IMG/VR virus record: IMGVR_UViG_3300007963_000007
Location: 1 to 59,061 of that record
DNA from: a virus
Taxonomy: Duplodnaviria; Caudoviricetes
Strand: one strand, 5' to 3'
DNA: 59,061 bases
In this document: one piece after another, positions 1 through 59,061 of the stretch
How positions within the stretch are numbered: position 1 is the first letter of the stretch
How the letters are laid out: every line of letters begins with the position of its first letter
The notes under the pieces: generated by a model
The model's input: the letters and a program-made list of their open reading frames with translations, nothing else
Told to the model about the DNA's origin: nothing
Database searches by the model: none
Made by a program: the position numbers and the translations under genes

Positions 1-294
1 ACTGGATCGAAAGATCGTCTTGCCCGTGCTGGCATTGTGGAATTCGATTCCTTCGGTAGCGACCAGTATGCTGCCGAAGAACTGATCGCAGAGTTGGGTG
101 CCTGTTTCCTGAGCATGGTCACTGGATGCTGGGGTGACGATCAGGTGGACAATTCCGCAGCCTACATCAAGGGCTGGTCCAGCAAACTGAAGGAGGACCC
201 CAAACTCTACACCCGTGCTGCCAGTGCAGCGCAGAAAGCCGCAGAGTGGATTCTGGGATGCCCCCTCGATGAATGGACCCCCGATGCAGCCTAG
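1..294 (+). CDS. ardC: ArdC-like antirestriction protein, C-terminal zincin-like domain (5'-truncated by window edge)
   Basis: Frame is open from base 1 (TGSKDRLAR...). FGSDQYAAEELIAELGACFL...NSAAYIKGW...AASAAQKAAEWIL matches the ArdC C-terminal signature. Confidence 0.85.
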   Translation, partial: TGSKDRLARAGIVEFDSFGSDQYAAEELIAELGACFLSMVTGCWGDDQVDNSAAYIKGWSSKLKEDPKLYTRAASAAQKAAEWILGCPLDEWTPDAA

Positions 295-302
295 CCTGAT
301 CC

Positions 303-328
303 CCGCCCCCTGTATCCGCAGGGGGCGG
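303..328 (+). other. GC-rich intergenic hairpin (processing/pause site or weak terminator)
   Basis: CCGCCCCCTG-tatccg-CAGGGGGCGG, perfect 10-bp stem right after the ArdC stop; no U-tract. Confidence 0.65.
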
Positions 329-377
329 CATTCAGCCAATGCTGAGAACCAAACCAAACCAACAACCAATCCGAATA

Positions 378-695
378 ATGAATTCCGATCAGACCACTAC
401 TACCGACAAGCAGTTCTCCCAACTCCTCAGAATCCAGAGAAACCAACTGGATCGACAGATCAGGGAACTGCTTTACATCGCAGAGAACACCGATGAGGTG
501 ATCCAGAAACTGGAAGTCGAGATGGCAAAAGCTAATGCCGACATCGACTGGGAAGGCTCACCCCATGGGCAGGTGAAGCGGGGACAAGACATCGACAGGG
601 TGGTCAATCGCATTGTCCATAAAGGGGTAGGTCCTCACTTCCTGCCGATGTCTGACAGTCAATTCCAGAGAACCCTCCCGACCCTAAACCACTAA
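378..695 (+). CDS. Hypothetical early protein
   Basis: ATG at 378 follows an AC-rich leader; co-oriented with neighbours. Confidence 0.6.
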   Translation: MNSDQTTTTDKQFSQLLRIQRNQLDRQIRELLYIAENTDEVIQKLEVEMAKANADIDWEGSPHGQVKRGQDIDRVVNRIVHKGVGPHFLPMSDSQFQRTLPTLNH

Positions 696-772
696 TCCTC
701 AGAGAGTTACAAACCAAATTCTATTTCCCTCAGAAAAGTCTTGAAATCAAATCAGAATCTGTCTTAAATAAT
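693..772 (+). promoter_or_regulatory. Early promoter repeat, copy 1
   Basis: GTTACAAA(706)...AGAAAAGTC-TTGAAA(741)...AAATCAGAATCTG; near-identical to copies at 1345 and 5944; -10 hexamer weak. Confidence 0.75.
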
Positions 773-779
773 CACCGTC

Positions 780-1334
780 ATGAATACTCCTACTCCTACT
801 TGGAAAAAGAAAGTCGCCGCTGAACTGGATCGCACCATGAAAGTGCGGGGCCTGAAAGTCCCCCCGAAATGGCACACGTTTGGTGACCCCCGCATGAACA
901 TCCCGACTCGATGGTTTCGGACAGGGATGGTGACCCTGCGGGATGATGGTCGGCGCAAGTGCAAGAACCATGAAATCCTTTGCCGACTTGTGAGTCGGCA
1001 GGGTCGATGGGCGAGGCCGTCCTCCTCCAGTGAAACGACTCGATTGCAGAGAAGGCAGGACCTTGCCTCGACCATTAGGAAGCACGCCGAAAATGGGAAG
1101 GTTGCCATCGTCCACGGGGGCAGGGATTGTGACATGGTCGAGGTCCATGGACTGGTCAGGGTTCTTCCCGCCACTGTCACCCATGTCGAACAGTTCATTC
1201 AGGAACTGCATGACGGGGCCGAAGGTCCTATCTGGTGGAATGTAGCTCGCCCTTCCGATGCCGAAGATGAGCAGGTCACATCCCGCGACAGGATTGCCGA
1301 GGCTACCGAGGACGGTCACCCATGGAGCGTGTAA
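780..1334 (+). CDS. Hypothetical early protein
   Basis: 184-aa ORF directly after promoter repeat copy 1. Confidence 0.65.
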   Translation: MNTPTPTWKKKVAAELDRTMKVRGLKVPPKWHTFGDPRMNIPTRWFRTGMVTLRDDGRRKCKNHEILCRLVSRQGRWARPSSSSETTRLQRRQDLASTIRKHAENGKVAIVHGGRDCDMVEVHGLVRVLPATVTHVEQFIQELHDGAEGPIWWNVARPSDAEDEQVTSRDRIAEATEDGHPWSV

Positions 1335-1344
1335 CCTGACCCCT

Positions 1345-1421
1345 TGATCCTTAACGAGTTACAAAGAAAATCTATTTCCTTTTAGAAAAGTCTTGAAAAC
1401 AAATCAGAACCTGCTATTAAT
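1345..1421 (+). promoter_or_regulatory. Early promoter repeat, copy 2
   Basis: GTTACAAA(1358)...AGAAAAGTC-TTGAAA(1393)-N16-TATTAA. Confidence 0.75.
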
Positions 1422-1428
1422 TGTCACA

Positions 1429-1719
1429 GTGAAAGCCAACCGACCCACCTTCATCTTCACCGGAACCCTGAACGGGGAACCTAAGTCAACCACCGTCACC
1501 CCTAGCGCATGGGCCAAGGCCAAGGCAGGGGGGTCCCTAGCGGGGGCGAGACTGGTCCTTCGCATCACCCCCTCGACCCAGTGCTTCATCGAAGAAAGCG
1601 TTGCCCTTGTTCCCTCTCTCCCTCAGTCCGAATTCGGAGGTGATGGGAACAACCCCCTTGTCGAATCCCCCAAGGCAGATCGGGGTCGGCTGAATGATAC
1701 CCTTTGCCTGAACCACTAA
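1429..1719 (+). CDS. Hypothetical early protein (GTG start at 1429)
   Basis: The track's TTG start at 1393 is the -35 box; an in-frame GTG lies just after the -10. Confidence 0.6.
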   Translation: MKANRPTFIFTGTLNGEPKSTTVTPSAWAKAKAGGSLAGARLVLRITPSTQCFIEESVALVPSLPQSEFGGDGNNPLVESPKADRGRLNDTLCLNH

Positions 1720-1740
1720 CCAACATCCTACCCACCTGTC

Positions 1741-2013
1741 ATGAACATCGACCAAGCATATTCCATTGCCCTGCAAGCACGCAAGGCTTCCCGCCAGCAG
1801 ACCCTGAAGAATCTCCCTGCTCACCTAACTGAAGAGCATCGACTCGCCCAGAAATACCCCAACTTTTCCCGCCAGACGATCACCAACCTCGCTAACGCTA
1901 TTCGCCAGTGCGAAGATGAAGAGTTAGCCCTGTGGGATGTTCAGCGTAAACGCGAAAGCGAACTGAACCATGCCGAGGCTTGCCATGGAGAATATCACTT
2001 CGACGAAAACTAA
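1741..2013 (+). CDS. Hypothetical early protein
   Basis: Tightly packed ORF with AC-rich leader. Confidence 0.6.
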   Translation: MNIDQAYSIALQARKASRQQTLKNLPAHLTEEHRLAQKYPNFSRQTITNLANAIRQCEDEELALWDVQRKRESELNHAEACHGEYHFDEN

Positions 2014-2036
2014 ACCCACCCACCACCATCATCATC

Positions 2037-2273
2037 ATGAAATTATTCCTGTATAATTGGACGCATCACACGCTGACTGCCATGCTCATTACCCAGACCT
2101 TCCTGTTCTCCCTGCTATTGTTTATTGCCTTCTATTCAGGCACGCAATCGGCATGGGAATTCGTCCAGTGGTTTTACCCTGCCACTTGGCTGGTCCTGTC
2201 CACCCTTCCTGCCCTCGCAATAGCCCTGCCTGTAGCCTTCCTTGACGCTATCGTCTACAAGCAGAAAGCCTGA
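2037..2273 (+). CDS. Small membrane protein (2 predicted TM segments)
   Basis: Hydrophobic runs LITQTFLFSLLLFIAF and WLVLSTLPALAIALPVAFL; ACC-rich leader. Confidence 0.6.
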   Translation: MKLFLYNWTHHTLTAMLITQTFLFSLLLFIAFYSGTQSAWEFVQWFYPATWLVLSTLPALAIALPVAFLDAIVYKQKA

Positions 2274-2294
2274 ACCATTAATACCACCACTGTC

Positions 2295-2558
2295 ATGAAC
2301 GAATTGTATCAGTCCCTCCAGAAATCCGAAGATGAACTCCGTGCCTACCAGCAGGAACATCGAGAAACCCTGCTCCAGAATCCGATCTTCCCGTGGGGAG
2401 ACTTACTCACCTCCGAGAAAATCCTGCGGAAGATCGACCAACTGAAGTCGCAAGTCGAGATCCTCGACAAACTGCACGACCTCCAGAAGGAAGTCGAGAT
2501 GGTCGAGCGGGAAATCAAGAATGAAGAACGCAGTTACCGTGCCGCTCACATTGGATAA
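2295..2558 (+). CDS. Hypothetical coiled-coil early protein
   Basis: Charged heptad-like sequence; ACC-rich leader. Confidence 0.6.
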   Translation: MNELYQSLQKSEDELRAYQQEHRETLLQNPIFPWGDLLTSEKILRKIDQLKSQVEILDKLHDLQKEVEMVEREIKNEERSYRAAHIG

Positions 2559-2577
2559 CACTCACCACCTGAATACC

Positions 2578-2874
2578 ATGTCCCCATATAAAGAACTACC
2601 ACGACCCCAAGGGTATACCACCCTTGATGCCCTCAGAAAATTGAAGCAACGCTTCTGCAATCAACGCCCCTGCCGAGAGGAACTGCACCGGAACGCACGA
2701 TCCACGGCATGGACCCATAGCCTGCACCCTGACCAGCAGGATGAACTTATCTACATGGCTGAATGCGAGATCCCCCACACGATTGACGGGGTAGCAGGTT
2801 ATGAAGTTCGACGCATCGATTGCGTGGATAAACATCACAACCCTAATGACAGGCTTGATAAAGCGCATAGATAA
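2578..2874 (+). CDS. Hypothetical early protein
   Basis: ATG follows the CACCACCTGAATACC leader repeat. Confidence 0.55.
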   Translation: MSPYKELPRPQGYTTLDALRKLKQRFCNQRPCREELHRNARSTAWTHSLHPDQQDELIYMAECEIPHTIDGVAGYEVRRIDCVDKHHNPNDRLDKAHR

Positions 2875-2919
2875 TAACCACCACCACCACCAGAACCAGA
2901 ACCAGAAAGAACCAGAATC

Positions 2920-3168
2920 ATGAGCTTTAAAACCAGAGAAATTCTGACAGCAGCCGGATGGGTCGCCAGACCAGTCAATCACCTAAATCGCGTTGAGCCT
3001 GATGAAGAGGATCATTGTGAGTGCTGCAAGCATCAACAGGCGAGCCAGATTATTTTTGCAGGCAGGACTCAACATGGTCACCCTATTCTCTGGGCGCAGT
3101 GTCGCAAATGCTCTGAAGAGTCATTGGTCAGCTTTGCTGCTGATCGAGCAGAGGCAAATAGGGCGTAG
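2920..3168 (+). CDS. Small Cys-rich (possible Zn-ribbon) protein
   Basis: CECC...CRKC pattern; leader of ACC and AGAACC repeats. Confidence 0.55.
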   Translation: MSFKTREILTAAGWVARPVNHLNRVEPDEEDHCECCKHQQASQIIFAGRTQHGHPILWAQCRKCSEESLVSFAADRAEANRA

Positions 3169-3190
3169 CAACCACCACCTGAATACCACC

Positions 3191-3655
3191 ATGAGTTACG
3201 GAGTTTGGAAGAAGCATAAGAAGAGCAAGGGCTGGTCCTCAATTGAGATCGACTCCCCTTGGAACGGTCACACGGTCAGGGACCTTGCCGATGCAGCAGA
3301 GCATAGTGAGAGGGCGAAGACCCAGTTCTCTTTCCTGAAGTCTGCGGTCCATAAGCACCTGCCTTACGACTGCTGGTATCCTGCCGATGCAGTGCATGAA
3401 TACTGGGATGAGAACCTCGACCAGTTTAGATGGCGCATCCAACAGGCGAAGACCTACCCCCACCGCAAGATCGAGTCTTACTATATCGGAGGGGGAGAGC
3501 ATCAGACATGGATTGCTTTTGATGATGTCCATGCCCTGATCGATGGCCTCAAGGCTAATGGCGCGGGGTCTGACCTCATCCAGAAGGAGATCCAGAGATT
3601 GTTCGAGGAATACCTGAAGACGCAACACCCTGAGGATCAGTCAGTTACAAACTAA
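3191..3655 (+). CDS. Hypothetical early protein
   Basis: ATG follows CACCACCTGAATACCACC leader. Confidence 0.65.
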   Translation: MSYGVWKKHKKSKGWSSIEIDSPWNGHTVRDLADAAEHSERAKTQFSFLKSAVHKHLPYDCWYPADAVHEYWDENLDQFRWRIQQAKTYPHRKIESYYIGGGEHQTWIAFDDVHALIDGLKANGAGSDLIQKEIQRLFEEYLKTQHPEDQSVTN

Positions 3656-3706
3656 ATTCATTTTATATCAGAAAATCCTTGAATGTTTTCCAATCTCCTG
3701 TATAGT
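3641..3706 (+). promoter_or_regulatory. Early promoter repeat, copy 3 (diverged)
   Basis: GTTACAAA(3644)...TTGAAT(3679)-N16-TATAGT(3701). Confidence 0.75.
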
Positions 3707-3716
3707 GTTAACCATC

Positions 3717-3986
3717 ATGAGCGACCAACCTACCATGCAACAGAAAGTGAAAGTCAGAAAGCTCCACGCCGAGGCACCTGCCGAGATTCCTAAGTTCGTC
3801 AAGGCCGCGAAGATCCTGAACAAGATGACCGGACTGTCGGCATCAGTCACCGTAGGTCAACGTGACTCGATCAGGGAGGTCCTGTCCTTCACCCCTGCGA
3901 CTGCCGAGGGCAAGGAACTGCGGGGCAATATCCTGAAGGAGGCTGATTCCCACATCCCTGAAGGCGGTCTGTTCTTTATCGATTAA
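3717..3986 (+). CDS. Hypothetical early protein
   Basis: ATG 10 nt after the TATAGT -10 box. Confidence 0.6.
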   Translation: MSDQPTMQQKVKVRKLHAEAPAEIPKFVKAAKILNKMTGLSASVTVGQRDSIREVLSFTPATAEGKELRGNILKEADSHIPEGGLFFID

Positions 3987-4016
3987 TCCTGAACCCCTCA
4001 CCATCCAACTCCTACC

Positions 4017-4538
4017 ATGTATACTGCCACAGTAGATCGTCGTCACCTGAATCCTAACGAGACTCCCATCGAGTTCATCGAAGAGTTTGCCCGAGTCCAG
4101 TTAGCTAAATGGAACCTCACCGACTGGACCTTTGTCTGGGATAACGCACGCCGCAGATACGGACAGTGCCGACACATCAAGAGAGAGATTAGCCTGAGCA
4201 GGATTCTTACCTCGATGAATGACATCGAGCAGAGCATCGACACTGTCCTCCACGAGATCGCCCATGCACTAGCGGGGCGGGGTCAGGGTCACAACCATGT
4301 CTGGAAGCAGTGGTGCATCAAGGTCGGGGCGCAACCCCAACGGTGCTTCACCTCCACCGTTAACGGTGGGCAGGTAGATACCCCGAAAGGGAAATGGAGA
4401 CTGGTCCATGTCGATACTGGCGAAGTGTTCAGGCACTACCACCGCAAACCGAGAAGGAAGCTGGGCATTCAGCGTGGCGTATGGTGGAGGGGCAGGAAGA
4501 ACGAGACACTGGACAAACTCCAAATCGTAGAAGCGTAA
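4017..4538 (+). CDS. SprT-like zinc metalloprotease
   Basis: RRYGQC...ISLS...DTVLHEIAHAL...GHNHVWK...GAQP motif set of the SprT family. Confidence 0.85.
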   Translation: MYTATVDRRHLNPNETPIEFIEEFARVQLAKWNLTDWTFVWDNARRRYGQCRHIKREISLSRILTSMNDIEQSIDTVLHEIAHALAGRGQGHNHVWKQWCIKVGAQPQRCFTSTVNGGQVDTPKGKWRLVHVDTGEVFRHYHRKPRRKLGIQRGVWWRGRKNETLDKLQIVEA

Positions 4539-4540
4539 CC

Positions 4541-4888
4541 ATGCAAGGAGCAGAAGAATACTTTAAGGGATGGATCTCCGATGGAGACTGGGTCACTTTC
4601 AAACTTATCGAGGGGGACAAGACCTTCATCGAGAAGGGAAAGATAACCTTCCCCAATCAGGATGACTGGGATGAGGGAGTGGCTAAGGACATGGTCTACA
4701 TCTTAAACGAAGACCTCGCAGGTTACGATGGGTGTGATGGTGAGTGGCCTGAGGGCAAGCCTATCCACCGCAACCTGATCGAGGAAAGGCTGGGCGACCA
4801 TAACTGGGAGGACGACCGTGACAGGGAGGATGCCGAGGATTATGAACTTATGAAGCGGGACGCATGGGATGCATACCGCAGACGTTAA
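4541..4888 (+). CDS. Hypothetical acidic early protein
   Basis: ATG 2 nt after the SprT stop; D/E-rich. Confidence 0.6.
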   Translation: MQGAEEYFKGWISDGDWVTFKLIEGDKTFIEKGKITFPNQDDWDEGVAKDMVYILNEDLAGYDGCDGEWPEGKPIHRNLIEERLGDHNWEDDRDREDAEDYELMKRDAWDAYRRR

Positions 4889-4908
4889 TCACCAACCAAC
4901 CAACTGAT

Positions 4909-5235
4909 ATGAAACTGAAAGAAAGTGAATGCCTCCCAGAAGGACTATGTTCCTGTTGCTTTGAGGGGCAACTCCGCGACGAGACTAGCGACTATGTGTG
5001 CGACTATCTAGGCAGCACAATCACGGTTAAAGACCTTCCATGCACCAAGTGCGACAAATGTGATGAGAGGTTCTACAGTCCCGCAGCAGCACGGCGCATT
5101 GAAGATGCCGTCGAGAAGTTGAGAGAAGAAATGGGGCTTGAACCCCTACTACGTGAACCCCGCAACCTGCACCCTGAACCCTGCGACATGGACGAAGACG
5201 GGGTGGGGTGCAAGCCCCAAGACAGGGACCGTTAA
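4909..5235 (+). CDS. YgiT/MqsA-type zinc-finger protein
   Basis: CSCC...TITVKDLPCTKCDKCDERFYSPAAARRIE resembles the YgiT-type Zn finger; no HTH domain follows. Confidence 0.7.
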   Translation: MKLKESECLPEGLCSCCFEGQLRDETSDYVCDYLGSTITVKDLPCTKCDKCDERFYSPAAARRIEDAVEKLREEMGLEPLLREPRNLHPEPCDMDEDGVGCKPQDRDR

Positions 5236-5256
5236 TCACCAACTACTACCAATAAA

Positions 5257-5946
5257 ATGAAAGCTGAAAACACCACGCATTCCATGCTCGTAGTAAACCC
5301 TACGGACATAACTAATTACAACAGGGATCAGTCCAGCCTAGAAGCATTCTGGCTTTTCTGTATGTTCGTTGCTGGCAAGAACAGTGACTACGCATCCCGT
5401 TGCCTGTCCCGCTTACTCCATAAGAGCAGGGTCAGTCCCCTCAGATTCGGACCCAAGCTGGGGGAAGAAACCCCCTTCGATTACTTCCGATCTATCGGAG
5501 AGACTGGGGTGCATAACGCACTGGTCGCAAGCAAGGTCGGGCAGTATGGACGACTCACCAAGGGGATCATGCAGTCCCTTGATCTGGACCTCGCATCCTG
5601 CACCCTTGACGAACTGCTCTCGATCCATGGGGTCGGGAATAAGACGGCAAGATTCTTCATGCTGCACACCAGACAGGGGTGCGATTACGCCGTGCTGGAT
5701 ACCCACATCCTTGCTTGGTTGCGGGATCGGGGGGTAGACAACGTGCCTAAGAACACCCCGACTAACGGGAAGGAATACCGGAGGCTAGAGAAGACTTTCC
5801 GTTACCTGTCGAGACTGGCATACCCCTTCCTGTCTGACGCTCAGATCGACTTGCTGGTCTGGTCTGCCCAGAGTGGCAGGATTTCATCCGAGGAACTGTT
5901 CGACATGGCGAACCCGTTTGAATCCCGAGACGGGGTAGATGATTAA
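5257..5946 (+). CDS. HhH-superfamily DNA glycosylase-like protein (OGG-like)
   Basis: HhH motif LLSIHGVGNKTARFF followed by AVLDTHIL (catalytic Lys and Asp positions), then YRRLE and DLLVW. Confidence 0.75.
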   Translation: MKAENTTHSMLVVNPTDITNYNRDQSSLEAFWLFCMFVAGKNSDYASRCLSRLLHKSRVSPLRFGPKLGEETPFDYFRSIGETGVHNALVASKVGQYGRLTKGIMQSLDLDLASCTLDELLSIHGVGNKTARFFMLHTRQGCDYAVLDTHILAWLRDRGVDNVPKNTPTNGKEYRRLEKTFRYLSRLAYPFLSDAQIDLLVWSAQSGRISSEELFDMANPFESRDGVDD

Positions 5947-6019
5947 TCCTCAGTGAGTTACAAAGAAAATCTATTCCCCTGTAGAAAAGTCTTGAATATA
6001 AATCAGAACCTGCTAGGGT
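5944..6019 (+). promoter_or_regulatory. Early promoter repeat, copy 4
   Basis: GTTACAAA(5957)...AGAAAAGTC-TTGAAT(5992)-N16-TAGGGT. Confidence 0.75.
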
Positions 6020-6035
6020 ATACCCAGACTCAACC

Positions 6036-6221
6036 ATGAATAATCTGTTCCCAACCTTTTACCCCGTCGCTAAAGCCAAGGCTATGCTGGCTGAGATTTA
6101 CTCCACCCCTGAACCCTTCGATGAAGGGGAGAAGGTTGAGCTTCAGCCCCGCAAGTGGAAGGGCGAAGACTACGCAGTGCTTGCTGTAATTGTTGATGGC
6201 GAAGTAGTCCTTTACCTCTAA
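6036..6221 (+). CDS. Hypothetical protein
   Basis: 61-aa ORF after promoter copy 4. Confidence 0.55.
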   Translation: MNNLFPTFYPVAKAKAMLAEIYSTPEPFDEGEKVELQPRKWKGEDYAVLAVIVDGEVVLYL

Positions 6222-6228
6222 ACGAATC

Positions 6229-6459
6229 ATGAATACTGAAACAAAAATACTAAAAGACCGTGAGCCAACTCTTGAGGAGTCCCAGCAATTTGTTGGTGGG
6301 CTGGTCGAACTGGTTTATCTCGACGGGGGAGATCAACTCCTTGTGAACGAAGAGGGTCTTATCAAAGACCTCCCCCCAAATCCAAGTGCTTCTGCCATTG
6401 CTGGCAAACATATAGTTGGGAATGCCCTTGTCCTGCAAGGTAACGCTAAATGGAAATGA
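6229..6459 (+). CDS. DUF3846-family protein
   Basis: PTLEESQQFVGGLVELV...LLVNEEGL..LPPN..AS...IVGNALV signature. Confidence 0.75.
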   Translation: MNTETKILKDREPTLEESQQFVGGLVELVYLDGGDQLLVNEEGLIKDLPPNPSASAIAGKHIVGNALVLQGNAKWK

Positions 6460-6800
6460 TCATGAATACTGAATCCGTGAATACCAATACCGAAATAATA
6501 CCGACTACCCGAGAGGTAGGGGTCAAGGTCATCAAGCCTCAGACCACCGAAGAAAAATACGCCGATGCATACCATGCCGAGTCACTGGCAGCAACCCGTT
6601 TACGGGGGGACATCTGCTACGAGGTAGGAATCTTACGAAACCTGCTCAAGAACTTTGGCGAGTGGAGTCCCTCTAATATTAAATCCATCCTGACCCATGT
6701 TGAGGGTCGCCTTGACAAGGCACTGGATAAGCACAACTCCGAAACCATATCGAAGAACCCTTTCCTGCAAGGACTGAGAACGGAGGCATCCAATGACTGA
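6456..6800 (+). CDS. Hypothetical protein
   Basis: Start overlaps the previous stop (ATGA coupling). Confidence 0.55.
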   Translation: MIMNTESVNTNTEIIPTTREVGVKVIKPQTTEEKYADAYHAESLAATRLRGDICYEVGILRNLLKNFGEWSPSNIKSILTHVEGRLDKALDKHNSETISKNPFLQGLRTEASND

Positions 6801-6972
6801 ATCAGAACTAATGGACATCATGTCTGATGGACCCCGTGCCTATGCTCCGTTCACACAGCAAGACATCCAGAGAGAACGGGAGGAATACCACAACTGGATA
6901 GACCAACGTGAAGCGGAAGCACGGCAAGCGATGGATCAAGATCTGGAATACATAAACGAGAAGACCAAATGA
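6793..6972 (+). CDS. Hypothetical 59-aa protein (not in ORF track)
   Basis: MTESELMDIMSDG...EKTK*; fills the gap and overlaps both neighbours. Confidence 0.55.
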   Translation: MTESELMDIMSDGPRAYAPFTQQDIQREREEYHNWIDQREAEARQAMDQDLEYINEKTK

Positions 6973-7625
6973 ACACCACAACCAAATTAATCGAAATCGA
7001 AATCGGAGGCTACACCGTAACGCTACCTGATGGAGCAACTATAAATAGCCAGAGCTTCGACGACTCTCTGACAGTTCCGGTCCCTTACGATCTGGAGAGA
7101 GGTCAGGCAATGCAATGGGGCAGGTTACCTGTTCCGAAAGACCCCGAGGGGAAGCAACTACTTCGCCTTAACTCTGCGTTGATGAAGATGATCTTACAGG
7201 AGGAGGAAGAGGACCTTTATTCTGATGAAGAACTGGATGTTATATGCCAAACAGTTCACGCCCAGAATGGTGATAGGTTCTCAGATGATGATGTCATCAG
7301 CACAATCTTTCTGATGGCACTGTATGATGCTTATGAACCCGAGGAAGAAGAGGAGAAGGAACCCCTTGTATACCTTGTCGAGTGGGAGTCATGGAGTGAC
7401 AACATCATACGGACAACGGAAGTCATCGTCGGTGCTGATGAGGATCTGGAGGAGGCAATGGACCAAGGACTAGAGGACTGGTTCAAGGCACGGTGGGTTT
7501 TGAGGGACGCTAACTACGAACGTATGCTGGCACAATTAAACAGCACCGAGGAAGTGACAACTGAAACCCACAGCACATTTCCGGTAGGATTTGTTGGGCG
7601 CGACACAACTGTTAATTATGAATAA
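6969..7625 (+). CDS. Hypothetical highly acidic protein
   Basis: 218 aa with poly-E runs; ATGA-coupled to upstream gene. Confidence 0.6.
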   Translation: MNTTTKLIEIEIGGYTVTLPDGATINSQSFDDSLTVPVPYDLERGQAMQWGRLPVPKDPEGKQLLRLNSALMKMILQEEEEDLYSDEELDVICQTVHAQNGDRFSDDDVISTIFLMALYDAYEPEEEEEKEPLVYLVEWESWSDNIIRTTEVIVGADEDLEEAMDQGLEDWFKARWVLRDANYERMLAQLNSTEEVTTETHSTFPVGFVGRDTTVNYE

Positions 7626-7905
7626 AGAAACAATCGAATTGGCTAACTCTATTAGCCTTAATCAAATGGCAGACCTGATCAGAATCTTCTCTGACAGGAT
7701 AGGGGTTTTCGTCGGGAGTGCAGGGGTTTTGAAGAAGCACCTGAAGGACCGTGGGATAGGGGGGATTGATGGTGAGGGGGTCAACCGTGAGGTAGATGAT
7801 TACGAGTTCTTAGTTGACTCTGAGTTAAATGAGGACAACCCCGTAGTCACTAACGGTGCGACGATTCAAATTAACCTAGCCTTTACTAGTCCTGACCATG
7901 CTTAA
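7618..7905 (+). CDS. Hypothetical protein
   Basis: Overlaps previous stop. Confidence 0.55.
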   Translation: MNKETIELANSISLNQMADLIRIFSDRIGVFVGSAGVLKKHLKDRGIGGIDGEGVNREVDDYEFLVDSELNEDNPVVTNGATIQINLAFTSPDHA

Positions 7906-7911
7906 AGCGCC

Positions 7912-8040
7912 ATGCCTGTAATCATCATTACGGTAGCGGCACCTGATGAGGCCGAGCAAATTCTAAGGGTCATTAGGGAAGCTGAAGATAACAGGGACAT
8001 AGACTTTGCCTATACCACTGAGGTAGATAATGAGGATTGA
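7912..8040 (+). CDS. Hypothetical 42-aa protein (not in ORF track)
   Basis: MPVIIITVAAPDEAEQILRVIREAED...; fills the gap before the next promoter. Confidence 0.45.
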   Translation: MPVIIITVAAPDEAEQILRVIREAEDNRDIDFAYTTEVDNED

Positions 8041-8057
8041 AAAAAAAATAAAAAGTC

Positions 8058-8085
8058 TTGAAAAAGAATTCAATCTGTGTATAGT
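8058..8085 (+). promoter_or_regulatory. Sigma70-like promoter
   Basis: A-tract, then AAAAGTC-TTGAAA-N16-TATAGT; ATG 9 nt downstream. Confidence 0.75.
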
Positions 8086-8094
8086 CCTAACATC

Positions 8095-8556
8095 ATGAGC
8101 CAACAAATGAATATTGAGATCACTCCCCATGTAGTCGAAGTGTTGAAGCACGGACAAAGCATGGAGTCCTGTTACCCTAAGACAGATAACCGTGTAGGGG
8201 ACATCGTTGTGAACGAGAGGAACGGGGAACACGCTATCCTTGTAGGGACAAGTGAGGCCCCCTCTAACGAGTGGTTGTATATGCAGAATGACAGACGAGT
8301 CTGCGTTCTAGCTGAGTCCCCAGAAGGCAGTAACCTACCTTACAAATGGGACCACATCTGGTGGACTGCGTTCCCTGTTTCCGGTGGGTCTATGCTGACT
8401 CCTGATTTCTTGGTCAAGGCAGCTACGTGGGGTGAAGGCTACCCCGATGAGAAGTTTGCGATCTTTGACAGGGCATTCAGTAATGCTAACTCCTTTGCGA
8501 AGGATACGTTATCCACTCTACCCCTGTTCGACGACTGGTTCGCATGGAAGGACTAG
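8095..8556 (+). CDS. Hypothetical protein
   Basis: In-frame ATG just after the promoter. Confidence 0.6.
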   Translation: MSQQMNIEITPHVVEVLKHGQSMESCYPKTDNRVGDIVVNERNGEHAILVGTSEAPSNEWLYMQNDRRVCVLAESPEGSNLPYKWDHIWWTAFPVSGGSMLTPDFLVKAATWGEGYPDEKFAIFDRAFSNANSFAKDTLSTLPLFDDWFAWKD

Positions 8557-8567
8557 AAATAATTTCA

Positions 8568-8641
8568 GTCCCGCCCCCCTACGTTCATGTGTTTGCCCTG
8601 TAGTTTGTAGGAGTTCTACTAGGCTAACGGGGGGGCGGGAC
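8568..8641 (+). other. Intergenic structured RNA element (long closing stem plus inner hairpin)
   Basis: GTCCCGCCCCCC..CGTT pairs with AACG.GGGGGGCGGGAC; inner GTAGGA/TCTAC hairpin. Confidence 0.6.
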
Positions 8642-8669
8642 ACTCACTCACTAAAACCAAATACCAAAC

Positions 8670-8942
8670 ACCACCAACCAACCTGAATATTATGAAAGAC
8701 ACCTACCCCACACACCACTGGGAAGTATTCACCAGAAACCTGATAGTCGAGATCAACGGCACGGGGTTCGGAGAGATCATCAGGAAGGTGACTCCCGGCA
8801 AGCATTACCATGCGTCCGTGAACGGACAGAGACTCATAGTCAAAGACCCTCATGGGGCCGCGACTGTTGAGGTTCTCTCGCTCCCCAGAGATCTCGACAC
8901 TATGGGCTACGACTAACCACCAACCAACCTGAATATTATGAA
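8670..8942 (+). repeat. 27-bp perfect direct repeat flanking a small gene
   Basis: ACCACCAACCAACCTGAATATTATGAA at 8670-8696 and 8916-8942. Confidence 0.9.
8692..8916 (+). CDS. Hypothetical protein
   Basis: ORF bracketed by the leader repeats. Confidence 0.6.
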   Translation: MKDTYPTHHWEVFTRNLIVEINGTGFGEIIRKVTPGKHYHASVNGQRLIVKDPHGAATVEVLSLPRDLDTMGYD

Positions 8943-9660
8943 GAACATAAGTTCCTTATCACCAACCGAATCCCTTGAGCAGATTGCCAAGGGTCTGCGT
9001 CTCGACCCTCAGATCGTTACTGATACCTTTTGTTTCGGAGAGAGATGGATCGGCAGGGATGAACCTGAATACCGACACACGATTAAACTTCAGCGAGGAT
9101 CAGGGTGGAGAGTTCTAAGCCTCCACTCTTACCAGTCTGGGGATGCTAGATACAAGGTCACAGTAGAAGACCTGCCCCAGAAAACTAAAGAGTGGGTCTT
9201 TGCTAAATCAATGGAGGCGCTGGGCATGAGGCAGGTTGCTCGTCAACGCAAGGCCGAGGAGAAGGCAAGGTGGGCAAGGATAGTGGAGAAGTATAAAGCC
9301 CTGTTTCATGCGGGGGATTACCATGAAGAGTTAATGTCCTCCGGTTTGTTTGCCCTGTCAGAGAAGGACTACACTACCTCCGATTACTGGAGTGAACCCC
9401 TTTACCCTTACCTTAGATCTGGGACCAATGACGGGCGCTACCGTATTGAGATAAACCCAGTCGCACATCGTGACAAGGATGGGATGCTGGCGAAAGATGA
9501 AGACGGGGACTACACTTATTTCCCTGCCCTCTATTTTAATCACGCTACTTTCCCTCTCAGTTCTTTCGCAGAGGTATTCAAACTGAGGCACAACATTATG
9601 CAGTCTCAGGAAGACTTCGACAGGTATGAAGAAACCCACAGTATCAATGAATTACACTAA
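8938..9660 (+). CDS. Hypothetical protein
   Basis: 240-aa ORF starting in the leader repeat. Confidence 0.65.
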   Translation: MKNISSLSPTESLEQIAKGLRLDPQIVTDTFCFGERWIGRDEPEYRHTIKLQRGSGWRVLSLHSYQSGDARYKVTVEDLPQKTKEWVFAKSMEALGMRQVARQRKAEEKARWARIVEKYKALFHAGDYHEELMSSGLFALSEKDYTTSDYWSEPLYPYLRSGTNDGRYRIEINPVAHRDKDGMLAKDEDGDYTYFPALYFNHATFPLSSFAEVFKLRHNIMQSQEDFDRYEETHSINELH

Positions 9661-9940
9661 AGTATCTGGACCAGAGTTTCACTGTAAACTCCTAGAAAAA
9701 AACACCTTGGTTATTTATAGGGGGAAGAAGATTGTTGCGACCCTTAGTCAGGATCTGAACCTCCCCAAGGACCGACAGGCAGATGATAAGGCGTGGGAAG
9801 AACTGGTTTACCTTACTTGCAAAGCACCTGCACTTCTCCATGCTCTCTCTGTGTTGTTAACCGACAGGGGTTTAACCACCAGTGCAGGGAGAATCTGGAT
9901 AAAGGAACACGCAGCAGAACTGATAGACCAACTACTATGA
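9647..9940 (+). CDS. Hypothetical protein
   Basis: Overlapping operon packing. Confidence 0.55.
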   Translation: MNYTKVSGPEFHCKLLEKNTLVIYRGKKIVATLSQDLNLPKDRQADDKAWEELVYLTCKAPALLHALSVLLTDRGLTTSAGRIWIKEHAAELIDQLL

Positions 9941-10065
9941 GTATGAAAGAACTCATCATTTGCATAACCGCTATCACAGTAACATTAATAGTATTAAGGA
10001 GAAGAAGACATGACAGGAAGCTGGAAAGAACTGACAGAAAAACTGGTGGATTTTTACGACCGTGA
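9937..10065 (+). CDS. Small single-TM protein
   Basis: ATGA coupling; LIICITAITVTLIVL followed by RRRRH. Confidence 0.4.
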   Translation: MSMKELIICITAITVTLIVLRRRRHDRKLERTDRKTGGFLRP

Positions 10066-10234
10066 GACAGACCCCGACAAGAGGGTAGACGTAAGAGAAA
10101 AGATTATATCTCTTGGGGAAATCCTAGACGAGCAACAAGAGATCTTGTCTGGGGAAAGAATCCCCTCCATGGGGCAGATCCGAAACCCTAAGAAGCAGGA
10201 GTATTATAATGACCTTGGAGGAGATTCAGAGTAA
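10010..10234 (+). CDS. Hypothetical protein
   Basis: Operon packing; charged helical sequence. Confidence 0.5.
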   Translation: MTGSWKELTEKLVDFYDRETDPDKRVDVREKIISLGEILDEQQEILSGERIPSMGQIRNPKKQEYYNDLGGDSE

Positions 10235-10400
10235 GCAAGCGGACGAACACGCTAAGATCGAAGCTGAGATTATCGAGAACGTAGCACAACGTAAGTGGAC
10301 TAAAGGTCAGTTCACCCAGAGTCTCGCCCTACTTTACATCATGGGGATACGGCACGGTCATGAAAGGTATCAGCAAAGCAAGGCCCCAGTTAATGAGTAA
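10209..10400 (+). CDS. Hypothetical protein
   Basis: Operon packing. Confidence 0.5.
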   Translation: MTLEEIQSKQADEHAKIEAEIIENVAQRKWTKGQFTQSLALLYIMGIRHGHERYQQSKAPVNE

Positions 10401-10584
10401 ACTTGTCAATGTGGCTAAGTATCTTCCTTGGATGAGACGGGTGTGTTCCCGTTACCTCATCCTAGATCAGTTAGAAGAACTTAAAGACGACATCAAGAAC
10501 ATGACTGAACCCCGCATCGGCGCACCCGTTGACGAGATCTTCAACCGGATAGACCAGATAAAAAAAGACATAACAAATTCTTGA
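10393..10584 (+). CDS. Hypothetical protein
   Basis: Operon packing; its stop lies in the next -35 box. Confidence 0.5.
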   Translation: MSKLVNVAKYLPWMRRVCSRYLILDQLEELKDDIKNMTEPRIGAPVDEIFNRIDQIKKDITNS

Positions 10585-10608
10585 CAAAAGAATCTATCTG
10601 TGTATAGT
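10581..10608 (+). promoter_or_regulatory. Sigma70-like promoter
   Basis: TTGACA-N16-TATAGT. Confidence 0.8.
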
Positions 10609-10655
10609 CACCCCGAGTCCAATGAAGATGACCACAACCATGCTTCATGGACTCC

Positions 10656-10702
10656 GCTCCCACCCTCTGAGGTTTTCACTTTTCTCCTTGGGGGGTGGGG
10701 GC
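10656..10702 (+). other. 5'-leader hairpin
   Basis: 17-bp stem GCTCCCACCCTCTGAGG/CCTTGGGGGGTGGGGGC; G-U pairs form only on the + strand. Confidence 0.65.
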
Positions 10703-10722
10703 AAACCAAAACTGAATACATT

Positions 10723-11112
10723 ATGGCAACTCCATTATCTAAAGAAGTCCACCGAGTGGTGGAGATCGACGGGGATAAATACCTCGCCTCCCTTGAACCT
10801 GCTAAGTTCCTCAAGGACCTCCCGAAGTTTGCGCTACGCAAGATGAGGTCAAGCACGGTCCATAGGATGAACATCGAGTCCCTCATTAAGGACCCCCTCC
10901 CTGCACCTGAACCAGTGCCAACCTCCGCGAAGGAGGTCAGCAGACCAACGGCAGAAAGATTACGTGAACCTGCTTTCACTGCTGGTGACATCAAAGATAT
11001 ATTGATGAAGCGTAAGCTCGACCGTAGGCTAAGGGACGAGGTCCTGAAAGCGGTGGATACTTTGCTTAAAGAAGACCAAGCAGGAGAAGTAATCGAGGAG
11101 GGAGCAGAGTGA
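10723..11112 (+). CDS. Hypothetical protein (true start probably 10723)
   Basis: MATPLSKEV... follows an AC-rich leader; the track's start overlaps the promoter. Confidence 0.6.
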   Translation: MATPLSKEVHRVVEIDGDKYLASLEPAKFLKDLPKFALRKMRSSTVHRMNIESLIKDPLPAPEPVPTSAKEVSRPTAERLREPAFTAGDIKDILMKRKLDRRLRDEVLKAVDTLLKEDQAGEVIEEGAE

Positions 11113-11411
11113 TCTTCGTTAAGAAAAAAGAGAAAGGGCTTTACGATGTCCGAGACATCTTGGGCAGTCACTACTTTGTAGAGGATAGCAGAAGAAAGGA
11201 GTCCCTCCCCCCTGATTTTAATGGACCTGAATGGGCTTCTAGAGATAGGTGGGTTATCTGGAGCATAAGCGAGGACCCCGTAATGGATGACTTCCTTGAG
11301 CAAAGTGGGTATCAACTCGATGAGTTAGAATTCTTGGCATCAGAGTCCACAATGCAGGAGTGCCTAGCCCTCATAGGTATGTGGTGTGCTGCCGCTCAGA
11401 TCGGAGATTAA
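11109..11411 (+). CDS. Hypothetical protein
   Basis: GTGA coupling. Confidence 0.55.
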   Translation: MIFVKKKEKGLYDVRDILGSHYFVEDSRRKESLPPDFNGPEWASRDRWVIWSISEDPVMDDFLEQSGYQLDELEFLASESTMQECLALIGMWCAAAQIGD

Positions 11412-11432
11412 CCCCCAAACAAAAACGAACCA

Positions 11433-11762
11433 ATGGCTAAGAACATCAAAGCACGTAACAACGCTACGAAAAGATTACAGAAGATCGATTACTTTCTGGA
11501 TCTCATCGAAGGGATGTCTCATTCCCTAGACGAAGAAGACGCACAAGGTATAGCAGCATATCTACAGAAGAGGCTCATCACTACCTGTGACAAATTAACT
11601 GGGCGCATCGACCCGAGTGATGTGTTCCGGTTAGTGAACACCAGCAAGAAAGCAGAGACAGAGTCCCATGATATTTATTGTGGTAAGTGTGATTGCTGGC
11701 ACGACAAAGCAATCCATGCTGGGGAAGATAAGTTAGGAGCAGGGAAGGGCCTGAAGCTATGA
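11433..11762 (+). CDS. Hypothetical protein
   Basis: AC-rich leader; coupled to helicase. Confidence 0.6.
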   Translation: MAKNIKARNNATKRLQKIDYFLDLIEGMSHSLDEEDAQGIAAYLQKRLITTCDKLTGRIDPSDVFRLVNTSKKAETESHDIYCGKCDCWHDKAIHAGEDKLGAGKGLKL

Positions 11763-13138
11763 AGGAATTGTTCCCCCCTCAACAAGAGGCGCATGATTTC
11801 TTTGTCCCTAACCTTTTGTCAGGGAGAAGCACCCTTGACTCATCCTACATGGGAACAGGCAAGACGGTAGTGGGGGCGCGGACTGCGAGAACTATCCTAG
11901 CTAAGTCCGACCGGATTAAAAACGTAGCAGTAATATGCCCGAAGGCAGTGTCCCCTACTTGGAAAAGAGAACTGGAGGAGTGCGGCATCGAACCGTTGTT
12001 CATTCTCAACATAGAGAAATTGCGTCTGGGGAAAACAGGGTGGCTTGCGAAGCGGGGGAAGAAACACTTTACGTGGAACCCCCTGACCTGCCCCCGCAAA
12101 GAGACGTTGTTTCTTGTGGATGAGATCCACCAGTTAAAGGGACCGTGGACTCAGAATGCTGCTGTTCTTATTGCCCTTATAAGGCAGGGGTATGTAGTCC
12201 ATGGGATGAGTGGGACTCCTTGTGAGTCTCCCATAGAGATGCGCCCTCTAGGGTATATGCTGCGGTTGCACAACAACGACCGGAGCAGTCCCTGCGGGAG
12301 CTTGCCCAGTTACTTCTCATGGCTGCATTCTCTACGGTGCGAAGAGGGATACTTCGGAGGCTACGAAATGACCGACCCAGAGTTTGCCCTGACAGAATTA
12401 CGAAAGGCTATGTATGGTGTAACGACCAAAGGCTTAACCGTAAAAGACTTCCCTGATTCCTTTAGGGCTAACCGTGTAATCGTGGACCCTATCGAGTTTA
12501 AGAATAATAAGAAGATCGTTAGGGAGTATTCCAAACTTAACCTGTCAGCAGAAGATGTCCGAGCATACATTGAAGACGGGACAATGCCCGAGAAAGGCGA
12601 GGAAGAAGACGAACTAACAATCGTCAAGATAGGTAGGGCGCGGGAGATGTGCGAGATGTATAAGATCGCGGACATCGCCTCCATGACAAACGAGGCAATG
12701 GATGAGGGCTATAACGTAGCGATCTTCCTGAACTACACCGAGAGCATAGAAGAACTAACTGCTCTGTTGGATTGTAAAGCTATCTATGGGGCGACACACC
12801 CTGACGATAGGGACGAATACATCGAGCAATTTCAAAACGATGAGGCTCATTGTCTGGTGCTTAACTCTGCCACTGGTGGGACAGGCATCTCCCTGCATGA
12901 TGTCCAAGGGAAAAGGCCGAGGCTATCCCTGATCTCCCCTAGCTTTAACGCTAAGGAATTCTCTCAGGTTATCGGGCGCATCCACCGTAACGGGGCTAAG
13001 TCTGATGCCCTTCAGAAGGTGCTGCTGGCGCATGACTCCATCGAGGAATACGTCATGACTGCTATAAATAGAAAGTTACAGAACATGAAGTTGATCCATG
13101 ATTCTGAACCCTGTAAACTTACCTCGACACATTACTAA
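11759..13138 (+). CDS. SF2 (SNF2-like) DNA helicase
   Basis: MGTGKT (I), LVDEIH (II), MSGTP (III), GGTGISLH (V), QVIGRIHR (VI). Confidence 0.9.
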   Translation: MKELFPPQQEAHDFFVPNLLSGRSTLDSSYMGTGKTVVGARTARTILAKSDRIKNVAVICPKAVSPTWKRELEECGIEPLFILNIEKLRLGKTGWLAKRGKKHFTWNPLTCPRKETLFLVDEIHQLKGPWTQNAAVLIALIRQGYVVHGMSGTPCESPIEMRPLGYMLRLHNNDRSSPCGSLPSYFSWLHSLRCEEGYFGGYEMTDPEFALTELRKAMYGVTTKGLTVKDFPDSFRANRVIVDPIEFKNNKKIVREYSKLNLSAEDVRAYIEDGTMPEKGEEEDELTIVKIGRAREMCEMYKIADIASMTNEAMDEGYNVAIFLNYTESIEELTALLDCKAIYGATHPDDRDEYIEQFQNDEAHCLVLNSATGGTGISLHDVQGKRPRLSLISPSFNAKEFSQVIGRIHRNGAKSDALQKVLLAHDSIEEYVMTAINRKLQNMKLIHDSEPCKLTSTHY

Positions 13139-13434
13139 TGAAAGAGCCAGAAGATACCACCACCACTATTATAGATGTAGGGGACACTCATATTTCTATC
13201 AAAGCAAAACCTGATGACCACGACAACAACCCGTCTGGATGGAGTATCATTGCGTTCAGTCCTTCTGCCAGCATAAGGTGCGTGAGGGCGCATCAGGAGA
13301 AGCACCTCAATAGATTTATCTTAGGCATCCTTGCTATGAGCGGTTCCTCTTTTGAGGACGAACAATCTAAGTTATTTGAGAAGGTGCGGGACGGTATTCA
13401 CACAGTAACCAAGGGGTCTTTTGAACTCACATAG
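13138..13434 (+). CDS. Hypothetical protein
   Basis: TAATG coupling to helicase. Confidence 0.55.
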   Translation: MKEPEDTTTTIIDVGDTHISIKAKPDDHDNNPSGWSIIAFSPSASIRCVRAHQEKHLNRFILGILAMSGSSFEDEQSKLFEKVRDGIHTVTKGSFELT

Positions 13435-13436
13435 AT

Positions 13437-13805
13437 ATGACACTAGATCAGTTACTCAAGCTACACGACCAGACCTGCGAGAATTGCAGAGACATTATGA
13501 AGCGTAAGTCCCTCGACTATACTGGGGGCAAAAAAGCATCGGACCCTTTTGCTAACTTCAGGACATCTGAGTTAGTGGGAGTGAACCCTGTAAAGGGGAT
13601 CATGCTCCGTGTTCTGGATAAGATCCAGAGGATTAATTCTTTTACCAATGACGGGGAGTTGCAGGTAGAAGGAGAGACAGTGGACGATGCCTGTGAAGAC
13701 ATCGTTAACTACGCTATCCTTGCCAAGGCTATGCTGAAAGAGCAGAGGGCTAAGGCGAGTGAGGAAGCAAGAGAGGCACTCACCACTCCAATAACTTACT
13801 CATGA
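13437..13805 (+). CDS. DUF1599 / nucleotide-modification-associated domain protein (all-alpha NTP-PPase-like)
   Basis: KRKSLDY...DPFANF...LRVLDKIQRI...ETVDDACEDIVNYAIL signature. Confidence 0.75.
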   Translation: MTLDQLLKLHDQTCENCRDIMKRKSLDYTGGKKASDPFANFRTSELVGVNPVKGIMLRVLDKIQRINSFTNDGELQVEGETVDDACEDIVNYAILAKAMLKEQRAKASEEAREALTTPITYS

Positions 13806-13864
13806 TGTAACACATAGTTACTGTCGCCAGCAGGAACAGATACACTCCGAATTCTGTATCAAGG

Positions 13865-14080
13865 CTAATAGCCACCACCCCTCCCCATCTTTTTAACCAA
13901 CCGTTTCCGCAAGGAAGCGGTTTTCCCTTTTGGTTGTGGTTTTCTGGAGGGTTTGCGGTGCGTCCATCCTTTCTTTGATAGATCAAGATGTTTCTTGTGC
14001 GTCTTCACTTTAACTCCTTCCCCTGTGTCAGGGTGGAACATCGTGTGAGGCACAAACTTTTTCTTAGTTTTCTTAGCCAT
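13865..14080 (-). CDS. Small highly basic protein
   Basis: 71 aa, K/R-rich, FVPHTMFHPDTG...HLDLSKKGWTH; directly follows the giant gene. Confidence 0.65.
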   Translation of the reverse strand: MAKKTKKKFVPHTMFHPDTGEGVKVKTHKKHLDLSKKGWTHRKPSRKPQPKGKTASLRKRLVKKMGRGGGY

Positions 14081-14085
14081 GGCGA

Positions 14086-17000
14086 TTACTTATCTATCCT
14101 TTTAAATTCTGGTTGTCTGTAAATGTGGTTCTGTAGGAGCATGAATCGGTGCCTTGTGGCACTTTCCTTCATCATAATTTCTTTTGCCCTTGGGGACAGG
14201 ATAATCCTTTGGGAGAACCCAAGAGCAGAGTGCTTGACTCTTTTCTCCCCCACCTGTTTTGTTTTTGCCTCTGAGATGATCTCATCCCACGACAACCCTA
14301 GACTGTGGAACCCCCTGACAACGGTCCCCAATTCATCGTTCAGATTGTGGACTGTGTCGGCAACATCCTCATAAATGCTTATGACTTTCTCGTCCGACAT
14401 AGTTCTTTTGGTGTATGTTCGACTCAGCCTAGACTTAGCGTCTCTTGTTCTTCCGGCGTTGTCTCTTAGGTAAGTCCGCAGGTTAGCCGACAAATCAATC
14501 GGGTAAGGTTTAACAGGAAGGAACTCTTGGAACATGATCCCGAGAGGCCCCCGACCCATTAGTCCTTTTCCTGTGTATGTCCCCTGCATAGCACTTACTG
14601 CCTCTGCTATTTTCTTCGGGGTCCTCAACCCATAAGCCTTGTCTACAATATGCAGCGTCCCCCTCCAGAGTTGTTCGCCATAATCATCCCCACCTTTGAT
14701 GAAGATCGGTTGACCACGATCATCCGTGTTTGTGGCAACGTCCATTATCGCTCCGAATAATATCTGCTCTCCCATGTATCCTTCGGCAACGCCCCCCAAA
14801 ATTGAGGGGACAACTTCGTCCCAATCTCCGGTCACCATATGTTCAACCGCACTACTAGTGGGGTTTGTCACCAAGGAGAACGGGTTAAGGTAGGTGAGAT
14901 CCAGACTGTTATACTTCCCATTTTTATCCTTCCAATAAATCAGTCGGTTGTTCCGAAGGTAAGGAGGTGCGCTCAACCTCAATGCCTCTTCCTCATCGTC
15001 ACTAAGACCTGCCCAGAGACGGTTGATCATGGTAGGCAATACCCCGCTAACAAAGGACAACATAAATGTAGAGTGCGCTACCCTGTTTATGCCCCTGTTC
15101 CTGATCACCTTGTTACCGCTTCTCATTTCTTGGAAACCCAGCTTGTAACTATTGATCATGACTCGCGGAACCTCTGCCGCGAACCGCAAGTAAGGGGAAA
15201 TGGCGATCCCTATCTCACCCCTCGTAAAGCCTGTAACCCATGGGGGCGCTTGACTATACGTTTGAGAAGTCATCTTAACCTTCTCTGCCGCTTTCATTTT
15301 CATTGCGGGGGAGGGTGTGCCGTCTGGTCTAAGTAGTCTGCCGAATTGACCACTGGGGTCTGACTCTGCTGCTTGGACCAACACCCTTAACTCATGCTCA
15401 TACAAACTGATCTTATGGTATGCATCCATGGCAGACGCCATACGAGTCAACAGTCCTAGAGTTGCGTTGTAACCACTTGCTGAAGCGTCCCAACCTTTCT
15501 TAACGACCCCCGTCACACGACCTGCTGGGCTTTGCTTACCCAACTTGTCGATCAGTTTGGTTAACCCCTCTTGCACGGAGAAGTAATCTTTCTTGCCTGA
15601 AAGCAAATCTTGCAGAAGCTGTGCGTCCATCTCATCCCCCCACACATTCATTGCAGCAAGCTCTCTAAGTTCTGCGTTCATCTCAGCACGGGAACCGAAT
15701 GCTGCCCTCCTGATAAGGGAGTCCTCTTTCAGACCTTCAGTAAGACCAAGAACACCCCCGCCTTCTTTGAACATGGCACCTATGCTGCCGTAATGCCCTT
15801 GCATAGGCCCGAAGAACAATGCGTTACCAACGGCATTTCTGAGATAGAAACCCGCAGCACCTAATGTCTTAGATGCCAACGAAAGACCAGTGGCGATTTG
15901 CAAGCCCCTGATAACCCCTGCTGCGACTACTGCTGCCATCTTTCTGGGCTTAACCTTGTCCACAGAAAACATTGCGGTTAGGTTGTCCGCAGCTTCTTTC
16001 GGCATATACATTCCAGAAGCGGGATTCCAATCGGGATGCTCCTCATCACGTAGTTGGACCCACCCCGCATACTTCCTGTCATCAGGTGCCAGTTCTCGAT
16101 CTTTCTTAAACTCTTCGGCAGTAATCATCCAAGGTTCTCGCGTGTCCCCACCGACCCCTGAAAGTCTGGTAGTTTTACTTCTGCCATGGGCGACTACTCG
16201 TTGAAGGAATGCTTGGTTCGACATGATCGAACCTACATTTATAAATGTATGCAGAGCATTATCTAACCCAGCCTCGTCCCCATAGACTCCAAGCAATTGC
16301 TGCAATGGTTCTGGGATATCTTTCTTCTCATCAAAACTAGACAAGATTTCCTTGAGGGGTTTAGCAAGATGCGTATGCCCTTTCATGGTTATGTGCTGCA
16401 CGGAGTCGCCCCCGATATACGCATCCATGCTAGTGTCTAGCTTCATATTCCCGTAGCTATCAATGAAGTCGAGCATCATGTTAGTCCCGATAGTCTTAGC
16501 GTCTGTTCCTTTTGCGTGGAGTGCTTGTTCTGCTTGGTCCAAGGCATCACTTCTACTGATAGAAAGGTCGTTCCGCATAATGTGGTCTGCCTCTTGTTCC
16601 AGATACTGTTGGGCGAAGTAGTTCGCGGCGTCTGTCCTAGCTAAAGCATAGTCGGGGTCTGTCTTAATCGTGTCTGCCCAATCATTATCCTCAAACATAC
16701 GGAACCTGCGGGTGAAATAGATCCCCAAGTTAGTATCGAAGACTGCGTCGATAAGTGTGCTGCCGAAAAGATCCTTAGCCTTTGCCGACATCTCGTCTGT
16801 CAACTTACGTAGGTCCAGAACGATAGTCCATACGTCAGTATCAAGCGCCATCAGATCTTTCAACCCCCTGTCTCGTTTAGCGATCTCTATCTGCCTGTTC
16901 TGCTTTCTGTATTTAAGTGTCTCAGCATCACGGTTATCTTTTGCTATTTGAAGAGCAAGGTCCCTGTCTGCCTTATCAGCAATACCCGATGCTGCTTTGC

Positions 17001-20000
17001 GTTCGTTTTGATACAGGGTATCTACTGCCTCCCTCTGGGAGTCGGACAACATAGACCCCCGTATAGATCCACCTGCTTGCGCTATAAGTTCTGGTGGGAT
17101 GTCGATCCCCCGCTTCTTAGCTGCCTTGACCGCTCTGTCAAACCGGAGCTTATAGTCTTCGGCAGTTTTTTTATTCTCCCTGATGAACGCATCCCGCAAC
17201 TCCATAAACTTGAGGATGGCGGGGTCGGACTCCCCCCTGAAAACTTTCCAGAACAGATTGGGGCTTTTATAAGTCCCAATCTCCATAAGCGGAAGATCAA
17301 GCAGTTCAACAAAGTTACTGTAGTCTACAGAGTCCCCGTCTAATACTGAAGGGATGTCTGATGCTGCCCCGTAACGGGATTGCAACTTTGGGGGGTCAAT
17401 CTTTTTGACTCTATAACGGGATGCCCCGTATTTCATGTCGAGGCGCTCCGCTTTACGACGAGCAAATTTGCGTTTGTCGTAAGCGTAGTCCTTGCCTACC
17501 TGCTCCCCAGTGTGGCTGTCTATAATCTTAAAGACAGATTGACCAAAGTGCTTCCGATGTTCCGCTTCAATTTGAAAGAGTGACCCCCCGCCAACCTTCG
17601 CCATCACATTGGCTCTTTCAGCCTGACGAACTTCTTGCGTCAAATTATCGTATGCGAGTCGGGCTTTCTCTTTCCAGAATGTGCTTTTCTTTAGATCTTC
17701 TTCCGTCCAAAGTGGAACAGTCTCACCCTGATAAGCCTCCGTTGTAAGCGAAGCAGGAACAAGTTCCCCCAGACTACGTTCGTCTTGTGCTGAAAAAGTT
17801 CGCCCAGTTGCGTGGCGAACTAAGAATCTAGCGACATCTTCGGGAGGGTAGGTGAAAGCCGCTCCTCGCAAAACGTCACCTAAGTGCTTTGTCCGCGCCC
17901 CTTCGACCAGTGGCAAACGCGCCCTTGAGAGATTTGCGGCATCAAGTAATTGTTTATCGGCGTTCTCTACGGCGTCTTTGTTTTCTTCCATGAAGACGAA
18001 CCCTTGAGTAACCTCCCCTTCAACAAACTGCTTCGCCGTGAAGTCGTATCTTTTTATAGTAGAGGCATTAAAATGATGGTCCTCTGTAGCGGGGGCAAAC
18101 TGTGGAAGGGGGCCTTCCCAACCAACCTCTTCTAAGTAAGCAATTACTTTATCAAAGTGTGCTTTATCTTCTACGTGGGCTATTTTTGTTACTCCCCCCA
18201 AAACGCGAAGGAAGTCTAACCCGAAATGAAAAGCCTTGAGGTCCGTGTTGGCTAATCGGGGGACCTTCTCCTTGACCCAATCAGGGATGCGGCCAAGAGA
18301 ATAGACAGAATCATATACCTTCCCAGCCATAGATGTGCTGAGTTTATAGAACTTTTCAAAAGGCATATTCCAGAACTGGTATTCCTCACTTAAACCTTGG
18401 ACGCTTTCAGCACTGTCTGCCCCGTAACGGGATTGCAGAATGCTCTTCTTGGTAAGGTTGAACCGCTTCGATGGAGGGATCACGTTCCCTTCTTCATCAC
18501 GAAGAACAACTTCTGCTGATTTAATAATTGCTGACGGACCAGTGACAATCTGGGCGGCTAAAGGTTGGTCAAACCCTCTTGACCCACCAACAGCCTTCTC
18601 GTCCCAAATAGTTCCATAGCCTTCTTCTTCGTAGGTTTTCTGCTGGAACCTGCTATCCATGAAACCACCCTTACCTTCGGTGTATTTTATAGGCCCCGTC
18701 TTAATATACACACGGGTCATGGTTCTCATGGGGCCTAACACGGTGTCCGCAGAAATAGCCTTTAGGAAAGCGTCCGTCTTGGGGGTTTTAAGAGCAGATC
18801 GCCTTATAAGTTCTGAGGTTTCTCCAAACGCTTTTTGGACTTCGTTTTTACTAAGACGCACCATGTCCCTCACCCAAGTGGTGACTTTATAATCAGGTAT
18901 GTCGTTGTCCCAGTTATCTAGCACATAATTATAGTCGCCAGAATTGTATGCATCTATCAGCCTTTTCCCAAAGGCCCCAAACATTGTTTGGCCTTCCGCA
19001 CTACCTACGTTAAAGGTCAAAATATCTTTGGCCCTACTATCCCCAATCTTGGGCGGGGCGGCTCGCCTATTGGTGGTCCGCATATCTTCTCTAGGCAGAA
19101 CAGTAGCTTCCGCATTAGCGTAACCTTGTGACAAAAGGTTGTAGGCAACTAGTTGTCGGATAGCTTCGGGAGCTTTTTTGATTACTTCTACAGTCCTCTT
19201 ATTGGCTTTTTTAGCCTCGTTCTTATCAACCCCTATAGCGGGGGTGCCAGAATAAGTTCCCGCCGTGTCTCGATATTTGGCGGCTACATCTTGATCGAAG
19301 TCTTGCACCCAGAAAGCAATGGGACCAAAAACTTCCCTGCCTTTTTCTAACCCGCCTCTAGCGAAGACTTGCGGGACGCCTTGCTCGTCTAGGTGGAACC
19401 CTAATCTAGCGGCTATTTCCTCAATAACTATTTGGGCAGTCGCCAAGTCACCTGCCGCTACTGCATCTAAGTAGTGGTCATCTACTTCTTCCGCAGTCTG
19501 TCTCTCAGGGAATCCAGTGGGGGTAACCCCCGCAACTGACCCCCCGTAGCGAGACTGAAGTTTTTTCGGGGGTGTTAGTCCTCCCCGACGATCTCCGTCA
19601 GCGTCTCTAGATACTCTTCCTCTTCGCTGGTTAGCGGTGGATTCTCTAAAAGAGACTGCATCATTTCCTCTTTCGTTTCGGAAGACTTCGTTGGCGGCTG
19701 TAGCGTAATCAGGCGCTTCTTCTTGCCCCGACCCGAATTCTTTGTGGACTGCTTTTTCATAATACCAAAGTATCGCTTGCGCTTCCGCAGGGATCATGCG
19801 GACCCCAGTTGAGGATTCTAATTTATCCATCGCGCCCATCATTGCAAGTCTAATAAACCTGCGGTGACCTCCTGAAACTGGGGCTTCAATTAATTCTACC
19901 CCATTATCAAGAACCTTATAAAGAGCATTGGTAGCTTTCCTGAGTTCATCAGTTACAGGAGATGCTTTCTCCATCTTGCCAGAAAACTCAACCCATGAAC

Positions 20001-23000
20001 CTTCGCTCTCGCCCCAGAACATCTGTCTGTGGCTGGGCTTTGTCCAGAACTTGGCTAACCCTATAACAAGGTCCGTGCTTCTTTTGCGTTTACGACCAAG
20101 CCCTGCTTGTTTGAACAACTCCCCTTTCGGGTCCGTTTTAATATACGCCTCTAAAGCTGCATCTACTCTTTTCTTTTTCGCTGCGAATTCCGCACGGGTG
20201 TCCTTCGCTAGTTGCGCCCCTATTGTCCGACCGAAGGTTCTCATGAACCAAAGGTCCATGGTAATGGGATCAAAGTTTCCGTTAAGGTTATGGTGGAACG
20301 AACCTAACTTAGCCCCAAAGACTAGCGCGAACGGAACCGTCTCGTCGATCAACTCCCCTGTAGTTAATTTTTCTGCCTGTGTTTTGGTGTAACCAAAGTC
20401 CACTTGCAGTCTTTCTCTTAGCTCCGCTACGGTTCCTGTGGTAGATAAGAACTCTTCAACGAATTCCCAACCATGTTGGTCCGCCCATTTATCTAGTAGC
20501 TTTAAATGACCATTAATCGCAGACGGTCTTGTGCCTCTCGGCTTTTCATCGTTGAAGAATTTGCCTGTAGCTTTCCACTGCTTATAGATTCTCCAAGAAT
20601 CCTCTGTCTGCTCTTTAACCTTGTTGCCGTTTGATGTGACAGCAAGAAGGGCTTTAAGCACAAAACTATTCTCTGGCTTTTTAATGTCGGGGTCTAGTTC
20701 CTCAAAAATATCGAGGGCCATTTTAACACGCTCCTCATACCAAGAAACAAAGTCAGGGTATTCATACAAAGCACGTTCAAGAACCCCAAGTATCTTACCC
20801 GCAGTTTTTTCGACATCTTCGTAATATGCTGCTTCCTTACCCTTGTCTTTCCAATCTTTCGCCTGACCTCTCCAATTTTTCTTCCAATCAACCCTGTCTT
20901 TAGGGGCGATCTTAGAGTCCAGAAGTTTTGCTAACTCATGGGGTTTACTGCCTAGTATGCCAGAGTCGATATGTTCGACTCCCCTATGCATCGCTTCGTC
21001 TACTTTTGATTGCGCGGCACTTACATTCTCAGAAAACTCAATGTCCCCACCGTAGCGTGTCTGCAATTTCTGCAACGTGGTAGGTGATTCCTGATTCTTG
21101 TCTACTGATTCCCGAAGTCTCTCATGCGCGGGGCGGTCGGATTCTAGTTCAGGGTCTAGTGGGGCGAACACCGCATTCCGTGCGAGGACAGTGAAGTTCT
21201 TAAATGGATTCTTCTCGCCCTGTTCATGCGCTTTGAGATCACTGACCATCATCACTTCGTCCGCAGAAACAAATTTCTGGTCCGTGTTATAAACGTCTGC
21301 CCCTTGGTCATCTTTGGACGCACTATACATATAGTTCCCTTGGGCAGGGTTATATGCCAGAGTACCCCACTCGGAGAGATCTAGGTCACTAATGTCGATA
21401 GCTTCATTGGCAGAGACAAGGTCCCCTGATGGTCCCCCTACTACTGTCTTTGCTCCTTGCGCGTAAACAACAGTTCCTGCTGGGACAATTTGTTTTTTGC
21501 CCAGCAACTCAAGTTCAGGGTTCGTCAGCAACAAATCAGTTTTGCCAATCTTTGCTGCTGCGCGGTTCCTATTAGCTTGTCTGTTAATATTGTCCGCGAC
21601 CTCCTCAAGAGTCATGGCTTCCTCAAGGACATAAGAAGCGGCAGACCCCTTCAAAAAGGTTTCGTATTGGGCGTCCGATAAGTTTACTCCTGCATTAGAC
21701 AAGCGGACGTTAAACGCATTGTATTTCTTGCCTCTAATAGCGACAGAAAAAGGCATTACTCCCAGAGGGTAGCTTTCGTCAAAAGCCTCGTTTTCTGTCC
21801 CGCCCTTTAGCAACCTTTCTCTACTTAGTCTTCCAAGAGTAATATTGGTGTGCGATTTACCAACACGAACTGTCCTCCCTGCTTTGGCGTCTTCTATAAA
21901 CGATTCAGGAAGAGGACTTGCGTTAGTAACAACCGACTTGCCTTCTGCTAGACCCCCCAGTCCTGTATGGTCGGAGGGGACTCCTCCAGCATCGGCACCT
22001 ATTCTAGTTTGTAGTGAGGGGGTCAACACCGCAGGACCTTCACTTTCGTCTTCTTCCTCGTCCCTGCCTTCTACGGACTTGTTCATTTCCAACTGCTTCA
22101 GCAACTGGCGAAGAGTCGCATCAGGATCGGCAGTATCAAAATGCATACCGTTAGGGGAAGTCCGGTAACCCGCTTCCATTGCCCTCATCTCAGTGATCAT
22201 ACGGTTCACTGACTTCCTCATGTAAGGAGGCACTTGCCCACTTACACGATATGTCAACTTACGAAGTTGAGCTTTGAAATACTTCTGGACAGTCTTAATG
22301 AGGGTAGGATTCTCCAAAAGGAAATCTACGTTCTCTTCCGTAGTCGCGCCCCTAAGCACATTCTGTGTGTGCATCCGTAAGCTCTCTTCAACCAAGATGA
22401 ATTTCTCAGCCTCTCTAACTTTGGGGTCGGGGCTGTTCAATCTTTCTACTGCCTCCGCTTGTTCATCTGCTGGGTAGTATTTCTCTATGACCTTCAACGC
22501 TTCTTTGTTGGTCATAGCTGCCATCATGTCGTTGATTTCAGCTTGCGTGAGCGTAGCGAAAGAACTGACATGGGCCATCTCCTCATTAAGAATCTGAGAA
22601 AGTATATGCTCTCTGTTTATTCCTGTCCCCCCAGCTTCGGCTAACTTTTTGTTTAAGAAGATAGCGGCTCGCACACCGTTGATATGGATCGACTGTGTGT
22701 CTAGGTTGAACTCTGCAATGACATCGATACTGTCATCAAATACGACATTTACTTCGTTGGGCAGGAAAGCCGCCGCCCAAGCATAAATCTCTCTGGCGCT
22801 TTCGATTAGTTTTTCCTCTAGTGCGGCTTCCCCCCTGCCCCCGATGCTGGAGGCCAGTGCGTTCCTTCTAGTCTGAGAACCTACAACGCTAGCCGCAACT
22901 GATTCTGCGATAGACCCTCCGGTTACGGGGTCGGTTTGCGTAGCAATATCAAGCACCTTGGCTACGGCTTCACTGTATTGCCTAGATGGGACTCCCATCA

Positions 23001-26000
23001 ATTGCCCTAAGCGTATTAAGATCCTTTGCAACAAATTGCGTGAGCCATCTGGCACCCTGATACCTTTGACGTATTTTTGGAATTTAGGGGATACCAAGAT
23101 GTGAGTTAAAAACTCATCTAGGTTTGACATGGCATAATCAACTAAGCCACTTTGGGGTCCTTTGTTTGCTTCCCTCCTGACTTGTTGGAAAAGTGCTTCA
23201 AGCGCGGCGATTGATTCGTTTTCTTTTGCCGTCCTATTTTTAGGGTCAGTCCGAAGAATCCCAAATGTAATTGCGTGGGTAAGTTCATGCAGGAGAACCC
23301 CCTCAACACCTCCTTCTGCCCGTCGAGCTAAGTTAATAGCTACTTGGGGGGTGCCTGTCGCATCAACTGTATACTCACCAGCAAACGCATGAGTAGACAC
23401 ATCCATAACAAAGTTGATTCTGGAAAGAAGCCCTTTCTTGCTAAGAATAATTTTAGCAACAAGTGCATACATCTTGTTTTTTCCTTTAGAAATTTTCTCT
23501 AAAGCAGAAATAACAGAGTCCATGTTGCCATTCTCTAGACCGAGTGCATCGACTTCTTTCATGTTCCGCTTTATGTTTTGTTTGCGGGACTTGCCATCTA
23601 CAATGGCGCGTGAATGAAATGCTTGAGTAGCTTTCTTAACGTCTTTGAAGAAATCTTTTGCGTTAGTTATGGTGACTTCCACATCTTCCCCCATAATACC
23701 TTGCAAGGATTCTCTGACTAATTCGGCGTAAGACGGGTCAGTATCTGGGGACGCTTCAACTTGGGGGGCTGAGATGCCAAGAATCTTGAGCGTCTTTCTA
23801 AGAGGGGCAGCGTTTGTATACGCTCCAGCTTTCAGTTCCAATTGAAACTGGAGGGCAGACTTATTAGATGAAGTCGCCCCAGTAACAAAGTAGGCTACTA
23901 GTTCGTCAAAGACTTGCTCTGGTGTTTTTTTGTCTGCGTTCCCTTCTGCGTCTTGGTAAACCGTTGCATTAAGGAGCATTTTAGCTGCCCCCAACAATTC
24001 AGGATCTCCTTCTAATGCTGCTGCTGCGCCTGTGTGCAGGTCTTGGATAAACCCTTCCAATGTAGCTTGCGATGGGGGGCGCATAGGGTTGAGTCGTGGC
24101 GGGACGTAGGTGTCGTCTCTGCCATTCTCTTCTGGGTTGTATGTCTCCTCAGAAGTGTGAAGGTCTGTGTCAGGTTCAAGCAAACTGACAAAACTTCTCT
24201 TAGCCCGTTTTGCTCTTTGGAATTGTTGTCTCTGGAAGAACTGTCCATGTCTGTCCTTTGTTTCAAGGATAGATATAATATTGGAGTCGGTATCCGAATC
24301 TGCTGATTTAGCCGAATACTCGTAAACGGCTTTTTGAATCTCTAACTGCAAAGCTACGGCGGTAGCTTCCACAAAATCTTTATTAAGGTTTAAAGATTCA
24401 TCCGAAGCGACGGCCCCACGAAGGAGTTCTATGTTGCTAGCCTTCTTGAGCAACCCCGCTAGAGTTATTTGTCTACTTGGTCTGAACGGGTCGGTAACTT
24501 TAACTTTGCCGTTGAAAGGTTTTGCCGCTTCTTTCGCGGCTTTAACTTGTTGGGCTAGTTCTGTGAAAACAGAGTAGTCTTCTTCTAACGCGCCGACTTT
24601 GTTAAAGGCAGTCTTTGCGGAAACCAGCCCCCCAGATTCACGGACCATAATGTCCGATACAAAAAACTGGTCGCCTACTTGTTCAAACCTAAACGATGGA
24701 TTAGTTGTGTCGGCGTTGACTATTTCTTCCGTAACGGGGACAGCCACATTACTCTCAAGTAGAGTGAGCATACCTGCTGGGTCATTGTTAAACACCCCAT
24801 GCCCCTTTGAATTTACAAAAACAAAGCTGGCTACGCCTCCATACACAGACGGGACTTTAGCCCCGCCAGCAGGTTTCGTTTTTCTTAAAACAGGAAACCT
24901 CTCCCTAATTTTTTTTGCCAATGTCTGCGTTAACACGGCTAGCGATGCATTGTCCGTCTCTGCAACAGCAACACCTAAGTCTTCAAGTTGGCTAACTTCT
25001 AAAGAATGTGGGAAGCCTCCTTCAACTAAACTTTCAATAGCTTCTTCTGCTTCTTTAGAAGGGCCTTTCTTTTCAGCTTCTCTAAGGGCCGCAATATCCC
25101 TATTGAATGTTTCTAACAAAGTTCTTTTTACTGCCTCACCTTGCTCTGGGGACATAACCCTGCCCGACTCGACAGCTTCACGTATGCTTCGTCTGAGCCT
25201 ATCTGCGGCGGCACCTTCTGGGGTTTCTTGAAGTTGCCTTTCCAGTTGCCTAAATAGTTTAACACGCTTCTCTACGCCTTTTAGGTTTAGTGTGTAGGCA
25301 ACTTTTAAATCAATTTTAACCTGCTTGGCAGAGTGCTGGGACGTTACTCGTCCTGCACCATTGGTGTCCCCCTCGCTTTCAGTTAGGAGTTGAGTAGCTG
25401 CCGAAGAACTAGCAGTTTCCAGATCAACAGAACTTTTTGTTTTCTTCCTAGCCGACTCGGTGTTTACTGCCTCCTCTACTGTTTCTTTAGGGATGTTTTT
25501 CATCCCTTCTTCAATCGAGTCCGCTTCCGCTTTTACATCTTCGGGGGAAAGTTTCTCTAAGGTTTCGTCCGCTTCTTCTTCTTCGGTTAGTGTAGTGCCA
25601 TCGGTTTCTTCGGCTCTTTTATACCTCCTAATAATACGCTCCGCTTCCTTAGCCGTAGTAGGCGCACCCGCCCTTTTGAGTTGCCCCGTCAAACCCTTCG
25701 CTTCGACATCTTTTTCGTATTGCTCGAAAAGGCTTTTCTCAAATCTTGCTGCCGCCGCCTGATCAAGGAACATACGGGGGGCAACATTCTTTGCCGTCCT
25801 CCCAATAAAGGTTGACCCCGCGCCCATCAGCCCCCCTAACAAGGCGGCGTGGAAAACCCCCTGCATTCTTTCAAGGAAAGGAGTGTCTTCGTCTGTAGCG
25901 GCATCAATAATGAAAGAGTTTAATAGTTCATCTAACCCTTCTTCGTATGCCTCATCAGCAAAATTTCTCAGGTAACTCTTGGGGGCGTCAATAAAATGCT

Positions 26001-28413
26001 TACGTATAGCCTTCTTAATAGACCTTTTGAATACTTCTTTAAACGCTTCGTTTCCAACATTACGTCCTAATACAGCAGACGTAATCCTTTTAATTTGACG
26101 GAAGGACATATTCCGTAGCAAGGCGTCTTCAACCCCGCCACGACCAATCATGGACATACCAGAAGTAAGGATGCCTGTCATAAGCCCTGCTTTTAAACCT
26201 GCTCCTAGCGCGGCATCATGGGCTTCGGCTTTAACTCTCTCTTCACTCCAGCCCTCTTCCCAAGTGCCATCTTCGTTTTGGTGGCGGGATTTCAGGTCGT
26301 CCTCAATATGTTTAAAGACTGTCCCGTAAGTCCCTCCTGCCGACCTGTTGGCAGCAGGTAAAAACACAGCAGGGGCCATGGCAATCTTCTTGGTAAGTCC
26401 GCTATTGTATGCCCTGATGACTGCATTAGCTTGATCAAGATCACCTACGATTTCTTTCTTGAACAAGTCTTTAGCTCGTTTTTCAAAAGATTCTTTGCCC
26501 GTAACTCTAAGGCTTCCTCTGAACGCTGCCGCTATAATTTGTCTCGCCGCGACAGTAGCACTAGTCTTTGCCCCTACATAACCAACTGCTGCGGCACCAG
26601 TAGCCCCAAACGTGGGGGCGGCGGCTGCGGCTAACAAACCAGTAACGCCCATGTCCAGCATTACGGGGGCAATCATCTCTAATGCGTCTTGGCCAAGACC
26701 AAACTTGTCGCCAAACAACCTGCCCATTTCTCGTTGGTGGGCTTTCTCTGACGCAGTTTTAAGCAAACCTTGTTGACCCCACTCGGCACCTGACATAGCG
26801 GCGATGCCGTGGACGATACCCAAAACACCTTCATCCCAAATACTGCGCCCCAACCCTTCCATGCTTTCAGAAAACTTATTCCAGTTCGCTTCGTCAGTTG
26901 TGAACTGTTCTAAAATTTCTCTGTTTGAAATACCTTGTTGACGACCAGTGACAACGGCTTGCGACCACTTGTCCCCAAGATCTTTATCTTTAGAAATTAT
27001 ATCGTTATAAGTATCAAACGATGCCTCAACTTCAATTTGGCGTAGTTGTTCTAAAGCCTCTTGTGTTTTGGAATCTACCAAAGCGGCGTCCAATGCATTG
27101 GCATGGAGGTCGGGTCGGGCTTTAAGTTCCTGTGCTACTGTGGGGAGCTTGTAGGTCCCGTAATGCACGTTAAGCCACTGATCGTCCTCGTTCTCATGGT
27201 ATACATACCACCCTTCTGGCTTCTCGTCGTGTAGTTCTCCAGTGCCTACTTTGGCTTTACCATTGTCGAGAGTTAATTGATCGGCCACATCTTCCAAGAC
27301 ATCGCGGCTGTAATCTAATTTCGCACCTAAATCCGCAATAAGACTATCTCTAGTGTTAGAGAAATTATCCGCATAAGTTTCTTGTAGAAACTCCGCTTCT
27401 TCCATAGCACGAATTGCTTCGTCTTGCCCCCCAAAAATTTTTGCTAGAAGCTGACCTCCAGATTCATACACATCAGCACTAGCAGTGCCAACATTATCCC
27501 AGAAACCATACTTAGAACGCGCTTTACTCTCCGTCAAAGCGTCGAGCATAATAGATAAATGCCTATTCTCCGACACTTGATGCATAGGCCCTATTAACCG
27601 ATCTTGTTTTATCAGTTCGATTGCTTCGGCTTCTGCGATGTATCGCTGCTGAATTTCCCAGTATTTTAGCAAAGTGTTTTTGTTAGTGTATAACGACTCA
27701 GAATACTCGGGAATACGATTGTTGAATTTTATATTAAAGAAATGCTGCGGTCTTACTCCGTAGTCACTGGACTCCTTGATAACATCGGCAATCGTTTTGC
27801 CTTCTGGAATCCTGCCTCCTAATAGGCGAGGCTTACCATCTTCATAAACAACAGCCGCATTAATCTCGCCCCTGTTAAAAAGTTTAGTCCTTTGGTCTGT
27901 CTCAGCGCGTTGCAGAACCTCTCTTACAAGCCCAGTCTTTACCTCAACTTCTGTAGGACCTACTTCCGTCTCGTCTTGCTCGTAAGTCCCCGCTTGAATT
28001 CTAGCGGACAAATCCAAGAAGTCGTCAATTTTCCCTACGTCTTTCCTAGTTAAAGGACTCTTATCATTTTTGTTGAGCCACCCTAATTCATGAGCCGCTT
28101 TGATTCTTTCGGCCCGTTCGTAATCACTAATCCTGTCTAAGTTTTGGATTTGTGAAGCTACTTCATCCCTATTTTCTTCTGTGAGATACCCATGCCCCGA
28201 TAAGTAACTAACTAAATCACCACCGATACGGTCCTCTGCTTCTTCATTGTAAAGCCCCGCCTCCATGTGGGCTATGCGAACATGATCCATGTATCGTGCT
28301 ACTTGCTCGATGGGGTCCTCAAAAACATTGTTCTGAGTCCAAACTTCAAACGGAGTCACTTTAGGACTCCGGTTATCTCCAGTGGTAGGGTCGGGTATGC
28401 TTTGGTCTGACAT
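14086..28413 (-). CDS. Giant (4775 aa) polyvalent protein, probably internal virion/ejected
   Basis: Uninterrupted ORF in the late operon. Contains a zincin motif LLHELTH, a degenerate EEMAH, an HhH-glycosylase-like module (AKLGSF..NL...TMDLWFMR...AQAILW), an ART-PolyVal-like module (YLDAVAAGD...IKSAEVVLRDEEGNVIPPSKRFN) and an LPD38-like C-terminus. Confidence 0.8.
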   Translation of the reverse strand: MSDQSIPDPTTGDNRSPKVTPFEVWTQNNVFEDPIEQVARYMDHVRIAHMEAGLYNEEAEDRIGGDLVSYLSGHGYLTEENRDEVASQIQNLDRISDYERAERIKAAHELGWLNKNDKSPLTRKDVGKIDDFLDLSARIQAGTYEQDETEVGPTEVEVKTGLVREVLQRAETDQRTKLFNRGEINAAVVYEDGKPRLLGGRIPEGKTIADVIKESSDYGVRPQHFFNIKFNNRIPEYSESLYTNKNTLLKYWEIQQRYIAEAEAIELIKQDRLIGPMHQVSENRHLSIMLDALTESKARSKYGFWDNVGTASADVYESGGQLLAKIFGGQDEAIRAMEEAEFLQETYADNFSNTRDSLIADLGAKLDYSRDVLEDVADQLTLDNGKAKVGTGELHDEKPEGWYVYHENEDDQWLNVHYGTYKLPTVAQELKARPDLHANALDAALVDSKTQEALEQLRQIEVEASFDTYNDIISKDKDLGDKWSQAVVTGRQQGISNREILEQFTTDEANWNKFSESMEGLGRSIWDEGVLGIVHGIAAMSGAEWGQQGLLKTASEKAHQREMGRLFGDKFGLGQDALEMIAPVMLDMGVTGLLAAAAAPTFGATGAAAVGYVGAKTSATVAARQIIAAAFRGSLRVTGKESFEKRAKDLFKKEIVGDLDQANAVIRAYNSGLTKKIAMAPAVFLPAANRSAGGTYGTVFKHIEDDLKSRHQNEDGTWEEGWSEERVKAEAHDAALGAGLKAGLMTGILTSGMSMIGRGGVEDALLRNMSFRQIKRITSAVLGRNVGNEAFKEVFKRSIKKAIRKHFIDAPKSYLRNFADEAYEEGLDELLNSFIIDAATDEDTPFLERMQGVFHAALLGGLMGAGSTFIGRTAKNVAPRMFLDQAAAARFEKSLFEQYEKDVEAKGLTGQLKRAGAPTTAKEAERIIRRYKRAEETDGTTLTEEEEADETLEKLSPEDVKAEADSIEEGMKNIPKETVEEAVNTESARKKTKSSVDLETASSSAATQLLTESEGDTNGAGRVTSQHSAKQVKIDLKVAYTLNLKGVEKRVKLFRQLERQLQETPEGAAADRLRRSIREAVESGRVMSPEQGEAVKRTLLETFNRDIAALREAEKKGPSKEAEEAIESLVEGGFPHSLEVSQLEDLGVAVAETDNASLAVLTQTLAKKIRERFPVLRKTKPAGGAKVPSVYGGVASFVFVNSKGHGVFNNDPAGMLTLLESNVAVPVTEEIVNADTTNPSFRFEQVGDQFFVSDIMVRESGGLVSAKTAFNKVGALEEDYSVFTELAQQVKAAKEAAKPFNGKVKVTDPFRPSRQITLAGLLKKASNIELLRGAVASDESLNLNKDFVEATAVALQLEIQKAVYEYSAKSADSDTDSNIISILETKDRHGQFFQRQQFQRAKRAKRSFVSLLEPDTDLHTSEETYNPEENGRDDTYVPPRLNPMRPPSQATLEGFIQDLHTGAAAALEGDPELLGAAKMLLNATVYQDAEGNADKKTPEQVFDELVAYFVTGATSSNKSALQFQLELKAGAYTNAAPLRKTLKILGISAPQVEASPDTDPSYAELVRESLQGIMGEDVEVTITNAKDFFKDVKKATQAFHSRAIVDGKSRKQNIKRNMKEVDALGLENGNMDSVISALEKISKGKNKMYALVAKIILSKKGLLSRINFVMDVSTHAFAGEYTVDATGTPQVAINLARRAEGGVEGVLLHELTHAITFGILRTDPKNRTAKENESIAALEALFQQVRREANKGPQSGLVDYAMSNLDEFLTHILVSPKFQKYVKGIRVPDGSRNLLQRILIRLGQLMGVPSRQYSEAVAKVLDIATQTDPVTGGSIAESVAASVVGSQTRRNALASSIGGRGEAALEEKLIESAREIYAWAAAFLPNEVNVVFDDSIDVIAEFNLDTQSIHINGVRAAIFLNKKLAEAGGTGINREHILSQILNEEMAHVSSFATLTQAEINDMMAAMTNKEALKVIEKYYPADEQAEAVERLNSPDPKVREAEKFILVEESLRMHTQNVLRGATTEENVDFLLENPTLIKTVQKYFKAQLRKLTYRVSGQVPPYMRKSVNRMITEMRAMEAGYRTSPNGMHFDTADPDATLRQLLKQLEMNKSVEGRDEEEDESEGPAVLTPSLQTRIGADAGGVPSDHTGLGGLAEGKSVVTNASPLPESFIEDAKAGRTVRVGKSHTNITLGRLSRERLLKGGTENEAFDESYPLGVMPFSVAIRGKKYNAFNVRLSNAGVNLSDAQYETFLKGSAASYVLEEAMTLEEVADNINRQANRNRAAAKIGKTDLLLTNPELELLGKKQIVPAGTVVYAQGAKTVVGGPSGDLVSANEAIDISDLDLSEWGTLAYNPAQGNYMYSASKDDQGADVYNTDQKFVSADEVMMVSDLKAHEQGEKNPFKNFTVLARNAVFAPLDPELESDRPAHERLRESVDKNQESPTTLQKLQTRYGGDIEFSENVSAAQSKVDEAMHRGVEHIDSGILGSKPHELAKLLDSKIAPKDRVDWKKNWRGQAKDWKDKGKEAAYYEDVEKTAGKILGVLERALYEYPDFVSWYEERVKMALDIFEELDPDIKKPENSFVLKALLAVTSNGNKVKEQTEDSWRIYKQWKATGKFFNDEKPRGTRPSAINGHLKLLDKWADQHGWEFVEEFLSTTGTVAELRERLQVDFGYTKTQAEKLTTGELIDETVPFALVFGAKLGSFHHNLNGNFDPITMDLWFMRTFGRTIGAQLAKDTRAEFAAKKKRVDAALEAYIKTDPKGELFKQAGLGRKRKRSTDLVIGLAKFWTKPSHRQMFWGESEGSWVEFSGKMEKASPVTDELRKATNALYKVLDNGVELIEAPVSGGHRRFIRLAMMGAMDKLESSTGVRMIPAEAQAILWYYEKAVHKEFGSGQEEAPDYATAANEVFRNERGNDAVSFRESTANQRRGRVSRDADGDRRGGLTPPKKLQSRYGGSVAGVTPTGFPERQTAEEVDDHYLDAVAAGDLATAQIVIEEIAARLGFHLDEQGVPQVFARGGLEKGREVFGPIAFWVQDFDQDVAAKYRDTAGTYSGTPAIGVDKNEAKKANKRTVEVIKKAPEAIRQLVAYNLLSQGYANAEATVLPREDMRTTNRRAAPPKIGDSRAKDILTFNVGSAEGQTMFGAFGKRLIDAYNSGDYNYVLDNWDNDIPDYKVTTWVRDMVRLSKNEVQKAFGETSELIRRSALKTPKTDAFLKAISADTVLGPMRTMTRVYIKTGPIKYTEGKGGFMDSRFQQKTYEEEGYGTIWDEKAVGGSRGFDQPLAAQIVTGPSAIIKSAEVVLRDEEGNVIPPSKRFNLTKKSILQSRYGADSAESVQGLSEEYQFWNMPFEKFYKLSTSMAGKVYDSVYSLGRIPDWVKEKVPRLANTDLKAFHFGLDFLRVLGGVTKIAHVEDKAHFDKVIAYLEEVGWEGPLPQFAPATEDHHFNASTIKRYDFTAKQFVEGEVTQGFVFMEENKDAVENADKQLLDAANLSRARLPLVEGARTKHLGDVLRGAAFTYPPEDVARFLVRHATGRTFSAQDERSLGELVPASLTTEAYQGETVPLWTEEDLKKSTFWKEKARLAYDNLTQEVRQAERANVMAKVGGGSLFQIEAEHRKHFGQSVFKIIDSHTGEQVGKDYAYDKRKFARRKAERLDMKYGASRYRVKKIDPPKLQSRYGAASDIPSVLDGDSVDYSNFVELLDLPLMEIGTYKSPNLFWKVFRGESDPAILKFMELRDAFIRENKKTAEDYKLRFDRAVKAAKKRGIDIPPELIAQAGGSIRGSMLSDSQREAVDTLYQNERKAASGIADKADRDLALQIAKDNRDAETLKYRKQNRQIEIAKRDRGLKDLMALDTDVWTIVLDLRKLTDEMSAKAKDLFGSTLIDAVFDTNLGIYFTRRFRMFEDNDWADTIKTDPDYALARTDAANYFAQQYLEQEADHIMRNDLSISRSDALDQAEQALHAKGTDAKTIGTNMMLDFIDSYGNMKLDTSMDAYIGGDSVQHITMKGHTHLAKPLKEILSSFDEKKDIPEPLQQLLGVYGDEAGLDNALHTFINVGSIMSNQAFLQRVVAHGRSKTTRLSGVGGDTREPWMITAEEFKKDRELAPDDRKYAGWVQLRDEEHPDWNPASGMYMPKEAADNLTAMFSVDKVKPRKMAAVVAAGVIRGLQIATGLSLASKTLGAAGFYLRNAVGNALFFGPMQGHYGSIGAMFKEGGGVLGLTEGLKEDSLIRRAAFGSRAEMNAELRELAAMNVWGDEMDAQLLQDLLSGKKDYFSVQEGLTKLIDKLGKQSPAGRVTGVVKKGWDASASGYNATLGLLTRMASAMDAYHKISLYEHELRVLVQAAESDPSGQFGRLLRPDGTPSPAMKMKAAEKVKMTSQTYSQAPPWVTGFTRGEIGIAISPYLRFAAEVPRVMINSYKLGFQEMRSGNKVIRNRGINRVAHSTFMLSFVSGVLPTMINRLWAGLSDDEEEALRLSAPPYLRNNRLIYWKDKNGKYNSLDLTYLNPFSLVTNPTSSAVEHMVTGDWDEVVPSILGGVAEGYMGEQILFGAIMDVATNTDDRGQPIFIKGGDDYGEQLWRGTLHIVDKAYGLRTPKKIAEAVSAMQGTYTGKGLMGRGPLGIMFQEFLPVKPYPIDLSANLRTYLRDNAGRTRDAKSRLSRTYTKRTMSDEKVISIYEDVADTVHNLNDELGTVVRGFHSLGLSWDEIISEAKTKQVGEKRVKHSALGFSQRIILSPRAKEIMMKESATRHRFMLLQNHIYRQPEFKRIDK

Positions 28414-28442
28414 AGCAGAAGCAGGTTGTGTGTAGTGAATTG

Positions 28443-29552
28443 TTATTTAGGGAAGAAGTCAGGGGCGTCTAGTCTCAGATATTCCTGTTTTTCCTTTTCA
28501 GTAAGCGTGCCGTCACCATCAGCATCGGCATCAGGATGCTCTAGCAAAAACTCGGCCAGTTTTTCTTCTGCTGTAGGACCAGCGGTGGGGGGTTTGGGAA
28601 GCCATGTTGGTGTGGGCGCTTCGCCCGACAATCTTTGGCGTTCTGTATTTTGAAGTTCAATCAATCGGGCCTTAGCCGCAAGCGGGGTTGTAATGACATC
28701 ACCTGCTTCATCTTTAATTTTAAGGGCGCGAACTTGAGGTTCGTAACTCCTCCAACTAGGCGTGTCTGTAACAGGGGAGCCTCGGTCCGTCCCTCCCGAT
28801 GTTGTAACTACGGGGTTTTCAAGCATGTCGTCTAGGATAGATATATGAGCTTGATGCCCTGCTATATTGCTCTCAACTTGGTCTTTTAGAGCCTGTTGCT
28901 TCATTTTGGCGAGTTGTAGATCCCTATCCTGCTTTGTAGCTTCCGCACTTGCTGCCCGTGCTTTGTCCATCTTTTTAGCCAAGTTCAGAACAATCCTTTC
29001 TTGTGACGTTAAAGTTCCGTCCTCCCTAGCAATCTTCAGCAAACCCGCATACGGTGTTCCCGCCTGTGCAGCAGCAAAGAGTTTACCAGCATGGTCATCC
29101 AAAGACTTGATCTGCTTGGCTTCCGTATTGAGTTTTTCAAGAGAAGCCATGAACGCAGTATTCGCGGCTGGGTTATTGGTAAGCAAGTCTGGGTTCTTCA
29201 TCGCCCACTCGTTAGCTAGTTTGGTCCGTTCAAATACGGAAACCAACGCACCTTCATCATCCGTTTGGTTGACGATACCATCTAGGTCCTTAGTTGCTTC
29301 TTCCGTCCTGCCCATGAATGCAACACGCTTTTTCTCGTCTGTAACTTTCTTGCCCAGATCAAACTGTGCAGTCTCAAATGCTAAATTCATCGAGGACTCA
29401 CGCGACAACTGAGTCCGCAACTTGATCATCTTATCAAGTTGTGGGTCTACTTGGGCCTGTTCAAACGCTCCAATATTACTGGACTCTGATCTGGATAAGA
29501 ATCCGTAATTATTACGTAAAGGCGCTATATTGTCGTCGAAGAATTCGCTCAT
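28443..29552 (-). CDS. Probable internal virion protein with C-terminal EF-hand-like loop
   Basis: Helical, A/K-rich, upstream of the giant gene; DADADGDGTLTEKE near the C-terminus. Confidence 0.55.
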   Translation of the reverse strand: MSEFFDDNIAPLRNNYGFLSRSESSNIGAFEQAQVDPQLDKMIKLRTQLSRESSMNLAFETAQFDLGKKVTDEKKRVAFMGRTEEATKDLDGIVNQTDDEGALVSVFERTKLANEWAMKNPDLLTNNPAANTAFMASLEKLNTEAKQIKSLDDHAGKLFAAAQAGTPYAGLLKIAREDGTLTSQERIVLNLAKKMDKARAASAEATKQDRDLQLAKMKQQALKDQVESNIAGHQAHISILDDMLENPVVTTSGGTDRGSPVTDTPSWRSYEPQVRALKIKDEAGDVITTPLAAKARLIELQNTERQRLSGEAPTPTWLPKPPTAGPTAEEKLAEFLLEHPDADADGDGTLTEKEKQEYLRLDAPDFFPK

Positions 29553-29560
29553 CAGTATGA

Positions 29561-30157
29561 CTAGTTTTTCTTACCGAAGAGAGCCTTCCACCACTTTGGC
29601 TTTTCAGCGGCATCGGGGATTGGGTTAGCTATCAACCTATCCATCAACCTTCGATTCACATCTCTCGCCTTCTTTGCATCTGCCGCTACTTGCTCCCTCT
29701 CAGCCATATAAGCGGGGGTGGCTATTGAAGGGGCAGACGCTTCTGGGGACCTTGCCCAATCTGCTGCTGCTTGCTCGGCGGCTCGGGTGAAACCTTTCTT
29801 GCGGAGCATTATAGCTTGCCTCAATTTTTTTCTTCTGGTGTGTTTTTCTTTCCCACCAGCAGGTCTAGCTAAACCCGGACCCTGACGCTTTTCCACCCAT
29901 TCACGATCCTTCTGCCTTTCTTCTTCTTCTTTTTTGCGTCTGATTGTCTCTCTGTCCGCTTTGCCGTAAGCTGATTGGAACTGCTCATCTGTGATGCCTA
30001 GCTTTCCGGCTTCTTTGCCAAACTGCGTAAACGCTTTAGGATCAACCTCCATGGGGTCGTCTGAATACGATAGCTTACTAGGGTCATATCTCCCAGAAGC
30101 AGACTCTAGCATTCGGTCGTAAAGTGCCTGTCGTTCTTTTACGTTTTTGTCTGCCAT
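29561..30157 (-). CDS. Hypothetical (possible internal virion) protein
   Basis: First gene after its own promoter; charged helical sequence. Confidence 0.55.
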   Translation of the reverse strand: MADKNVKERQALYDRMLESASGRYDPSKLSYSDDPMEVDPKAFTQFGKEAGKLGITDEQFQSAYGKADRETIRRKKEEEERQKDREWVEKRQGPGLARPAGGKEKHTRRKKLRQAIMLRKKGFTRAAEQAAADWARSPEASAPSIATPAYMAEREQVAADAKKARDVNRRLMDRLIANPIPDAAEKPKWWKALFGKKN

Positions 30158-30165
30158 AGGCTAAA

Positions 30166-30194
30166 AATATAGTGGTTTGTATTTATAAAGTCAA
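30166..30194 (-). promoter_or_regulatory. Sigma70-like promoter for the giant-protein operon
   Basis: TTGACT-N17-TATATT; ATG 8 nt downstream. Confidence 0.7.
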
Positions 30195-31978
30195 TCCGCT
30201 AGAGTGGCTTCAGAATTCTGTAACGCTTGCCGTAAAGTATTCATTGATTTTCTCTTCCTGAACTTTGACCCATCCAGTTCTTCGGGGGGGTCCACAGCCA
30301 CCAGACCTAAGCGTTGTCGGGCGCAATCAAGAGCCAAGAAAGCAGCATCAGCGAGATCAGGGCTGCGCCCGAATCGTGCTTTAAACTCAGGCTTGGATTC
30401 TATTTTCATGCGTAAAGTAGAACTCTTTACCATGTCGTAATTTCTAGCCGTTATTTCTTGGGCTAAATCTGAGGTGACACCAAACACTTGACGGGTCCTC
30501 ATCAGTTCTTTTCCGACAAACCACAACTCGGACACTCTATTTACATAGAGTTCATGACCTACTAATTGACTATTAACGCTGACCCTCTTGTCACTTGCCT
30601 TCCCGCCGAAACCAATCCTCATAATTTTACCAGACCATTCTCCAGAGAGGACATCGCAAAAAGGCGCACCTGCACCAGTGGCATCCACAGCTACGTTCTC
30701 GGGCAGGATTTTCAATTGTTTACACTTGTCCTTAATCTGCCGCACAATTTGATAAGTGCGGGGGACTGCTTTATTTGTGGCGTCATCGTTCAAGTGGATA
30801 GCGTCCCCAAACTCTAGAACATACTGCCCAGAAACATCGTAACCACACTTAGCGGTATACATGATAGTCCTATCTCCACCATTAGTGAAAGCGGGGTCTA
30901 TGCCACATAGGTTAATCGGGCTACCTTGCCACTCGACATTACCAAGCGCCCCGCTACTGGTTAACTCGTTCTCGGTGTATATGCCCGTAGTCTCATCACT
31001 ATCGAAAAATACTGCACGGACCATCCTCATATAACCCCTGCTCTCTACTCCAAGTAGGGCTTTGTCTTCATTTAATTTTTCTTCGGTAGGTAGCCACGGA
31101 TAAAGTGTCTCTCCTGCTAAAATGTTGGGGGATCTCTCCCCGTCTAACCGTAGGTAATACCCGTTCCACTTTGTCTTCCATTCGTCCGCAGTATTAGTAT
31201 CGACACTTTCCCACCCATCTGCGGGGGTGGACCAAATCCCAAAAGCATCAAATCTAGAATTCGGGTTGGACATACCAATGAGTTGGAACTCTGGGTTCTT
31301 TGAAAGGTTCGTCAGTCCAGCTTGAAGAATTGCTTCAGAAAGTTCTGATAGCTCATCTCCAATCAAAATTATACGCTTCTGTTTAATGCCGATAAATTTA
31401 CCTACAGCCTCCTTGGTTTTCGACTTCTCGGCTGAAATAAGCGAAAGTCCCGCCCTTTCTATAAGAAGACCGCTTTCGTTTATATAAGCTGCGTTCCCGA
31501 TAGAGTCCCTGATTTTAATGGGGGCGTTGTCAATGACTGACAAAAGAGACATGACAGACCCCCAAATTCGTTTCCGTGCCTCTCTTAAAGTAGTAGAGGT
31601 CATAAGAACAAGAGTGTCTTGTGGTTGACTTAGCCAATTAACAATGCCCCAAGCTGCCATGGTGTGACTCTTTCCAGATGAAGCACTACCTCCTATAGCT
31701 AGGTATTTATTTTCTAGGGCCGCACGAATCATCTTTTCCGCCCAAGGATGCTTAACCATTAATTTTTCAGGGAGATCTTCCCTGTTCCACAACTCGTCAC
31801 ACAGTCTCCAGAAATAATATTCTTTAGCGAGGACCTCTTCGTGTTTGGCGAACCCATAAAGGAGGGCTGTTAAAAGACTGGTCGGGGGAATCAGAAACCC
31901 ACCCACATCCATTTTTTTAGATTTAGGGTCTATTCTGGGTTCCAGTAACTGCTTGCTCCTCTCAGCCTTTAAAGCCAT
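30191..31978 (-). CDS. terL: Terminase large subunit
   Basis: Walker A GGSASSGKS, Walker B IILIGDE, MSNP coupling motif, nuclease GIDPAF..GGD, VDATG and SPDLADA; ATG at 31978 preferred. Confidence 0.9.
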   Translation of the reverse strand: MALKAERSKQLLEPRIDPKSKKMDVGGFLIPPTSLLTALLYGFAKHEEVLAKEYYFWRLCDELWNREDLPEKLMVKHPWAEKMIRAALENKYLAIGGSASSGKSHTMAAWGIVNWLSQPQDTLVLMTSTTLREARKRIWGSVMSLLSVIDNAPIKIRDSIGNAAYINESGLLIERAGLSLISAEKSKTKEAVGKFIGIKQKRIILIGDELSELSEAILQAGLTNLSKNPEFQLIGMSNPNSRFDAFGIWSTPADGWESVDTNTADEWKTKWNGYYLRLDGERSPNILAGETLYPWLPTEEKLNEDKALLGVESRGYMRMVRAVFFDSDETTGIYTENELTSSGALGNVEWQGSPINLCGIDPAFTNGGDRTIMYTAKCGYDVSGQYVLEFGDAIHLNDDATNKAVPRTYQIVRQIKDKCKQLKILPENVAVDATGAGAPFCDVLSGEWSGKIMRIGFGGKASDKRVSVNSQLVGHELYVNRVSELWFVGKELMRTRQVFGVTSDLAQEITARNYDMVKSSTLRMKIESKPEFKARFGRSPDLADAAFLALDCARQRLGLVAVDPPEELDGSKFRKRKSMNTLRQALQNSEATLAD

Positions 31979-32006
31979 ATTAATTAATATCGATAACACC
32001 TAGATT

Positions 32007-32579
32007 ATGAGCGATAATCCTAAAGACGCAATTCAAGAACGGGCCGTCGCACTTTATTACGCAGACTGGAAAACTTGCGCTATTGCAAAAGAACTTGGAG
32101 TGCATTCAGGAACAGTTCGTAGATGGTTTAAAAGGAAAGGAATACCTGCTAGGAAAAACGGTTTGGTCCCTGTTGAAAAACCAGACGGTGTTAAAGTAGA
32201 TAAGACAATCCCCGTAGAAGAGAACCTTGAGAACATGACGGACGAAGCTGTTATGCGCGTTAAACATGACGCACGGGAAAAGGAGAACGAAGATATCATG
32301 GCTTTAGCGGAAAGCCAAAGTTCGCCAGCAGAGAAATACCAACACTACGTAGCGCAAGCAGGGATTCGTTTGCTTAGAGATAGCATGAAGAATCTTAAAG
32401 GGCCAAAAAACGTGAGGGAGTTTTCTGAGTTAGATCAACTAATCAGACGCAACCTCGGTTTGAACGCGAAGACAGGCGGGGGGACATCTAAAATGCAAAT
32501 CGATATATCGATACTAAATAATAGAAAAGCAGACAGAGGTAACGGAACAGTTATAGACATACCATCAGATGATACATAA
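32007..32579 (+). CDS. HTH DNA-binding protein, possible terminase small subunit
   Basis: N-terminal HTH (AIAKELGVHSGTVRRW), helical middle and beta-like tail (MQIDISIL); adjacent to terL but divergent. Confidence 0.6.
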   Translation: MSDNPKDAIQERAVALYYADWKTCAIAKELGVHSGTVRRWFKRKGIPARKNGLVPVEKPDGVKVDKTIPVEENLENMTDEAVMRVKHDAREKENEDIMALAESQSSPAEKYQHYVAQAGIRLLRDSMKNLKGPKNVREFSELDQLIRRNLGLNAKTGGGTSKMQIDISILNNRKADRGNGTVIDIPSDDT

Positions 32580-32913
32580 CTTTGAAGACTTTTCGTGGGA
32601 CTACAACCCCGCTGACGATCCATATATTGATAGGCAGAAATCTTGTTTTGCTGATTATGAGGACGCTAGGCCGACTGAGTATAAAGAAGTAATCTTCTTT
32701 GACCTTCTAAAAGAAGCATTAGTGGGAGTTGTGCAAAATAATGAAGGCCCCCCTAGTGCTTGCTATGACAGTTCTGCTGCGTTGTCCCTTCTTCAGAAGC
32801 AACACGGGCTAACAGCCAAAGATGCAATGGCAGCTTTAGCGGAACTTATATCCACAGATTTGGGGCCGTCTTCCCCGTGTTTCCTAGACACTAGTATTAT
32901 TGAGAATAAATGA
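32569..32913 (+). CDS. Hypothetical protein
   Basis: Operon packing. Confidence 0.6.
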   Translation: MIHNFEDFSWDYNPADDPYIDRQKSCFADYEDARPTEYKEVIFFDLLKEALVGVVQNNEGPPSACYDSSAALSLLQKQHGLTAKDAMAALAELISTDLGPSSPCFLDTSIIENK

Positions 32914-33161
32914 CCCGTCTTTTCCCAGATAAGGAAATAGTATGTGATCCGTTTGTTTTAATAAGAGTGGATCACCCAGAGAAAAATGACTTCTCTTTTA
33001 AGGTGAGGAAACTAAAGGGGGAGTTTTATAGAGTAATACCAAACACAGCAAAAGAAGTGTTTTTCTTACAGTTGTTAAGTAAGAATGTTTTCCGGTATAC
33101 CCCTGAATCAGGGGACGGTGTTATTATCACTTTAAATTGTTGTGATAGTAGGAATAGATAA
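32910..33161 (+). CDS. Hypothetical protein
   Basis: ATGA coupling. Confidence 0.55.
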   Translation: MTRLFPDKEIVCDPFVLIRVDHPEKNDFSFKVRKLKGEFYRVIPNTAKEVFFLQLLSKNVFRYTPESGDGVIITLNCCDSRNR

Positions 33162-33639
33162 TGGGTTGGCTGGGGGTTTAGTGGCCCTCTCTAGATTTGA
33201 CGGGGGCATAATTTCTAAAATCGTTATGCCTACGAAAACAGTAGGCAAGAAAAGAGAGATAGATATTAGGGCTATCAATGAATGGCTCTTGGATTTTAAT
33301 ACCCCGTTCACTCTAGCGATAGAGGAACCACTAGCACACGCAAAGAGTTCTCAGGCTGTTCGATCTATGGCGCTGAGTTACGGCAAACTATTAGGTATGG
33401 CCGAAGCAAAGGGGTATGATGTATTTAGAGTATCTATTCCCCTTTGGCAAAAAACCCTATTGGGCAAAGTGCCTAAAGGTATGACCAAGAAAAGGGCGCT
33501 ACAAGTGGTTACTGAACTTGTGCCTGACGAAGACTGGACTAAAAATAGTAGGTGCCGTGTTCCACATGACGGAATGGTGGACGCTTACTTAATAGGTAGG
33601 TATTTGTGGGGGTTGGAAAAACTTGAAAAAACTCTTTGA
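33142..33639 (+). CDS. RuvC-like Holliday junction resolvase
   Basis: IVGIDNG..G, AIEEP, WQK, HDGMVDAYLI: RNase H-fold acidic residues. Confidence 0.8.
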   Translation: MIVGIDNGLAGGLVALSRFDGGIISKIVMPTKTVGKKREIDIRAINEWLLDFNTPFTLAIEEPLAHAKSSQAVRSMALSYGKLLGMAEAKGYDVFRVSIPLWQKTLLGKVPKGMTKKRALQVVTELVPDEDWTKNSRCRVPHDGMVDAYLIGRYLWGLEKLEKTL

Positions 33640-33663
33640 CTCAACAAGTCGTGTAAGTATAGT
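33636..33663 (+). promoter_or_regulatory. Sigma70-like promoter
   Basis: TTGACT-N16-TATAGT; ATG 8 nt downstream. Confidence 0.8.
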
Positions 33664-33671
33664 CCTCGGCT

Positions 33672-34787
33672 ATGCAATCACCCGACCACTCTTCTAGGGG
33701 CCACGCTGAGTTTTCTCCAAGTAGTCTGAAGTATTGTGCAGCTTGTGCAGGTTACCAAGGTAAAGAAGGGACCTCCGCCGCAGCAGAGAAGGGAACAAGG
33801 ATTCATGAGGCTATCGAAGTAAGAGACTCTAGTAACCTTCAAAGTGAAGAAGAGGTGTCAATTTACAATGAGATTATTGCTGACCAAGATGAATACCTTA
33901 AAAATTACGAAGGTAAGGAACTTACCGAGAGTTGTCAGGAAATTCTTCTAGACGTTGCACTCAAAGGGACCGCAACATACGGGACTTGTGATTTCCTTAA
34001 TATTTACGACAACACACAAGGGGTGTTAATTGATTACAAGACTGGGATATCCGTCATAGATTCTCCTGAAAAGAACTGGCAAGCGAAAGCATACACGGTT
34101 GGTTGCTTCCAGAAGTTCCCTGATTTGGAGTCGATTAACTTTATATTCTTTGTCCCACAGAGGAACGAAATACTTTCACACACATTTCAACGAGTAGATC
34201 TAGAAGAACTAATCGACGATCTTTCTAGTGTTATATTGAAAGCAGAGAGAGTCCGACCAAAGTGGGGGGATGGTGCGCCCCCTTTAGAGGATTTGACTCC
34301 GACAGTTCATTGCAGGTTTTGTAAATACGAAGACGTGTGCCCTGCTCTGGGTGGGTTAGTTGTTGAGGTAGCCAAAAAAGTAGACCCTTCTTTACCAGAT
34401 GTAGATATTGACTCTACTGAAGACCCCTATGTTATCGAACAGCTTTGGGCTATAGCTAAGATTGTTACAAACTGGGCCGACCGTTTTAAAAAGAGGGCCG
34501 TTAACCTTGCCAGAGAAGGAAAGGAATACCCCAACCTAAGATTAAAAACTATGGGAGCGACTAGAAAAGTAACGGACAACGCAATCCTAGCTAAGATAGC
34601 TGACGAATACGGCATAGATGCCGAAAGTCTTCTCGCTCACGTAAACATCCCATTAGCTAAAGTAGCTAAAATGGTAGGGGATACAGCCGAAAGGGGCGGC
34701 AAGAGAAAAAAATCTGAAGAATTTATTGACGCCTGTGAGAACACAGGTATTGTCGAAACCTCACCCCCACGGCAGACCTTGTCGTAG
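33672..34787 (+). CDS. DUF2800-like PD-(D/E)xK (Cas4-like) exonuclease
   Basis: HAEFSPSSL..C..C, GTRIH, GTCD, LIDYKTG, Q..AY, HCRFC....CP. Confidence 0.85.
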   Translation: MQSPDHSSRGHAEFSPSSLKYCAACAGYQGKEGTSAAAEKGTRIHEAIEVRDSSNLQSEEEVSIYNEIIADQDEYLKNYEGKELTESCQEILLDVALKGTATYGTCDFLNIYDNTQGVLIDYKTGISVIDSPEKNWQAKAYTVGCFQKFPDLESINFIFFVPQRNEILSHTFQRVDLEELIDDLSSVILKAERVRPKWGDGAPPLEDLTPTVHCRFCKYEDVCPALGGLVVEVAKKVDPSLPDVDIDSTEDPYVIEQLWAIAKIVTNWADRFKKRAVNLAREGKEYPNLRLKTMGATRKVTDNAILAKIADEYGIDAESLLAHVNIPLAKVAKMVGDTAERGGKRKKSEEFIDACENTGIVETSPPRQTLS

Positions 34788-34820
34788 GGATTCACAGAAA
34801 CAAGAAACATCGAAACACTG

Positions 34821-35540
34821 ATGAGTAAAAAAGCCACTGAGCTAGCAGAAGCCCCTAAGTCGGGACTGTCATCCGTTCTTGAATCGGATACGTTGGAACA
34901 ATCGGACATTGATATCCCAAGGATTAACATTGTCCAGAAGACCAGTGATATTACTGGTCCTGATGGGGAACCAGTAGCTACTGGTTCTATTGTATTGGAT
35001 AAGCAGTTTGTCTTAGCTGGTCCTGATGACACTATTAAGGTGATTCCTGTAATGGCCATGAAGGCATGGCGGGAAGATATTCCTTACGATAGCGATGAAA
35101 TTTCGCGTATCGCTAACAGCAAAGAAGAGAGGGACGCCCTCTCTAAAGAGAGTGATTACTCTATGCTTGAATTTGCTGACATTACTCTCCTTATCAAAGG
35201 GGGCGATATTACTGGTCCTGATGGGAACCCAGTTTCTCCAGATAAATTGGCTAATGGGGAAGCCTTCCCATTCCCAATGGGGGAGGAAAATGGCGAGCCT
35301 GTCTTGTATGCTCTTGGGCGTATTAATGTTGCCAAGGACGCCTATCGGCAGACGTTTAAGCGCCTGACTACTTTCGGTATGTTTAATCGGGGTGTTGAGG
35401 CTTATGCGCGATTGTGGAAGTTTAATTCTTCTTTGATTACTAGAGGTCGCTACAGTTGGTATGCTCCTTCTCTTAACGTAACTCAGGAAGCTCCTGATGA
35501 AGCCGTCTCTAACTTTATTGGAGGGTTTATAGGGCAATGA
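34821..35540 (+). CDS. Probable ssDNA-binding/annealing protein
   Basis: SDIDIPRINIVQKTS motif; lies between exonuclease and polymerase. Confidence 0.55.
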   Translation: MSKKATELAEAPKSGLSSVLESDTLEQSDIDIPRINIVQKTSDITGPDGEPVATGSIVLDKQFVLAGPDDTIKVIPVMAMKAWREDIPYDSDEISRIANSKEERDALSKESDYSMLEFADITLLIKGGDITGPDGNPVSPDKLANGEAFPFPMGEENGEPVLYALGRINVAKDAYRQTFKRLTTFGMFNRGVEAYARLWKFNSSLITRGRYSWYAPSLNVTQEAPDEAVSNFIGGFIGQ

Positions 35541-35752
35541 TTGTTGAGGTCCCCAGTAACTCCGATATTCTCACAAAAGAGATTGAACATCTTGAGGGTG
35601 CTTGCGAGCAAATGAAGGTGGCTATTGCAAAGTCTCAATACGATCTTGCGGCCACTCGCGTTATCCTTGATGCTTTGAAAGCACAAGTAAAAGCTCTTCC
35701 TGTGCAAGGAGAACTCTTGTCTGAGAAGGCAGAAGAGGGCGAAGACGAGTAA
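35537..35752 (+). CDS. Small coiled-coil protein
   Basis: ATGA coupling; heptad pattern. Confidence 0.55.
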   Translation: MIVEVPSNSDILTKEIEHLEGACEQMKVAIAKSQYDLAATRVILDALKAQVKALPVQGELLSEKAEEGEDE

Positions 35753-35765
35753 TTTCCAAGACGGG

Positions 35766-35838
35766 AATGGTATTGCGGCGGTCGTGTTGTTGACTGGTAA
35801 GTTGTCATCGCCATTGGAGCAACCGCATAAAACTCCAA
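35766..35838 (+). ncRNA. Candidate pseudoknotted cis-regulatory RNA upstream of DNA polymerase
   Basis: AATGGT/GCCATT, TGCGG/CCGCA (crossing), GGAG/CTCC and TGAC/GTCA pairings. Confidence 0.45.
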
Positions 35839-35843
35839 GCTAT

Positions 35844-35877
35844 ATGCCTCGCCTTCGTAAAGGGGGCGGGGCATTTT
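35844..35877 (+). terminator. Intrinsic terminator-like hairpin just before polA
   Basis: ATGCCTCGCCTTC-gtaaa-GGGGGCGGGGCAT followed by a short T run. Confidence 0.65.
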
Positions 35878-35885
35878 AATGATCC

Positions 35886-37670
35886 ATGACTAAGCACACA
35901 TACGCAGTCGATTTTGAAACGTATTACGATAAAATATGCTCGATAAAAACTCTCGGAGTATTGGGGTATTTTAGCCACCCAGAATTTGATGCATATCTTG
36001 TATCGGTTGTGGGGACAGATGGTAATACGTTTGTGGGGCATCCGAAGGATTTTAACTGGGGCCTACTGAACGGGCAAATTGTCCTAAGCCATAACGCTAG
36101 TTTTGATGAAACCTTATTTTTATACGGAGTTAAGGAAGGATGGTGGGGGGGATGCAAACCAACGCAATGGTATTGCACGGCTGATATGGCAGCTTACTGT
36201 AAGTTGCCTCGTTCTCTTAAAGGCGCTACTGCTGAAGCCTTTGATCTTACTGTGGACAAGTCTACCCGCGATAATATGTCAGGTAAGAAGTGGGGTAAGA
36301 TGTCTGAAGAGTTTAAGAAGGAAGTGACGGACTACGCACTAAAAGACAGTGAGCTTTGTTTAAAGCTGTGGGAAACTTATCAAGACAAATGGCCGCAAGA
36401 AGAAAGGGAGATTAGTGCGCTTAACAGAAAAATAGCTCAAGGGGGTATCCCTATAGACAGTAAGCTACTGAAGTCTCAGCTTGAGATAATCAAGCAAAGA
36501 TTGTTTGAAGCAGAAGAAAACATCCCTTGGCTTGGGGAGAAGCCGCTTCTTAGTCGGGCTGCGTTCGATGAGCAATGTCGCTTAGTAGGTATTGAGCCTC
36601 CTGCTAGTTTAGCGGCAGATGATTCTGAGTCACAAGAATGGATTGAATACCACAAGTCAGAGCATACTTGGATAGACGCAGTCCGAAACTGGAGGAGGAT
36701 CAACTCTCTTAAAAAGAAGCTGGAGAGTTTTGATTATGCTACCATGCCCGACGACAGGTATTACGGAGGGACAATGTATTTTGGGGCGCATACTGGGCGT
36801 TTCTCAGGTTCGGGGGGTAACCTGAACTTACAGAATTTACCCCGCGAAGAAATGTTTGGGGTGAATCTAAGGCATCTGATCTCGCCGACAGAAGATAAGA
36901 GGTTGGTTGTAGTGGACCTTTCTCAGATAGAGGTTAGAACTTTGTGTTGGTTAGCGGGGGACAGAAAAATGTTGGATGAGATTGCAGAGTCAGCAGATAT
37001 ATACGAGGCGTTTGCGGTGCGTTTTCGTATGTGGGACGAGGGAAGGGGGTCCTTGAAAAAGGAAGACCCTAAGAGAAGACACAGTGTGAAGACTATGGTC
37101 CTTGGGTGTGGTTACGGAGCGGGGGCCGCAAGGTTTGCTAGTATGTCGGGGATACCAGAATCAGAGGCAGAGAAGATGGTTCTTCGTTATAGGAACAGTA
37201 TGCAACGGGTTAAGAAATTATGGTATAGCTACACGGGGGACATAGAGAGTTGTTACGAAGCAAGCAAACAAAGGGGCGGGGGGACCTCTTTTATTGTGTC
37301 GTTGCCAAGCGGGAGAGATTTGGATTACGGCCCTCTTAAACGTATGACGGAGAACAGGAGGAATCACTACCTCGCGTTTATCCCGCGCCATGGGAAAAAG
37401 GTAGCCGTTAAATTGTGGGGGGGCCTTGTAGCGGAGAACGCTTCGCAAGGTTTAGCTCGGGACATATTTTCAGACATGATGGTGAGAGTCGCATTGGCGG
37501 GGCATAAAATAGTAATGCACGTTCACGACGAATTAGTTGTGGAGGCACCTGCTGATAAGGCAGAAGAAACACTTGCCGATATCATAAAGATCATGTCAAC
37601 GCCCCCAGAATGGATACCTGATATCCCTGTCTCTGCCGAAGGATCGATTCTTAGAAGATACGAAAAATGA
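35886..37670 (+). CDS. polA: Family A DNA polymerase with 3'-5' exonuclease
   Basis: Exo motifs DFETY and HNASFD; HTGRFSG...NLQNLPR; motif A DLSQIEVR; motif B KTMVLGCGYG; motif C HVHDE. Confidence 0.95.
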   Translation: MTKHTYAVDFETYYDKICSIKTLGVLGYFSHPEFDAYLVSVVGTDGNTFVGHPKDFNWGLLNGQIVLSHNASFDETLFLYGVKEGWWGGCKPTQWYCTADMAAYCKLPRSLKGATAEAFDLTVDKSTRDNMSGKKWGKMSEEFKKEVTDYALKDSELCLKLWETYQDKWPQEEREISALNRKIAQGGIPIDSKLLKSQLEIIKQRLFEAEENIPWLGEKPLLSRAAFDEQCRLVGIEPPASLAADDSESQEWIEYHKSEHTWIDAVRNWRRINSLKKKLESFDYATMPDDRYYGGTMYFGAHTGRFSGSGGNLNLQNLPREEMFGVNLRHLISPTEDKRLVVVDLSQIEVRTLCWLAGDRKMLDEIAESADIYEAFAVRFRMWDEGRGSLKKEDPKRRHSVKTMVLGCGYGAGAARFASMSGIPESEAEKMVLRYRNSMQRVKKLWYSYTGDIESCYEASKQRGGGTSFIVSLPSGRDLDYGPLKRMTENRRNHYLAFIPRHGKKVAVKLWGGLVAENASQGLARDIFSDMMVRVALAGHKIVMHVHDELVVEAPADKAEETLADIIKIMSTPPEWIPDIPVSAEGSILRRYEK

Positions 37671-39847
37671 AATACCGATACATTAAAAATTTACGCGCAA
37701 CAAAATGTGAGGACAGTGATGATCTGTCTTCTATCAAAGTTGCCCCCAAACCTACGCACTCGTCTAAGGCTTTATTCAGAGAGTGGTGCGCGAAAGAAAC
37801 AACCGACCATTGTTTTTACAGCATGGCAGCGGGGCTTACCCCCAAAAGACGAATTGATAGCGAAAACAAGGTAGCCAAAATATACGGTGTTGTTGCGGAT
37901 TATGACGCCCCAGTAGATTGGGGGAACGTGGACGACATTATTGCGGCTAAGTGCGGGAAATGTATGCCTACGTGGAGGACCAAAACCAATAGTGGCTACA
38001 TACGGTTGGTGTTTGAGTTTGAGGAAGTGGCTTCTATAGACCACTCACTATACAAACCTTTTATGGCAGAGTTGAAGAAGTCTATTGGCTTCCACAAAAT
38101 CTTTGCGGGGTATGACACAAAGTCAGAAAACCCCTCTCAATACTTTGAGTTGGGGGAAGACTGGGTAGGTGTGCGTGGTAAGGTCCCACCTGCTGTTGTC
38201 CAGACTGCTTTATTTAAAGCCGCCAAATCGTCCCCACCTCAGTCCGTGGACACTTCCATACCAATAGAAAGGGTGGCCGAAGAACTGGAGGAACGGTTCC
38301 CAAACCGCTGGGTAGGAGAATTTGAAGTAGGGGCAAGAGGGCCTTTGTTTTGGATAGATGACGGCATTGATCGGGAGGGGTGCCAAGTGTTTGAAGACGG
38401 GATGGTGGTATATTCTGATAGGGATAACGGATGGAAAACGTGGCGTGATATTTTTGGACCAGCTTTTGTTAAAGATTTTGAACAACAAAAGATGGGGAAT
38501 CTTTTGGATGAGTATTGGTTTAACGGACGGCAGTTCTTTAAACTACTCCACGGGTCTGCCCAGCCGATACCAAGGGACCAATTAGTGTTGGAGCTAAGGC
38601 AAAGAGGATTTAAGGCGAGGTCTAAGAAGGGGGAAAACCTATCAGAAGTTGAGAGTGCCATTCTGGTTATAAGTAACGAAAACAGGATTAACGAGATAGC
38701 TCCTGTTGTGTTCCAGAGGGACCAACGTGTCGTGGACTACAACGGAACACGCATACTTAACAGTTCTAATATATCTCCTGTAGAACCAGCAGAAGACGGG
38801 GACATTGAGAAGTGGCCTTTTCTGTATAATTTCTTCGACCAGTTTTTCGTAGACTCAACATCTGTAAGAACAAAATACTTTTTCTTTGCGTGGCACAAAC
38901 GCTTTTACTTGGCAGTGTTAAATAACACTTTGGATCAGGGGCAAGCGTGTATTTTGGTAGGCCCTGCCAAGAGGGGTAAAACACTCCTGTCCAATAAGAT
39001 TATTGCAGAGAGTGTAGGGGGGTTTGCTGACGCTAGTGATTATTTATCTGGAGGGACTAAATTCAACAAGGACTTAGGTAGGGCGGCTAGTTGGGTCATT
39101 GATGACACAGTTAGTGCTGCGTCTTTCCAAGACCAGCGGAAGGCTACGGAACTTATTAAGAAGGGGGTAGCCAACCCACGAATAGAATTTATGGCTAAGT
39201 ATGCCGATGCTATATCACTGCCATGGGCGGGAAGGATTATAGTTAGTCTTAACGATGACGCTAACAGTATGAGTGTTATCCCTACATTGGATTCCAGCAA
39301 CAGAGATAAGTTGATGGCTTTTCGTGTATCGCAGAAGTCTTTTGACTTCCCAGAAAAAAAGGTGTTGGAGGATACTATTTCTAAGGAACTACCCCACTAT
39401 TGTAAATGGTTGGAAGAGTGGAAGCCTCCTGCCGAAGTTATGGACGACGATAGGTTTGGTGTGAGAAGTTTTATAGACGGGAATATTGCATCCGCAGCCT
39501 ACGATAACTCTAGCAGGTCGCAAGTCGCTGAACTTGTAGACTTCTTTTCCAAGGCGTGCCGAGAACAGAACGATACGCTAACACAGTGGAGGGGGACTAT
39601 AACTGAGTTTCAAGTAGCTATCCACGCTTACAACAACGGTAGGTCGTTGGGGGCGTCCAACAGACTTGAGTTTGTTAGGAACGGACTGTCTCATTTAGAA
39701 GACGCAGGTAAAGCTAACGACGAAATTAGGCCGATAAAATCAATCGGGCGGGGTTCTGGGAAGGTCTGGATAATAGATGTGTCTCAGGAATTTGACATCG
39801 ACCCAGATAAGTTTACAGAGAGTTTGGAGGCCGCAGAGACGCTATAG
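37667..39847 (+). CDS. Primase-helicase (primase-like N-terminus plus SF3-type P-loop domain)
   Basis: VADYD...TNSG in the N-terminus; Walker A GPAKRGKT, FN, WVIDD; ATGA-coupled to polA. Confidence 0.75.
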   Translation: MKYRYIKNLRATKCEDSDDLSSIKVAPKPTHSSKALFREWCAKETTDHCFYSMAAGLTPKRRIDSENKVAKIYGVVADYDAPVDWGNVDDIIAAKCGKCMPTWRTKTNSGYIRLVFEFEEVASIDHSLYKPFMAELKKSIGFHKIFAGYDTKSENPSQYFELGEDWVGVRGKVPPAVVQTALFKAAKSSPPQSVDTSIPIERVAEELEERFPNRWVGEFEVGARGPLFWIDDGIDREGCQVFEDGMVVYSDRDNGWKTWRDIFGPAFVKDFEQQKMGNLLDEYWFNGRQFFKLLHGSAQPIPRDQLVLELRQRGFKARSKKGENLSEVESAILVISNENRINEIAPVVFQRDQRVVDYNGTRILNSSNISPVEPAEDGDIEKWPFLYNFFDQFFVDSTSVRTKYFFFAWHKRFYLAVLNNTLDQGQACILVGPAKRGKTLLSNKIIAESVGGFADASDYLSGGTKFNKDLGRAASWVIDDTVSAASFQDQRKATELIKKGVANPRIEFMAKYADAISLPWAGRIIVSLNDDANSMSVIPTLDSSNRDKLMAFRVSQKSFDFPEKKVLEDTISKELPHYCKWLEEWKPPAEVMDDDRFGVRSFIDGNIASAAYDNSSRSQVAELVDFFSKACREQNDTLTQWRGTITEFQVAIHAYNNGRSLGASNRLEFVRNGLSHLEDAGKANDEIRPIKSIGRGSGKVWIIDVSQEFDIDPDKFTESLEAAETL

Positions 39848-40346
39848 GAAGATGATAGCCATTAACTTTATAAGTGAACCCATAGTCGTCAGGCTCTCCT
39901 CGTTTTTTATACTCAGCGAGCTTCTGTATTTTATTGGCGGTAGCCCAGCCCAACAGCCAAGCGCGGGTTAGGTCTTTCTTTACACGGACAAAAAAGTAAG
40001 CATTGGCGGGTAGCTTTTTTCCTTTAGGAGTGTTGACCGAAGCAGTGTAATGGGGAAGTGGTTTGCCCCCACATGACTTTGATTTTATGTCTATCTTCTT
40101 TTTGCCAAGGACATAGTCATGCGTATAGCTTGTGTCTCCAACATATTGGGCGTCAGGATAAAGAAGCTCAAAAGCTATCTCGCCTAAAAAGCCAGTCATT
40201 CTTCCGCTGCCGCGAGTAAAGGAGTTAGGGAGGATTCCTAAATTCTCACTACGCTCAAAAGCGTCTTTTACATTTTGCCCCGAAGGTTTGAACAAGATCA
40301 ACCCCTTGTCTCGCGTGAACTGTGGGGGTAATGCCTTTCGTTTCAT
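39813..40346 (-). CDS. PD-(D/E)xK-like nuclease-fold protein
   Basis: GFLGEIAF...HDY...IDIKSK pattern. Confidence 0.5.
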   Translation of the reverse strand: MKRKALPPQFTRDKGLILFKPSGQNVKDAFERSENLGILPNSFTRGSGRMTGFLGEIAFELLYPDAQYVGDTSYTHDYVLGKKKIDIKSKSCGGKPLPHYTASVNTPKGKKLPANAYFFVRVKKDLTRAWLLGWATANKIQKLAEYKKRGEPDDYGFTYKVNGYHLPIASLRPPNSL

Positions 40347-40642
40347 TCATTGCCTAGACGCTTTTCTAGACGAGTCCAACTACTAAAAAAATGCGTATCA
40401 AAACACCTAACTATAGCTTCTTCTTCAAAGTTAGTGCAAGAGGATAGACCGCTTATGTCGAGACAGGCGTGCATCAACTCATGCCTTAATGTTTCCCGTG
40501 TCTTTTTGTCAGAAAGACCCGTGCTAATAACTATTAATTTCCGCTCTGGGTAGTATACCCCGAAGCAATCATCGTCGCTAAGATCTCTCTGTTGTATTTT
40601 AACAGTCTGCCCAGCGACTCTTATGGACTTAGGGAGCTTCAT
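40343..40642 (-). CDS. Small zincin metallopeptidase-like protein
   Basis: FGVY...I.I...ETLRHELMHA...EEAIV. Confidence 0.7.
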   Translation of the reverse strand: MKLPKSIRVAGQTVKIQQRDLSDDDCFGVYYPERKLIVISTGLSDKKTRETLRHELMHACLDISGLSSCTNFEEEAIVRCFDTHFFSSWTRLEKRLGNE

Positions 40643-41186
40643 CGGAGTAGTAATTATTTACCCCGTCAGCATACACTTTGGCTAACTTGTCTAAATTAGC
40701 CGTAATCAAATCGACATCATTGACTGAGGACCCAAAAAAGGGTTCCGCGATACAAGCATATACGGGGGTCTTTCTGAGAAAGAGAGCGCCTCGCTGACCT
40801 TTTGATCGAGGTTTGGTTCCTCGGGATCTCAAGTCAGGGAATTCGTTTTCCATGGCCTCCTTTAATTTTGAGGCTAGTTTTTTGCCGCCCGTGCTAGTCT
40901 CCCAATGAAGCCATTCATGGCCTGTCGCTGTAGGACCCGCAGCATTGAAGTGTAGCTCAATACAAGCGTCTACTCCATCTTGTTTCATCTGACGGGATAC
41001 ATAATTAATGGCACCTACATAACTAGACGCTTGGTAGTCGTCATAAACTTTATAAGGCACATTCAGGAGGGGGGTTATTAAGGGAACTAACCTAGAATTA
41101 AACTGGTGTTCACTAACGCTATTGGCCCCAACGGTCCACGCGCCACTGTCTCCTCTACGGCTATGTCCGATTGCTAACCCTATCAT
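40629..41186 (-). CDS. Endolysin, N-acetylmuramoyl-L-alanine amidase (Amidase_3)
   Basis: IGLAIGHS...GA...SE...IELHFNA...GHE...FLRKT...IAEPFF; start at 41186. Confidence 0.9.
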   Translation of the reverse strand: MIGLAIGHSRRGDSGAWTVGANSVSEHQFNSRLVPLITPLLNVPYKVYDDYQASSYVGAINYVSRQMKQDGVDACIELHFNAAGPTATGHEWLHWETSTGGKKLASKLKEAMENEFPDLRSRGTKPRSKGQRGALFLRKTPVYACIAEPFFGSSVNDVDLITANLDKLAKVYADGVNNYYSDEAP

Positions 41187-41350
41187 TTCTTTATTAACCT
41201 GTATAAGGACGCCAACCCTACTGTTAATCCGACAACGAGAGATCCGACTCGTAACCAATACTCCAACTGCTCTTGCATACTGGTTATCAACCCTAACATA
41301 GGCGCGGCCATGCCCACTAATGACTCGATAACTTTAGGAGAATTCATCAT
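41183..41350 (-). CDS. Small 2-TM holin-like protein (55 aa, not in ORF track)
   Basis: MMNSPKVIESLVGMAAPMLGLIT...LRVGSLVVGLTVGLASLYRLIKK*; ATGA-coupled on both sides. Confidence 0.6.
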   Translation of the reverse strand: MMNSPKVIESLVGMAAPMLGLITSMQEQLEYWLRVGSLVVGLTVGLASLYRLIKK

Positions 41351-41580
41351 TTGTCACTCCCTATAATCACAGCCCTTCGGAACGAATATTCGCTGAAGAA
41401 CTTATGGTTATCTCGGCCTACTAAACTACCTTCATGGAAGTCATACGTTACCCCCTCCTTCAGAGTTATCACGGGGGGATCGTATAAGGCGCTGTTGTTC
41501 CCGCTTAATGCGCTCGGCGACTCGTTCCATTTGGAGCAAGCTGATAGGGTCACCAGAAGAGGCCAACCTATCAAGCTCAT
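41347..41580 (-). CDS. Outer-membrane lipoprotein, o-spanin-like
   Basis: MSLIGWPLLVTLSA-C lipobox; starts inside the upstream gene in another frame. Confidence 0.6.
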   Translation of the reverse strand: MSLIGWPLLVTLSACSKWNESPSALSGNNSALYDPPVITLKEGVTYDFHEGSLVGRDNHKFFSEYSFRRAVIIGSDK

Positions 41581-41674
41581 CTTGAAGATCGTCCAAGCGG
41601 TTGTCGCGTTTGAGTCTGATGTGTTCGATGTAGGCATTAAGGGCCGCAGTTAAAAGTTTAAAGAAGGAGGTCAC
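41441..41674 (-). CDS. i-spanin-like protein
   Basis: Weakly hydrophobic N-terminus plus coiled coil; overlaps the lipoprotein gene in Rz/Rz1 fashion. Confidence 0.45.
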   Translation of the reverse strand: MTSFFKLLTAALNAYIEHIRLKRDNRLDDLQDELDRLASSGDPISLLQMERVAERIKREQQRLIRSPRDNSEGGGNV

Positions 41675-41850
41675 TTAGACTTCGCCTTGCCGACATTCAA
41701 GGCCAACCACGATATTATGGTTGATACCTTCTGGATTATCCTATTATCACTTTCATTCGGTGTCATCGTTGCCACTAAGGAGGCGACAGCAACAACGCTT
41801 GCAGCAATTTGCAAAAGCATCTCTGCGTTTTCGGTAATATACTCAATCAT
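41671..41850 (-). CDS. Small membrane protein, holin-like (59 aa, not in ORF track)
   Basis: MIEYITENAEMLLQIAASVVAVASLVATMTPNESDN...ISWLALNVGKAKSK*. Confidence 0.65.
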   Translation of the reverse strand: MIEYITENAEMLLQIAASVVAVASLVATMTPNESDNRIIQKVSTIISWLALNVGKAKSK

Positions 41851-41867
41851 ATGCGAGGGGGTTAGTG

Positions 41868-42827
41868 TTAAACAATGTTGGGGACTCTGCCGCCAGACCC
41901 CAGTGGGTCAAAGTTAACTGCGGGTTTGGCTGCTCCACGGTAAGCGTCTAGTTCTTGCTCCAGTATCTGGTTGGTGGTAGCCCAATGGTAAGACGCTCTT
42001 TCAATATCTGCATTGTCTTCTGCAATGCTTCCTAAAAGGGCGTGCTTAATAGCATTCAAGTTGCTGGGGTATACGGGGTCATAACTGTTTATCAACCGCT
42101 TAAACTTACGCTTAACTAAAAGACGCATCGTCTTCTTAGTGAGGTTTGTGTCATTACCAAGTCTATACCGCCTGTAGCTGTTAACTTTATTCGCTTCCTG
42201 CACAGTCCCAAGGACGAGTGTGTCAGTATCGTCTGTGATATTCTCGGCAGTAATTTCAACTGGGTTTTGTAAATCAGAATGACCGTTTCGGATCTCAGTA
42301 ATTGATGTGAAATAAGTGCTGGAGGTTTTGCTGGCGGCAGCAGTAGTAAACGTAGGCTTATATGTTGCGGTTACAGGGGTAGAGCTATTATCTAGACCTG
42401 TAATAGTTATAAACGAAGATTCTGTTCTCGGGATCTGAGTCTCGGGCGCGATAGGTTTTACGTGGATCTTATAGGCTTTTGAAGAATCTAGCTCATTGAC
42501 TGTGGGGACAAACCCATCGTCAATTAAACCAAAAGCCGCGATAGTTGTCCCGTCCGCGTTGCGGCCAGTAAGTCTGTAGTCGTGGAATCGGCTTCGTGTC
42601 TTTGCAGGGTCGTTATCAACCAGAGCAGAAATTACTGACTCAGCGTCATCAGGGAGGGTAAAATTGCCGTCCGTAGTAGAAATGACAGTCTCAAACAGAA
42701 GATCGCGCCACATACCCATGGCAAAAAGGCGGGGCATAATAAGATTCAACTCTTTTAAAAAAGAGCCTCCTGCTGATTTATAACTTGAAAGAGCGTCTTC
42801 TACACCCGCCACGGTCAAAGTAGCCAT
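41868..42827 (-). CDS. Virion structural protein (possible head-tail adaptor/tail tubular protein)
   Basis: Late-region position; own promoter TTGACC-N17-TACCCT at 42833-42861. Confidence 0.55.
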   Translation of the reverse strand: MATLTVAGVEDALSSYKSAGGSFLKELNLIMPRLFAMGMWRDLLFETVISTTDGNFTLPDDAESVISALVDNDPAKTRSRFHDYRLTGRNADGTTIAAFGLIDDGFVPTVNELDSSKAYKIHVKPIAPETQIPRTESSFITITGLDNSSTPVTATYKPTFTTAAASKTSSTYFTSITEIRNGHSDLQNPVEITAENITDDTDTLVLGTVQEANKVNSYRRYRLGNDTNLTKKTMRLLVKRKFKRLINSYDPVYPSNLNAIKHALLGSIAEDNADIERASYHWATTNQILEQELDAYRGAAKPAVNFDPLGSGGRVPNIV

Positions 42828-42879
42828 ACCGAAGGGTAATAGCTAAAAGCCTTGAGGTCAAGATCTCTAACTTATGGGG

Positions 42880-44238
42880 CTATACCCCGGCATCTGCGCC
42901 TTCTTCATCACAATTAGAAGTCGGGCAATCTACAAATCTAATCTCTGTCGAGCCATCGCTAGCAGGTGATTCCAAGAATTTATGGTTACCAGAACCGTGT
43001 GCTTGGTAAACGCTAACAGTGCCAGTTGACCGCAAAACAGAAGTATCTGTGTGGGATACATTTGTAACAGCAGTAGCGCAAGCTATGCTTGTAATTACTG
43101 AGGCATTAGCGGGTGCCGACGAACCACCCCCTACTACCCCCAAAACATAACAACTACCTCCAGTACTGCTACCTGCCGCAGCTACCTCATGGTATTGCAA
43201 GGTAAGTGTCCCATGCCCAGAACACGCACCAACTGACCCTGTCTCGACAGTAACCTCATTAACGACACTTGTAGTGCCTGTTGACGTAACAACGCTAACA
43301 GGTGTTAATTGCCTAGTATATAGTGAAGTGCAAGATAGATTTTTTAGACAAACGGCTAAACCGTCTTCAAACAGCCCCACTCTGTAGGAACCTATGTTCC
43401 ACTCTTTATTATACTCATTACCTTTAATCTCTATCTCGTCCCCATTAGTCGCTACATTTACTTGCGGGGTTCCTTTAAACGGACTGGACAGAGTCTGCCC
43501 CCTGTCGTCTATAGAGCGGAGGTAGTGGAAATCCTCAAGACCGCCCACATACTCTTTGTATACGTTCTCGCCTTCGCCTAGATTTTTTAGGTTGTTGTAA
43601 CCTTTAATCCACCACATAGGGCCTCTATGCCCTTGCACACCCCCATAAAGAGATGTTCCTCGGGGAGGCGTCAGTCTATCGTTCCAATAATTACGATCTA
43701 TCTTGCCATCTTTGACCCAAAACAATGGGATGAAATACAGCCCATTTGACCCAGAGCCTTCTTCATTCTCTGGGATAAAGTTAGTGCTAATAGGAACCTG
43801 ATCACCTTCTGACTTACCTAATACATAATTGTTACCATCTGCATTAGGTATTACGTTCCCATGTGTGTCAGTCATCCAACTAGACCAAACAACACAATTA
43901 GGGTCAACTTTGATATTAAGTTCTTTTAAATCATGGATAATGACATTGTTCGGTTTGCGGGGGTGTATCTCATAAAGATGGGCTTTGGTTATCCACACAA
44001 CCATGTCGCCATCAGGCTCAAACCTATAAGGTTCGTGTTCTTGCCTATAGCGTATATCGTCTTGCTCGATTATCTCGCCATCAGCAGCGGAAAAGCCCCT
44101 TGGTTGGTAGTAATCAAATATAGAGGGGGTAGTAAGAGGCTGTAGGAAAGCATCGGATAAATCTTTAGGGGAGGGAAAATTAATCCCATCGTCTCCCCGA
44201 CCTCCTAAAAACTCGCTTCCTGTAAAGTTTTCAGCCAT
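42880..44238 (-). CDS. Probable tail-associated protein
   Basis: Late operon; S/T/G-rich beta-type C-terminus. Confidence 0.5.
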   Translation of the reverse strand: MAENFTGSEFLGGRGDDGINFPSPKDLSDAFLQPLTTPSIFDYYQPRGFSAADGEIIEQDDIRYRQEHEPYRFEPDGDMVVWITKAHLYEIHPRKPNNVIIHDLKELNIKVDPNCVVWSSWMTDTHGNVIPNADGNNYVLGKSEGDQVPISTNFIPENEEGSGSNGLYFIPLFWVKDGKIDRNYWNDRLTPPRGTSLYGGVQGHRGPMWWIKGYNNLKNLGEGENVYKEYVGGLEDFHYLRSIDDRGQTLSSPFKGTPQVNVATNGDEIEIKGNEYNKEWNIGSYRVGLFEDGLAVCLKNLSCTSLYTRQLTPVSVVTSTGTTSVVNEVTVETGSVGACSGHGTLTLQYHEVAAAGSSTGGSCYVLGVVGGGSSAPANASVITSIACATAVTNVSHTDTSVLRSTGTVSVYQAHGSGNHKFLESPASDGSTEIRFVDCPTSNCDEEGADAGV

Positions 44239-44244
44239 TTACTA

Positions 44245-45492
44245 CTAATATGCAGGTGCGTGGACCGTCCACTTTGTTCTTAGATAACCACCCCGTGCAG
44301 GTTGTTGCTCGTCTCTAGCTACTATAGAGGCGGGGCGTTTGGCGGGTTTAGTTACGGGTACGTTTTTAATGTATACCTGATACTTGTAAACAGGGTCCAC
44401 AGTCCCTGTTGAGCAAACTAACTTACCCCCGTTCATTAAACATGGGGGGACCTGAAGTCTTACATAGGGAGTCCCAAATTGGAAGGACTGAGGCAGCATG
44501 GCTTTTGCTGCTACCGAAGAGAACTTAGTTTTAGACCACTGAATAGTAACTGTGGCTTGGCAAGGGCCACTATACGCTTCAGGTTCCATATGATACTCAG
44601 GAAAAGTCAAAAGTTGCCCGTCATGCTTTTCCCAAGCTACAATTTCTATGAAATCCAAAACAGGAGGCCATGAGTAATTCATAGACGTTTTATAATCTAT
44701 GACATCTATTAGGCCCTCGCCTCCTGTAGTTCCCGCGATTACTTCTTGTTTAACAACCTCAAACCAATCTGCGGATGCTTGTCTACCTTCTCTGTAAGCT
44801 GCGACTGATATGCCGTCAGCAGCAGTTACAGCGGTTTGCCACCAAGCGTTATCTGAGTCTACAACAAGAGCATCTATAGTAGCTTCCTCACCCGTGGGGG
44901 TTTCCCCAGTGTAGTAATAACTCAGTGTGCTTTTCAAATTCCGATTAGAAAGATCGTCCCACTTCAGTGTCTCGATATCTTCACGGACAAAATAGGTCCT
45001 CTGCTCAACAACAAACACGCCATCCAATTCACGATCTCCTATTCTTTTTTGATCGCGCCCCATTAGTATATACCCTTTCCCCGTAAAATTAGCGGCAGTA
45101 GGGGCAGTAGGCATATCAGTTCCTGCTACGACCGCGCTATCGTCTTCAGTAAATTCTGACCGCAGACTAACATACGTCCTAACAACTGTATTAAACTTAG
45201 TTTGACCAAGGCTCGCCTGTGAATACTCAAAGTTATACTCGTCCTGTGATGTCCTCGTATTAGCGTAGTAATACTCGTATAGCTGCCCTTGAGGGTCAGC
45301 TTGTTTTACATGAGCCAATACATGGTTGGGGAACTTATCAGTATCAGGGTGCGGGGTGCCGTAAACAGGCGGCGTATTCCCAACCCTTTGCTTGTCTACT
45401 GTCTCAAAGAACAAAAGATCCTGCACATTCGGGGAGACGAATGTGAGGACGGTCTGCCTCTGAGGGCTAGCTTGGTTCCTTTGAACGGGCAT
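44245..45492 (-). CDS. Probable virion structural protein
   Basis: 415-aa ORF in the tail operon. Confidence 0.55.
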   Translation of the reverse strand: MPVQRNQASPQRQTVLTFVSPNVQDLLFFETVDKQRVGNTPPVYGTPHPDTDKFPNHVLAHVKQADPQGQLYEYYYANTRTSQDEYNFEYSQASLGQTKFNTVVRTYVSLRSEFTEDDSAVVAGTDMPTAPTAANFTGKGYILMGRDQKRIGDRELDGVFVVEQRTYFVREDIETLKWDDLSNRNLKSTLSYYYTGETPTGEEATIDALVVDSDNAWWQTAVTAADGISVAAYREGRQASADWFEVVKQEVIAGTTGGEGLIDVIDYKTSMNYSWPPVLDFIEIVAWEKHDGQLLTFPEYHMEPEAYSGPCQATVTIQWSKTKFSSVAAKAMLPQSFQFGTPYVRLQVPPCLMNGGKLVCSTGTVDPVYKYQVYIKNVPVTKPAKRPASIVARDEQQPARGGYLRTKWTVHAPAY

Positions 45493-45686
45493 TATTCTAC
45501 GGCTTTATCGGGTGAGGTGTGTTCTGGGAGACTGTCATTTTCCAAAGAATTTACTCCTTCGGGGGCAGTAAACTTCTTGGCTAGTTTATGCGCTACTCCA
45601 GCAACAGGCAATCCTCCAGCTTTAACCGCTACATTGAGGACTTGGAGCATTGCGTTTTTTTCATGCTCTGTGAATTCAATTGTCAT
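45492..45686 (-). CDS. Small hypothetical protein (possible fibre chaperone)
   Basis: Coupled to the downstream gene; follows fibre genes. Confidence 0.55.
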   Translation of the reverse strand: MTIEFTEHEKNAMLQVLNVAVKAGGLPVAGVAHKLAKKFTAPEGVNSLENDSLPEHTSPDKAVE

Positions 45687-45719
45687 ATAGCCAGAAAGTA
45701 GAAGGGGTTCAGTTAGATT

Positions 45720-46010
45720 TCAACTATTTTCTTCCGCCAAGTCCGATTGATATTCCTCTGGCTGATGGCTCTGCCGCCACTGCTGATAATAATTTTCATT
45801 CTCTAAAGAAGCCGTTTCTTCGCTAGTAAGTAAAGCGCCCTCATCCTCTATCAGAAGGTAGGAACCACCGTCAGATGTTTCGGCAACAGTAAACGAGTAA
45901 AGATAAACCGTGTCATCTTCTGCTAGCTTAGGCCTCCCTAATTTATCCTCCCAAAGCTCTCTACTTCTTTGCTCGGCGTCACCAATATTTGCGAATTTTA
46001 AATAACGCAT
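45720..46010 (-). CDS. Hypothetical protein (fibre-associated)
   Basis: ATG at 46010, 4 nt after the lectin gene stop. Confidence 0.55.
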   Translation of the reverse strand: MRYLKFANIGDAEQRSRELWEDKLGRPKLAEDDTVYLYSFTVAETSDGGSYLLIEDEGALLTSEETASLENENYYQQWRQSHQPEEYQSDLAEENS

Positions 46011-46014
46011 AGTA

Positions 46015-46971
46015 TTACAAATCAATTTCGTTGTAGACGGCCATGTTTTTTTCTAGTGCGACTTGCAGGGCAGCAGAAAGCTGACTTTCCCAAACAAACG
46101 CTTCTCTACAGGTTCCATCTATAGGGTTTTTGTTGTCTTTCCTCGCTCCGATTCTAAATCTATTCCGATTCCCTATGTGTTTATCTTCGTTGGTGTCTTT
46201 AGTAGTCTCGGTGCCGTTGACTCTAAGTATCTGAGAATTCCCGTCTCCCCCTTGGGCGCTCGCCCTACTGCGGTCATACGATCCTATCACAACCATATTG
46301 GTGTCTGTAGGTTGACTAGCAGCACTTGCTAAGTCATGAGAATCTACAGACACATTATAAGCTACTGAAGTATTTCCAGTCAGTTCCACCCCATCATTAA
46401 AGTTATCTAAATCAACAAGCAGACCCGCCCCCCCACTGAAACTAAATATCTGCCCTGCCCAGACTAAAGTGAAATCGTCAGGACTGTTGGGTAGTCTGTA
46501 GTTGTTTACTTGGAAATAATCACCGTAAGCATAATGCCCCCCCACTGTTTCAAATTTTAAAGCATTTTTAGTCTTGGCCCCCGATACCATTAGAAGGGGT
46601 TGCCTACCTGATGTGGTTTGAACTGCATCTGGTGCAGTAGCATAACCACTCCAAGAGCCGCCCCCAGCTTGTGTGCTGGTATTACCACTTTGATTATACC
46701 ATTTGGGGACTGTAACGTCGCCGCCCCCTGCAAAATCCCGAAGCGTTGACCCTGCACTGGTCATGCTTTCGCTAGTGACTTCTTTATCGTTATAAAACTC
46801 GACATCAGCTTCGGTGCCGCTTGAGTTCCTCACTCTTAACGCATACCCAGTATAAGCGGCACGGAGTTTTCTTAAACTGTATGCCAGCCTAGCAGTGGGC
46901 ATTCCGCTTATGTCAAGAGGGGGGATAACATTTCTCTGGAATAACCCCGACAGTGACGGTCTTATAATCAT
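46015..46971 (-). CDS. Concanavalin A/LamG-like lectin-fold protein, putative receptor-binding
   Basis: AYSLRKLRAAYTGYALRVR...WYNQSGN...Q....QP and LRVNG...IGAR...G...E motifs. Confidence 0.7.
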   Translation of the reverse strand: MIIRPSLSGLFQRNVIPPLDISGMPTARLAYSLRKLRAAYTGYALRVRNSSGTEADVEFYNDKEVTSESMTSAGSTLRDFAGGGDVTVPKWYNQSGNTSTQAGGGSWSGYATAPDAVQTTSGRQPLLMVSGAKTKNALKFETVGGHYAYGDYFQVNNYRLPNSPDDFTLVWAGQIFSFSGGAGLLVDLDNFNDGVELTGNTSVAYNVSVDSHDLASAASQPTDTNMVVIGSYDRSRASAQGGDGNSQILRVNGTETTKDTNEDKHIGNRNRFRIGARKDNKNPIDGTCREAFVWESQLSAALQVALEKNMAVYNEIDL

Positions 46972-49049
46972 GTCAAATTACCAAAGACTGCATAAGTATT
47001 AGACGCGATCCTAACAATAGTCGCAGGTTGATACCCTTGAGCAAGGGTGACCGTGCCATCGGTAGTCCCATTAATCACCATGCTATTTGAGGCAGTTATA
47101 TCGAGGTCAGCATTAGGGTTCACTACAGAAACATTAAACCCTACTCCAAGATCCCCAGTAATTGAGAGGTCATCGAAGTTAGCGTGGGTTCCGCTGATAA
47201 AGGTCCCATTGTCCGCAGCAACTAAAGTATAGTCCGCAGTTTTTTCTGACACACTAACCCCACCTTTGATATCTCCAGTAACGGTAATCGAATCAACGTA
47301 AGCGTCTTTCCATCGAACGCCTGTAGTTCCTAGATCTACATCACTGTCGGACTCAGGGCCAAAAACATTATCTGCAAGATACACCTGCTCTACGTTAGCC
47401 GCGTAAAAGTGAATCTCATCCGCAGTCTCAAAGTCGATCTTTGTCTGGTCGTCTTCCCCGATTTTGATATCAGTAGCTAGTAAGGAAGTAATTCCTGTCT
47501 GCGCGGCGTCTACAGTAAAGTCAATAGTCCCGTCCCCGTCTTCGTAAGCCACAGTAATGCCAGTCTCGGTATTACCCGTTAACATCGCGCCTACGATGTC
47601 TTGGATCTCTTCCGCCGTCTGGTCTGCGGTAGCTCCAGCTTCAATGCCATCTAGTTTAGTGTGGTCGGCAGATGTAAAGTTCTCATCAGTCTGGGAAGCG
47701 ACTACGAAATCTAAAGTGCCATCACTGTCCTCGTAGGTAACTGTAATACCAGTCTCGGTATTACCCGTTACCATTGCGCCTACAAAATCTTGAACTTGTT
47801 CAGCAGAAAGCTGAGTGTTTGTATCGGTCGCGTCAATAACGCCCGAGCTATCAATGCTTATATTTGTCCCCGCAGATATCTCGTTAAGAGTTACGTCTGC
47901 CCCCGCGTCGATACCGTCCAGTTTAGTGTGGTCGGCAGATGTAAAGTTCTCATCAGTTTGAGAAGCAACTACGAAGTCTATCGTGCCGTCTCCGTCTTCG
48001 TAGGTAACAGTAATACCAGTCTCGGTGTTTCCCGTTAACATCGCGCCTACAATGTCTTGAATCTCTTCCGCTGTCTGGTCTGCGGTAGCTCCAGCTTCAA
48101 TACCGTCCAGTTTAGTGTGGTCGGCAGATGTAAAGTTCTCATCAGTTTGAGAAGCGACTACGAAGTCTATCGTGCCGTCTCCGTCTTCGTAGGTAACAGT
48201 AATACCAGTCTCGGTATTTCCCGTTAACATCGCGCCTACGATGTCTTGGATCTCTTCCGCCGTCTGGTCTGCGGTAGCTCCAGCCTCTATACCACTGAGT
48301 TTACTAACCGCTGTATCGAGAGCAGCCCCATCAGCAGAAATATCGCGTCCGTCAACAGTATCGCCAATCGACATGGCTATGTTGCCAGACATGGTCCCCC
48401 CCGCGAGGGGGAGCTTAGTCGCTATCGAATTAGTTACTGTTGTCGAGAACGAGGCGTCATCGCCCAATGCAGCGGCAAGCTCATTTAACGTGTTGAGCGC
48501 CGCAGGACTGGAATCAATTAAATTGGTGATCTGAGTCCCCACATAAGATTGTGTGGCGTAACTTGAAAGGTCTTGGTCTGCGGTAGCTCCAGCTTCAATA
48601 CCGTCCAGTTTAGTGTGATCGGCAGATGTAAAGTTCTCATCAGTTTGAGAAGCAACTACGAAGTCTATCGTGCCGTCTCCGTCTTCGTAGGTAACAGTAA
48701 TACCAGTCTCAGTATTTCCCGTTAACATCGCCCCTACCATGTCTTGAATCTCTTCCGCCGTCTGATCAGCAGTAGCGTTAGCTTCAATACCGTCCAGTTT
48801 AGTGTGGTCGGCAGATGTAAAGTTCTCATCAGTTTGAGAAGCAACAACAAAATCTAAAGTGCCGTCACTGTCCTCGTAGGTAACCGTGATACCCGTCTCG
48901 GTATTACCAGTTACCATGCCCCCTACAACATCTTGAACCTCCTCGTTTTCTACAGGAGGGGTTGTTGTTGAGACGGTAACAGTGTTGTCTGCCTGAGTAA
49001 CCGAGACAGAGTTTGTATTCTGTGTTACAGATACGCTTTCGTTAGCCAT
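46968..49049 (-). CDS. Tail fibre protein with tandem 63-aa repeats
   Basis: Fibre motif LIDSSPAALNTLNELAAALGDD...KLPLAGGTMSG plus six repeat units. Confidence 0.8.
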   Translation of the reverse strand: MANESVSVTQNTNSVSVTQADNTVTVSTTTPPVENEEVQDVVGGMVTGNTETGITVTYEDSDGTLDFVVASQTDENFTSADHTKLDGIEANATADQTAEEIQDMVGAMLTGNTETGITVTYEDGDGTIDFVVASQTDENFTSADHTKLDGIEAGATADQDLSSYATQSYVGTQITNLIDSSPAALNTLNELAAALGDDASFSTTVTNSIATKLPLAGGTMSGNIAMSIGDTVDGRDISADGAALDTAVSKLSGIEAGATADQTAEEIQDIVGAMLTGNTETGITVTYEDGDGTIDFVVASQTDENFTSADHTKLDGIEAGATADQTAEEIQDIVGAMLTGNTETGITVTYEDGDGTIDFVVASQTDENFTSADHTKLDGIDAGADVTLNEISAGTNISIDSSGVIDATDTNTQLSAEQVQDFVGAMVTGNTETGITVTYEDSDGTLDFVVASQTDENFTSADHTKLDGIEAGATADQTAEEIQDIVGAMLTGNTETGITVAYEDGDGTIDFTVDAAQTGITSLLATDIKIGEDDQTKIDFETADEIHFYAANVEQVYLADNVFGPESDSDVDLGTTGVRWKDAYVDSITVTGDIKGGVSVSEKTADYTLVAADNGTFISGTHANFDDLSITGDLGVGFNVSVVNPNADLDITASNSMVINGTTDGTVTLAQGYQPATIVRIASNTYAVFGNLT
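47514..48944 (-). repeat. Six copies of a ~189-bp coding repeat, arranged as three pairs
   Basis: Unit EEIQDIVGAMLTGNTETGITVTYEDGDGTIDFVVASQTDENFTSADHTKLDGIEAGATADQTA; last copy partial. Confidence 0.9.
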
Positions 49050-49450
49050 TATCCTGTAATTTCGGGTAAGATATCAAACGTGAGTCGGATATGGTGGACT
49101 GTTTCGCCAGAGGAATTTAGCGTAATCTTTAAATCCCCATATACCGTTATTGCTTCATTGGGTAGTAGAGTAGCTTGAGCTGTGTTCCACAGAAGCTGAA
49201 TGTTGGGTCCAGCGGAGGATTCGTAGGTCAAAGTAATGCGACTGTCCGCTTCTGCTACCGCTGTGCCACTTGTTGCCCCATGACGTAGTGTGTCAATGAC
49301 ATGCCCCATAAAACTATCCCCACGCTTACGGCGAATAACTAGCTCTGCATCATAGCCCGAGCTAAGATCCAAGGCATCGGAAGCCCCCGCAAGTTTGTAG
49401 GTCACATCTACTGTTTGTTGTTGTCCTCGTTGTAATTGTATATTCGCCAT
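49049..49450 (-). CDS. Probable tail/fibre attachment protein
   Basis: LDLSSGYDAELVIR...YGDLKIT resembles BppU-like adaptor domains; coupled to the fibre gene. Confidence 0.5.
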   Translation of the reverse strand: MANIQLQRGQQQTVDVTYKLAGASDALDLSSGYDAELVIRRKRGDSFMGHVIDTLRHGATSGTAVAEADSRITLTYESSAGPNIQLLWNTAQATLLPNEAITVYGDLKITLNSSGETVHHIRLTFDILPEITG

Positions 49451-49452
49451 AA

Positions 49453-50103
49453 TTATGCTTCAGTTAAAGTGAACCGATAATCAACTGCGGCGATTAGTTT
49501 CACCTCCGTATCGCCAGCATATAAACCCGTTAGATCCTTTGTGGTGGTCCCATCCAACTCATAGACCGTCCCAGTAGTGGAGGCGTCGGAAGTTGTCTTC
49601 ATTATGAAATGAGGACCAGCCGAAGTGTGGACAGTGCCAGTAGACCCCCCACCATTTGCAGTAGCATACATCAGATAAGTCCCCGCTGTTGTGACCGCAG
49701 AATCAAATGTAATTACACCAGCCGTTGTGAATGACGCTACCGGATGGCTCGTCAGGTCGGCTATCTTTGAACGGGCAAAAACTGGGTGATCTCCCCCCAC
49801 AGAAATTAGATTCACTATACCTGCGGGTATGCTTACGTCCCAATTGGTTCCCCCATCCATGCTTAATTCAAGCGCACCTACTGTATTGATATTTACAATA
49901 AGGAGTAATCCTTCTGCTGCATCCAACAACGAAGCATCTAAAGCGGCTCCGTTGTTGCTGTTGTTCGTAGCTCTCCCTCCCCCAGCAGAATAATTAGGTG
50001 CGGGGTTAGCGAATGTTAAAGCAGATGAAGTGGTGTTAAATGTTTCGTTATGGGCATGAGTCCCATACACAAGTCGAACATTCCCAGATATCGAATTTGC
50101 CAT
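49453..50103 (-). CDS. Probable virion structural protein
   Basis: T/A/G-rich; first gene after promoter TTGTAA-N17-TATAGT (50109-50137). Confidence 0.55.
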   Translation of the reverse strand: MANSISGNVRLVYGTHAHNETFNTTSSALTFANPAPNYSAGGGRATNNSNNGAALDASLLDAAEGLLLIVNINTVGALELSMDGGTNWDVSIPAGIVNLISVGGDHPVFARSKIADLTSHPVASFTTAGVITFDSAVTTAGTYLMYATANGGGSTGTVHTSAGPHFIMKTTSDASTTGTVYELDGTTTKDLTGLYAGDTEVKLIAAVDYRFTLTEA

Positions 50104-50192
50104 GCGTAACTATAGAATTAAGTCAACAAAATTACAAGCGTCACATCATGACTAAATAGTTGACTTGAAGAAACTATATCTGAATATCAGGT

Positions 50193-50915
50193 ATGCCGAC
50201 TAAGCATCACAAAATATTTATCGCTACTCCCGCATTCGGACATCAAGCGTTTATTGCCTACGTCAATGGGCTAATTAAATTTATGTCCACCCCTGTTCCA
50301 GAAGACCTTAGCTATGAAACGGTTGTCCATTTACACGCAGGGTCGGCAAATATTTCGCACGCACGAAACAATTGTGTCCGTGCTTTCTTAAAGTCTGACT
50401 GCACTAAGATGCTGTTTATCGACGCAGACATAGGGTTTGCCCCCGAAAACATCCACAACTTGTTGAGAAAGGATGAAGACGTAATGATGGCCCCATACTT
50501 AGCAAAGAGTGTTCAGGGGGTAGAGGGGGGCAGGTTCATAATTCATTTCCCCGAAAAACGGCCTATTGAGGTGGACGAGGACGGGTTTACCAAAATTGAT
50601 GCAGGTCCTGCTGGGTTCTTAATGATAGACCGAAGTGCCTTTACAAAAATAATGGAGAAATTCCCCGATAAAGAAGTCCCGTTAAAGCAGGTTCTGAGCG
50701 ACAAATTTATTGAGTTGAAGGACTTCTACACGTTCTTTGACTGCATAACCACCAAAGAGCATGGGGCTATGGGGGAAGACATATCTTTCTGCCACTTGTG
50801 GAAGTCAACAGGTGGGGAAATATATTGCGACACAAGGGCTGTGCTAATCCATTGTGGCATTACTCACTTCACTTCTTCGCTTAAAAGGACAATTGAAGCA
50901 AGTAACGCGCAGTAA
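50193..50915 (+). CDS. GT-A fold glycosyltransferase
   Basis: IFIATP, ISHARN, LFIDADIGF (DxD), AGFLMIDR, GEDISFC...GGEIY.D...L.H.G. Confidence 0.8.
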   Translation: MPTKHHKIFIATPAFGHQAFIAYVNGLIKFMSTPVPEDLSYETVVHLHAGSANISHARNNCVRAFLKSDCTKMLFIDADIGFAPENIHNLLRKDEDVMMAPYLAKSVQGVEGGRFIIHFPEKRPIEVDEDGFTKIDAGPAGFLMIDRSAFTKIMEKFPDKEVPLKQVLSDKFIELKDFYTFFDCITTKEHGAMGEDISFCHLWKSTGGEIYCDTRAVLIHCGITHFTSSLKRTIEASNAQ

Positions 50916-50916
50916 A

Positions 50917-51666
50917 TTATTTCAATACAGATTTTCTGCCATACATATACAGGGCGAATCGGTCTGGATCTTCCGCTGCCATCCTTCGTAGCCGTGGGTC
51001 ACTATCAATAGTGTCTTTAATACGCTGCATTTTTTCTCGGTCCATGGAGGAGTTAGGATCAAACGTATCCCCCATAACGATATTAAACACAGATTCAAGA
51101 TCCACATTGACTTTCTCTGCTTCTGTTTCTTCCGCAACAGCGACCTCTTCAGGAGTAGGTTCTTTGTCTCCTTCATCGGCCATTATCTCTTCAGCCATTT
51201 CAGTTGCTTTAGGGGCAACGGGCGCTTGAGAAACTTCTTCAGCAGGAGTTTCCGGTTCTGCTGCTTCAGGTGCCATATCCTGTTTTATTTCCCCTAACTC
51301 TTCTTCCGAAGGAGGGGCAGGGTCTGCTGCGGGAGCAGGTTGCTCTTCGGGGTCGGGGGTTTGTTGCGCTCCATAACGTATGGGGTTTTCTCCTCCTTCT
51401 GCCATACCTACTTCTTTACGAGGGTCGGCGTCAGTAACGGGGTCGTCTGAAGCTAGTGCTTCTCTCGGATCATTAAGTCTCCTTAACATTTCTTTTACTG
51501 ACATATCCCCTTCATCTCCTTCTGCCCCTGCTGGTTCCCCTGCTTGAGGAACTACTTCGTCAAAGAAGGCTTTTCTAATTCCTCCTACGTTGATACCTGC
51601 TTTTTCTAGTGAACCAATCAAGGACTCTATACTAGCAAGGTTTTCCTTTAGTGTTTTATCTGCCAT
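50917..51666 (-). CDS. Acidic, Pro/Glu-rich hypothetical protein
   Basis: 249-aa ORF downstream of the capsid gene terminator. Confidence 0.6.
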   Translation of the reverse strand: MADKTLKENLASIESLIGSLEKAGINVGGIRKAFFDEVVPQAGEPAGAEGDEGDMSVKEMLRRLNDPREALASDDPVTDADPRKEVGMAEGGENPIRYGAQQTPDPEEQPAPAADPAPPSEEELGEIKQDMAPEAAEPETPAEEVSQAPVAPKATEMAEEIMADEGDKEPTPEEVAVAEETEAEKVNVDLESVFNIVMGDTFDPNSSMDREKMQRIKDTIDSDPRLRRMAAEDPDRFALYMYGRKSVLK

Positions 51667-51677
51667 TGTTCTTTTAA

Positions 51678-51715
51678 GAAATGCGGGGCAGTGATCCGAA
51701 AACCACTGCCCCGCG
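51678..51715 (-). terminator. Intrinsic terminator after major capsid gene
   Basis: GCGGGGCAGTG/CACTGCCCCGC stem followed by ATTTCTT on the minus strand. Confidence 0.75.
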
Positions 51716-51737
51716 AGTTATGAGTGGAATTTATAAA

Positions 51738-53129
51738 TTAAACTCCAGCGGCAGTTGTGTTGCGCTTAAAGATGATCGTGTAACCGAAGTCGGTCTTGAT
51801 CGGCTTAGAAGCGGAAGCAAGGACACCACGGAAGAATCCGATTGTCCCATCTGGATTCGCTGCCTCTGACAAGATATTCTTCCACTTAAAGTCTCCTTGA
51901 TAAGAGACGGGGTCGAATGTCACGCCACCAGCACCACTGAAGGGTTGCGGAATCTGGGATTCAAACACTTCAGGGTGGATTACGAATGCGGCTTCAAACG
52001 GAGCGTTATCGTAATCGGCGTTGTCTGTGACAATACCGTTAGTGACCTTGTAGGGATATACAACGTCGAGGGTGTTGCCAGCGGACTGACCGCTACCAAG
52101 TGCGACTGCGTAACGAGGAGTGAGGTCGTCAATCAGGTGGTAGAAACCACGGAAGGACTTCTCAACTCCGAGCGGAGCAATCAACTCGGACACGCGAGCG
52201 TTGTTGTAACGAATGTCATCTCGGAAAGCGGTGCTTTCGGTCATCAGACCGTAAGAAGCCTCCGACGAACAAACGAGGGCAAATACTGGGCGACCGTTTT
52301 CACGGCCATAAGCATTGCGTCCCGCTCCTTTGCGGACCAACTGGTTGTAGACTTTATCCAACACTGCATTGGAGATATCACCAGTAACACCAGAAGCGGT
52401 GTCATCGGATACGCCAGCAGATGCATCATCTACAGTTCCAACAGCGGTGTTTCCAGAGACACCATCCTGATCCCTCAGAAGGTCACCTTCATTACCCGTG
52501 CTGAAATATGTGCCACTGGTGCGACAAGCTACGGTGTTGTCGGAAAGACGGTCGAACTCGTCACGGTAACGGGTTTCCCAAGTCCACCGAGTAGCCTCGG
52601 CAAGGGAATCCATTACAGCACGAAGCTGTTCTTGGCGGTGTGCGGCGTAACGCAAGTCGTCAACATTGATGCGAGGCGACTCAAGAACCGACCGCTTGAT
52701 GTTGTATTGCTTGATTACCTTACTGAAGTTGACGTATCCACGCCTGTCTCCAGAAGTCCCAAGGTTAGTTCCTCCGGGGCCATTGGCACCTTGGACCTGA
52801 TCGGCTGCGTCAGCAATAGGCTGATCGAGCATGGAAGAACCAAACTCGTTAGCTGCTGCCACAAGGCCAACATCGTCCCAGTTAGCTCCGAGAACATCCC
52901 CATCATCGTCAGTAGTTGGGAGCGCACGGTCGTATACCAAAGTGGTAAGTTTGTAGCCCATCCCATCAGGGAAGGACGATTTTTTCACAAGATCAATCCA
53001 AGGGGAAGTGTGGTTAACGCGCTTATGGATATCAGATCCAATACGGTTAGCCTCTTCAGCAAGGATTGTATCGATAGCAGTTGATGACGCAGTTGTGAAA
53101 TCTGCGGTTGCTGAATCTCTAGAAGCCAT
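51738..53129 (-). CDS. Major capsid protein
   Basis: 463 aa; portal-scaffold-capsid order; own promoter and downstream terminator; assignment mainly by synteny. Confidence 0.75.
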   Translation of the reverse strand: MASRDSATADFTTASSTAIDTILAEEANRIGSDIHKRVNHTSPWIDLVKKSSFPDGMGYKLTTLVYDRALPTTDDDGDVLGANWDDVGLVAAANEFGSSMLDQPIADAADQVQGANGPGGTNLGTSGDRRGYVNFSKVIKQYNIKRSVLESPRINVDDLRYAAHRQEQLRAVMDSLAEATRWTWETRYRDEFDRLSDNTVACRTSGTYFSTGNEGDLLRDQDGVSGNTAVGTVDDASAGVSDDTASGVTGDISNAVLDKVYNQLVRKGAGRNAYGRENGRPVFALVCSSEASYGLMTESTAFRDDIRYNNARVSELIAPLGVEKSFRGFYHLIDDLTPRYAVALGSGQSAGNTLDVVYPYKVTNGIVTDNADYDNAPFEAAFVIHPEVFESQIPQPFSGAGGVTFDPVSYQGDFKWKNILSEAANPDGTIGFFRGVLASASKPIKTDFGYTIIFKRNTTAAGV

Positions 53130-53149
53130 TGTTCAAAAAAAGTAAAAAT

Positions 53150-53324
53150 TAAAAAAAGAAGTTATCCCCCTGCGTAAGTGCAAGGGGCCGGATATTGGTA
53201 TTGCGAACCGCTTTTAGAACTATTTAAGGCTAGAGCAACCTTTAGCAGCACGTTTGCAGGAACACAGCCCTACCCGAAATGACTTATTTGGTAGAACTAA
53301 TTAATGGCTAGAGCAACCTAAGTC
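53150..53324 (-). ncRNA. Candidate tandem cis-regulatory RNA in the capsid 5' leader with terminator-like hairpin
   Basis: Two copies of AGGTTGCTCTAGCC-N5/6-TAGTTCTA, each closed by a different stem, then CCCCTTGC/GCAGGGGG and a T-tract. Confidence 0.55.
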
Positions 53325-53338
53325 GTATTCTTAAATAA

Positions 53339-53367
53339 AAACTAAGTTTAATTTTTTATTTTGTCAA
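53339..53367 (-). promoter_or_regulatory. Promoter for capsid gene
   Basis: TTGACA-N17-TAGTTT, about 200 nt upstream of the capsid ATG. Confidence 0.65.
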
Positions 53368-53393
53368 CCCCTCTTTTGCTAGGGGATAGGCGT

Positions 53394-54581
53394 CTACAGC
53401 CTCCCGCTAAAAGCAGCTTCTACTCTGTCCTCGAAAGAGCGATCATCTGGTTTCCCGTCAACTACTTGCTTGGACGAAGGTGAAGCCCCAGACATAGTAG
53501 GCTCAGAACTCTCATACTCTGCCAATCGGTCAGTTAGTAGCTCGTTCTCTTTTCGCATACCAACATACTCTTTCACAATAGAGGGAAGAAGTTGGGCGCT
53601 AATAGAATTGTAGGTAAAATCTACAGGGTGTATTGACTGAGGGTCGTTTTCAGCGGCTTTCGATTGGATCGCCTCCATGTCTAGCCCTTCGATACCACTA
53701 AGAAACGGCAGCTTCTTTTGAACCCGTGAGGCTACATTTCTGGCTGCGTTTTGCCTATCCTGTAGTCTTTCTGCGGCATCTGCTTCAGATTGTTTTTCTG
53801 CGGCCAAGTTAGCTTCACTCAAGGCTTCCTTGGAATTTTCCATCATCGCATTGCGGCGTTCCATAATAGGGGTGATGTCTTCAATAATTCTAAACACCTT
53901 GGCCCTGTCTCTGTCAGTCGCATCAATCAAAAGCTCGCCCAGCTTTTCGTCCTGCTCTGTTGTATCCTCAATAGTAAAAGAATCGATCAAGGCTTCCTCA
54001 TCGATATTATACCTTTCTGCAATCTCGGTAGCACTGTCTACCAAAGAGTTAAGTGGTTCTTCGATAGCTGTTTTGTAAGCGTGAGTTTGCTCCAAATTAG
54101 AAATCAATTGAGATTTTTCGTATTCATCAATACGTTTTTGAAGAGTCTCAACGTCTTTGTTTTCTACAGCCCCGGTCAATTCTTTTAGCTTAGACGAACT
54201 CTCAACCTGCTCCTGTCGGAGTTTGTGCAACTCTGTTGTTGCTTCCTTCAACTCTGTCTTTAATTGCTTGAACCTAGATGCAGCTTTCGGGGTCCAATCA
54301 TCCGATATCTCTTCATCAAGGGTGTCTGTAGGGTCGAACTGTTCTTCCTCTGCCTCTGGTTCCTCCTTCTCGGGTTCCTCCTTCTCGGGTTCCTGTTTTT
54401 CAGGTTCTTCCTGTTCAGGTTCCTCAGTTTTAGTTTCCTCTTCGACTTCAGGAATATCCAAATTAGAAAATGCTGCGTCTAGGGCGCTAGCAAAATCAAG
54501 TTGGTCTTCTGACGTATCAGGCAATTCCTCTACGGAATCAGCAGTATCTACGGCTTCGGCAGTGGCTGTATCTTCGCTCAT
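53394..54581 (-). CDS. Capsid scaffolding protein
   Basis: Very acidic N-terminus with (K/Q)EEPE-type repeats, coiled coils; lies between portal and capsid. Confidence 0.7.
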   Translation of the reverse strand: MSEDTATAEAVDTADSVEELPDTSEDQLDFASALDAAFSNLDIPEVEEETKTEEPEQEEPEKQEPEKEEPEKEEPEAEEEQFDPTDTLDEEISDDWTPKAASRFKQLKTELKEATTELHKLRQEQVESSSKLKELTGAVENKDVETLQKRIDEYEKSQLISNLEQTHAYKTAIEEPLNSLVDSATEIAERYNIDEEALIDSFTIEDTTEQDEKLGELLIDATDRDRAKVFRIIEDITPIMERRNAMMENSKEALSEANLAAEKQSEADAAERLQDRQNAARNVASRVQKKLPFLSGIEGLDMEAIQSKAAENDPQSIHPVDFTYNSISAQLLPSIVKEYVGMRKENELLTDRLAEYESSEPTMSGASPSSKQVVDGKPDDRSFEDRVEAAFSGRL

Positions 54582-54582
54582 T

Positions 54583-54879
54583 TTATTCTATGTGGGTCCA
54601 CTCGTTTAGACTAACGGTGCTAGTTTTTGTAGTGTCGGGCAACTTTGTTAATTTTTCAAGGTCATTAAAAGCATCTCTGTAACCCGCATACCATGCGTGT
54701 CGCAAGTTGTTCCCTTCTGGGTTCTGCAAAGACCCATAAGAGGGACCTGCTACTTCTTTTAATATGGCGACAGCTTGTTTAAAGCTACCTGTATTTATAG
54801 CTTCTCGTAGTTCTTGGACAGACTTTGTGTCTCGGAACCACTGCGCTACCGGAATCGGTGGAGTCGGATGTTTAGGCAT
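54583..54879 (-). CDS. Small head-module protein
   Basis: Between portal and scaffold. Confidence 0.6.
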   Translation of the reverse strand: MPKHPTPPIPVAQWFRDTKSVQELREAINTGSFKQAVAILKEVAGPSYGSLQNPEGNNLRHAWYAGYRDAFNDLEKLTKLPDTTKTSTVSLNEWTHIE

Positions 54880-54883
54880 TTAG

Positions 54884-57136
54884 TTACGCTTTGTCGCGGA
54901 AGTCTAGCGCAGCTTCGGCGTCTCGTATAGCCATTTCTTGTTCATGTTTTTTCTGCTTGATGGCCATCTCCAACTCAGCTTTTTCCTGCGCGATCTGCAT
55001 CTTTATATCATGCTCCTGCATCTTCATCCCCTGCTTCTCTGCCATAACTGCGTCTTGATCAATCTCTTGACCTTGGGCTTGCATCTGGGCTTGCTCGGCT
55101 TGCATCTGGTCACGTTGTATTTTCTGCGCGGCTTTAAGTGCGTTGTTGATTGCTTCTTCAGCAAACTGCAACACTTGTTTTGTATTAGCGACCATGCCCT
55201 CTAGGGCGGGGTCACCTGCTGCCAATTGAGCAGTATCGCTAATATGCTGATACATGACTTGTAGGACAGGCAAGACCTGAACCAAGTCAGCTTGACCAGT
55301 ATTAATTGCTTCAATCAATTGATTGAGAACAGGAACATGGACTTCCAAATGAGTCCCGTGCATTTCATTGGGGATGACAGGGATGTTGTTGCCTTGTTGC
55401 AATTGCAGGTTTTCAAACAACGCAATCTTAACATCTACTGTAGGACGCTTCTCAACTTCCGCAGGAACATAACGATTAGCTAGATCGTGACCAACACGGG
55501 TCGATACAATGTCTCTAGTCAGGTTGCGTCTGCCTACATCATCAAACTGTCCGCTAATTGCTTGCAGTTCTTTGAGGGCGACTGCTCTGTTTGCATAAGA
55601 TCCACTGCCGATGGATCTAACAGCGCGGGTCCGGTTAACATCAAGGGTATTAATAAACGCTTCAGGTATTCCACGCTTCGCGCACCTATTATAAAAATCG
55701 GTTATAGCTGCGTCTCGTTTTTTGGTCGTAACCACACGACGAACTACTTCTCTCAACAGTCTAGTCCACGAAGCGTAGAAAAGGTTTAGGGATGCCCCAG
55801 ACAATCTGGTCGTAACATCCATGTCAGCAACCACCTGCATCTGGTTCCGGTAGGGCGAACTCTGGGTAGGCCCATACGTGCTAACGGTATCGGTATTCAA
55901 CTGGAGTTGATTACTCAGGTCTTCCAGTGCAGGTTGAACCGCAGTCCCCAGATTGGGGATGGCTTTCTCAACAATCTTTACATTGGGACTCATCACGGCG
56001 TATGCACCGTAGTAAGTGAACTGCAACTCGTCCAAGGACCGTTGGTTCTCAGGCTGGATCATGATCGCAGATGAAAGCATCGCCCCGTCAATCTGCTGAC
56101 AACGGAGACGATTGCTTGTCTGAACATGAGCAAAGATACGTTGGCCAAGTCCGCGAACTGAATGGTAGGTCCCGTTAGACCCGACCCCATACGTAAACAT
56201 TACATAAGCCTGTTCTGCGTTTTGATACCTAGAAACTTTCTTATATAGGAAATCTTTCGGGCTGTTCTCAGCCGCCATGTAGTGGCTGATCGAACCGTCC
56301 ATTTCCTTAACCCAGAAATGCAAAACAGCTACTGTCGGGTTTTGAATCCCCGTGTGGATGTCGTTGTTCTTCATCTCCTGTTGGATAGCCTCGTAGTCGT
56401 CCAAAAGACTAGAGGATTGCCCACGCCTACCCTTGGTGCTGGCATTCTCAGAAATGACACGCTTTACCTCTTCCACATTCCAACCAACACTTTGTGCGGC
56501 CTTCTCATTCTTGATGAACCCATAAAGTTCATGCAAAAGATATTGTCTGCGGCCCACAGCTACATCGATACAGGATTCGGATGCAGGGGTCTGACGGGGG
56601 ATTAGAATATCCGTGAACCCGCCAACCCTGAACTTCCAATCGTCAGGGGTGTCAAAGTAAGCGATAGATACTCCGTGCTTAATGAACGTGGTGCAAAGAC
56701 GTAGGTAAGAACTGTGGAACTCGGGCCATGAGCGCATTAAGTGCGTTAGCTCATCAGCAACGATGTCTTCCATGGGGGCAATCTCGCTTTTCTCCCCCAT
56801 AGTCCCGCGAACTTCTACGAGACACTCCAAACTGGAATAAAGGTCCACATAAGCGGATAACGCAATATCCAGTAAGCGTTGTGCTTCCCCGAAATTCAGG
56901 TTCGTTTTCAGGGGTTGACCGCTCGTTTCCAGTCTCGTCTGGTTGTAAGGTGCGGCCCCGTCGAACATTGCGTCCACTCTCGCCCTGTTAATAGCGGACT
57001 TTTCGTCTGCTTTAGCTAGGGTTTTAAATATAGAAAGGGCGCTATTTACGTTTTTTAAACGAGTTTCAACCGGATTCCCTTTTTCTGTGAGGGCGTCAAG
57101 TTCCAGCCCGTCGATGTCTAAAGGGTGATCGTTCAT
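54884..57136 (-). CDS. Portal protein
   Basis: 750 aa; YHSVRGLG motif; Q/E-rich coiled-coil C-terminus; heads the capsid module. Confidence 0.75.
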   Translation of the reverse strand: MNDHPLDIDGLELDALTEKGNPVETRLKNVNSALSIFKTLAKADEKSAINRARVDAMFDGAAPYNQTRLETSGQPLKTNLNFGEAQRLLDIALSAYVDLYSSLECLVEVRGTMGEKSEIAPMEDIVADELTHLMRSWPEFHSSYLRLCTTFIKHGVSIAYFDTPDDWKFRVGGFTDILIPRQTPASESCIDVAVGRRQYLLHELYGFIKNEKAAQSVGWNVEEVKRVISENASTKGRRGQSSSLLDDYEAIQQEMKNNDIHTGIQNPTVAVLHFWVKEMDGSISHYMAAENSPKDFLYKKVSRYQNAEQAYVMFTYGVGSNGTYHSVRGLGQRIFAHVQTSNRLRCQQIDGAMLSSAIMIQPENQRSLDELQFTYYGAYAVMSPNVKIVEKAIPNLGTAVQPALEDLSNQLQLNTDTVSTYGPTQSSPYRNQMQVVADMDVTTRLSGASLNLFYASWTRLLREVVRRVVTTKKRDAAITDFYNRCAKRGIPEAFINTLDVNRTRAVRSIGSGSYANRAVALKELQAISGQFDDVGRRNLTRDIVSTRVGHDLANRYVPAEVEKRPTVDVKIALFENLQLQQGNNIPVIPNEMHGTHLEVHVPVLNQLIEAINTGQADLVQVLPVLQVMYQHISDTAQLAAGDPALEGMVANTKQVLQFAEEAINNALKAAQKIQRDQMQAEQAQMQAQGQEIDQDAVMAEKQGMKMQEHDIKMQIAQEKAELEMAIKQKKHEQEMAIRDAEAALDFRDKA

Positions 57137-57145
57137 TATTGGCCT

Positions 57146-57212
57146 ACTCTACTTATTTAATGAAACTAGTCAATCGTTTAGAAGTTGACATTGAATAGGT
57201 AAAGGCTAAGTT
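57146..57212. promoter_or_regulatory. Back-to-back promoters for portal (-) and lipoprotein (+)
   Basis: Minus: TTGACT-N16-TAGAGT (57146-57173). Plus: TTGACA-N16-TAAGTT (57185-57212). Confidence 0.75.
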
Positions 57213-57220
57213 CGCGGCTT

Positions 57221-57436
57221 ATGAAAGCAATCCTGATTAGCTTCGCGGCGGTGTCTTGTGTCTTGTTTGGTGTATCCTGTAGTTCTGCGGGACTTAACGG
57301 AAGTCTTCCAATCCCGTTCACAAACCCACCAACTAACGTAAAAGGGGAGATCGCGGTCACACCGCTTCCTCCAAAACTGTGCGTTGGATTGGATGTAATC
57401 CCGCGACCTGAACCCGCACCAGCGGAAGAGAAGTAG
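57221..57436 (+). CDS. Small lipoprotein
   Basis: MKAILISFAAVSCVLFGVS-C signal peptide/lipobox; own promoter. Confidence 0.7.
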   Translation: MKAILISFAAVSCVLFGVSCSSAGLNGSLPIPFTNPPTNVKGEIAVTPLPPKLCVGLDVIPRPEPAPAEEK

Positions 57437-57438
57437 CG

Positions 57439-57936
57439 TTACTCAGAGTAACTACTCTCATCCCCCCAGAGTTGTCGGACTAGTTTATCTACTCTGACAT
57501 CTCTGGGGGTTTTTGTGTATATACTTGATAACTTCACGTAGGAGTGGCCCTGCTTGGTAAACTCACTAAGCATGAAAACTTCCCCAGCCCTCGGACCCGT
57601 CTTCTTCGGGTTGATCCGGTAAACGGCCCCGTAATGTGAAACCGCATAATCTGGGTATTCAGGGACTACCTTGGCCCCGTCCTCGTTCAGCACCCAATCC
57701 TTTGTCAGGGGTTTGTAATCGGGGTCGTCAATCTTGGAATGGTTGAAGCGATACTGCTTGCCCTCCTTATTACGGATAATCGTGTAGGTGTTGTATCCGT
57801 CCCACTGCTGCTTGAGCATCCTGCCCGTCTTCAGGTTGAACACAAAACCCTTGGGTGATAGAACATATTGGCTAGCTGCCTTCGGTATTCCACGGAACCC
57901 GTCCGGTGGCCAGTAGACCCATTTATCGTCAGACAT
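57439..57936 (-). CDS. Tandem NUMOD4-like domain protein lacking an HNH nuclease motif
   Basis: IPKAASQYVLSPKGFVFN and VPEYPDYAVSHYGAVYR...RVDKLV resemble two NUMOD4 units. Confidence 0.55.
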   Translation of the reverse strand: MSDDKWVYWPPDGFRGIPKAASQYVLSPKGFVFNLKTGRMLKQQWDGYNTYTIIRNKEGKQYRFNHSKIDDPDYKPLTKDWVLNEDGAKVVPEYPDYAVSHYGAVYRINPKKTGPRAGEVFMLSEFTKQGHSYVKLSSIYTKTPRDVRVDKLVRQLWGDESSYSE

Positions 57937-57942
57937 AATTCA

Positions 57943-58010
57943 AAAGTTTCCTGTTAAGGTTAGAGCTAGTTGTAAGTTACAATTAGGTATATAATAACAC
58001 AAGAAACTTT
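57943..58010. repeat. Symmetric palindromic element, copy 1
   Basis: AAAGTTTC...TTGTAAGTTACAA...GAAACTTT; second copy at 58609-58678. Confidence 0.8.
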
Positions 58011-58026
58011 TTCAAGTTGTTTGTAG

Positions 58027-58147
58027 ACGCAAAACCGCCCCTCCCATGGGATTACCTGCGCTAGATCTCCTGTTGAAACTCCCAACCCACTCTGAATCAG
58101 GCAACGTGGATCACTAACAAGGTTTCATGGCGAGGGGCGGTCTGCGT
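58027..58147 (-). ncRNA. Candidate ~110-nt small RNA
   Basis: Promoter TTGTAA-N16-TATTCT (58149-58176) fires into a ~25-bp terminal stem; no ORF longer than a few codons from the first ATG. Confidence 0.5.
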
Positions 58148-58221
58148 GAGAATAGGAAGCAGGGTGGGGGTTACAAGTCGAAAAGGGGAGCTAAATTCGA
58201 CATATGTTAGTAACGTGTCGA

Positions 58222-58527
58222 TCACTCTGATTTTGCCGCTTTAAGCGTATATAGCTCGTCCATTAGCTTTTCAACACGCTTTTGAAGCTCCGAGATATGA
58301 AGATCCTGTCGTGTATCCGAAGGGAGTTCACCACTTCCCCATTTTCCGGCAGGCCATTTTTCCACAAATTCAGCATTTTTAGTCACCGTGCGCTCCAACA
58401 TCTGAATTTGAAAGTCGTTGTGCTGAACTTCAGAGTTCAGATTAGACGCCCACCAAACGATTCCTGCTGCCTGAACCGCGAGTCCCGCATAAAGCGTAAG
58501 TTTAGAATCTGTTTTGGGGGTGGCCAT
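58222..58527 (-). CDS. Membrane-anchored coiled-coil protein
   Basis: N-terminal TM (LYAGLAVQAAGIVWWA); promoter TTGACT-N16-TACGCT (58537-58564). Confidence 0.65.
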   Translation of the reverse strand: MATPKTDSKLTLYAGLAVQAAGIVWWASNLNSEVQHNDFQIQMLERTVTKNAEFVEKWPAGKWGSGELPSDTRQDLHISELQKRVEKLMDELYTLKAAKSE

Positions 58528-58608
58528 TTAACCACTAGCGTATCAGCGTAGCGGTTTAAGTCAATCCACCGTGCAGGGGGGTTTAGCGGGATCTCAAAAA
58601 CTATATTA

Positions 58609-58678
58609 GAAAGTTTCCTGTAGAGAGTATAGCTAGTTGTAAATTACAATAAGGTATATATTAGTCTAGAGAACTTTC
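58609..58678. repeat. Symmetric palindromic element, copy 2
   Basis: GAAAGTTTCCTGT...AGCTAGTTGTAAATTACAAT.AGGTATATA...AACTTTC. Confidence 0.8.
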
Positions 58679-58924
58679 GATTTCCTTTTTGCGAGCCTCT
58701 TTCTTTTTGGCATACGCTTCCGCACGGCTTTGCAGGATTTTTGCTTTGTGCTTTAGGTAGTATTGCTTGTTGTAATTCTTCCTAGCGTCAAACTTTTCGG
58801 GGTCCTTGAGTTCCTCCATGCGCCGTTTAGCCCGAATACGCTCTCTGTTTTTAGCATAATACTGGCGCTGGTATTCCCTACGCGCCTCTTTGTTACGCTC
58901 GTAGTAATTAATGTTCTGCTCCAT
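58661..58924 (-). CDS. Small basic helical protein with YY..(N/H)(K/R) repeats
   Basis: YYERNKE, YYAKNRE, YYLKHKA; promoter TTGACC-N16-AATAAT (58933-58960). Confidence 0.65.
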   Translation of the reverse strand: MEQNINYYERNKEARREYQRQYYAKNRERIRAKRRMEELKDPEKFDARKNYNKQYYLKHKAKILQSRAEAYAKKKEARKKEIESSLD

Positions 58925-59061
58925 ACGGCTTAATTATTCGTGCAATCGGGATTTGGTCAAGTTTTTTCCCAGAGGGGGGATATATACACCTCGGTGCTGG
59001 AGAAAAACCCCCACCCCACCCGTCGCGTCTCGACCTCGGCTCCGCGCCCGTGGTCCCTGCA

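Follow-up and report, generated by a model that had tools for sequence, protein, structure and literature searches.

The giant gene of this uncultured phage raises the question of why a single chain of 4775 residues carries the same six-residue word, L-Q-S/T-R-Y/I-G, at several places between unrelated domains. The stretch of DNA analysed here, the window, is a whole virus record of 59,061 bp that is complete or nearly so (CheckV 98%). An earlier note had listed five copies of the word; translation and a regex scan located five, at exactly those positions (Table 1), whereas the amino-acid composition of the chain predicts 0.0006 copies. When all six frames of the window were scanned with a looser pattern, the same 5 sites came up together with one in a 27-codon frame, and the word was absent from every other real frame of the phage.

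Table 1. Features of the giant gene and its surroundings, in window coordinates
Feature	Position	Strand	Description
Giant gene	14086..28413	-	single open frame, 4775 codons + stop
Conserved N-terminal scaffold	22015..28413	-	aa 1-2133, collinear across relatives
Hydrophobic Gly/Ala-rich segment	26581..26685	-	aa 577-611; candidate membrane-inserting stretch
Further hydrophobic stretches			aa 852-871, 4159-4180, 4445-4463; candidate membrane-inserting
Zincin-like domain 1 core	23062..23439	-	about aa 1659-1784; three strands, HELTH helix, Glu1767 helix (NLDEF)
HELTH helix motif	23275..23289	-	aa 1709-1713
NEEMAH, E-E-x-x-H site	22570..22587	-	aa 1943-1948; second, diverged zincin-like domain (about aa 1889-1980)
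Junction motif 1, LQTRIG	21997..22014	-	aa 2134, mid 47-residue low-pLDDT stretch
Module A	21067..22014	-	aa 2134-2449, beta-rich
Junction motif 2, LQTRYG	21049..21066	-	aa 2450
Module B	19561..21066	-	aa 2450-2951, confidently folded all-alpha domain, unnamed
Junction motif 3, LQSRYG	19543..19560	-	aa 2952, mid 34-residue low-pLDDT stretch
Module C	18439..19560	-	aa 2952-3325, orphan core
Junction motif 4, LQSRYG	18421..18438	-	aa 3326
Module D	17386..18438	-	aa 3326-3676, orphan
Junction motif 5, LQSRYG	17368..17385	-	aa 3677, where the conserved C-terminal domain starts
Conserved C-terminal domain	14089..17385	-	aa 3677-4775 (1099 aa)
Large terminase	30191..31999	-	two genes upstream of giant gene, same strand; late-operon context

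Pfam returned 0 families for the whole protein and none reaching the gathering score for 8 segments of it, and the whole protein had no match in the PDB. The PHROG 'virion structural protein' matched the C-terminal domain weakly (E 2.6e-7). The sequence contains no cysteine at all, which, with the late-gene position and the Gly-rich hydrophobic segments, fits an ejected protein. The product is probably carried in the virion and injected with the DNA, as the PHROG match, the missing cysteine, and the homology to solved ejection proteins indirectly suggest. Identity with an N4-like virion RNA polymerase was considered and rejected, as a profile of aa 1000-1600 found no RNA polymerase in the PDB at E<=1; the PHROG RNA polymerase phrog_414 reached only E 0.0076 against the giant protein.

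The segments between the motifs measure 316, 502, 374, and 351 aa and share no similarity with one another at E<=1e-5, in agreement with the four unrelated modules that had been claimed; with scaffold and C-terminal domain, several unrelated globular domains thus share one chain. Full-length homologues of module A occur in the relatives L007/L023, L019, L021, L012, and L013. Module B is widespread in phage polyvalent proteins, where it matches only unnamed pieces, including one in ART-PolyVal/LPD38 proteins (E 3e-25). Its model is confident (pLDDT >90 over about 480 residues) and had no PDB fold match at E<=1e-3. The earlier note had called this module HhH-glycosylase-like, an assignment that found no support: no Pfam match and no PDB sequence match were found, and no HhH glycosylase stood among the 50 fold matches listed. 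Module C, which the earlier note had described as ART-PolyVal-like, is framed, as are ART-PolyVal modules elsewhere, by an N-terminal helix (YLDAVAAGDLATAQ) and a tail (IIKSAE..GNVIPPSKRFN), and its likeness to those modules is confined to these two elements. Pfam PF18760 (ART-PolyVal) did not match it at E<=1; a local ART profile matched the C-terminal strand and tail alone, at E 0.004 among 4 sequences; and a framed-module profile, built with regexes partly derived from module C itself, matched only its N-helix and tail.

Whether the motifs mark the boundaries of these modules, as had been supposed, was determined by comparison with relatives. Homology began and ended at the motifs, each module-to-module alignment running from motif residue 1 to the next motif. 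Module A, for instance, aligned with L005 at 49% identity over 1-315 and module B with P0003 at 68% identity over 1-497, both from residue 1 of the motif. The homologues kept the motif while the content, number, and order of the modules varied: relatives hold 0 to 4 modules, the order being A-B in the studied phage and L021 and B-A in L012 and L013; L007 and L019 have A but no B, and L018, L024, and L040 have B but no A. The word itself comes in lineage-private variants that recur at all junctions (LQSRxG, LETRxG, LESRFG, LESQFG, [LI]ATQFGA, VGTSFGD), and homologous modules bear different variants according to lineage, module B opening with LQTRYG, LQSRIG, or LESQFG. In P0007 and P0008 the first junction lacks the word. 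The specificity of the pattern was assessed in the 104 of 239 unique proteins that could be mapped. L[QE][ST][RQK].G matched 57 times in the junction zones of 23 relatives, never in their scaffolds or C-terminal domains, and 5 times in total in the other 81 mapped proteins. For 29 of 42 cargo-bearing relatives, the best match to the heptad at the C-terminal junction lay in the cargo zone and not in the rest of the protein, which is longer. These comparisons show the word to be the point where cassettes enter, leave, and change order.

For the C-terminal domain, 1246 representative relatives were found at E<=1e-3. Stand-alone forms of 1057-1122 aa, a natural fission, made up 6 of 106 mapped relatives; they begin 2-33 residues past the motif position and lack the word. 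By sequence comparison across the family, the junction word goes back to the first residues of this domain. A duplicated insertion point would then copy the word, and one reading is that it is nothing but a reusable recombination joint or linker, each insertion copying the local junction while the chain stays uncut. Module D is bracketed exactly by a direct repeat of 21 nt with no mismatch (17364-17384 and 18417-18437), and duplication of a junction by recombination alone can yield identical words. The repeat and the varied cassettes of the relatives support well the suggestion of the earlier note that the word is a junction for module swapping. The reading as a joint in an uncut chain also draws on the N4 virion RNA polymerase, which has a homologous HExxH domain and is reported, in the available text of PMC5512222, to be packaged unprocessed. 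Several observations argue against recombination as the whole explanation. The codons differ among the five copies, and three of the five have changed at synonymous sites and in the flanks without losing the six residues; the word changes in step across junctions, as lineage variants sit on homologous modules; and it was never found in 3200 aa outside the cargo zone. We regard a joint in an uncut chain as possible, though we doubt it.

The surroundings of the word were then analysed at 55 unique junctions. The flanking linkers vary in sequence, are enriched in proline (10.9% vs 3.4%), and are poor in aromatic residues (2.4% vs 7.9%). Because the codons differ between copies and the flanking linker varies, the pattern indicates that selection acts on the junction peptide. 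Structure models, which cover junctions 1 and 3 of the five, place motif 1 within a low-pLDDT stretch (model residues 551-597) and motif 3 within another (model residues 503-536) that adjoins a domain with pLDDT >90, although the low pLDDT may in part reflect thin alignment at the junctions. In these two models the motifs thus lie in low-confidence linkers.

Such a peptide could be cut by another protease, either a head-maturation enzyme of the phage or a host enzyme, with the cut falling behind the Gln/Glu of position 2, much as T4-type prohead proteases cleave after Glu. At this position 27 of the 55 junctions have Q and 28 have E, and interchange of the two is tolerated by Gln/Glu-specific proteases. 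Head proteases of large phages process packaged ejection proteins, according to the available text of the SPN3US paper. However, the word occurs in no other frame of the phage, so capsid and scaffold proteins would not be co-substrates, and lineage-specific words need a co-evolving partner, which favours a phage-encoded over a host enzyme. No candidate appeared among 20 ORFs scanned against PHROGs (10 of them also against Pfam), a weak argument, as capsid and portal went likewise unrecognised. We consider cleavage by another protease improbable.

A candidate enzyme lies in the chain itself. HELTH at aa 1709 is the sole HExxH of the giant protein, and 14 of 14 close relatives retain H1709, E1710, H1713, and E1767 unchanged. 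The AF2 model of this domain (pLDDT about 90) has strands at model residues 108-135 and helices at 143-162 and 206-215. A profile of the region matched the podovirus 'Internal virion protein' 9sfn_G (E 3e-10) and the tetrameric ejection protein gp48 of PhiM1 (T7 gp16 class), 8vb2_A (E 2.3e-8), and the region is homologous to N4-like virion RNA polymerases (E 1e-6); Foldseek of the model against the PDB gave no significant match. The homology to ejection proteins covers about 120-150 residues, the HExxH domain alone (profile positions 147-286 of 592), and searches of the PDB with the whole protein, the C-terminal domain, and aa 1000-1600 found no ejection-protein match elsewhere. The invariant residues, model topology, and homologies confirm a conserved zincin-like domain around the HELTH, as had been proposed; the placing of the protein with phage polyvalent and ejection proteins is likewise supported.

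The second zincin-like site, E-E-x-x-H, is preserved in every HExxH-clade relative with a repeated word (16 of 16). A degenerate site was seen in 9 rows, which stand for at least 3 independent losses; cargo is missing from 7 of them, and the other 2 carry cargo without repeating the word. Loss of this site only where the repeated word is absent again speaks against a mere recombination joint. Five cargo-less relatives (L036, L057, L069, L070, and L074) keep site 2. Site 1 is kept in the cargo-less L014, L015, L030, L031, and L046, and must therefore have some other or additional role. In a sister clade, site 1 itself reads E-E-x-x-H, a non-canonical zinc site, in 18 of 48 rows. The co-loss points to catalysis, which tells against a further reading, that the word is a docking or signal peptide by which the modules bind one shared partner (portal, core, chaperone, or channel) in order to be packaged or ejected, and that it stays uncut. 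As a docking peptide might, the word forms a short linear stretch in disordered surroundings and marks the N-terminal border of each module and of the C-terminal domain. Nevertheless, there is no partner candidate, and the stand-alone C-terminal domains do without the word, which is hence dispensable for that domain's own function. We rate docking as very improbable.

Most likely, judging from sequence, the junction word doubles as the recognition site for the chain's own metallopeptidase. The chain consists of a 2133-aa scaffold ending in two tandem zincin-like domains, the first with H-E-x-x-H plus Glu and the second with E-E-x-x-H, followed by four unrelated cassettes and the 1099-aa C-terminal domain. 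Each cassette, like the C-terminal domain, opens with L-Q-S/T-R-(hydrophobic)-G-(A/G) behind a Pro-/acid-rich linker, this being the lineage's version of a family-wide word that originated at the start of the C-terminal domain. In the mechanism that we propose, the metallopeptidase would cut at the word, in the capsid or after ejection, to give scaffold, cassettes, and C-terminal domain. Thermolysin-type enzymes usually prefer to cut before a hydrophobic residue, and a zincin cut would be expected just ahead of the hydrophobic fifth residue, between R and Y. To the reading as a whole, an ejection protein of polyvalent type that is carried in the virion and self-cut at its junction words, we give an even chance. 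Several findings tell against it: the N4 virion RNA polymerase is reported to be packaged unprocessed, cargo-less relatives retain site 1 or site 2, a sister clade has a non-canonical site 1, the word is missing from the first junction of P0007 and P0008, the zincin model had no significant Foldseek match in the PDB, and the repeat around module D shows that recombination alone can produce identical words. A bolder version, which we put forward tentatively and think rather unlikely, is that of a private, evolvable cleavage code: the lineage heptad would co-evolve with a dedicated, non-canonical E-E-x-x-H zincin-like domain just ahead of the first junction, which would release the cassettes and decay once cassettes or code are lost, and new cargo would be recruited by insertion behind a copy of the word.

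The junction word offers an exact six-residue candidate cut site for testing the processing of polyvalent proteins, in a family that is directly linked to structurally solved ejection proteins and that provides natural controls: cargo-less relatives, stand-alone C-terminal domains, and three losses of the peptidase-like site. If the word is cleaved, word and peptidase would explain how several enzymes are delivered through one podovirus ejection protein, and would supply a rule by which thousands of uncultured phages could be searched for cargo boundaries and for new orphan effectors like modules A, C, and D. If not, the family is still a clear case of domain-by-domain rebuilding of a protein at a reusable joint. 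The sequence comparisons add where the word came from, relatives that have no modules, and the co-loss of the second peptidase-like site with the repeated word.

Among known systems, PhiM1 gp48 (8vb2; PMC11440229) and 9sfn_G share the HExxH...NxxEF segment that matches the zincin-region profile, and differ in being about 1260-1340 aa long and without cargo cassettes. The available text of the PhiM1 paper mentions neither metallo- nor HExxH nor proteolysis, its two mentions of 'zinc' referring to nanoparticles. N4 gp50, the virion RNA polymerase reported unprocessed, is likewise a giant ejected protein and has no cassettes. Its C-terminal part has the layout of the cargo-less relatives, an HExxH subdomain with a helical domain of ~1100 aa and unknown fold behind it (PMC13434306); the C-terminal domain profile had no match to gp50, and that 2026 paper, as far as its available text goes, notes the HExxH motif and leaves proteolysis unmentioned. 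Also related are the polyvalent proteins of Iyer et al. 2017 (PMC5512222), whose 'MPTase' corresponds to the zincin-like domain. According to the available text, these are likewise giant multi-domain phage proteins with HExxH and a downstream Glu, and may have more than one MPTase-like copy per chain. Module B is common to the present chain and ART-PolyVal/LPD38 proteins; none of the effector or LPD Pfam domains catalogued for polyvalent proteins was detected in the giant protein. Cutting into separate anti-host effectors has been proposed for them since 2017, autoproteolytic domain release being the hypothesis of those authors themselves, and no defined cut site was found in the portions of the polyvalent-protein literature searched. 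Whereas the available text of Iyer et al. names no cleavage site, here a six-residue word that varies by lineage stands at every junction.

The window, the whole virus record of 59,061 bp, was estimated by CheckV to be 98% complete, and its largest gene is an uninterrupted frame. The giant protein it encodes carries five copies of the junction word LQ[ST]R[YI]G, at exactly the residue and nucleotide positions that the earlier note had listed, against an analytic expectation of 0.0006 from the protein's composition. A looser junction pattern, applied to six frames of the whole record, returned the same five sites and one match in a 27-codon frame. The four segments delimited by the word (modules A to D) had no detectable mutual similarity, and HELTH was confirmed as the sole HExxH of the protein. 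Neither Pfam nor PHROGs recognised any family in the whole protein (0 families), the gene had no megablast match among 50,697 phage records, and the family has no known cultured member.

Coordinates of the giant gene, the parts of its product and neighbouring features in the window
Feature	Residues (aa)	Nucleotides (strand)	Detail
Giant gene		14086-28413 (-)	4775 codons
Scaffold	1-2133		
Hydrophobic Gly/Ala-rich segments	577-611, 852-871, 4159-4180, 4445-4463		
Site 1	1709		HELTH
Site 2	1943-1948	22570-22587	NEEMAH
Junction word 1	2134	21997-22014	LQTRIG
Junction word 2	2450	21049-21066	LQTRYG
Junction word 3	2952	19543-19560	LQSRYG
Junction word 4	3326	18421-18438	LQSRYG
Junction word 5	3677	17368-17385	LQSRYG
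Module A	2134-2449		316 aa
Module B	2450-2951		502 aa
Module C	2952-3325		374 aa
Module D	3326-3676		351 aa
C-domain	3677-4775		
Direct repeat, 21 nt		17364-17384, 18417-18437	perfect
Structural block		40000-57936 (-) and 28443-30157	
Tail-fibre protein		46968-49049	PHROG match
'Virion structural protein'		46015-46971	PHROG match

Relatives came from IMG/VR (three scans), from 1.84 billion representatives scanned in full with HMMER, and from a word-indexed search; the C-domain alone had 1246 representative relatives at E<=1e-3. What the relatives have in common is the N-terminal scaffold, collinear and about 2100 aa long, and the C-domain, about 1100 aa long; the part between the two differs. 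Alignments of single modules ran from the first residue of one motif to the next motif, which bears out the proposal that the motifs are module boundaries: module A matched the related locus L005 at 49% (residues 1-315 against 1-303), and module B the related protein P0003 at 68% (1-497 against 1-499), with a further match to P0007. Module order varied, in keeping with the swapping that had been envisaged, A preceding B in the window and L021, and B preceding A in L012 and L013. Further relatives held A without B or B without A, and others held different cassettes, of 190 aa, of 343 aa and, for a DUF7178 module, of about 715 aa. The cargo-less relatives of 3265-3517 aa (L014, L015, L029, L030, L031 and L046, and also L017, L020, L022, L036 and L037), where a linker of 4-23 residues connects scaffold to C-domain, are natural 'empty vector' forms of the giant protein.

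Within window positions 17000-22300 the only perfect direct repeat reported (at least 14 nt) was one of 21 nt, whose copies are spaced by 1053 nt, or 351 codons, exactly module D. This suggests that module D came in, or was homogenised, via recombination inside the junction word. The repeat brackets the module and shows that insertion can copy the junction. Judged from these alignments, the word is a joint for cassette exchange. That it is a joint and nothing else is the main rival reading, which we consider less likely than cleavage; the exact bracketing of module D speaks for it, but the remaining copies vary in codons while the peptide is kept.

Specificity of the word was assessed in the 104 of 239 unique proteins that were mappable at both ends. 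In 23 of these proteins L[QE][ST][RQK].G matched 57 times within the junction zone and 0 times in scaffold or C-domain; among the remaining 81 there were 5 matches in total. Each lineage used one variant at all its junctions: LQSRxG in the window phage and its nearest relatives, LETRxG in P0037, L012 and L013 (four sites each), LESRFG in P0040, L024 and L040, and LESQFG in P0007, P0008 and others. In an unbiased test, each protein's own C-junction heptad was taken and its best match located. This match fell in the cargo zone, not in the larger remainder, in 29 of 42 cargo-bearing relatives, and further private words were recovered ([LI]ATQFGA, VGTSFGD, LYSAP[TV]A and SASRF[GA]). A word that shifts in concert from lineage to lineage and has no copy elsewhere in the protein argues against a role in exchange only.

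In the cargo-less relatives, a Pro/Gln/Thr linker is followed by T-[EG]-S-Q-F-[GS]-x-D-S-K-[IL]-P, which opens the C-domain. This arrangement indicates that the junction word is ancestral, being by descent the native N-terminus of the C-domain, copied ahead of every cassette. Stand-alone C-domain proteins of 1057-1122 aa (P0042, P0053, P0088, P0091, P0105 and P0117) made up 6 of the 106 relatives with a mappable C-domain start, and began 2-33 residues past the motif position. The idea that the gene is cleanly split at the junction in Pseudoalteromonas phage vB_Pun_Y3 was rejected, since the 1027-aa protein of that phage aligned only from C-domain profile position 228.

Junction context was compiled from 55 unique junctions in 28 proteins. 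Pro occupied position -2 in 29 junctions, position 5 of the word was hydrophobic (F 26, Y 9, I 6, W 5, V 4, L 2) with His and Gln also found, position 7 was A or S in 48, and position 8 was D or G in 40. Over the 15 residues that precede the word, Pro was enriched (10.9% vs 3.4%) and aromatics were depleted. In two AlphaFold2 models, built from alignments of 48 and 61 rows and covering junctions 1-3, motif 1 lay midway along 47 residues with pLDDT <50, and motif 3 midway along a low-confidence run of 34 residues after a domain with pLDDT >90; motif 2 fell at model ends, where confidence is low regardless. The word could also be a docking signal, a reading to which we give very little weight.

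Module B, HhH-glycosylase-like in the earlier note, had no relative in Pfam or the PDB, and the 50 fold matches listed included no HhH glycosylase; that reading is not supported. In the model it is a mostly helical, confidently folded domain. An unnamed domain in polyvalent proteins of the ART-PolyVal/LPD38 kind is homologous to it (E 3e-25). Module B was present in at least 235 IMG/VR stretches and matched pieces of uncultured-phage polyvalent proteins in BFVD (15 matches at E<=1e-3). Sequence searches of the PDB with modules B and C gave nothing meaningful. Module C opens on the helix Y-L-D-A-V-A-A-G-D-L-A-T-A-Q and closes on I-I-K-S-A-E...G-N-V-I-P-P-S-K-R-F-N. Of 24 other family proteins, 20 have this tail at the close of a module that an ART-PolyVal profile, iterated locally, recognises; the core of module C was recognised neither by Pfam nor by that profile. 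A separate 'framed module' profile, for which the regexes were drawn partly from module C itself, matched only the N-terminal helix and the tail. Module C may be an ART. For modules C and D the ESM Atlas held no usable match, and word-indexed searches returned only self among giant proteins and nothing among shorter ones. Both are orphans. In many members (P0058, P0069, P0081, P0111 and others), ART-like modules close with ...QIKSA..D..GNVIPLSQRFD, after which comes either S-I-L-[YR]-S or D-I-R-[YF]-S; at this place the window reads K-K-S-I-L-Q-S-R-Y-G (aa 3312-3331). This correspondence points to a possible kinship of the words, and LQSRYG may be related to the much wider polyvalent-protein junction word '[ILV]-[LR]-[YFQ]-S'.

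The reading of HELTH as part of a zincin-like domain stood, since H1709, E1710, H1713 and E1767 (in N-L-D-E-F) were invariant in 14 of 14 close relatives. In the model (pLDDT about 90) the domain has three strands, a helix with HExxH and, later in the chain, a helix that bears the Glu. In tblastn with the scaffold, the HExxH region (aa 1681-1792) matched N4-like phages of Acinetobacter in their virion RNA polymerases (E 1e-6); this HExxH domain is the zincin-like MPTase of Iyer et al. 2017 (PMC5512222). The zincin-region profile matched two solved podovirus ejection proteins, the 'Internal virion protein' 9sfn_G (E 3e-10) and the tetrameric ejection protein gp48 of PhiM1 (E 2.3e-8). Foldseek with the multi-domain zincin/module A model found nothing in the PDB at E<=1e-3; N4 gp50, the PhiM1 ejectosome and zinc peptidases appeared among the rows short of significance (E 0.08-0.9). 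As a lone query sequence in the related-locus search the zincin region found no relative, and an alignment query was needed. In a sister clade, 18 of 48 rows (L038, L041-L043, L045, L047-L049, L052, L053, L057, L060, L062, L064, L069, L070, L073 and L074), E-E-x-x-H (LLEEYVHAF) replaces H-E-x-x-H at site 1 and the downstream N-x-D-E-F is kept; 4 of these 18 carry H-E-x-x-H at site 2.

Site 2 belongs to a second zincin-like domain, a strand-and-helix unit about 230 residues past the first, and hhalign set the two in register, E-E-x-x-H under H-E-x-x-H (P 5.9e-4). Among the 29 rows with HExxH at site 1, site 2 was intact in 21, with a repeated junction word in all 16 testable, and degenerate in 9 (L014, L015, L017, L020, L030, L031, L033, L035 and L046), of which 7 lacked cargo and 2 had cargo without a repeated word. 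The degenerate rows required at least 3 independent changes on a quick maximum-likelihood tree (IQ-TREE, the site's own columns included), and five cargo-less relatives retain site 2 as counter-examples. The apparent tie between loss of site 2 and absence of a repeated word is a lead, not proof, because the sample is small and related. A second metal site lost only where the word is unrepeated would again be at odds with a joint-only role; in favour of that role, the N4 vRNAP, with its homologous HExxH domain, is reported as unprocessed (PMC5512222).

On these comparisons the most likely reading, to which we give about an even chance, is that the chain's own peptidase would recognise the word and cut there, separating scaffold, cassettes and C-domain. 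A zincin would be expected to cut at R|Y, and a Gln/Glu-specific enzyme at Q|S. A predicted complex of the zincin region, a 44-residue junction peptide and Zn, run without controls, scored 0.00 and counts neither way.

The giant protein fits a virion-carried ejection protein, on the grounds of its homology to solved ejection proteins, a weak PHROG match of its C-domain to 'virion structural protein' (E 2.6e-7), the position of its gene two genes after the large terminase, and its four hydrophobic Gly/Ala-rich segments together with the lack of any cysteine among its 4775 residues, where eleven relatives have 0-2. The C-domain profile had no significant relative in the PDB or Pfam, and haemagglutinin HA2 rows (E about 0.07) were read as chance coiled-coil matches. 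There was no sign of an RNA polymerase in the giant protein, and a profile of aa 1000-1600 found nothing in the PDB. Almost nothing in the structural block was recognisable, its only PHROG matches being the two in the table, and no capsid, portal or scaffold protein was identified in the window by PHROGs or Pfam. Cleavage at the word by a different protease we regard as improbable; scans of 20 other ORFs recognised none, an absence that says little because capsid and portal also went unrecognised.

Six variants of the word gave nothing in the full-text literature, where supplementary files might hold alignments with such linkers, and literature searches on how polyvalent or ejection proteins are cleaved turned up no defined site. 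Processing of polyvalent proteins by zincin domains is an idea already published by Iyer et al. 2017 (PMC5512222), whose text as available to us names no site. Mass spectrometry of phi24B virions detected a polyvalent protein that is likewise large and has a metallopeptidase domain (bioRxiv 10.64898/2026.04.10.717836). We claim no kinship between that protein and the giant protein.

Follow-up and report, generated by a model that had tools for sequence, protein, structure and literature searches.

The capsid locus and its phage

The window analyzed here, a stretch of 59,061 nucleotides from an uncultured virus record that is about 98% complete, carries on its minus strand a predicted major capsid gene preceded by a leader with two similar structured units (Table 1). 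An AlphaFold2 model of the encoded protein (mean pLDDT of 60, built on 34 homologs) was compared with known structures. The ten best Foldseek matches in the PDB were all phage capsid chains, led by those of cyanopodophage Pan3 and N4 (9vye at E 6e-3; N4 9e99 at E 8.7e-3). In BFVD an unnamed protein ranked first, followed by an "N4-gp56 family major capsid protein" and a "Major capsid protein", and most of the named matches were capsid proteins. The scores are weak (best E of 6e-3 in the PDB and 8.3e-4 in BFVD, TM about 0.3), which is attributed to the moderate confidence of the model, and gene 53129-51738 is accepted as the probable major capsid gene. The capsid, scaffold-like, portal-like and 4775-amino-acid proteins had no match in Pfam or PHROGs. 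The capsid N-terminus (window 53129-52990, residues about 17-47) is unusually conserved: L23, E26, A27, R29, I30, D33, H40, S42, W44 and D46 are invariant in a set of 34 sequences whose identity to the window protein is otherwise 54-65%.

The phage family is widespread, uncultured and marine, without a cultured relative. Its family A DNA polymerase shares at most 28% identity with any deposited phage, and searches of 50,697 deposited phage genomes with the capsid and portal-like proteins (tblastn) and with the leader (blastn) returned no match. The single 4775-amino-acid ORF is of a size typical of giant virion proteins in N4-like phages and of virion RNA polymerases, and N4 is also among the best fold matches of the capsid. 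A Shine-Dalgarno-like motif was detected for one of the 29 long ORFs of the window.

Table 1. Features of the capsid locus and the long ORF, in window positions.
Feature	Position	Strand	Description	Basis
Single ORF	14086-28413	-	4775 amino acids; no Pfam family	
Post-capsid hairpin	51683..51714	-	14 bp, G+C-rich, just past capsid stop	terminator scan
Major capsid protein gene (predicted)	51738..53129	-	463 amino acids; HK97 fold, N4-gp56-like	structure model matches
Start region	53130..53165	-	G-poor, A/U-rich stretch to ATG, without Shine-Dalgarno site	
Hairpin 3	53166..53187	-	CCCCUUGC-ACUUAC-GCAGGGGG; stable, C-rich/G-rich	sequence
Unit 2	53207..53249	-		sequence; covariance model 44.1 bits; P1 and pseudoknot covariation
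Unit 2 P1	53249-53244 / 53212-53207	-	GCTGCT/AGCGGT pair, two G.U pairs	
Unit 2 S1	53240-53238 / 53230-53228	-		
Unit 2 L1	53237-53234	-		
Unit 2 pseudoknot	53233-53231 / 53222-53220	-	CUA / UAG	
Unit 2 L3	53227-53223	-	UUAAA	
Unit 2 tail	53219-53215	-	UUCUA	
Middle hairpin M	53256..53273	-	GUA-GGGCUGUGUUCC-UGC; optional module between units	
Unit 1	53281..53324	-		sequence; covariance model 38.9 bits; P1 and pseudoknot covariation
Unit 1 P1	53324-53319 / 53286-53281	-	GACTTA/TAAGTC pair	
Unit 1 S1	53318-53316 / 53308-53306	-	GGU / GCC	
Unit 1 L1	53315-53312	-	UGCU	
Unit 1 pseudoknot	53311-53309 / 53299-53297	-	CUA / UAG	
Unit 1 L3	53305-53300	-	AUUAAU	
Unit 1 invariant tail	53296-53292	-	UUCUA	
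Sigma-70-type promoter (predicted)	53339..53367	-	-35 TTGACA 53367-53362, 17-nt spacer, -10-like TAGTTT 53344-53339	

Two tandem pseudoknots in the capsid leader

An original prediction for this DNA had described two units on the minus strand (53281-53324 and 53208-53248), in tandem between a promoter and the capsid ATG, with identical cores and with closing stems that differ in sequence but pair in both. The letters of both units were confirmed as given, identical cores and pairing stems are present in the window, and the same layout between promoter and ATG is seen in relatives. Unit 2 can be delimited as 53248-53208 or, with one extra G.U pair, as 53249-53207. The 13-mer GGTTGCTCTAGCC has exactly two sites in the window, one in each unit, and the other 14 listed matches carry two to three mismatches each; the 8-mer TAGTTCTA follows it after 6 nt in unit 1 and after 5 nt in unit 2. 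When a covariance model of one unit was run over the whole window with filters off, the same two units alone were retrieved, and the next-best match reached 10.4 bits (E=4). The tandem structured RNA is therefore a real feature of this leader.

The proposed fold held for cores and closing stems but overlooked a pseudoknot within each unit. Each unit is best read as an H-type pseudoknot enclosed by a variable helix, P1. A CUA made up of the final two loop bases and the base next to them pairs with UAG, the opening three bases of the downstream conserved block. This pairing was evaluated in a plain MAFFT alignment of 64 distinct units from capsid-anchored loci and is kept in 255 of 256 cells. 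Pair one is found as A:U (45), G:C (16), C:G (1) and U:A (1), pair two as U:A (54), C:G (9) and U.G (1), and pair three as C:G (60) and U:A (4), with double changes at three pseudoknot pairs. The covariation score was 0.405 compared with 0.190 for shuffled alignments (reached by none of 500), and versions with slid partners scored at most 0.119. A kissing interaction between the two loops through the palindrome CUAG was considered and rejected, since the variants CUGG, CUCG and CUUG lose the palindrome and keep the downstream pairing.

The S1 helix consists of three pairs, GG-N/N-CC, of which the two G:C pairs were set by the search pattern and the third is found as U.G (43), C:G (13) or U:A (8). 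Loop L3 is A-rich and measures 5-9 nt in units of the window's kind (type A). Each unit has 21 invariant nucleotides, 11 of them unpaired, and these 21 core nucleotides are identical in the window and 76 other contigs, even though the capsid proteins are just 54-65% identical to that of the window. One clade (L085, L086, L103) carries two substitutions in both units, from GCUCU to GUUCU in the loop and from UUCUA to UCCUA in the tail, a variant represented by three distinct unit sequences (two from L085 and one from L086; L103 repeats those of L085). The joint change suggests that the two pyrimidines face each other, and it could be either a swap of facing pyrimidines or a joint adaptation to a partner. 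In seven other loci (L007, L023, L048, L057, L058, L060, L069) the tail of unit 1 reads UUCAG instead of UUCUA, unit 2 keeps UUCUA, and the middle hairpin is absent. Pairing of the UUCUA tail with UAGAA was rejected as a family feature: in a set of 41 leaders UAGAA occurs within 35 nt of the ATG in 7 and in the 22 nt preceding unit 2 in 4, and many of these sequences are related.

Covariation of the closing helix was measured over 111 distinct rows in an alignment that was fitted to the covariance model. In this alignment 87% of the P1 cells hold a standard pair, whereas with slid 3' partners 17-51% of the cells do so over the whole structure, and double changes are found at all seven P1 pairs. 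The whole-structure covariation score was 0.425, compared with 0.113 after shuffling (reached by none of 500) and at most 0.079 with slid partners. A check that is independent of the model alignment compared cognate with non-cognate flanks; stems of at least 6 bp were formed by 39 of 64 cognate unit-1 flanks compared with 17% of non-cognate ones, and by 21 of 54 cognate unit-2 flanks compared with 21%. The description of conserved cores with covarying stems thus applies to a genuine structured RNA. Among 607 P1 cells G.U was far more frequent than A.C (71 versus 11), which places the fold on the capsid-sense strand. Applied to a plain MAFFT alignment of whole leaders, RNAalifold recovered the small inner hairpins and nothing more, as the P1 arms are out of register in that alignment. 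In single-sequence folding, the minimum free energy of the window leader was no better than that of shuffled sequences (z = -1.26) and the corresponding structure did not reproduce the comparative fold, so that the evidence for the fold is comparative and not thermodynamic.

Distribution of the motif

The exact search pattern (13-mer, 4-8 nt, 8-mer) was found in 77 viral contigs, namely the window and 76 others, and a slightly relaxed pattern in at least 116 metagenome stretches. The one-unit covariance model gave exactly two matches per source in 76 sources and none elsewhere at E<=1 in 781,570 bases. Among the sequencing runs listed as containing the window DNA, 21 were DNA runs and none was an RNA run. 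Start-to-start spacing of the two units ranges from 52 to 81 nt. A capsid homolog lies downstream at 74 of 78 loci and the remaining four are cut; in a second set this holds for 79 of 85 loci (78 found by the motif and L191 with a variant motif), while five were too short and one (L218) is a chance match inside a coding region.

To the motif-based sets an unbiased sample was added in which relatives were collected by their capsid (159 relatives, 80 kept, 81 loci). Type-A-like units were found at 54 of the 81 loci, a second leader type (type B) at 20, and two loci (L131, L156) are divergent. The five loci outside these classes comprise two contigs (L087, L113) of sources in which two units are present (L059, L062), one locus (L116) with a type-B-like unit recognized by eye, and two that are cut (L132, L148). 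With the exception of L131 and L156, all capsid relatives with readable leaders have at least a variant unit.

Type B leaders, found in about a quarter of the capsid relatives, contain a single variant unit whose L3 is 15-25 nt long and holds an inserted hairpin with covarying stems and mostly GNRA-like loops. The unit is preceded by another small hairpin. Examples are L001 (2711-2970) and, at about 900-1200 each, L101, L110, L117, L123, L134, L136, L139, L143, L145 and L147. A conserved block after the type B unit holds a hairpin like the middle hairpin of type A. It also contains GAAGC, which might form a second pseudoknot with a GCUUC loop in a hairpin further on; in the L145 lineage both sides are altered, to GGA(U)GC and GCUCC.

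The relaxed pattern also matched five contigs in four metagenome-assembled genomes (MAGs) titled Acidimicrobiaceae, Opitutae, Blastopirellula and Verrucomicrobiales, that is, two Verrucomicrobiota, one planctomycete and one member of the Acidimicrobiaceae. In these four MAGs the model matched phage-like contigs only, and among 151 genomes from the phylum of the Opitutae MAG (G002) it matched that MAG alone, apart from one chance match in a coding region. The scarcity of Shine-Dalgarno motifs, the TTGACA/TAnnnT promoter boxes described below and the MAG titles, the binning of phage contigs being weak host evidence, hint at a host that does not use Shine-Dalgarno pairing.

A conserved capsid cassette

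The match of the window promoter to the sigma-70 pattern is by itself not above chance (4 found versus 2.55 expected). Among 42 representative leaders, however, 41 contain TTGACA or TTGCAT 42-53 nt before the unit-1 core together with a TAnnnT box at a distance of 15-19 nt (17 nt in 28 of them), and the end of the -10 box lies 14-26 nt from the core. Transcription starts approximately 7 nt past a -10 box, and P1 of unit 1 would accordingly begin about 0-7 nt from an mRNA start that is predicted from the promoter consensus only. The units keep a fixed distance from the promoter and a variable one from the ATG, with 41-122 nt between the end of unit 2 and the start codon. The cassette promoter is located just after the scaffold-like gene. 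In four relatives (L090, L093, L099, L104) a G/C-stem hairpin with a T-run after it either holds the capsid -35 box in its loop or immediately precedes this box. This overlap would act as a terminator-promoter that ends upstream transcripts and restarts transcription at the capsid cassette. At 53385-53368 the window has a hairpin (CCCCT/AGGGG) without a T-run.

The hairpin past the capsid stop heads the list of terminator-like sites for 40000-59061 and has the most stem pairs. A hairpin of -20 to -34 kcal/mol is present within 110 nt after the capsid stop in all 36 relatives compared, beginning 0-18 nt after the stop in 33 of them, and at least four T residues in the 8 nt past the hairpin are found in 21 of 36. 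We read this hairpin as the 3' end of the cassette, serving as terminator and/or 3' stabilizer. Promoter, knotted leader, capsid gene and strong 3' hairpin form one conserved cassette.

Between the units, 26 of 41 representative leaders contain a middle hairpin with the 12-nt motif G-R-R-Y-N3-G-N2-Y-C and three closing pairs. Two of its pairs covary, pair 2:11 being G:C in 17 leaders and A:U in 9, and pair 3:10 being G:C in 13, G.U in 12 and A:U in 1. Downstream of unit 2, the CCCCTTGC/GCAGGGGG hairpin of the original prediction is present at 53187-53166, but its interpretation as a terminator did not hold. The T-run begins 5 nt past the stem, and the hairpin was picked up in neither the terminator scan nor a lenient scan. 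Most relatives likewise have a C-run/G-run hairpin after unit 2 without an adjacent U-tract, and of 41 diverse relatives only 4 have even a lenient terminator-like site between unit 2 and the ATG. A terminator before the capsid gene, on which the resemblance to tandem riboswitches had been based, is thus not supported.

The last 40 nt before the ATG are poor in G (mean of 41 leaders: A 0.34, C 0.22, G 0.10, T 0.34), and no Shine-Dalgarno-like motif precedes the capsid ATG in any of the 41. Predicted pairing is not higher in the start region than elsewhere in the leader (unpaired fraction of 0.54 versus 0.46). In these 41 leaders no conserved riboswitch expression platform, either a terminator or sequestration of the start site, was detected in a non-exhaustive search for alternative pairings.

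Relation to described RNA families

In agreement with the original prediction, which did not recognize a known family, no Rfam 15 family was identified. At gathering thresholds the whole window gave no match. For 53100-53420 at E<=10 only aspC (E 2, opposite strand) and RUF6-5 (E 3.4) appeared, both far below gathering, and the loci of twelve relatives, including type B, yielded one chance-level match (E 0.61). A description of such a capsid leader was not found in the literature searched. In PMC10690425, 8,495 candidate structured RNAs are predicted from IMG/VR intergenic regions. In the part of that report available to us, the T4 gene 32 operator is mentioned, no individual capsid-leader motif is named and the word "tandem" is absent; the motif may be among its candidates, listed without description. 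Judged from sequence comparison, the units appear to represent a new structured-RNA family of a generally known kind, the phage cis-acting leader RNA. Their build, tandem P1-enclosed H-type pseudoknots at the predicted 5' terminus of an mRNA, is unusual.

Possible functions of the unit pair

Fold, strand, position relative to promoter and ATG, restriction to a single gene and cassette architecture are directly supported, and from these we infer a function. The preferred reading, to which we assign a probability of about 0.4, is that the unit pair works constitutively and in cis as a module at the 5' terminus, protecting the mRNA and/or loading ribosomes. The capsid mRNA would be short, running from the host-type sigma-70 promoter to the very strong post-capsid hairpin; the two units would make up its extreme 5' end and would raise capsid output after initiation. 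The compact knotted fold may shield the 5' end from 5'-end-dependent decay, may serve as a standby or loading platform for ribosomes in a host without Shine-Dalgarno pairing, or may do both. A switch that opens and closes a terminator is not favored.

Several features suggest this direction. A geometry that is fixed with respect to the promoter and loose with respect to the ATG points away from a terminator switch or occlusion of the start and toward a role at the 5' end or in transcription. The lack of both terminator and Shine-Dalgarno site likewise argues against a terminator-type switch and start-site occlusion. A role at the 5' end or during transcription is also suggested by the heavy structure at both ends of the short capsid mRNA and by the occurrence of the element once per genome, at the gene that needs the highest output. 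The capsid cassette around T7 gene 10 has its own promoter, a structured leader, the capsid gene and a terminator. The cassette described here resembles it, and leaders with 5' stabilizer hairpins, in that a single capsid gene has a strong promoter dedicated to it, a structured 5' end and, past its stop, a strong hairpin. Stabilizer hairpins, however, are simple and have no conserved sequence, whereas each unit has 21 invariant nucleotides and a covarying pseudoknot.

This difference is also the main argument against a stabilizer. Eleven invariant unpaired nucleotides per unit, kept across phages with capsids of 54-65% identity, are more than a plain stabilizer needs. Invariance to this degree would rather be expected where a ligand pocket is formed or conserved machinery binds, and it suggests either demanding tertiary contacts or a conserved partner, which keeps a protein operator, a riboswitch and a polymerase-binding element in play. 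The version in which the fold blocks an exonuclease was left without host support: RNase J (TIGR00649), the 5'-to-3' exonuclease of bacteria, scored over the curated cut-off in only one of the four candidate-host MAGs, which are incomplete and weakly linked to the phages as hosts. As the type B unit is preceded by a small hairpin, the 5'-terminal position is not universal either.

An operator bound by a protein is considered unlikely. The identical cores would form a bipartite site, recognized either by a host RNA-binding protein or by a protein of the phage (capsid, scaffold or late regulator), and the bound protein would time or autoregulate capsid synthesis. Repeated identical cores with invariant loop and tail and the confinement of the element to one gene per genome fit such a site, and the two substitutions shared by both units of the L085 lineage could reflect a changed partner. 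On the other hand, 41-122 nt and a hairpin separate the units from the ATG, which makes direct occlusion unlikely. If the partner were encoded by the phage, it and its site should drift together, but 76 contigs have the same 21-nt core although their capsids share only 54-65% identity with that of the window, and no RNA-binding domain was recognized by Pfam among 17 window proteins. The translational operator of T4 gene 32 combines a 5' pseudoknot with an unstructured A/U-rich stretch. By analogy, a protein may nucleate on the pseudoknots and spread over the G-poor stretch toward the ATG. The capsid leader shares with this operator its location in a phage mRNA, the 5'-side pseudoknot and the unstructured stretch to the start codon; it differs in that the capsid is not a single-strand binding protein, in having two knots and more hairpins, and in the lack of sequence similarity.

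Less probable still is a riboswitch, in which each pseudoknot would be a small-molecule aptamer and the tandem arrangement would sharpen a response that gates capsid production. Small pseudoknot riboswitches are characterized by an H-type knot, an A-rich L3, invariant unpaired nucleotides, variable stems and a position in the 5' leader. All of these are found here together with the tandem arrangement and an optional inserted hairpin. The units share with preQ1-I and tandem riboswitches the short S1, the helix between loop and 3' strand, the A-rich L3, the invariant unpaired nucleotides, the 5' leader position and the tandem copies. An aptamer-like conserved fold with covarying stems, as expected of a tandem riboswitch, is thus present, and invariance across divergent phages suits an unchanging ligand. 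What speaks against this assignment is the absence of a conserved platform in the leaders compared (terminator-like sites in 4 of 41, no Shine-Dalgarno site, start region not sequestered). Unlike riboswitches of the preQ1-I type, the units match no Rfam 15 family at E<=10, have an extra enclosing P1, and are found only before the capsid gene, with no copies outside phage-like contigs in the four MAGs and 150 further genomes apart from one chance match. An aptamer class restricted to phages, reading a small molecule such as a nucleotide-pool or a stress or immune signal and setting the fate of the capsid mRNA, is similarly improbable; if true, it would be the first case of a riboswitch-like sensor that serves specifically a virion structural gene. 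Nearly as novel would be a phage counterpart of the flavivirus xrRNAs, a self-sufficient knot that mechanically blocks 5'-end-dependent decay. In the part of the xrRNA literature available to us, these elements are described as tandem folds of a junction plus a pseudoknot, highly conserved in sequence, by which the RNA on their 3' side is protected with no protein involved, a protection that the units would share. They belong to the 3' UTRs of eukaryotic RNA viruses and form a ring around the 5' end, whereas the units lie in a phage 5' leader.

Hardly better or worse placed is a modifier of transcription, in which the nascent units would bind the host RNA polymerase and render it resistant to pausing and termination, by analogy with put of phage HK022. 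As far as the accessible part of PMC9378689 describes it, putL, an RNA of about 70 nt with two stem-loops, follows closely on PL and makes contact with the zinc-binding domain of beta'. Like putL and putR as described there, the capsid leader element is promoter-proximal, phage-encoded and built of two stem-loop modules, would act in cis without a dedicated DNA site, and is present once per genome (put, once or twice). Its position directly downstream of a host-type promoter at a fixed distance and the unusually long-stemmed hairpins at the cassette end would suit this role, and a universally conserved partner would account for the invariance. The put RNA is, however, one rigid V-shaped body of roughly 70 nt with two stems and a triplex, whereas the units are two repeated pseudoknots at a variable spacing of 52-81 nt, with only one in type B leaders. 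Put precedes early operons with terminators, while the units precede one late structural gene with no terminator in between.

An element acting as DNA, either a double-stranded operator or a DNA-hairpin promoter for a phage RNA polymerase, is very improbable: the exact sequence is conserved next to the promoter and the 4775-amino-acid protein presumably falls in the size class of virion RNA polymerases, but this protein has no Pfam match, the helix arms covary and are free in sequence, the G.U excess marks a strand-specific fold, the pseudoknot covaries, and between the conserved blocks lies a spacer of 5-25 nt with room for a hairpin, a variation that a binder of duplex DNA would not tolerate. 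The inserted hairpin of type B in particular rules out the double-stranded operator, and homologs do not keep the core at the expense of the pairing, as had been envisaged for a DNA operator, but retain both P1 and the pseudoknot with covariation.

Implications for phage gene expression

The motif is sharply defined, abundant and strongly covarying, and it accompanies what is presumably the most highly expressed gene in an uncultured marine phage family. These phages do not use Shine-Dalgarno sites, and the leader is an obvious candidate for the means by which they would achieve massive translation of their capsid. With a fold of about 45 nt and natural compensatory variants it is directly testable. 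Any outcome would add a device to phage gene expression, be it a stabilizer, a ribosome-loading element, a polymerase modifier or a sensor, and the leader may serve as a compact expression part.
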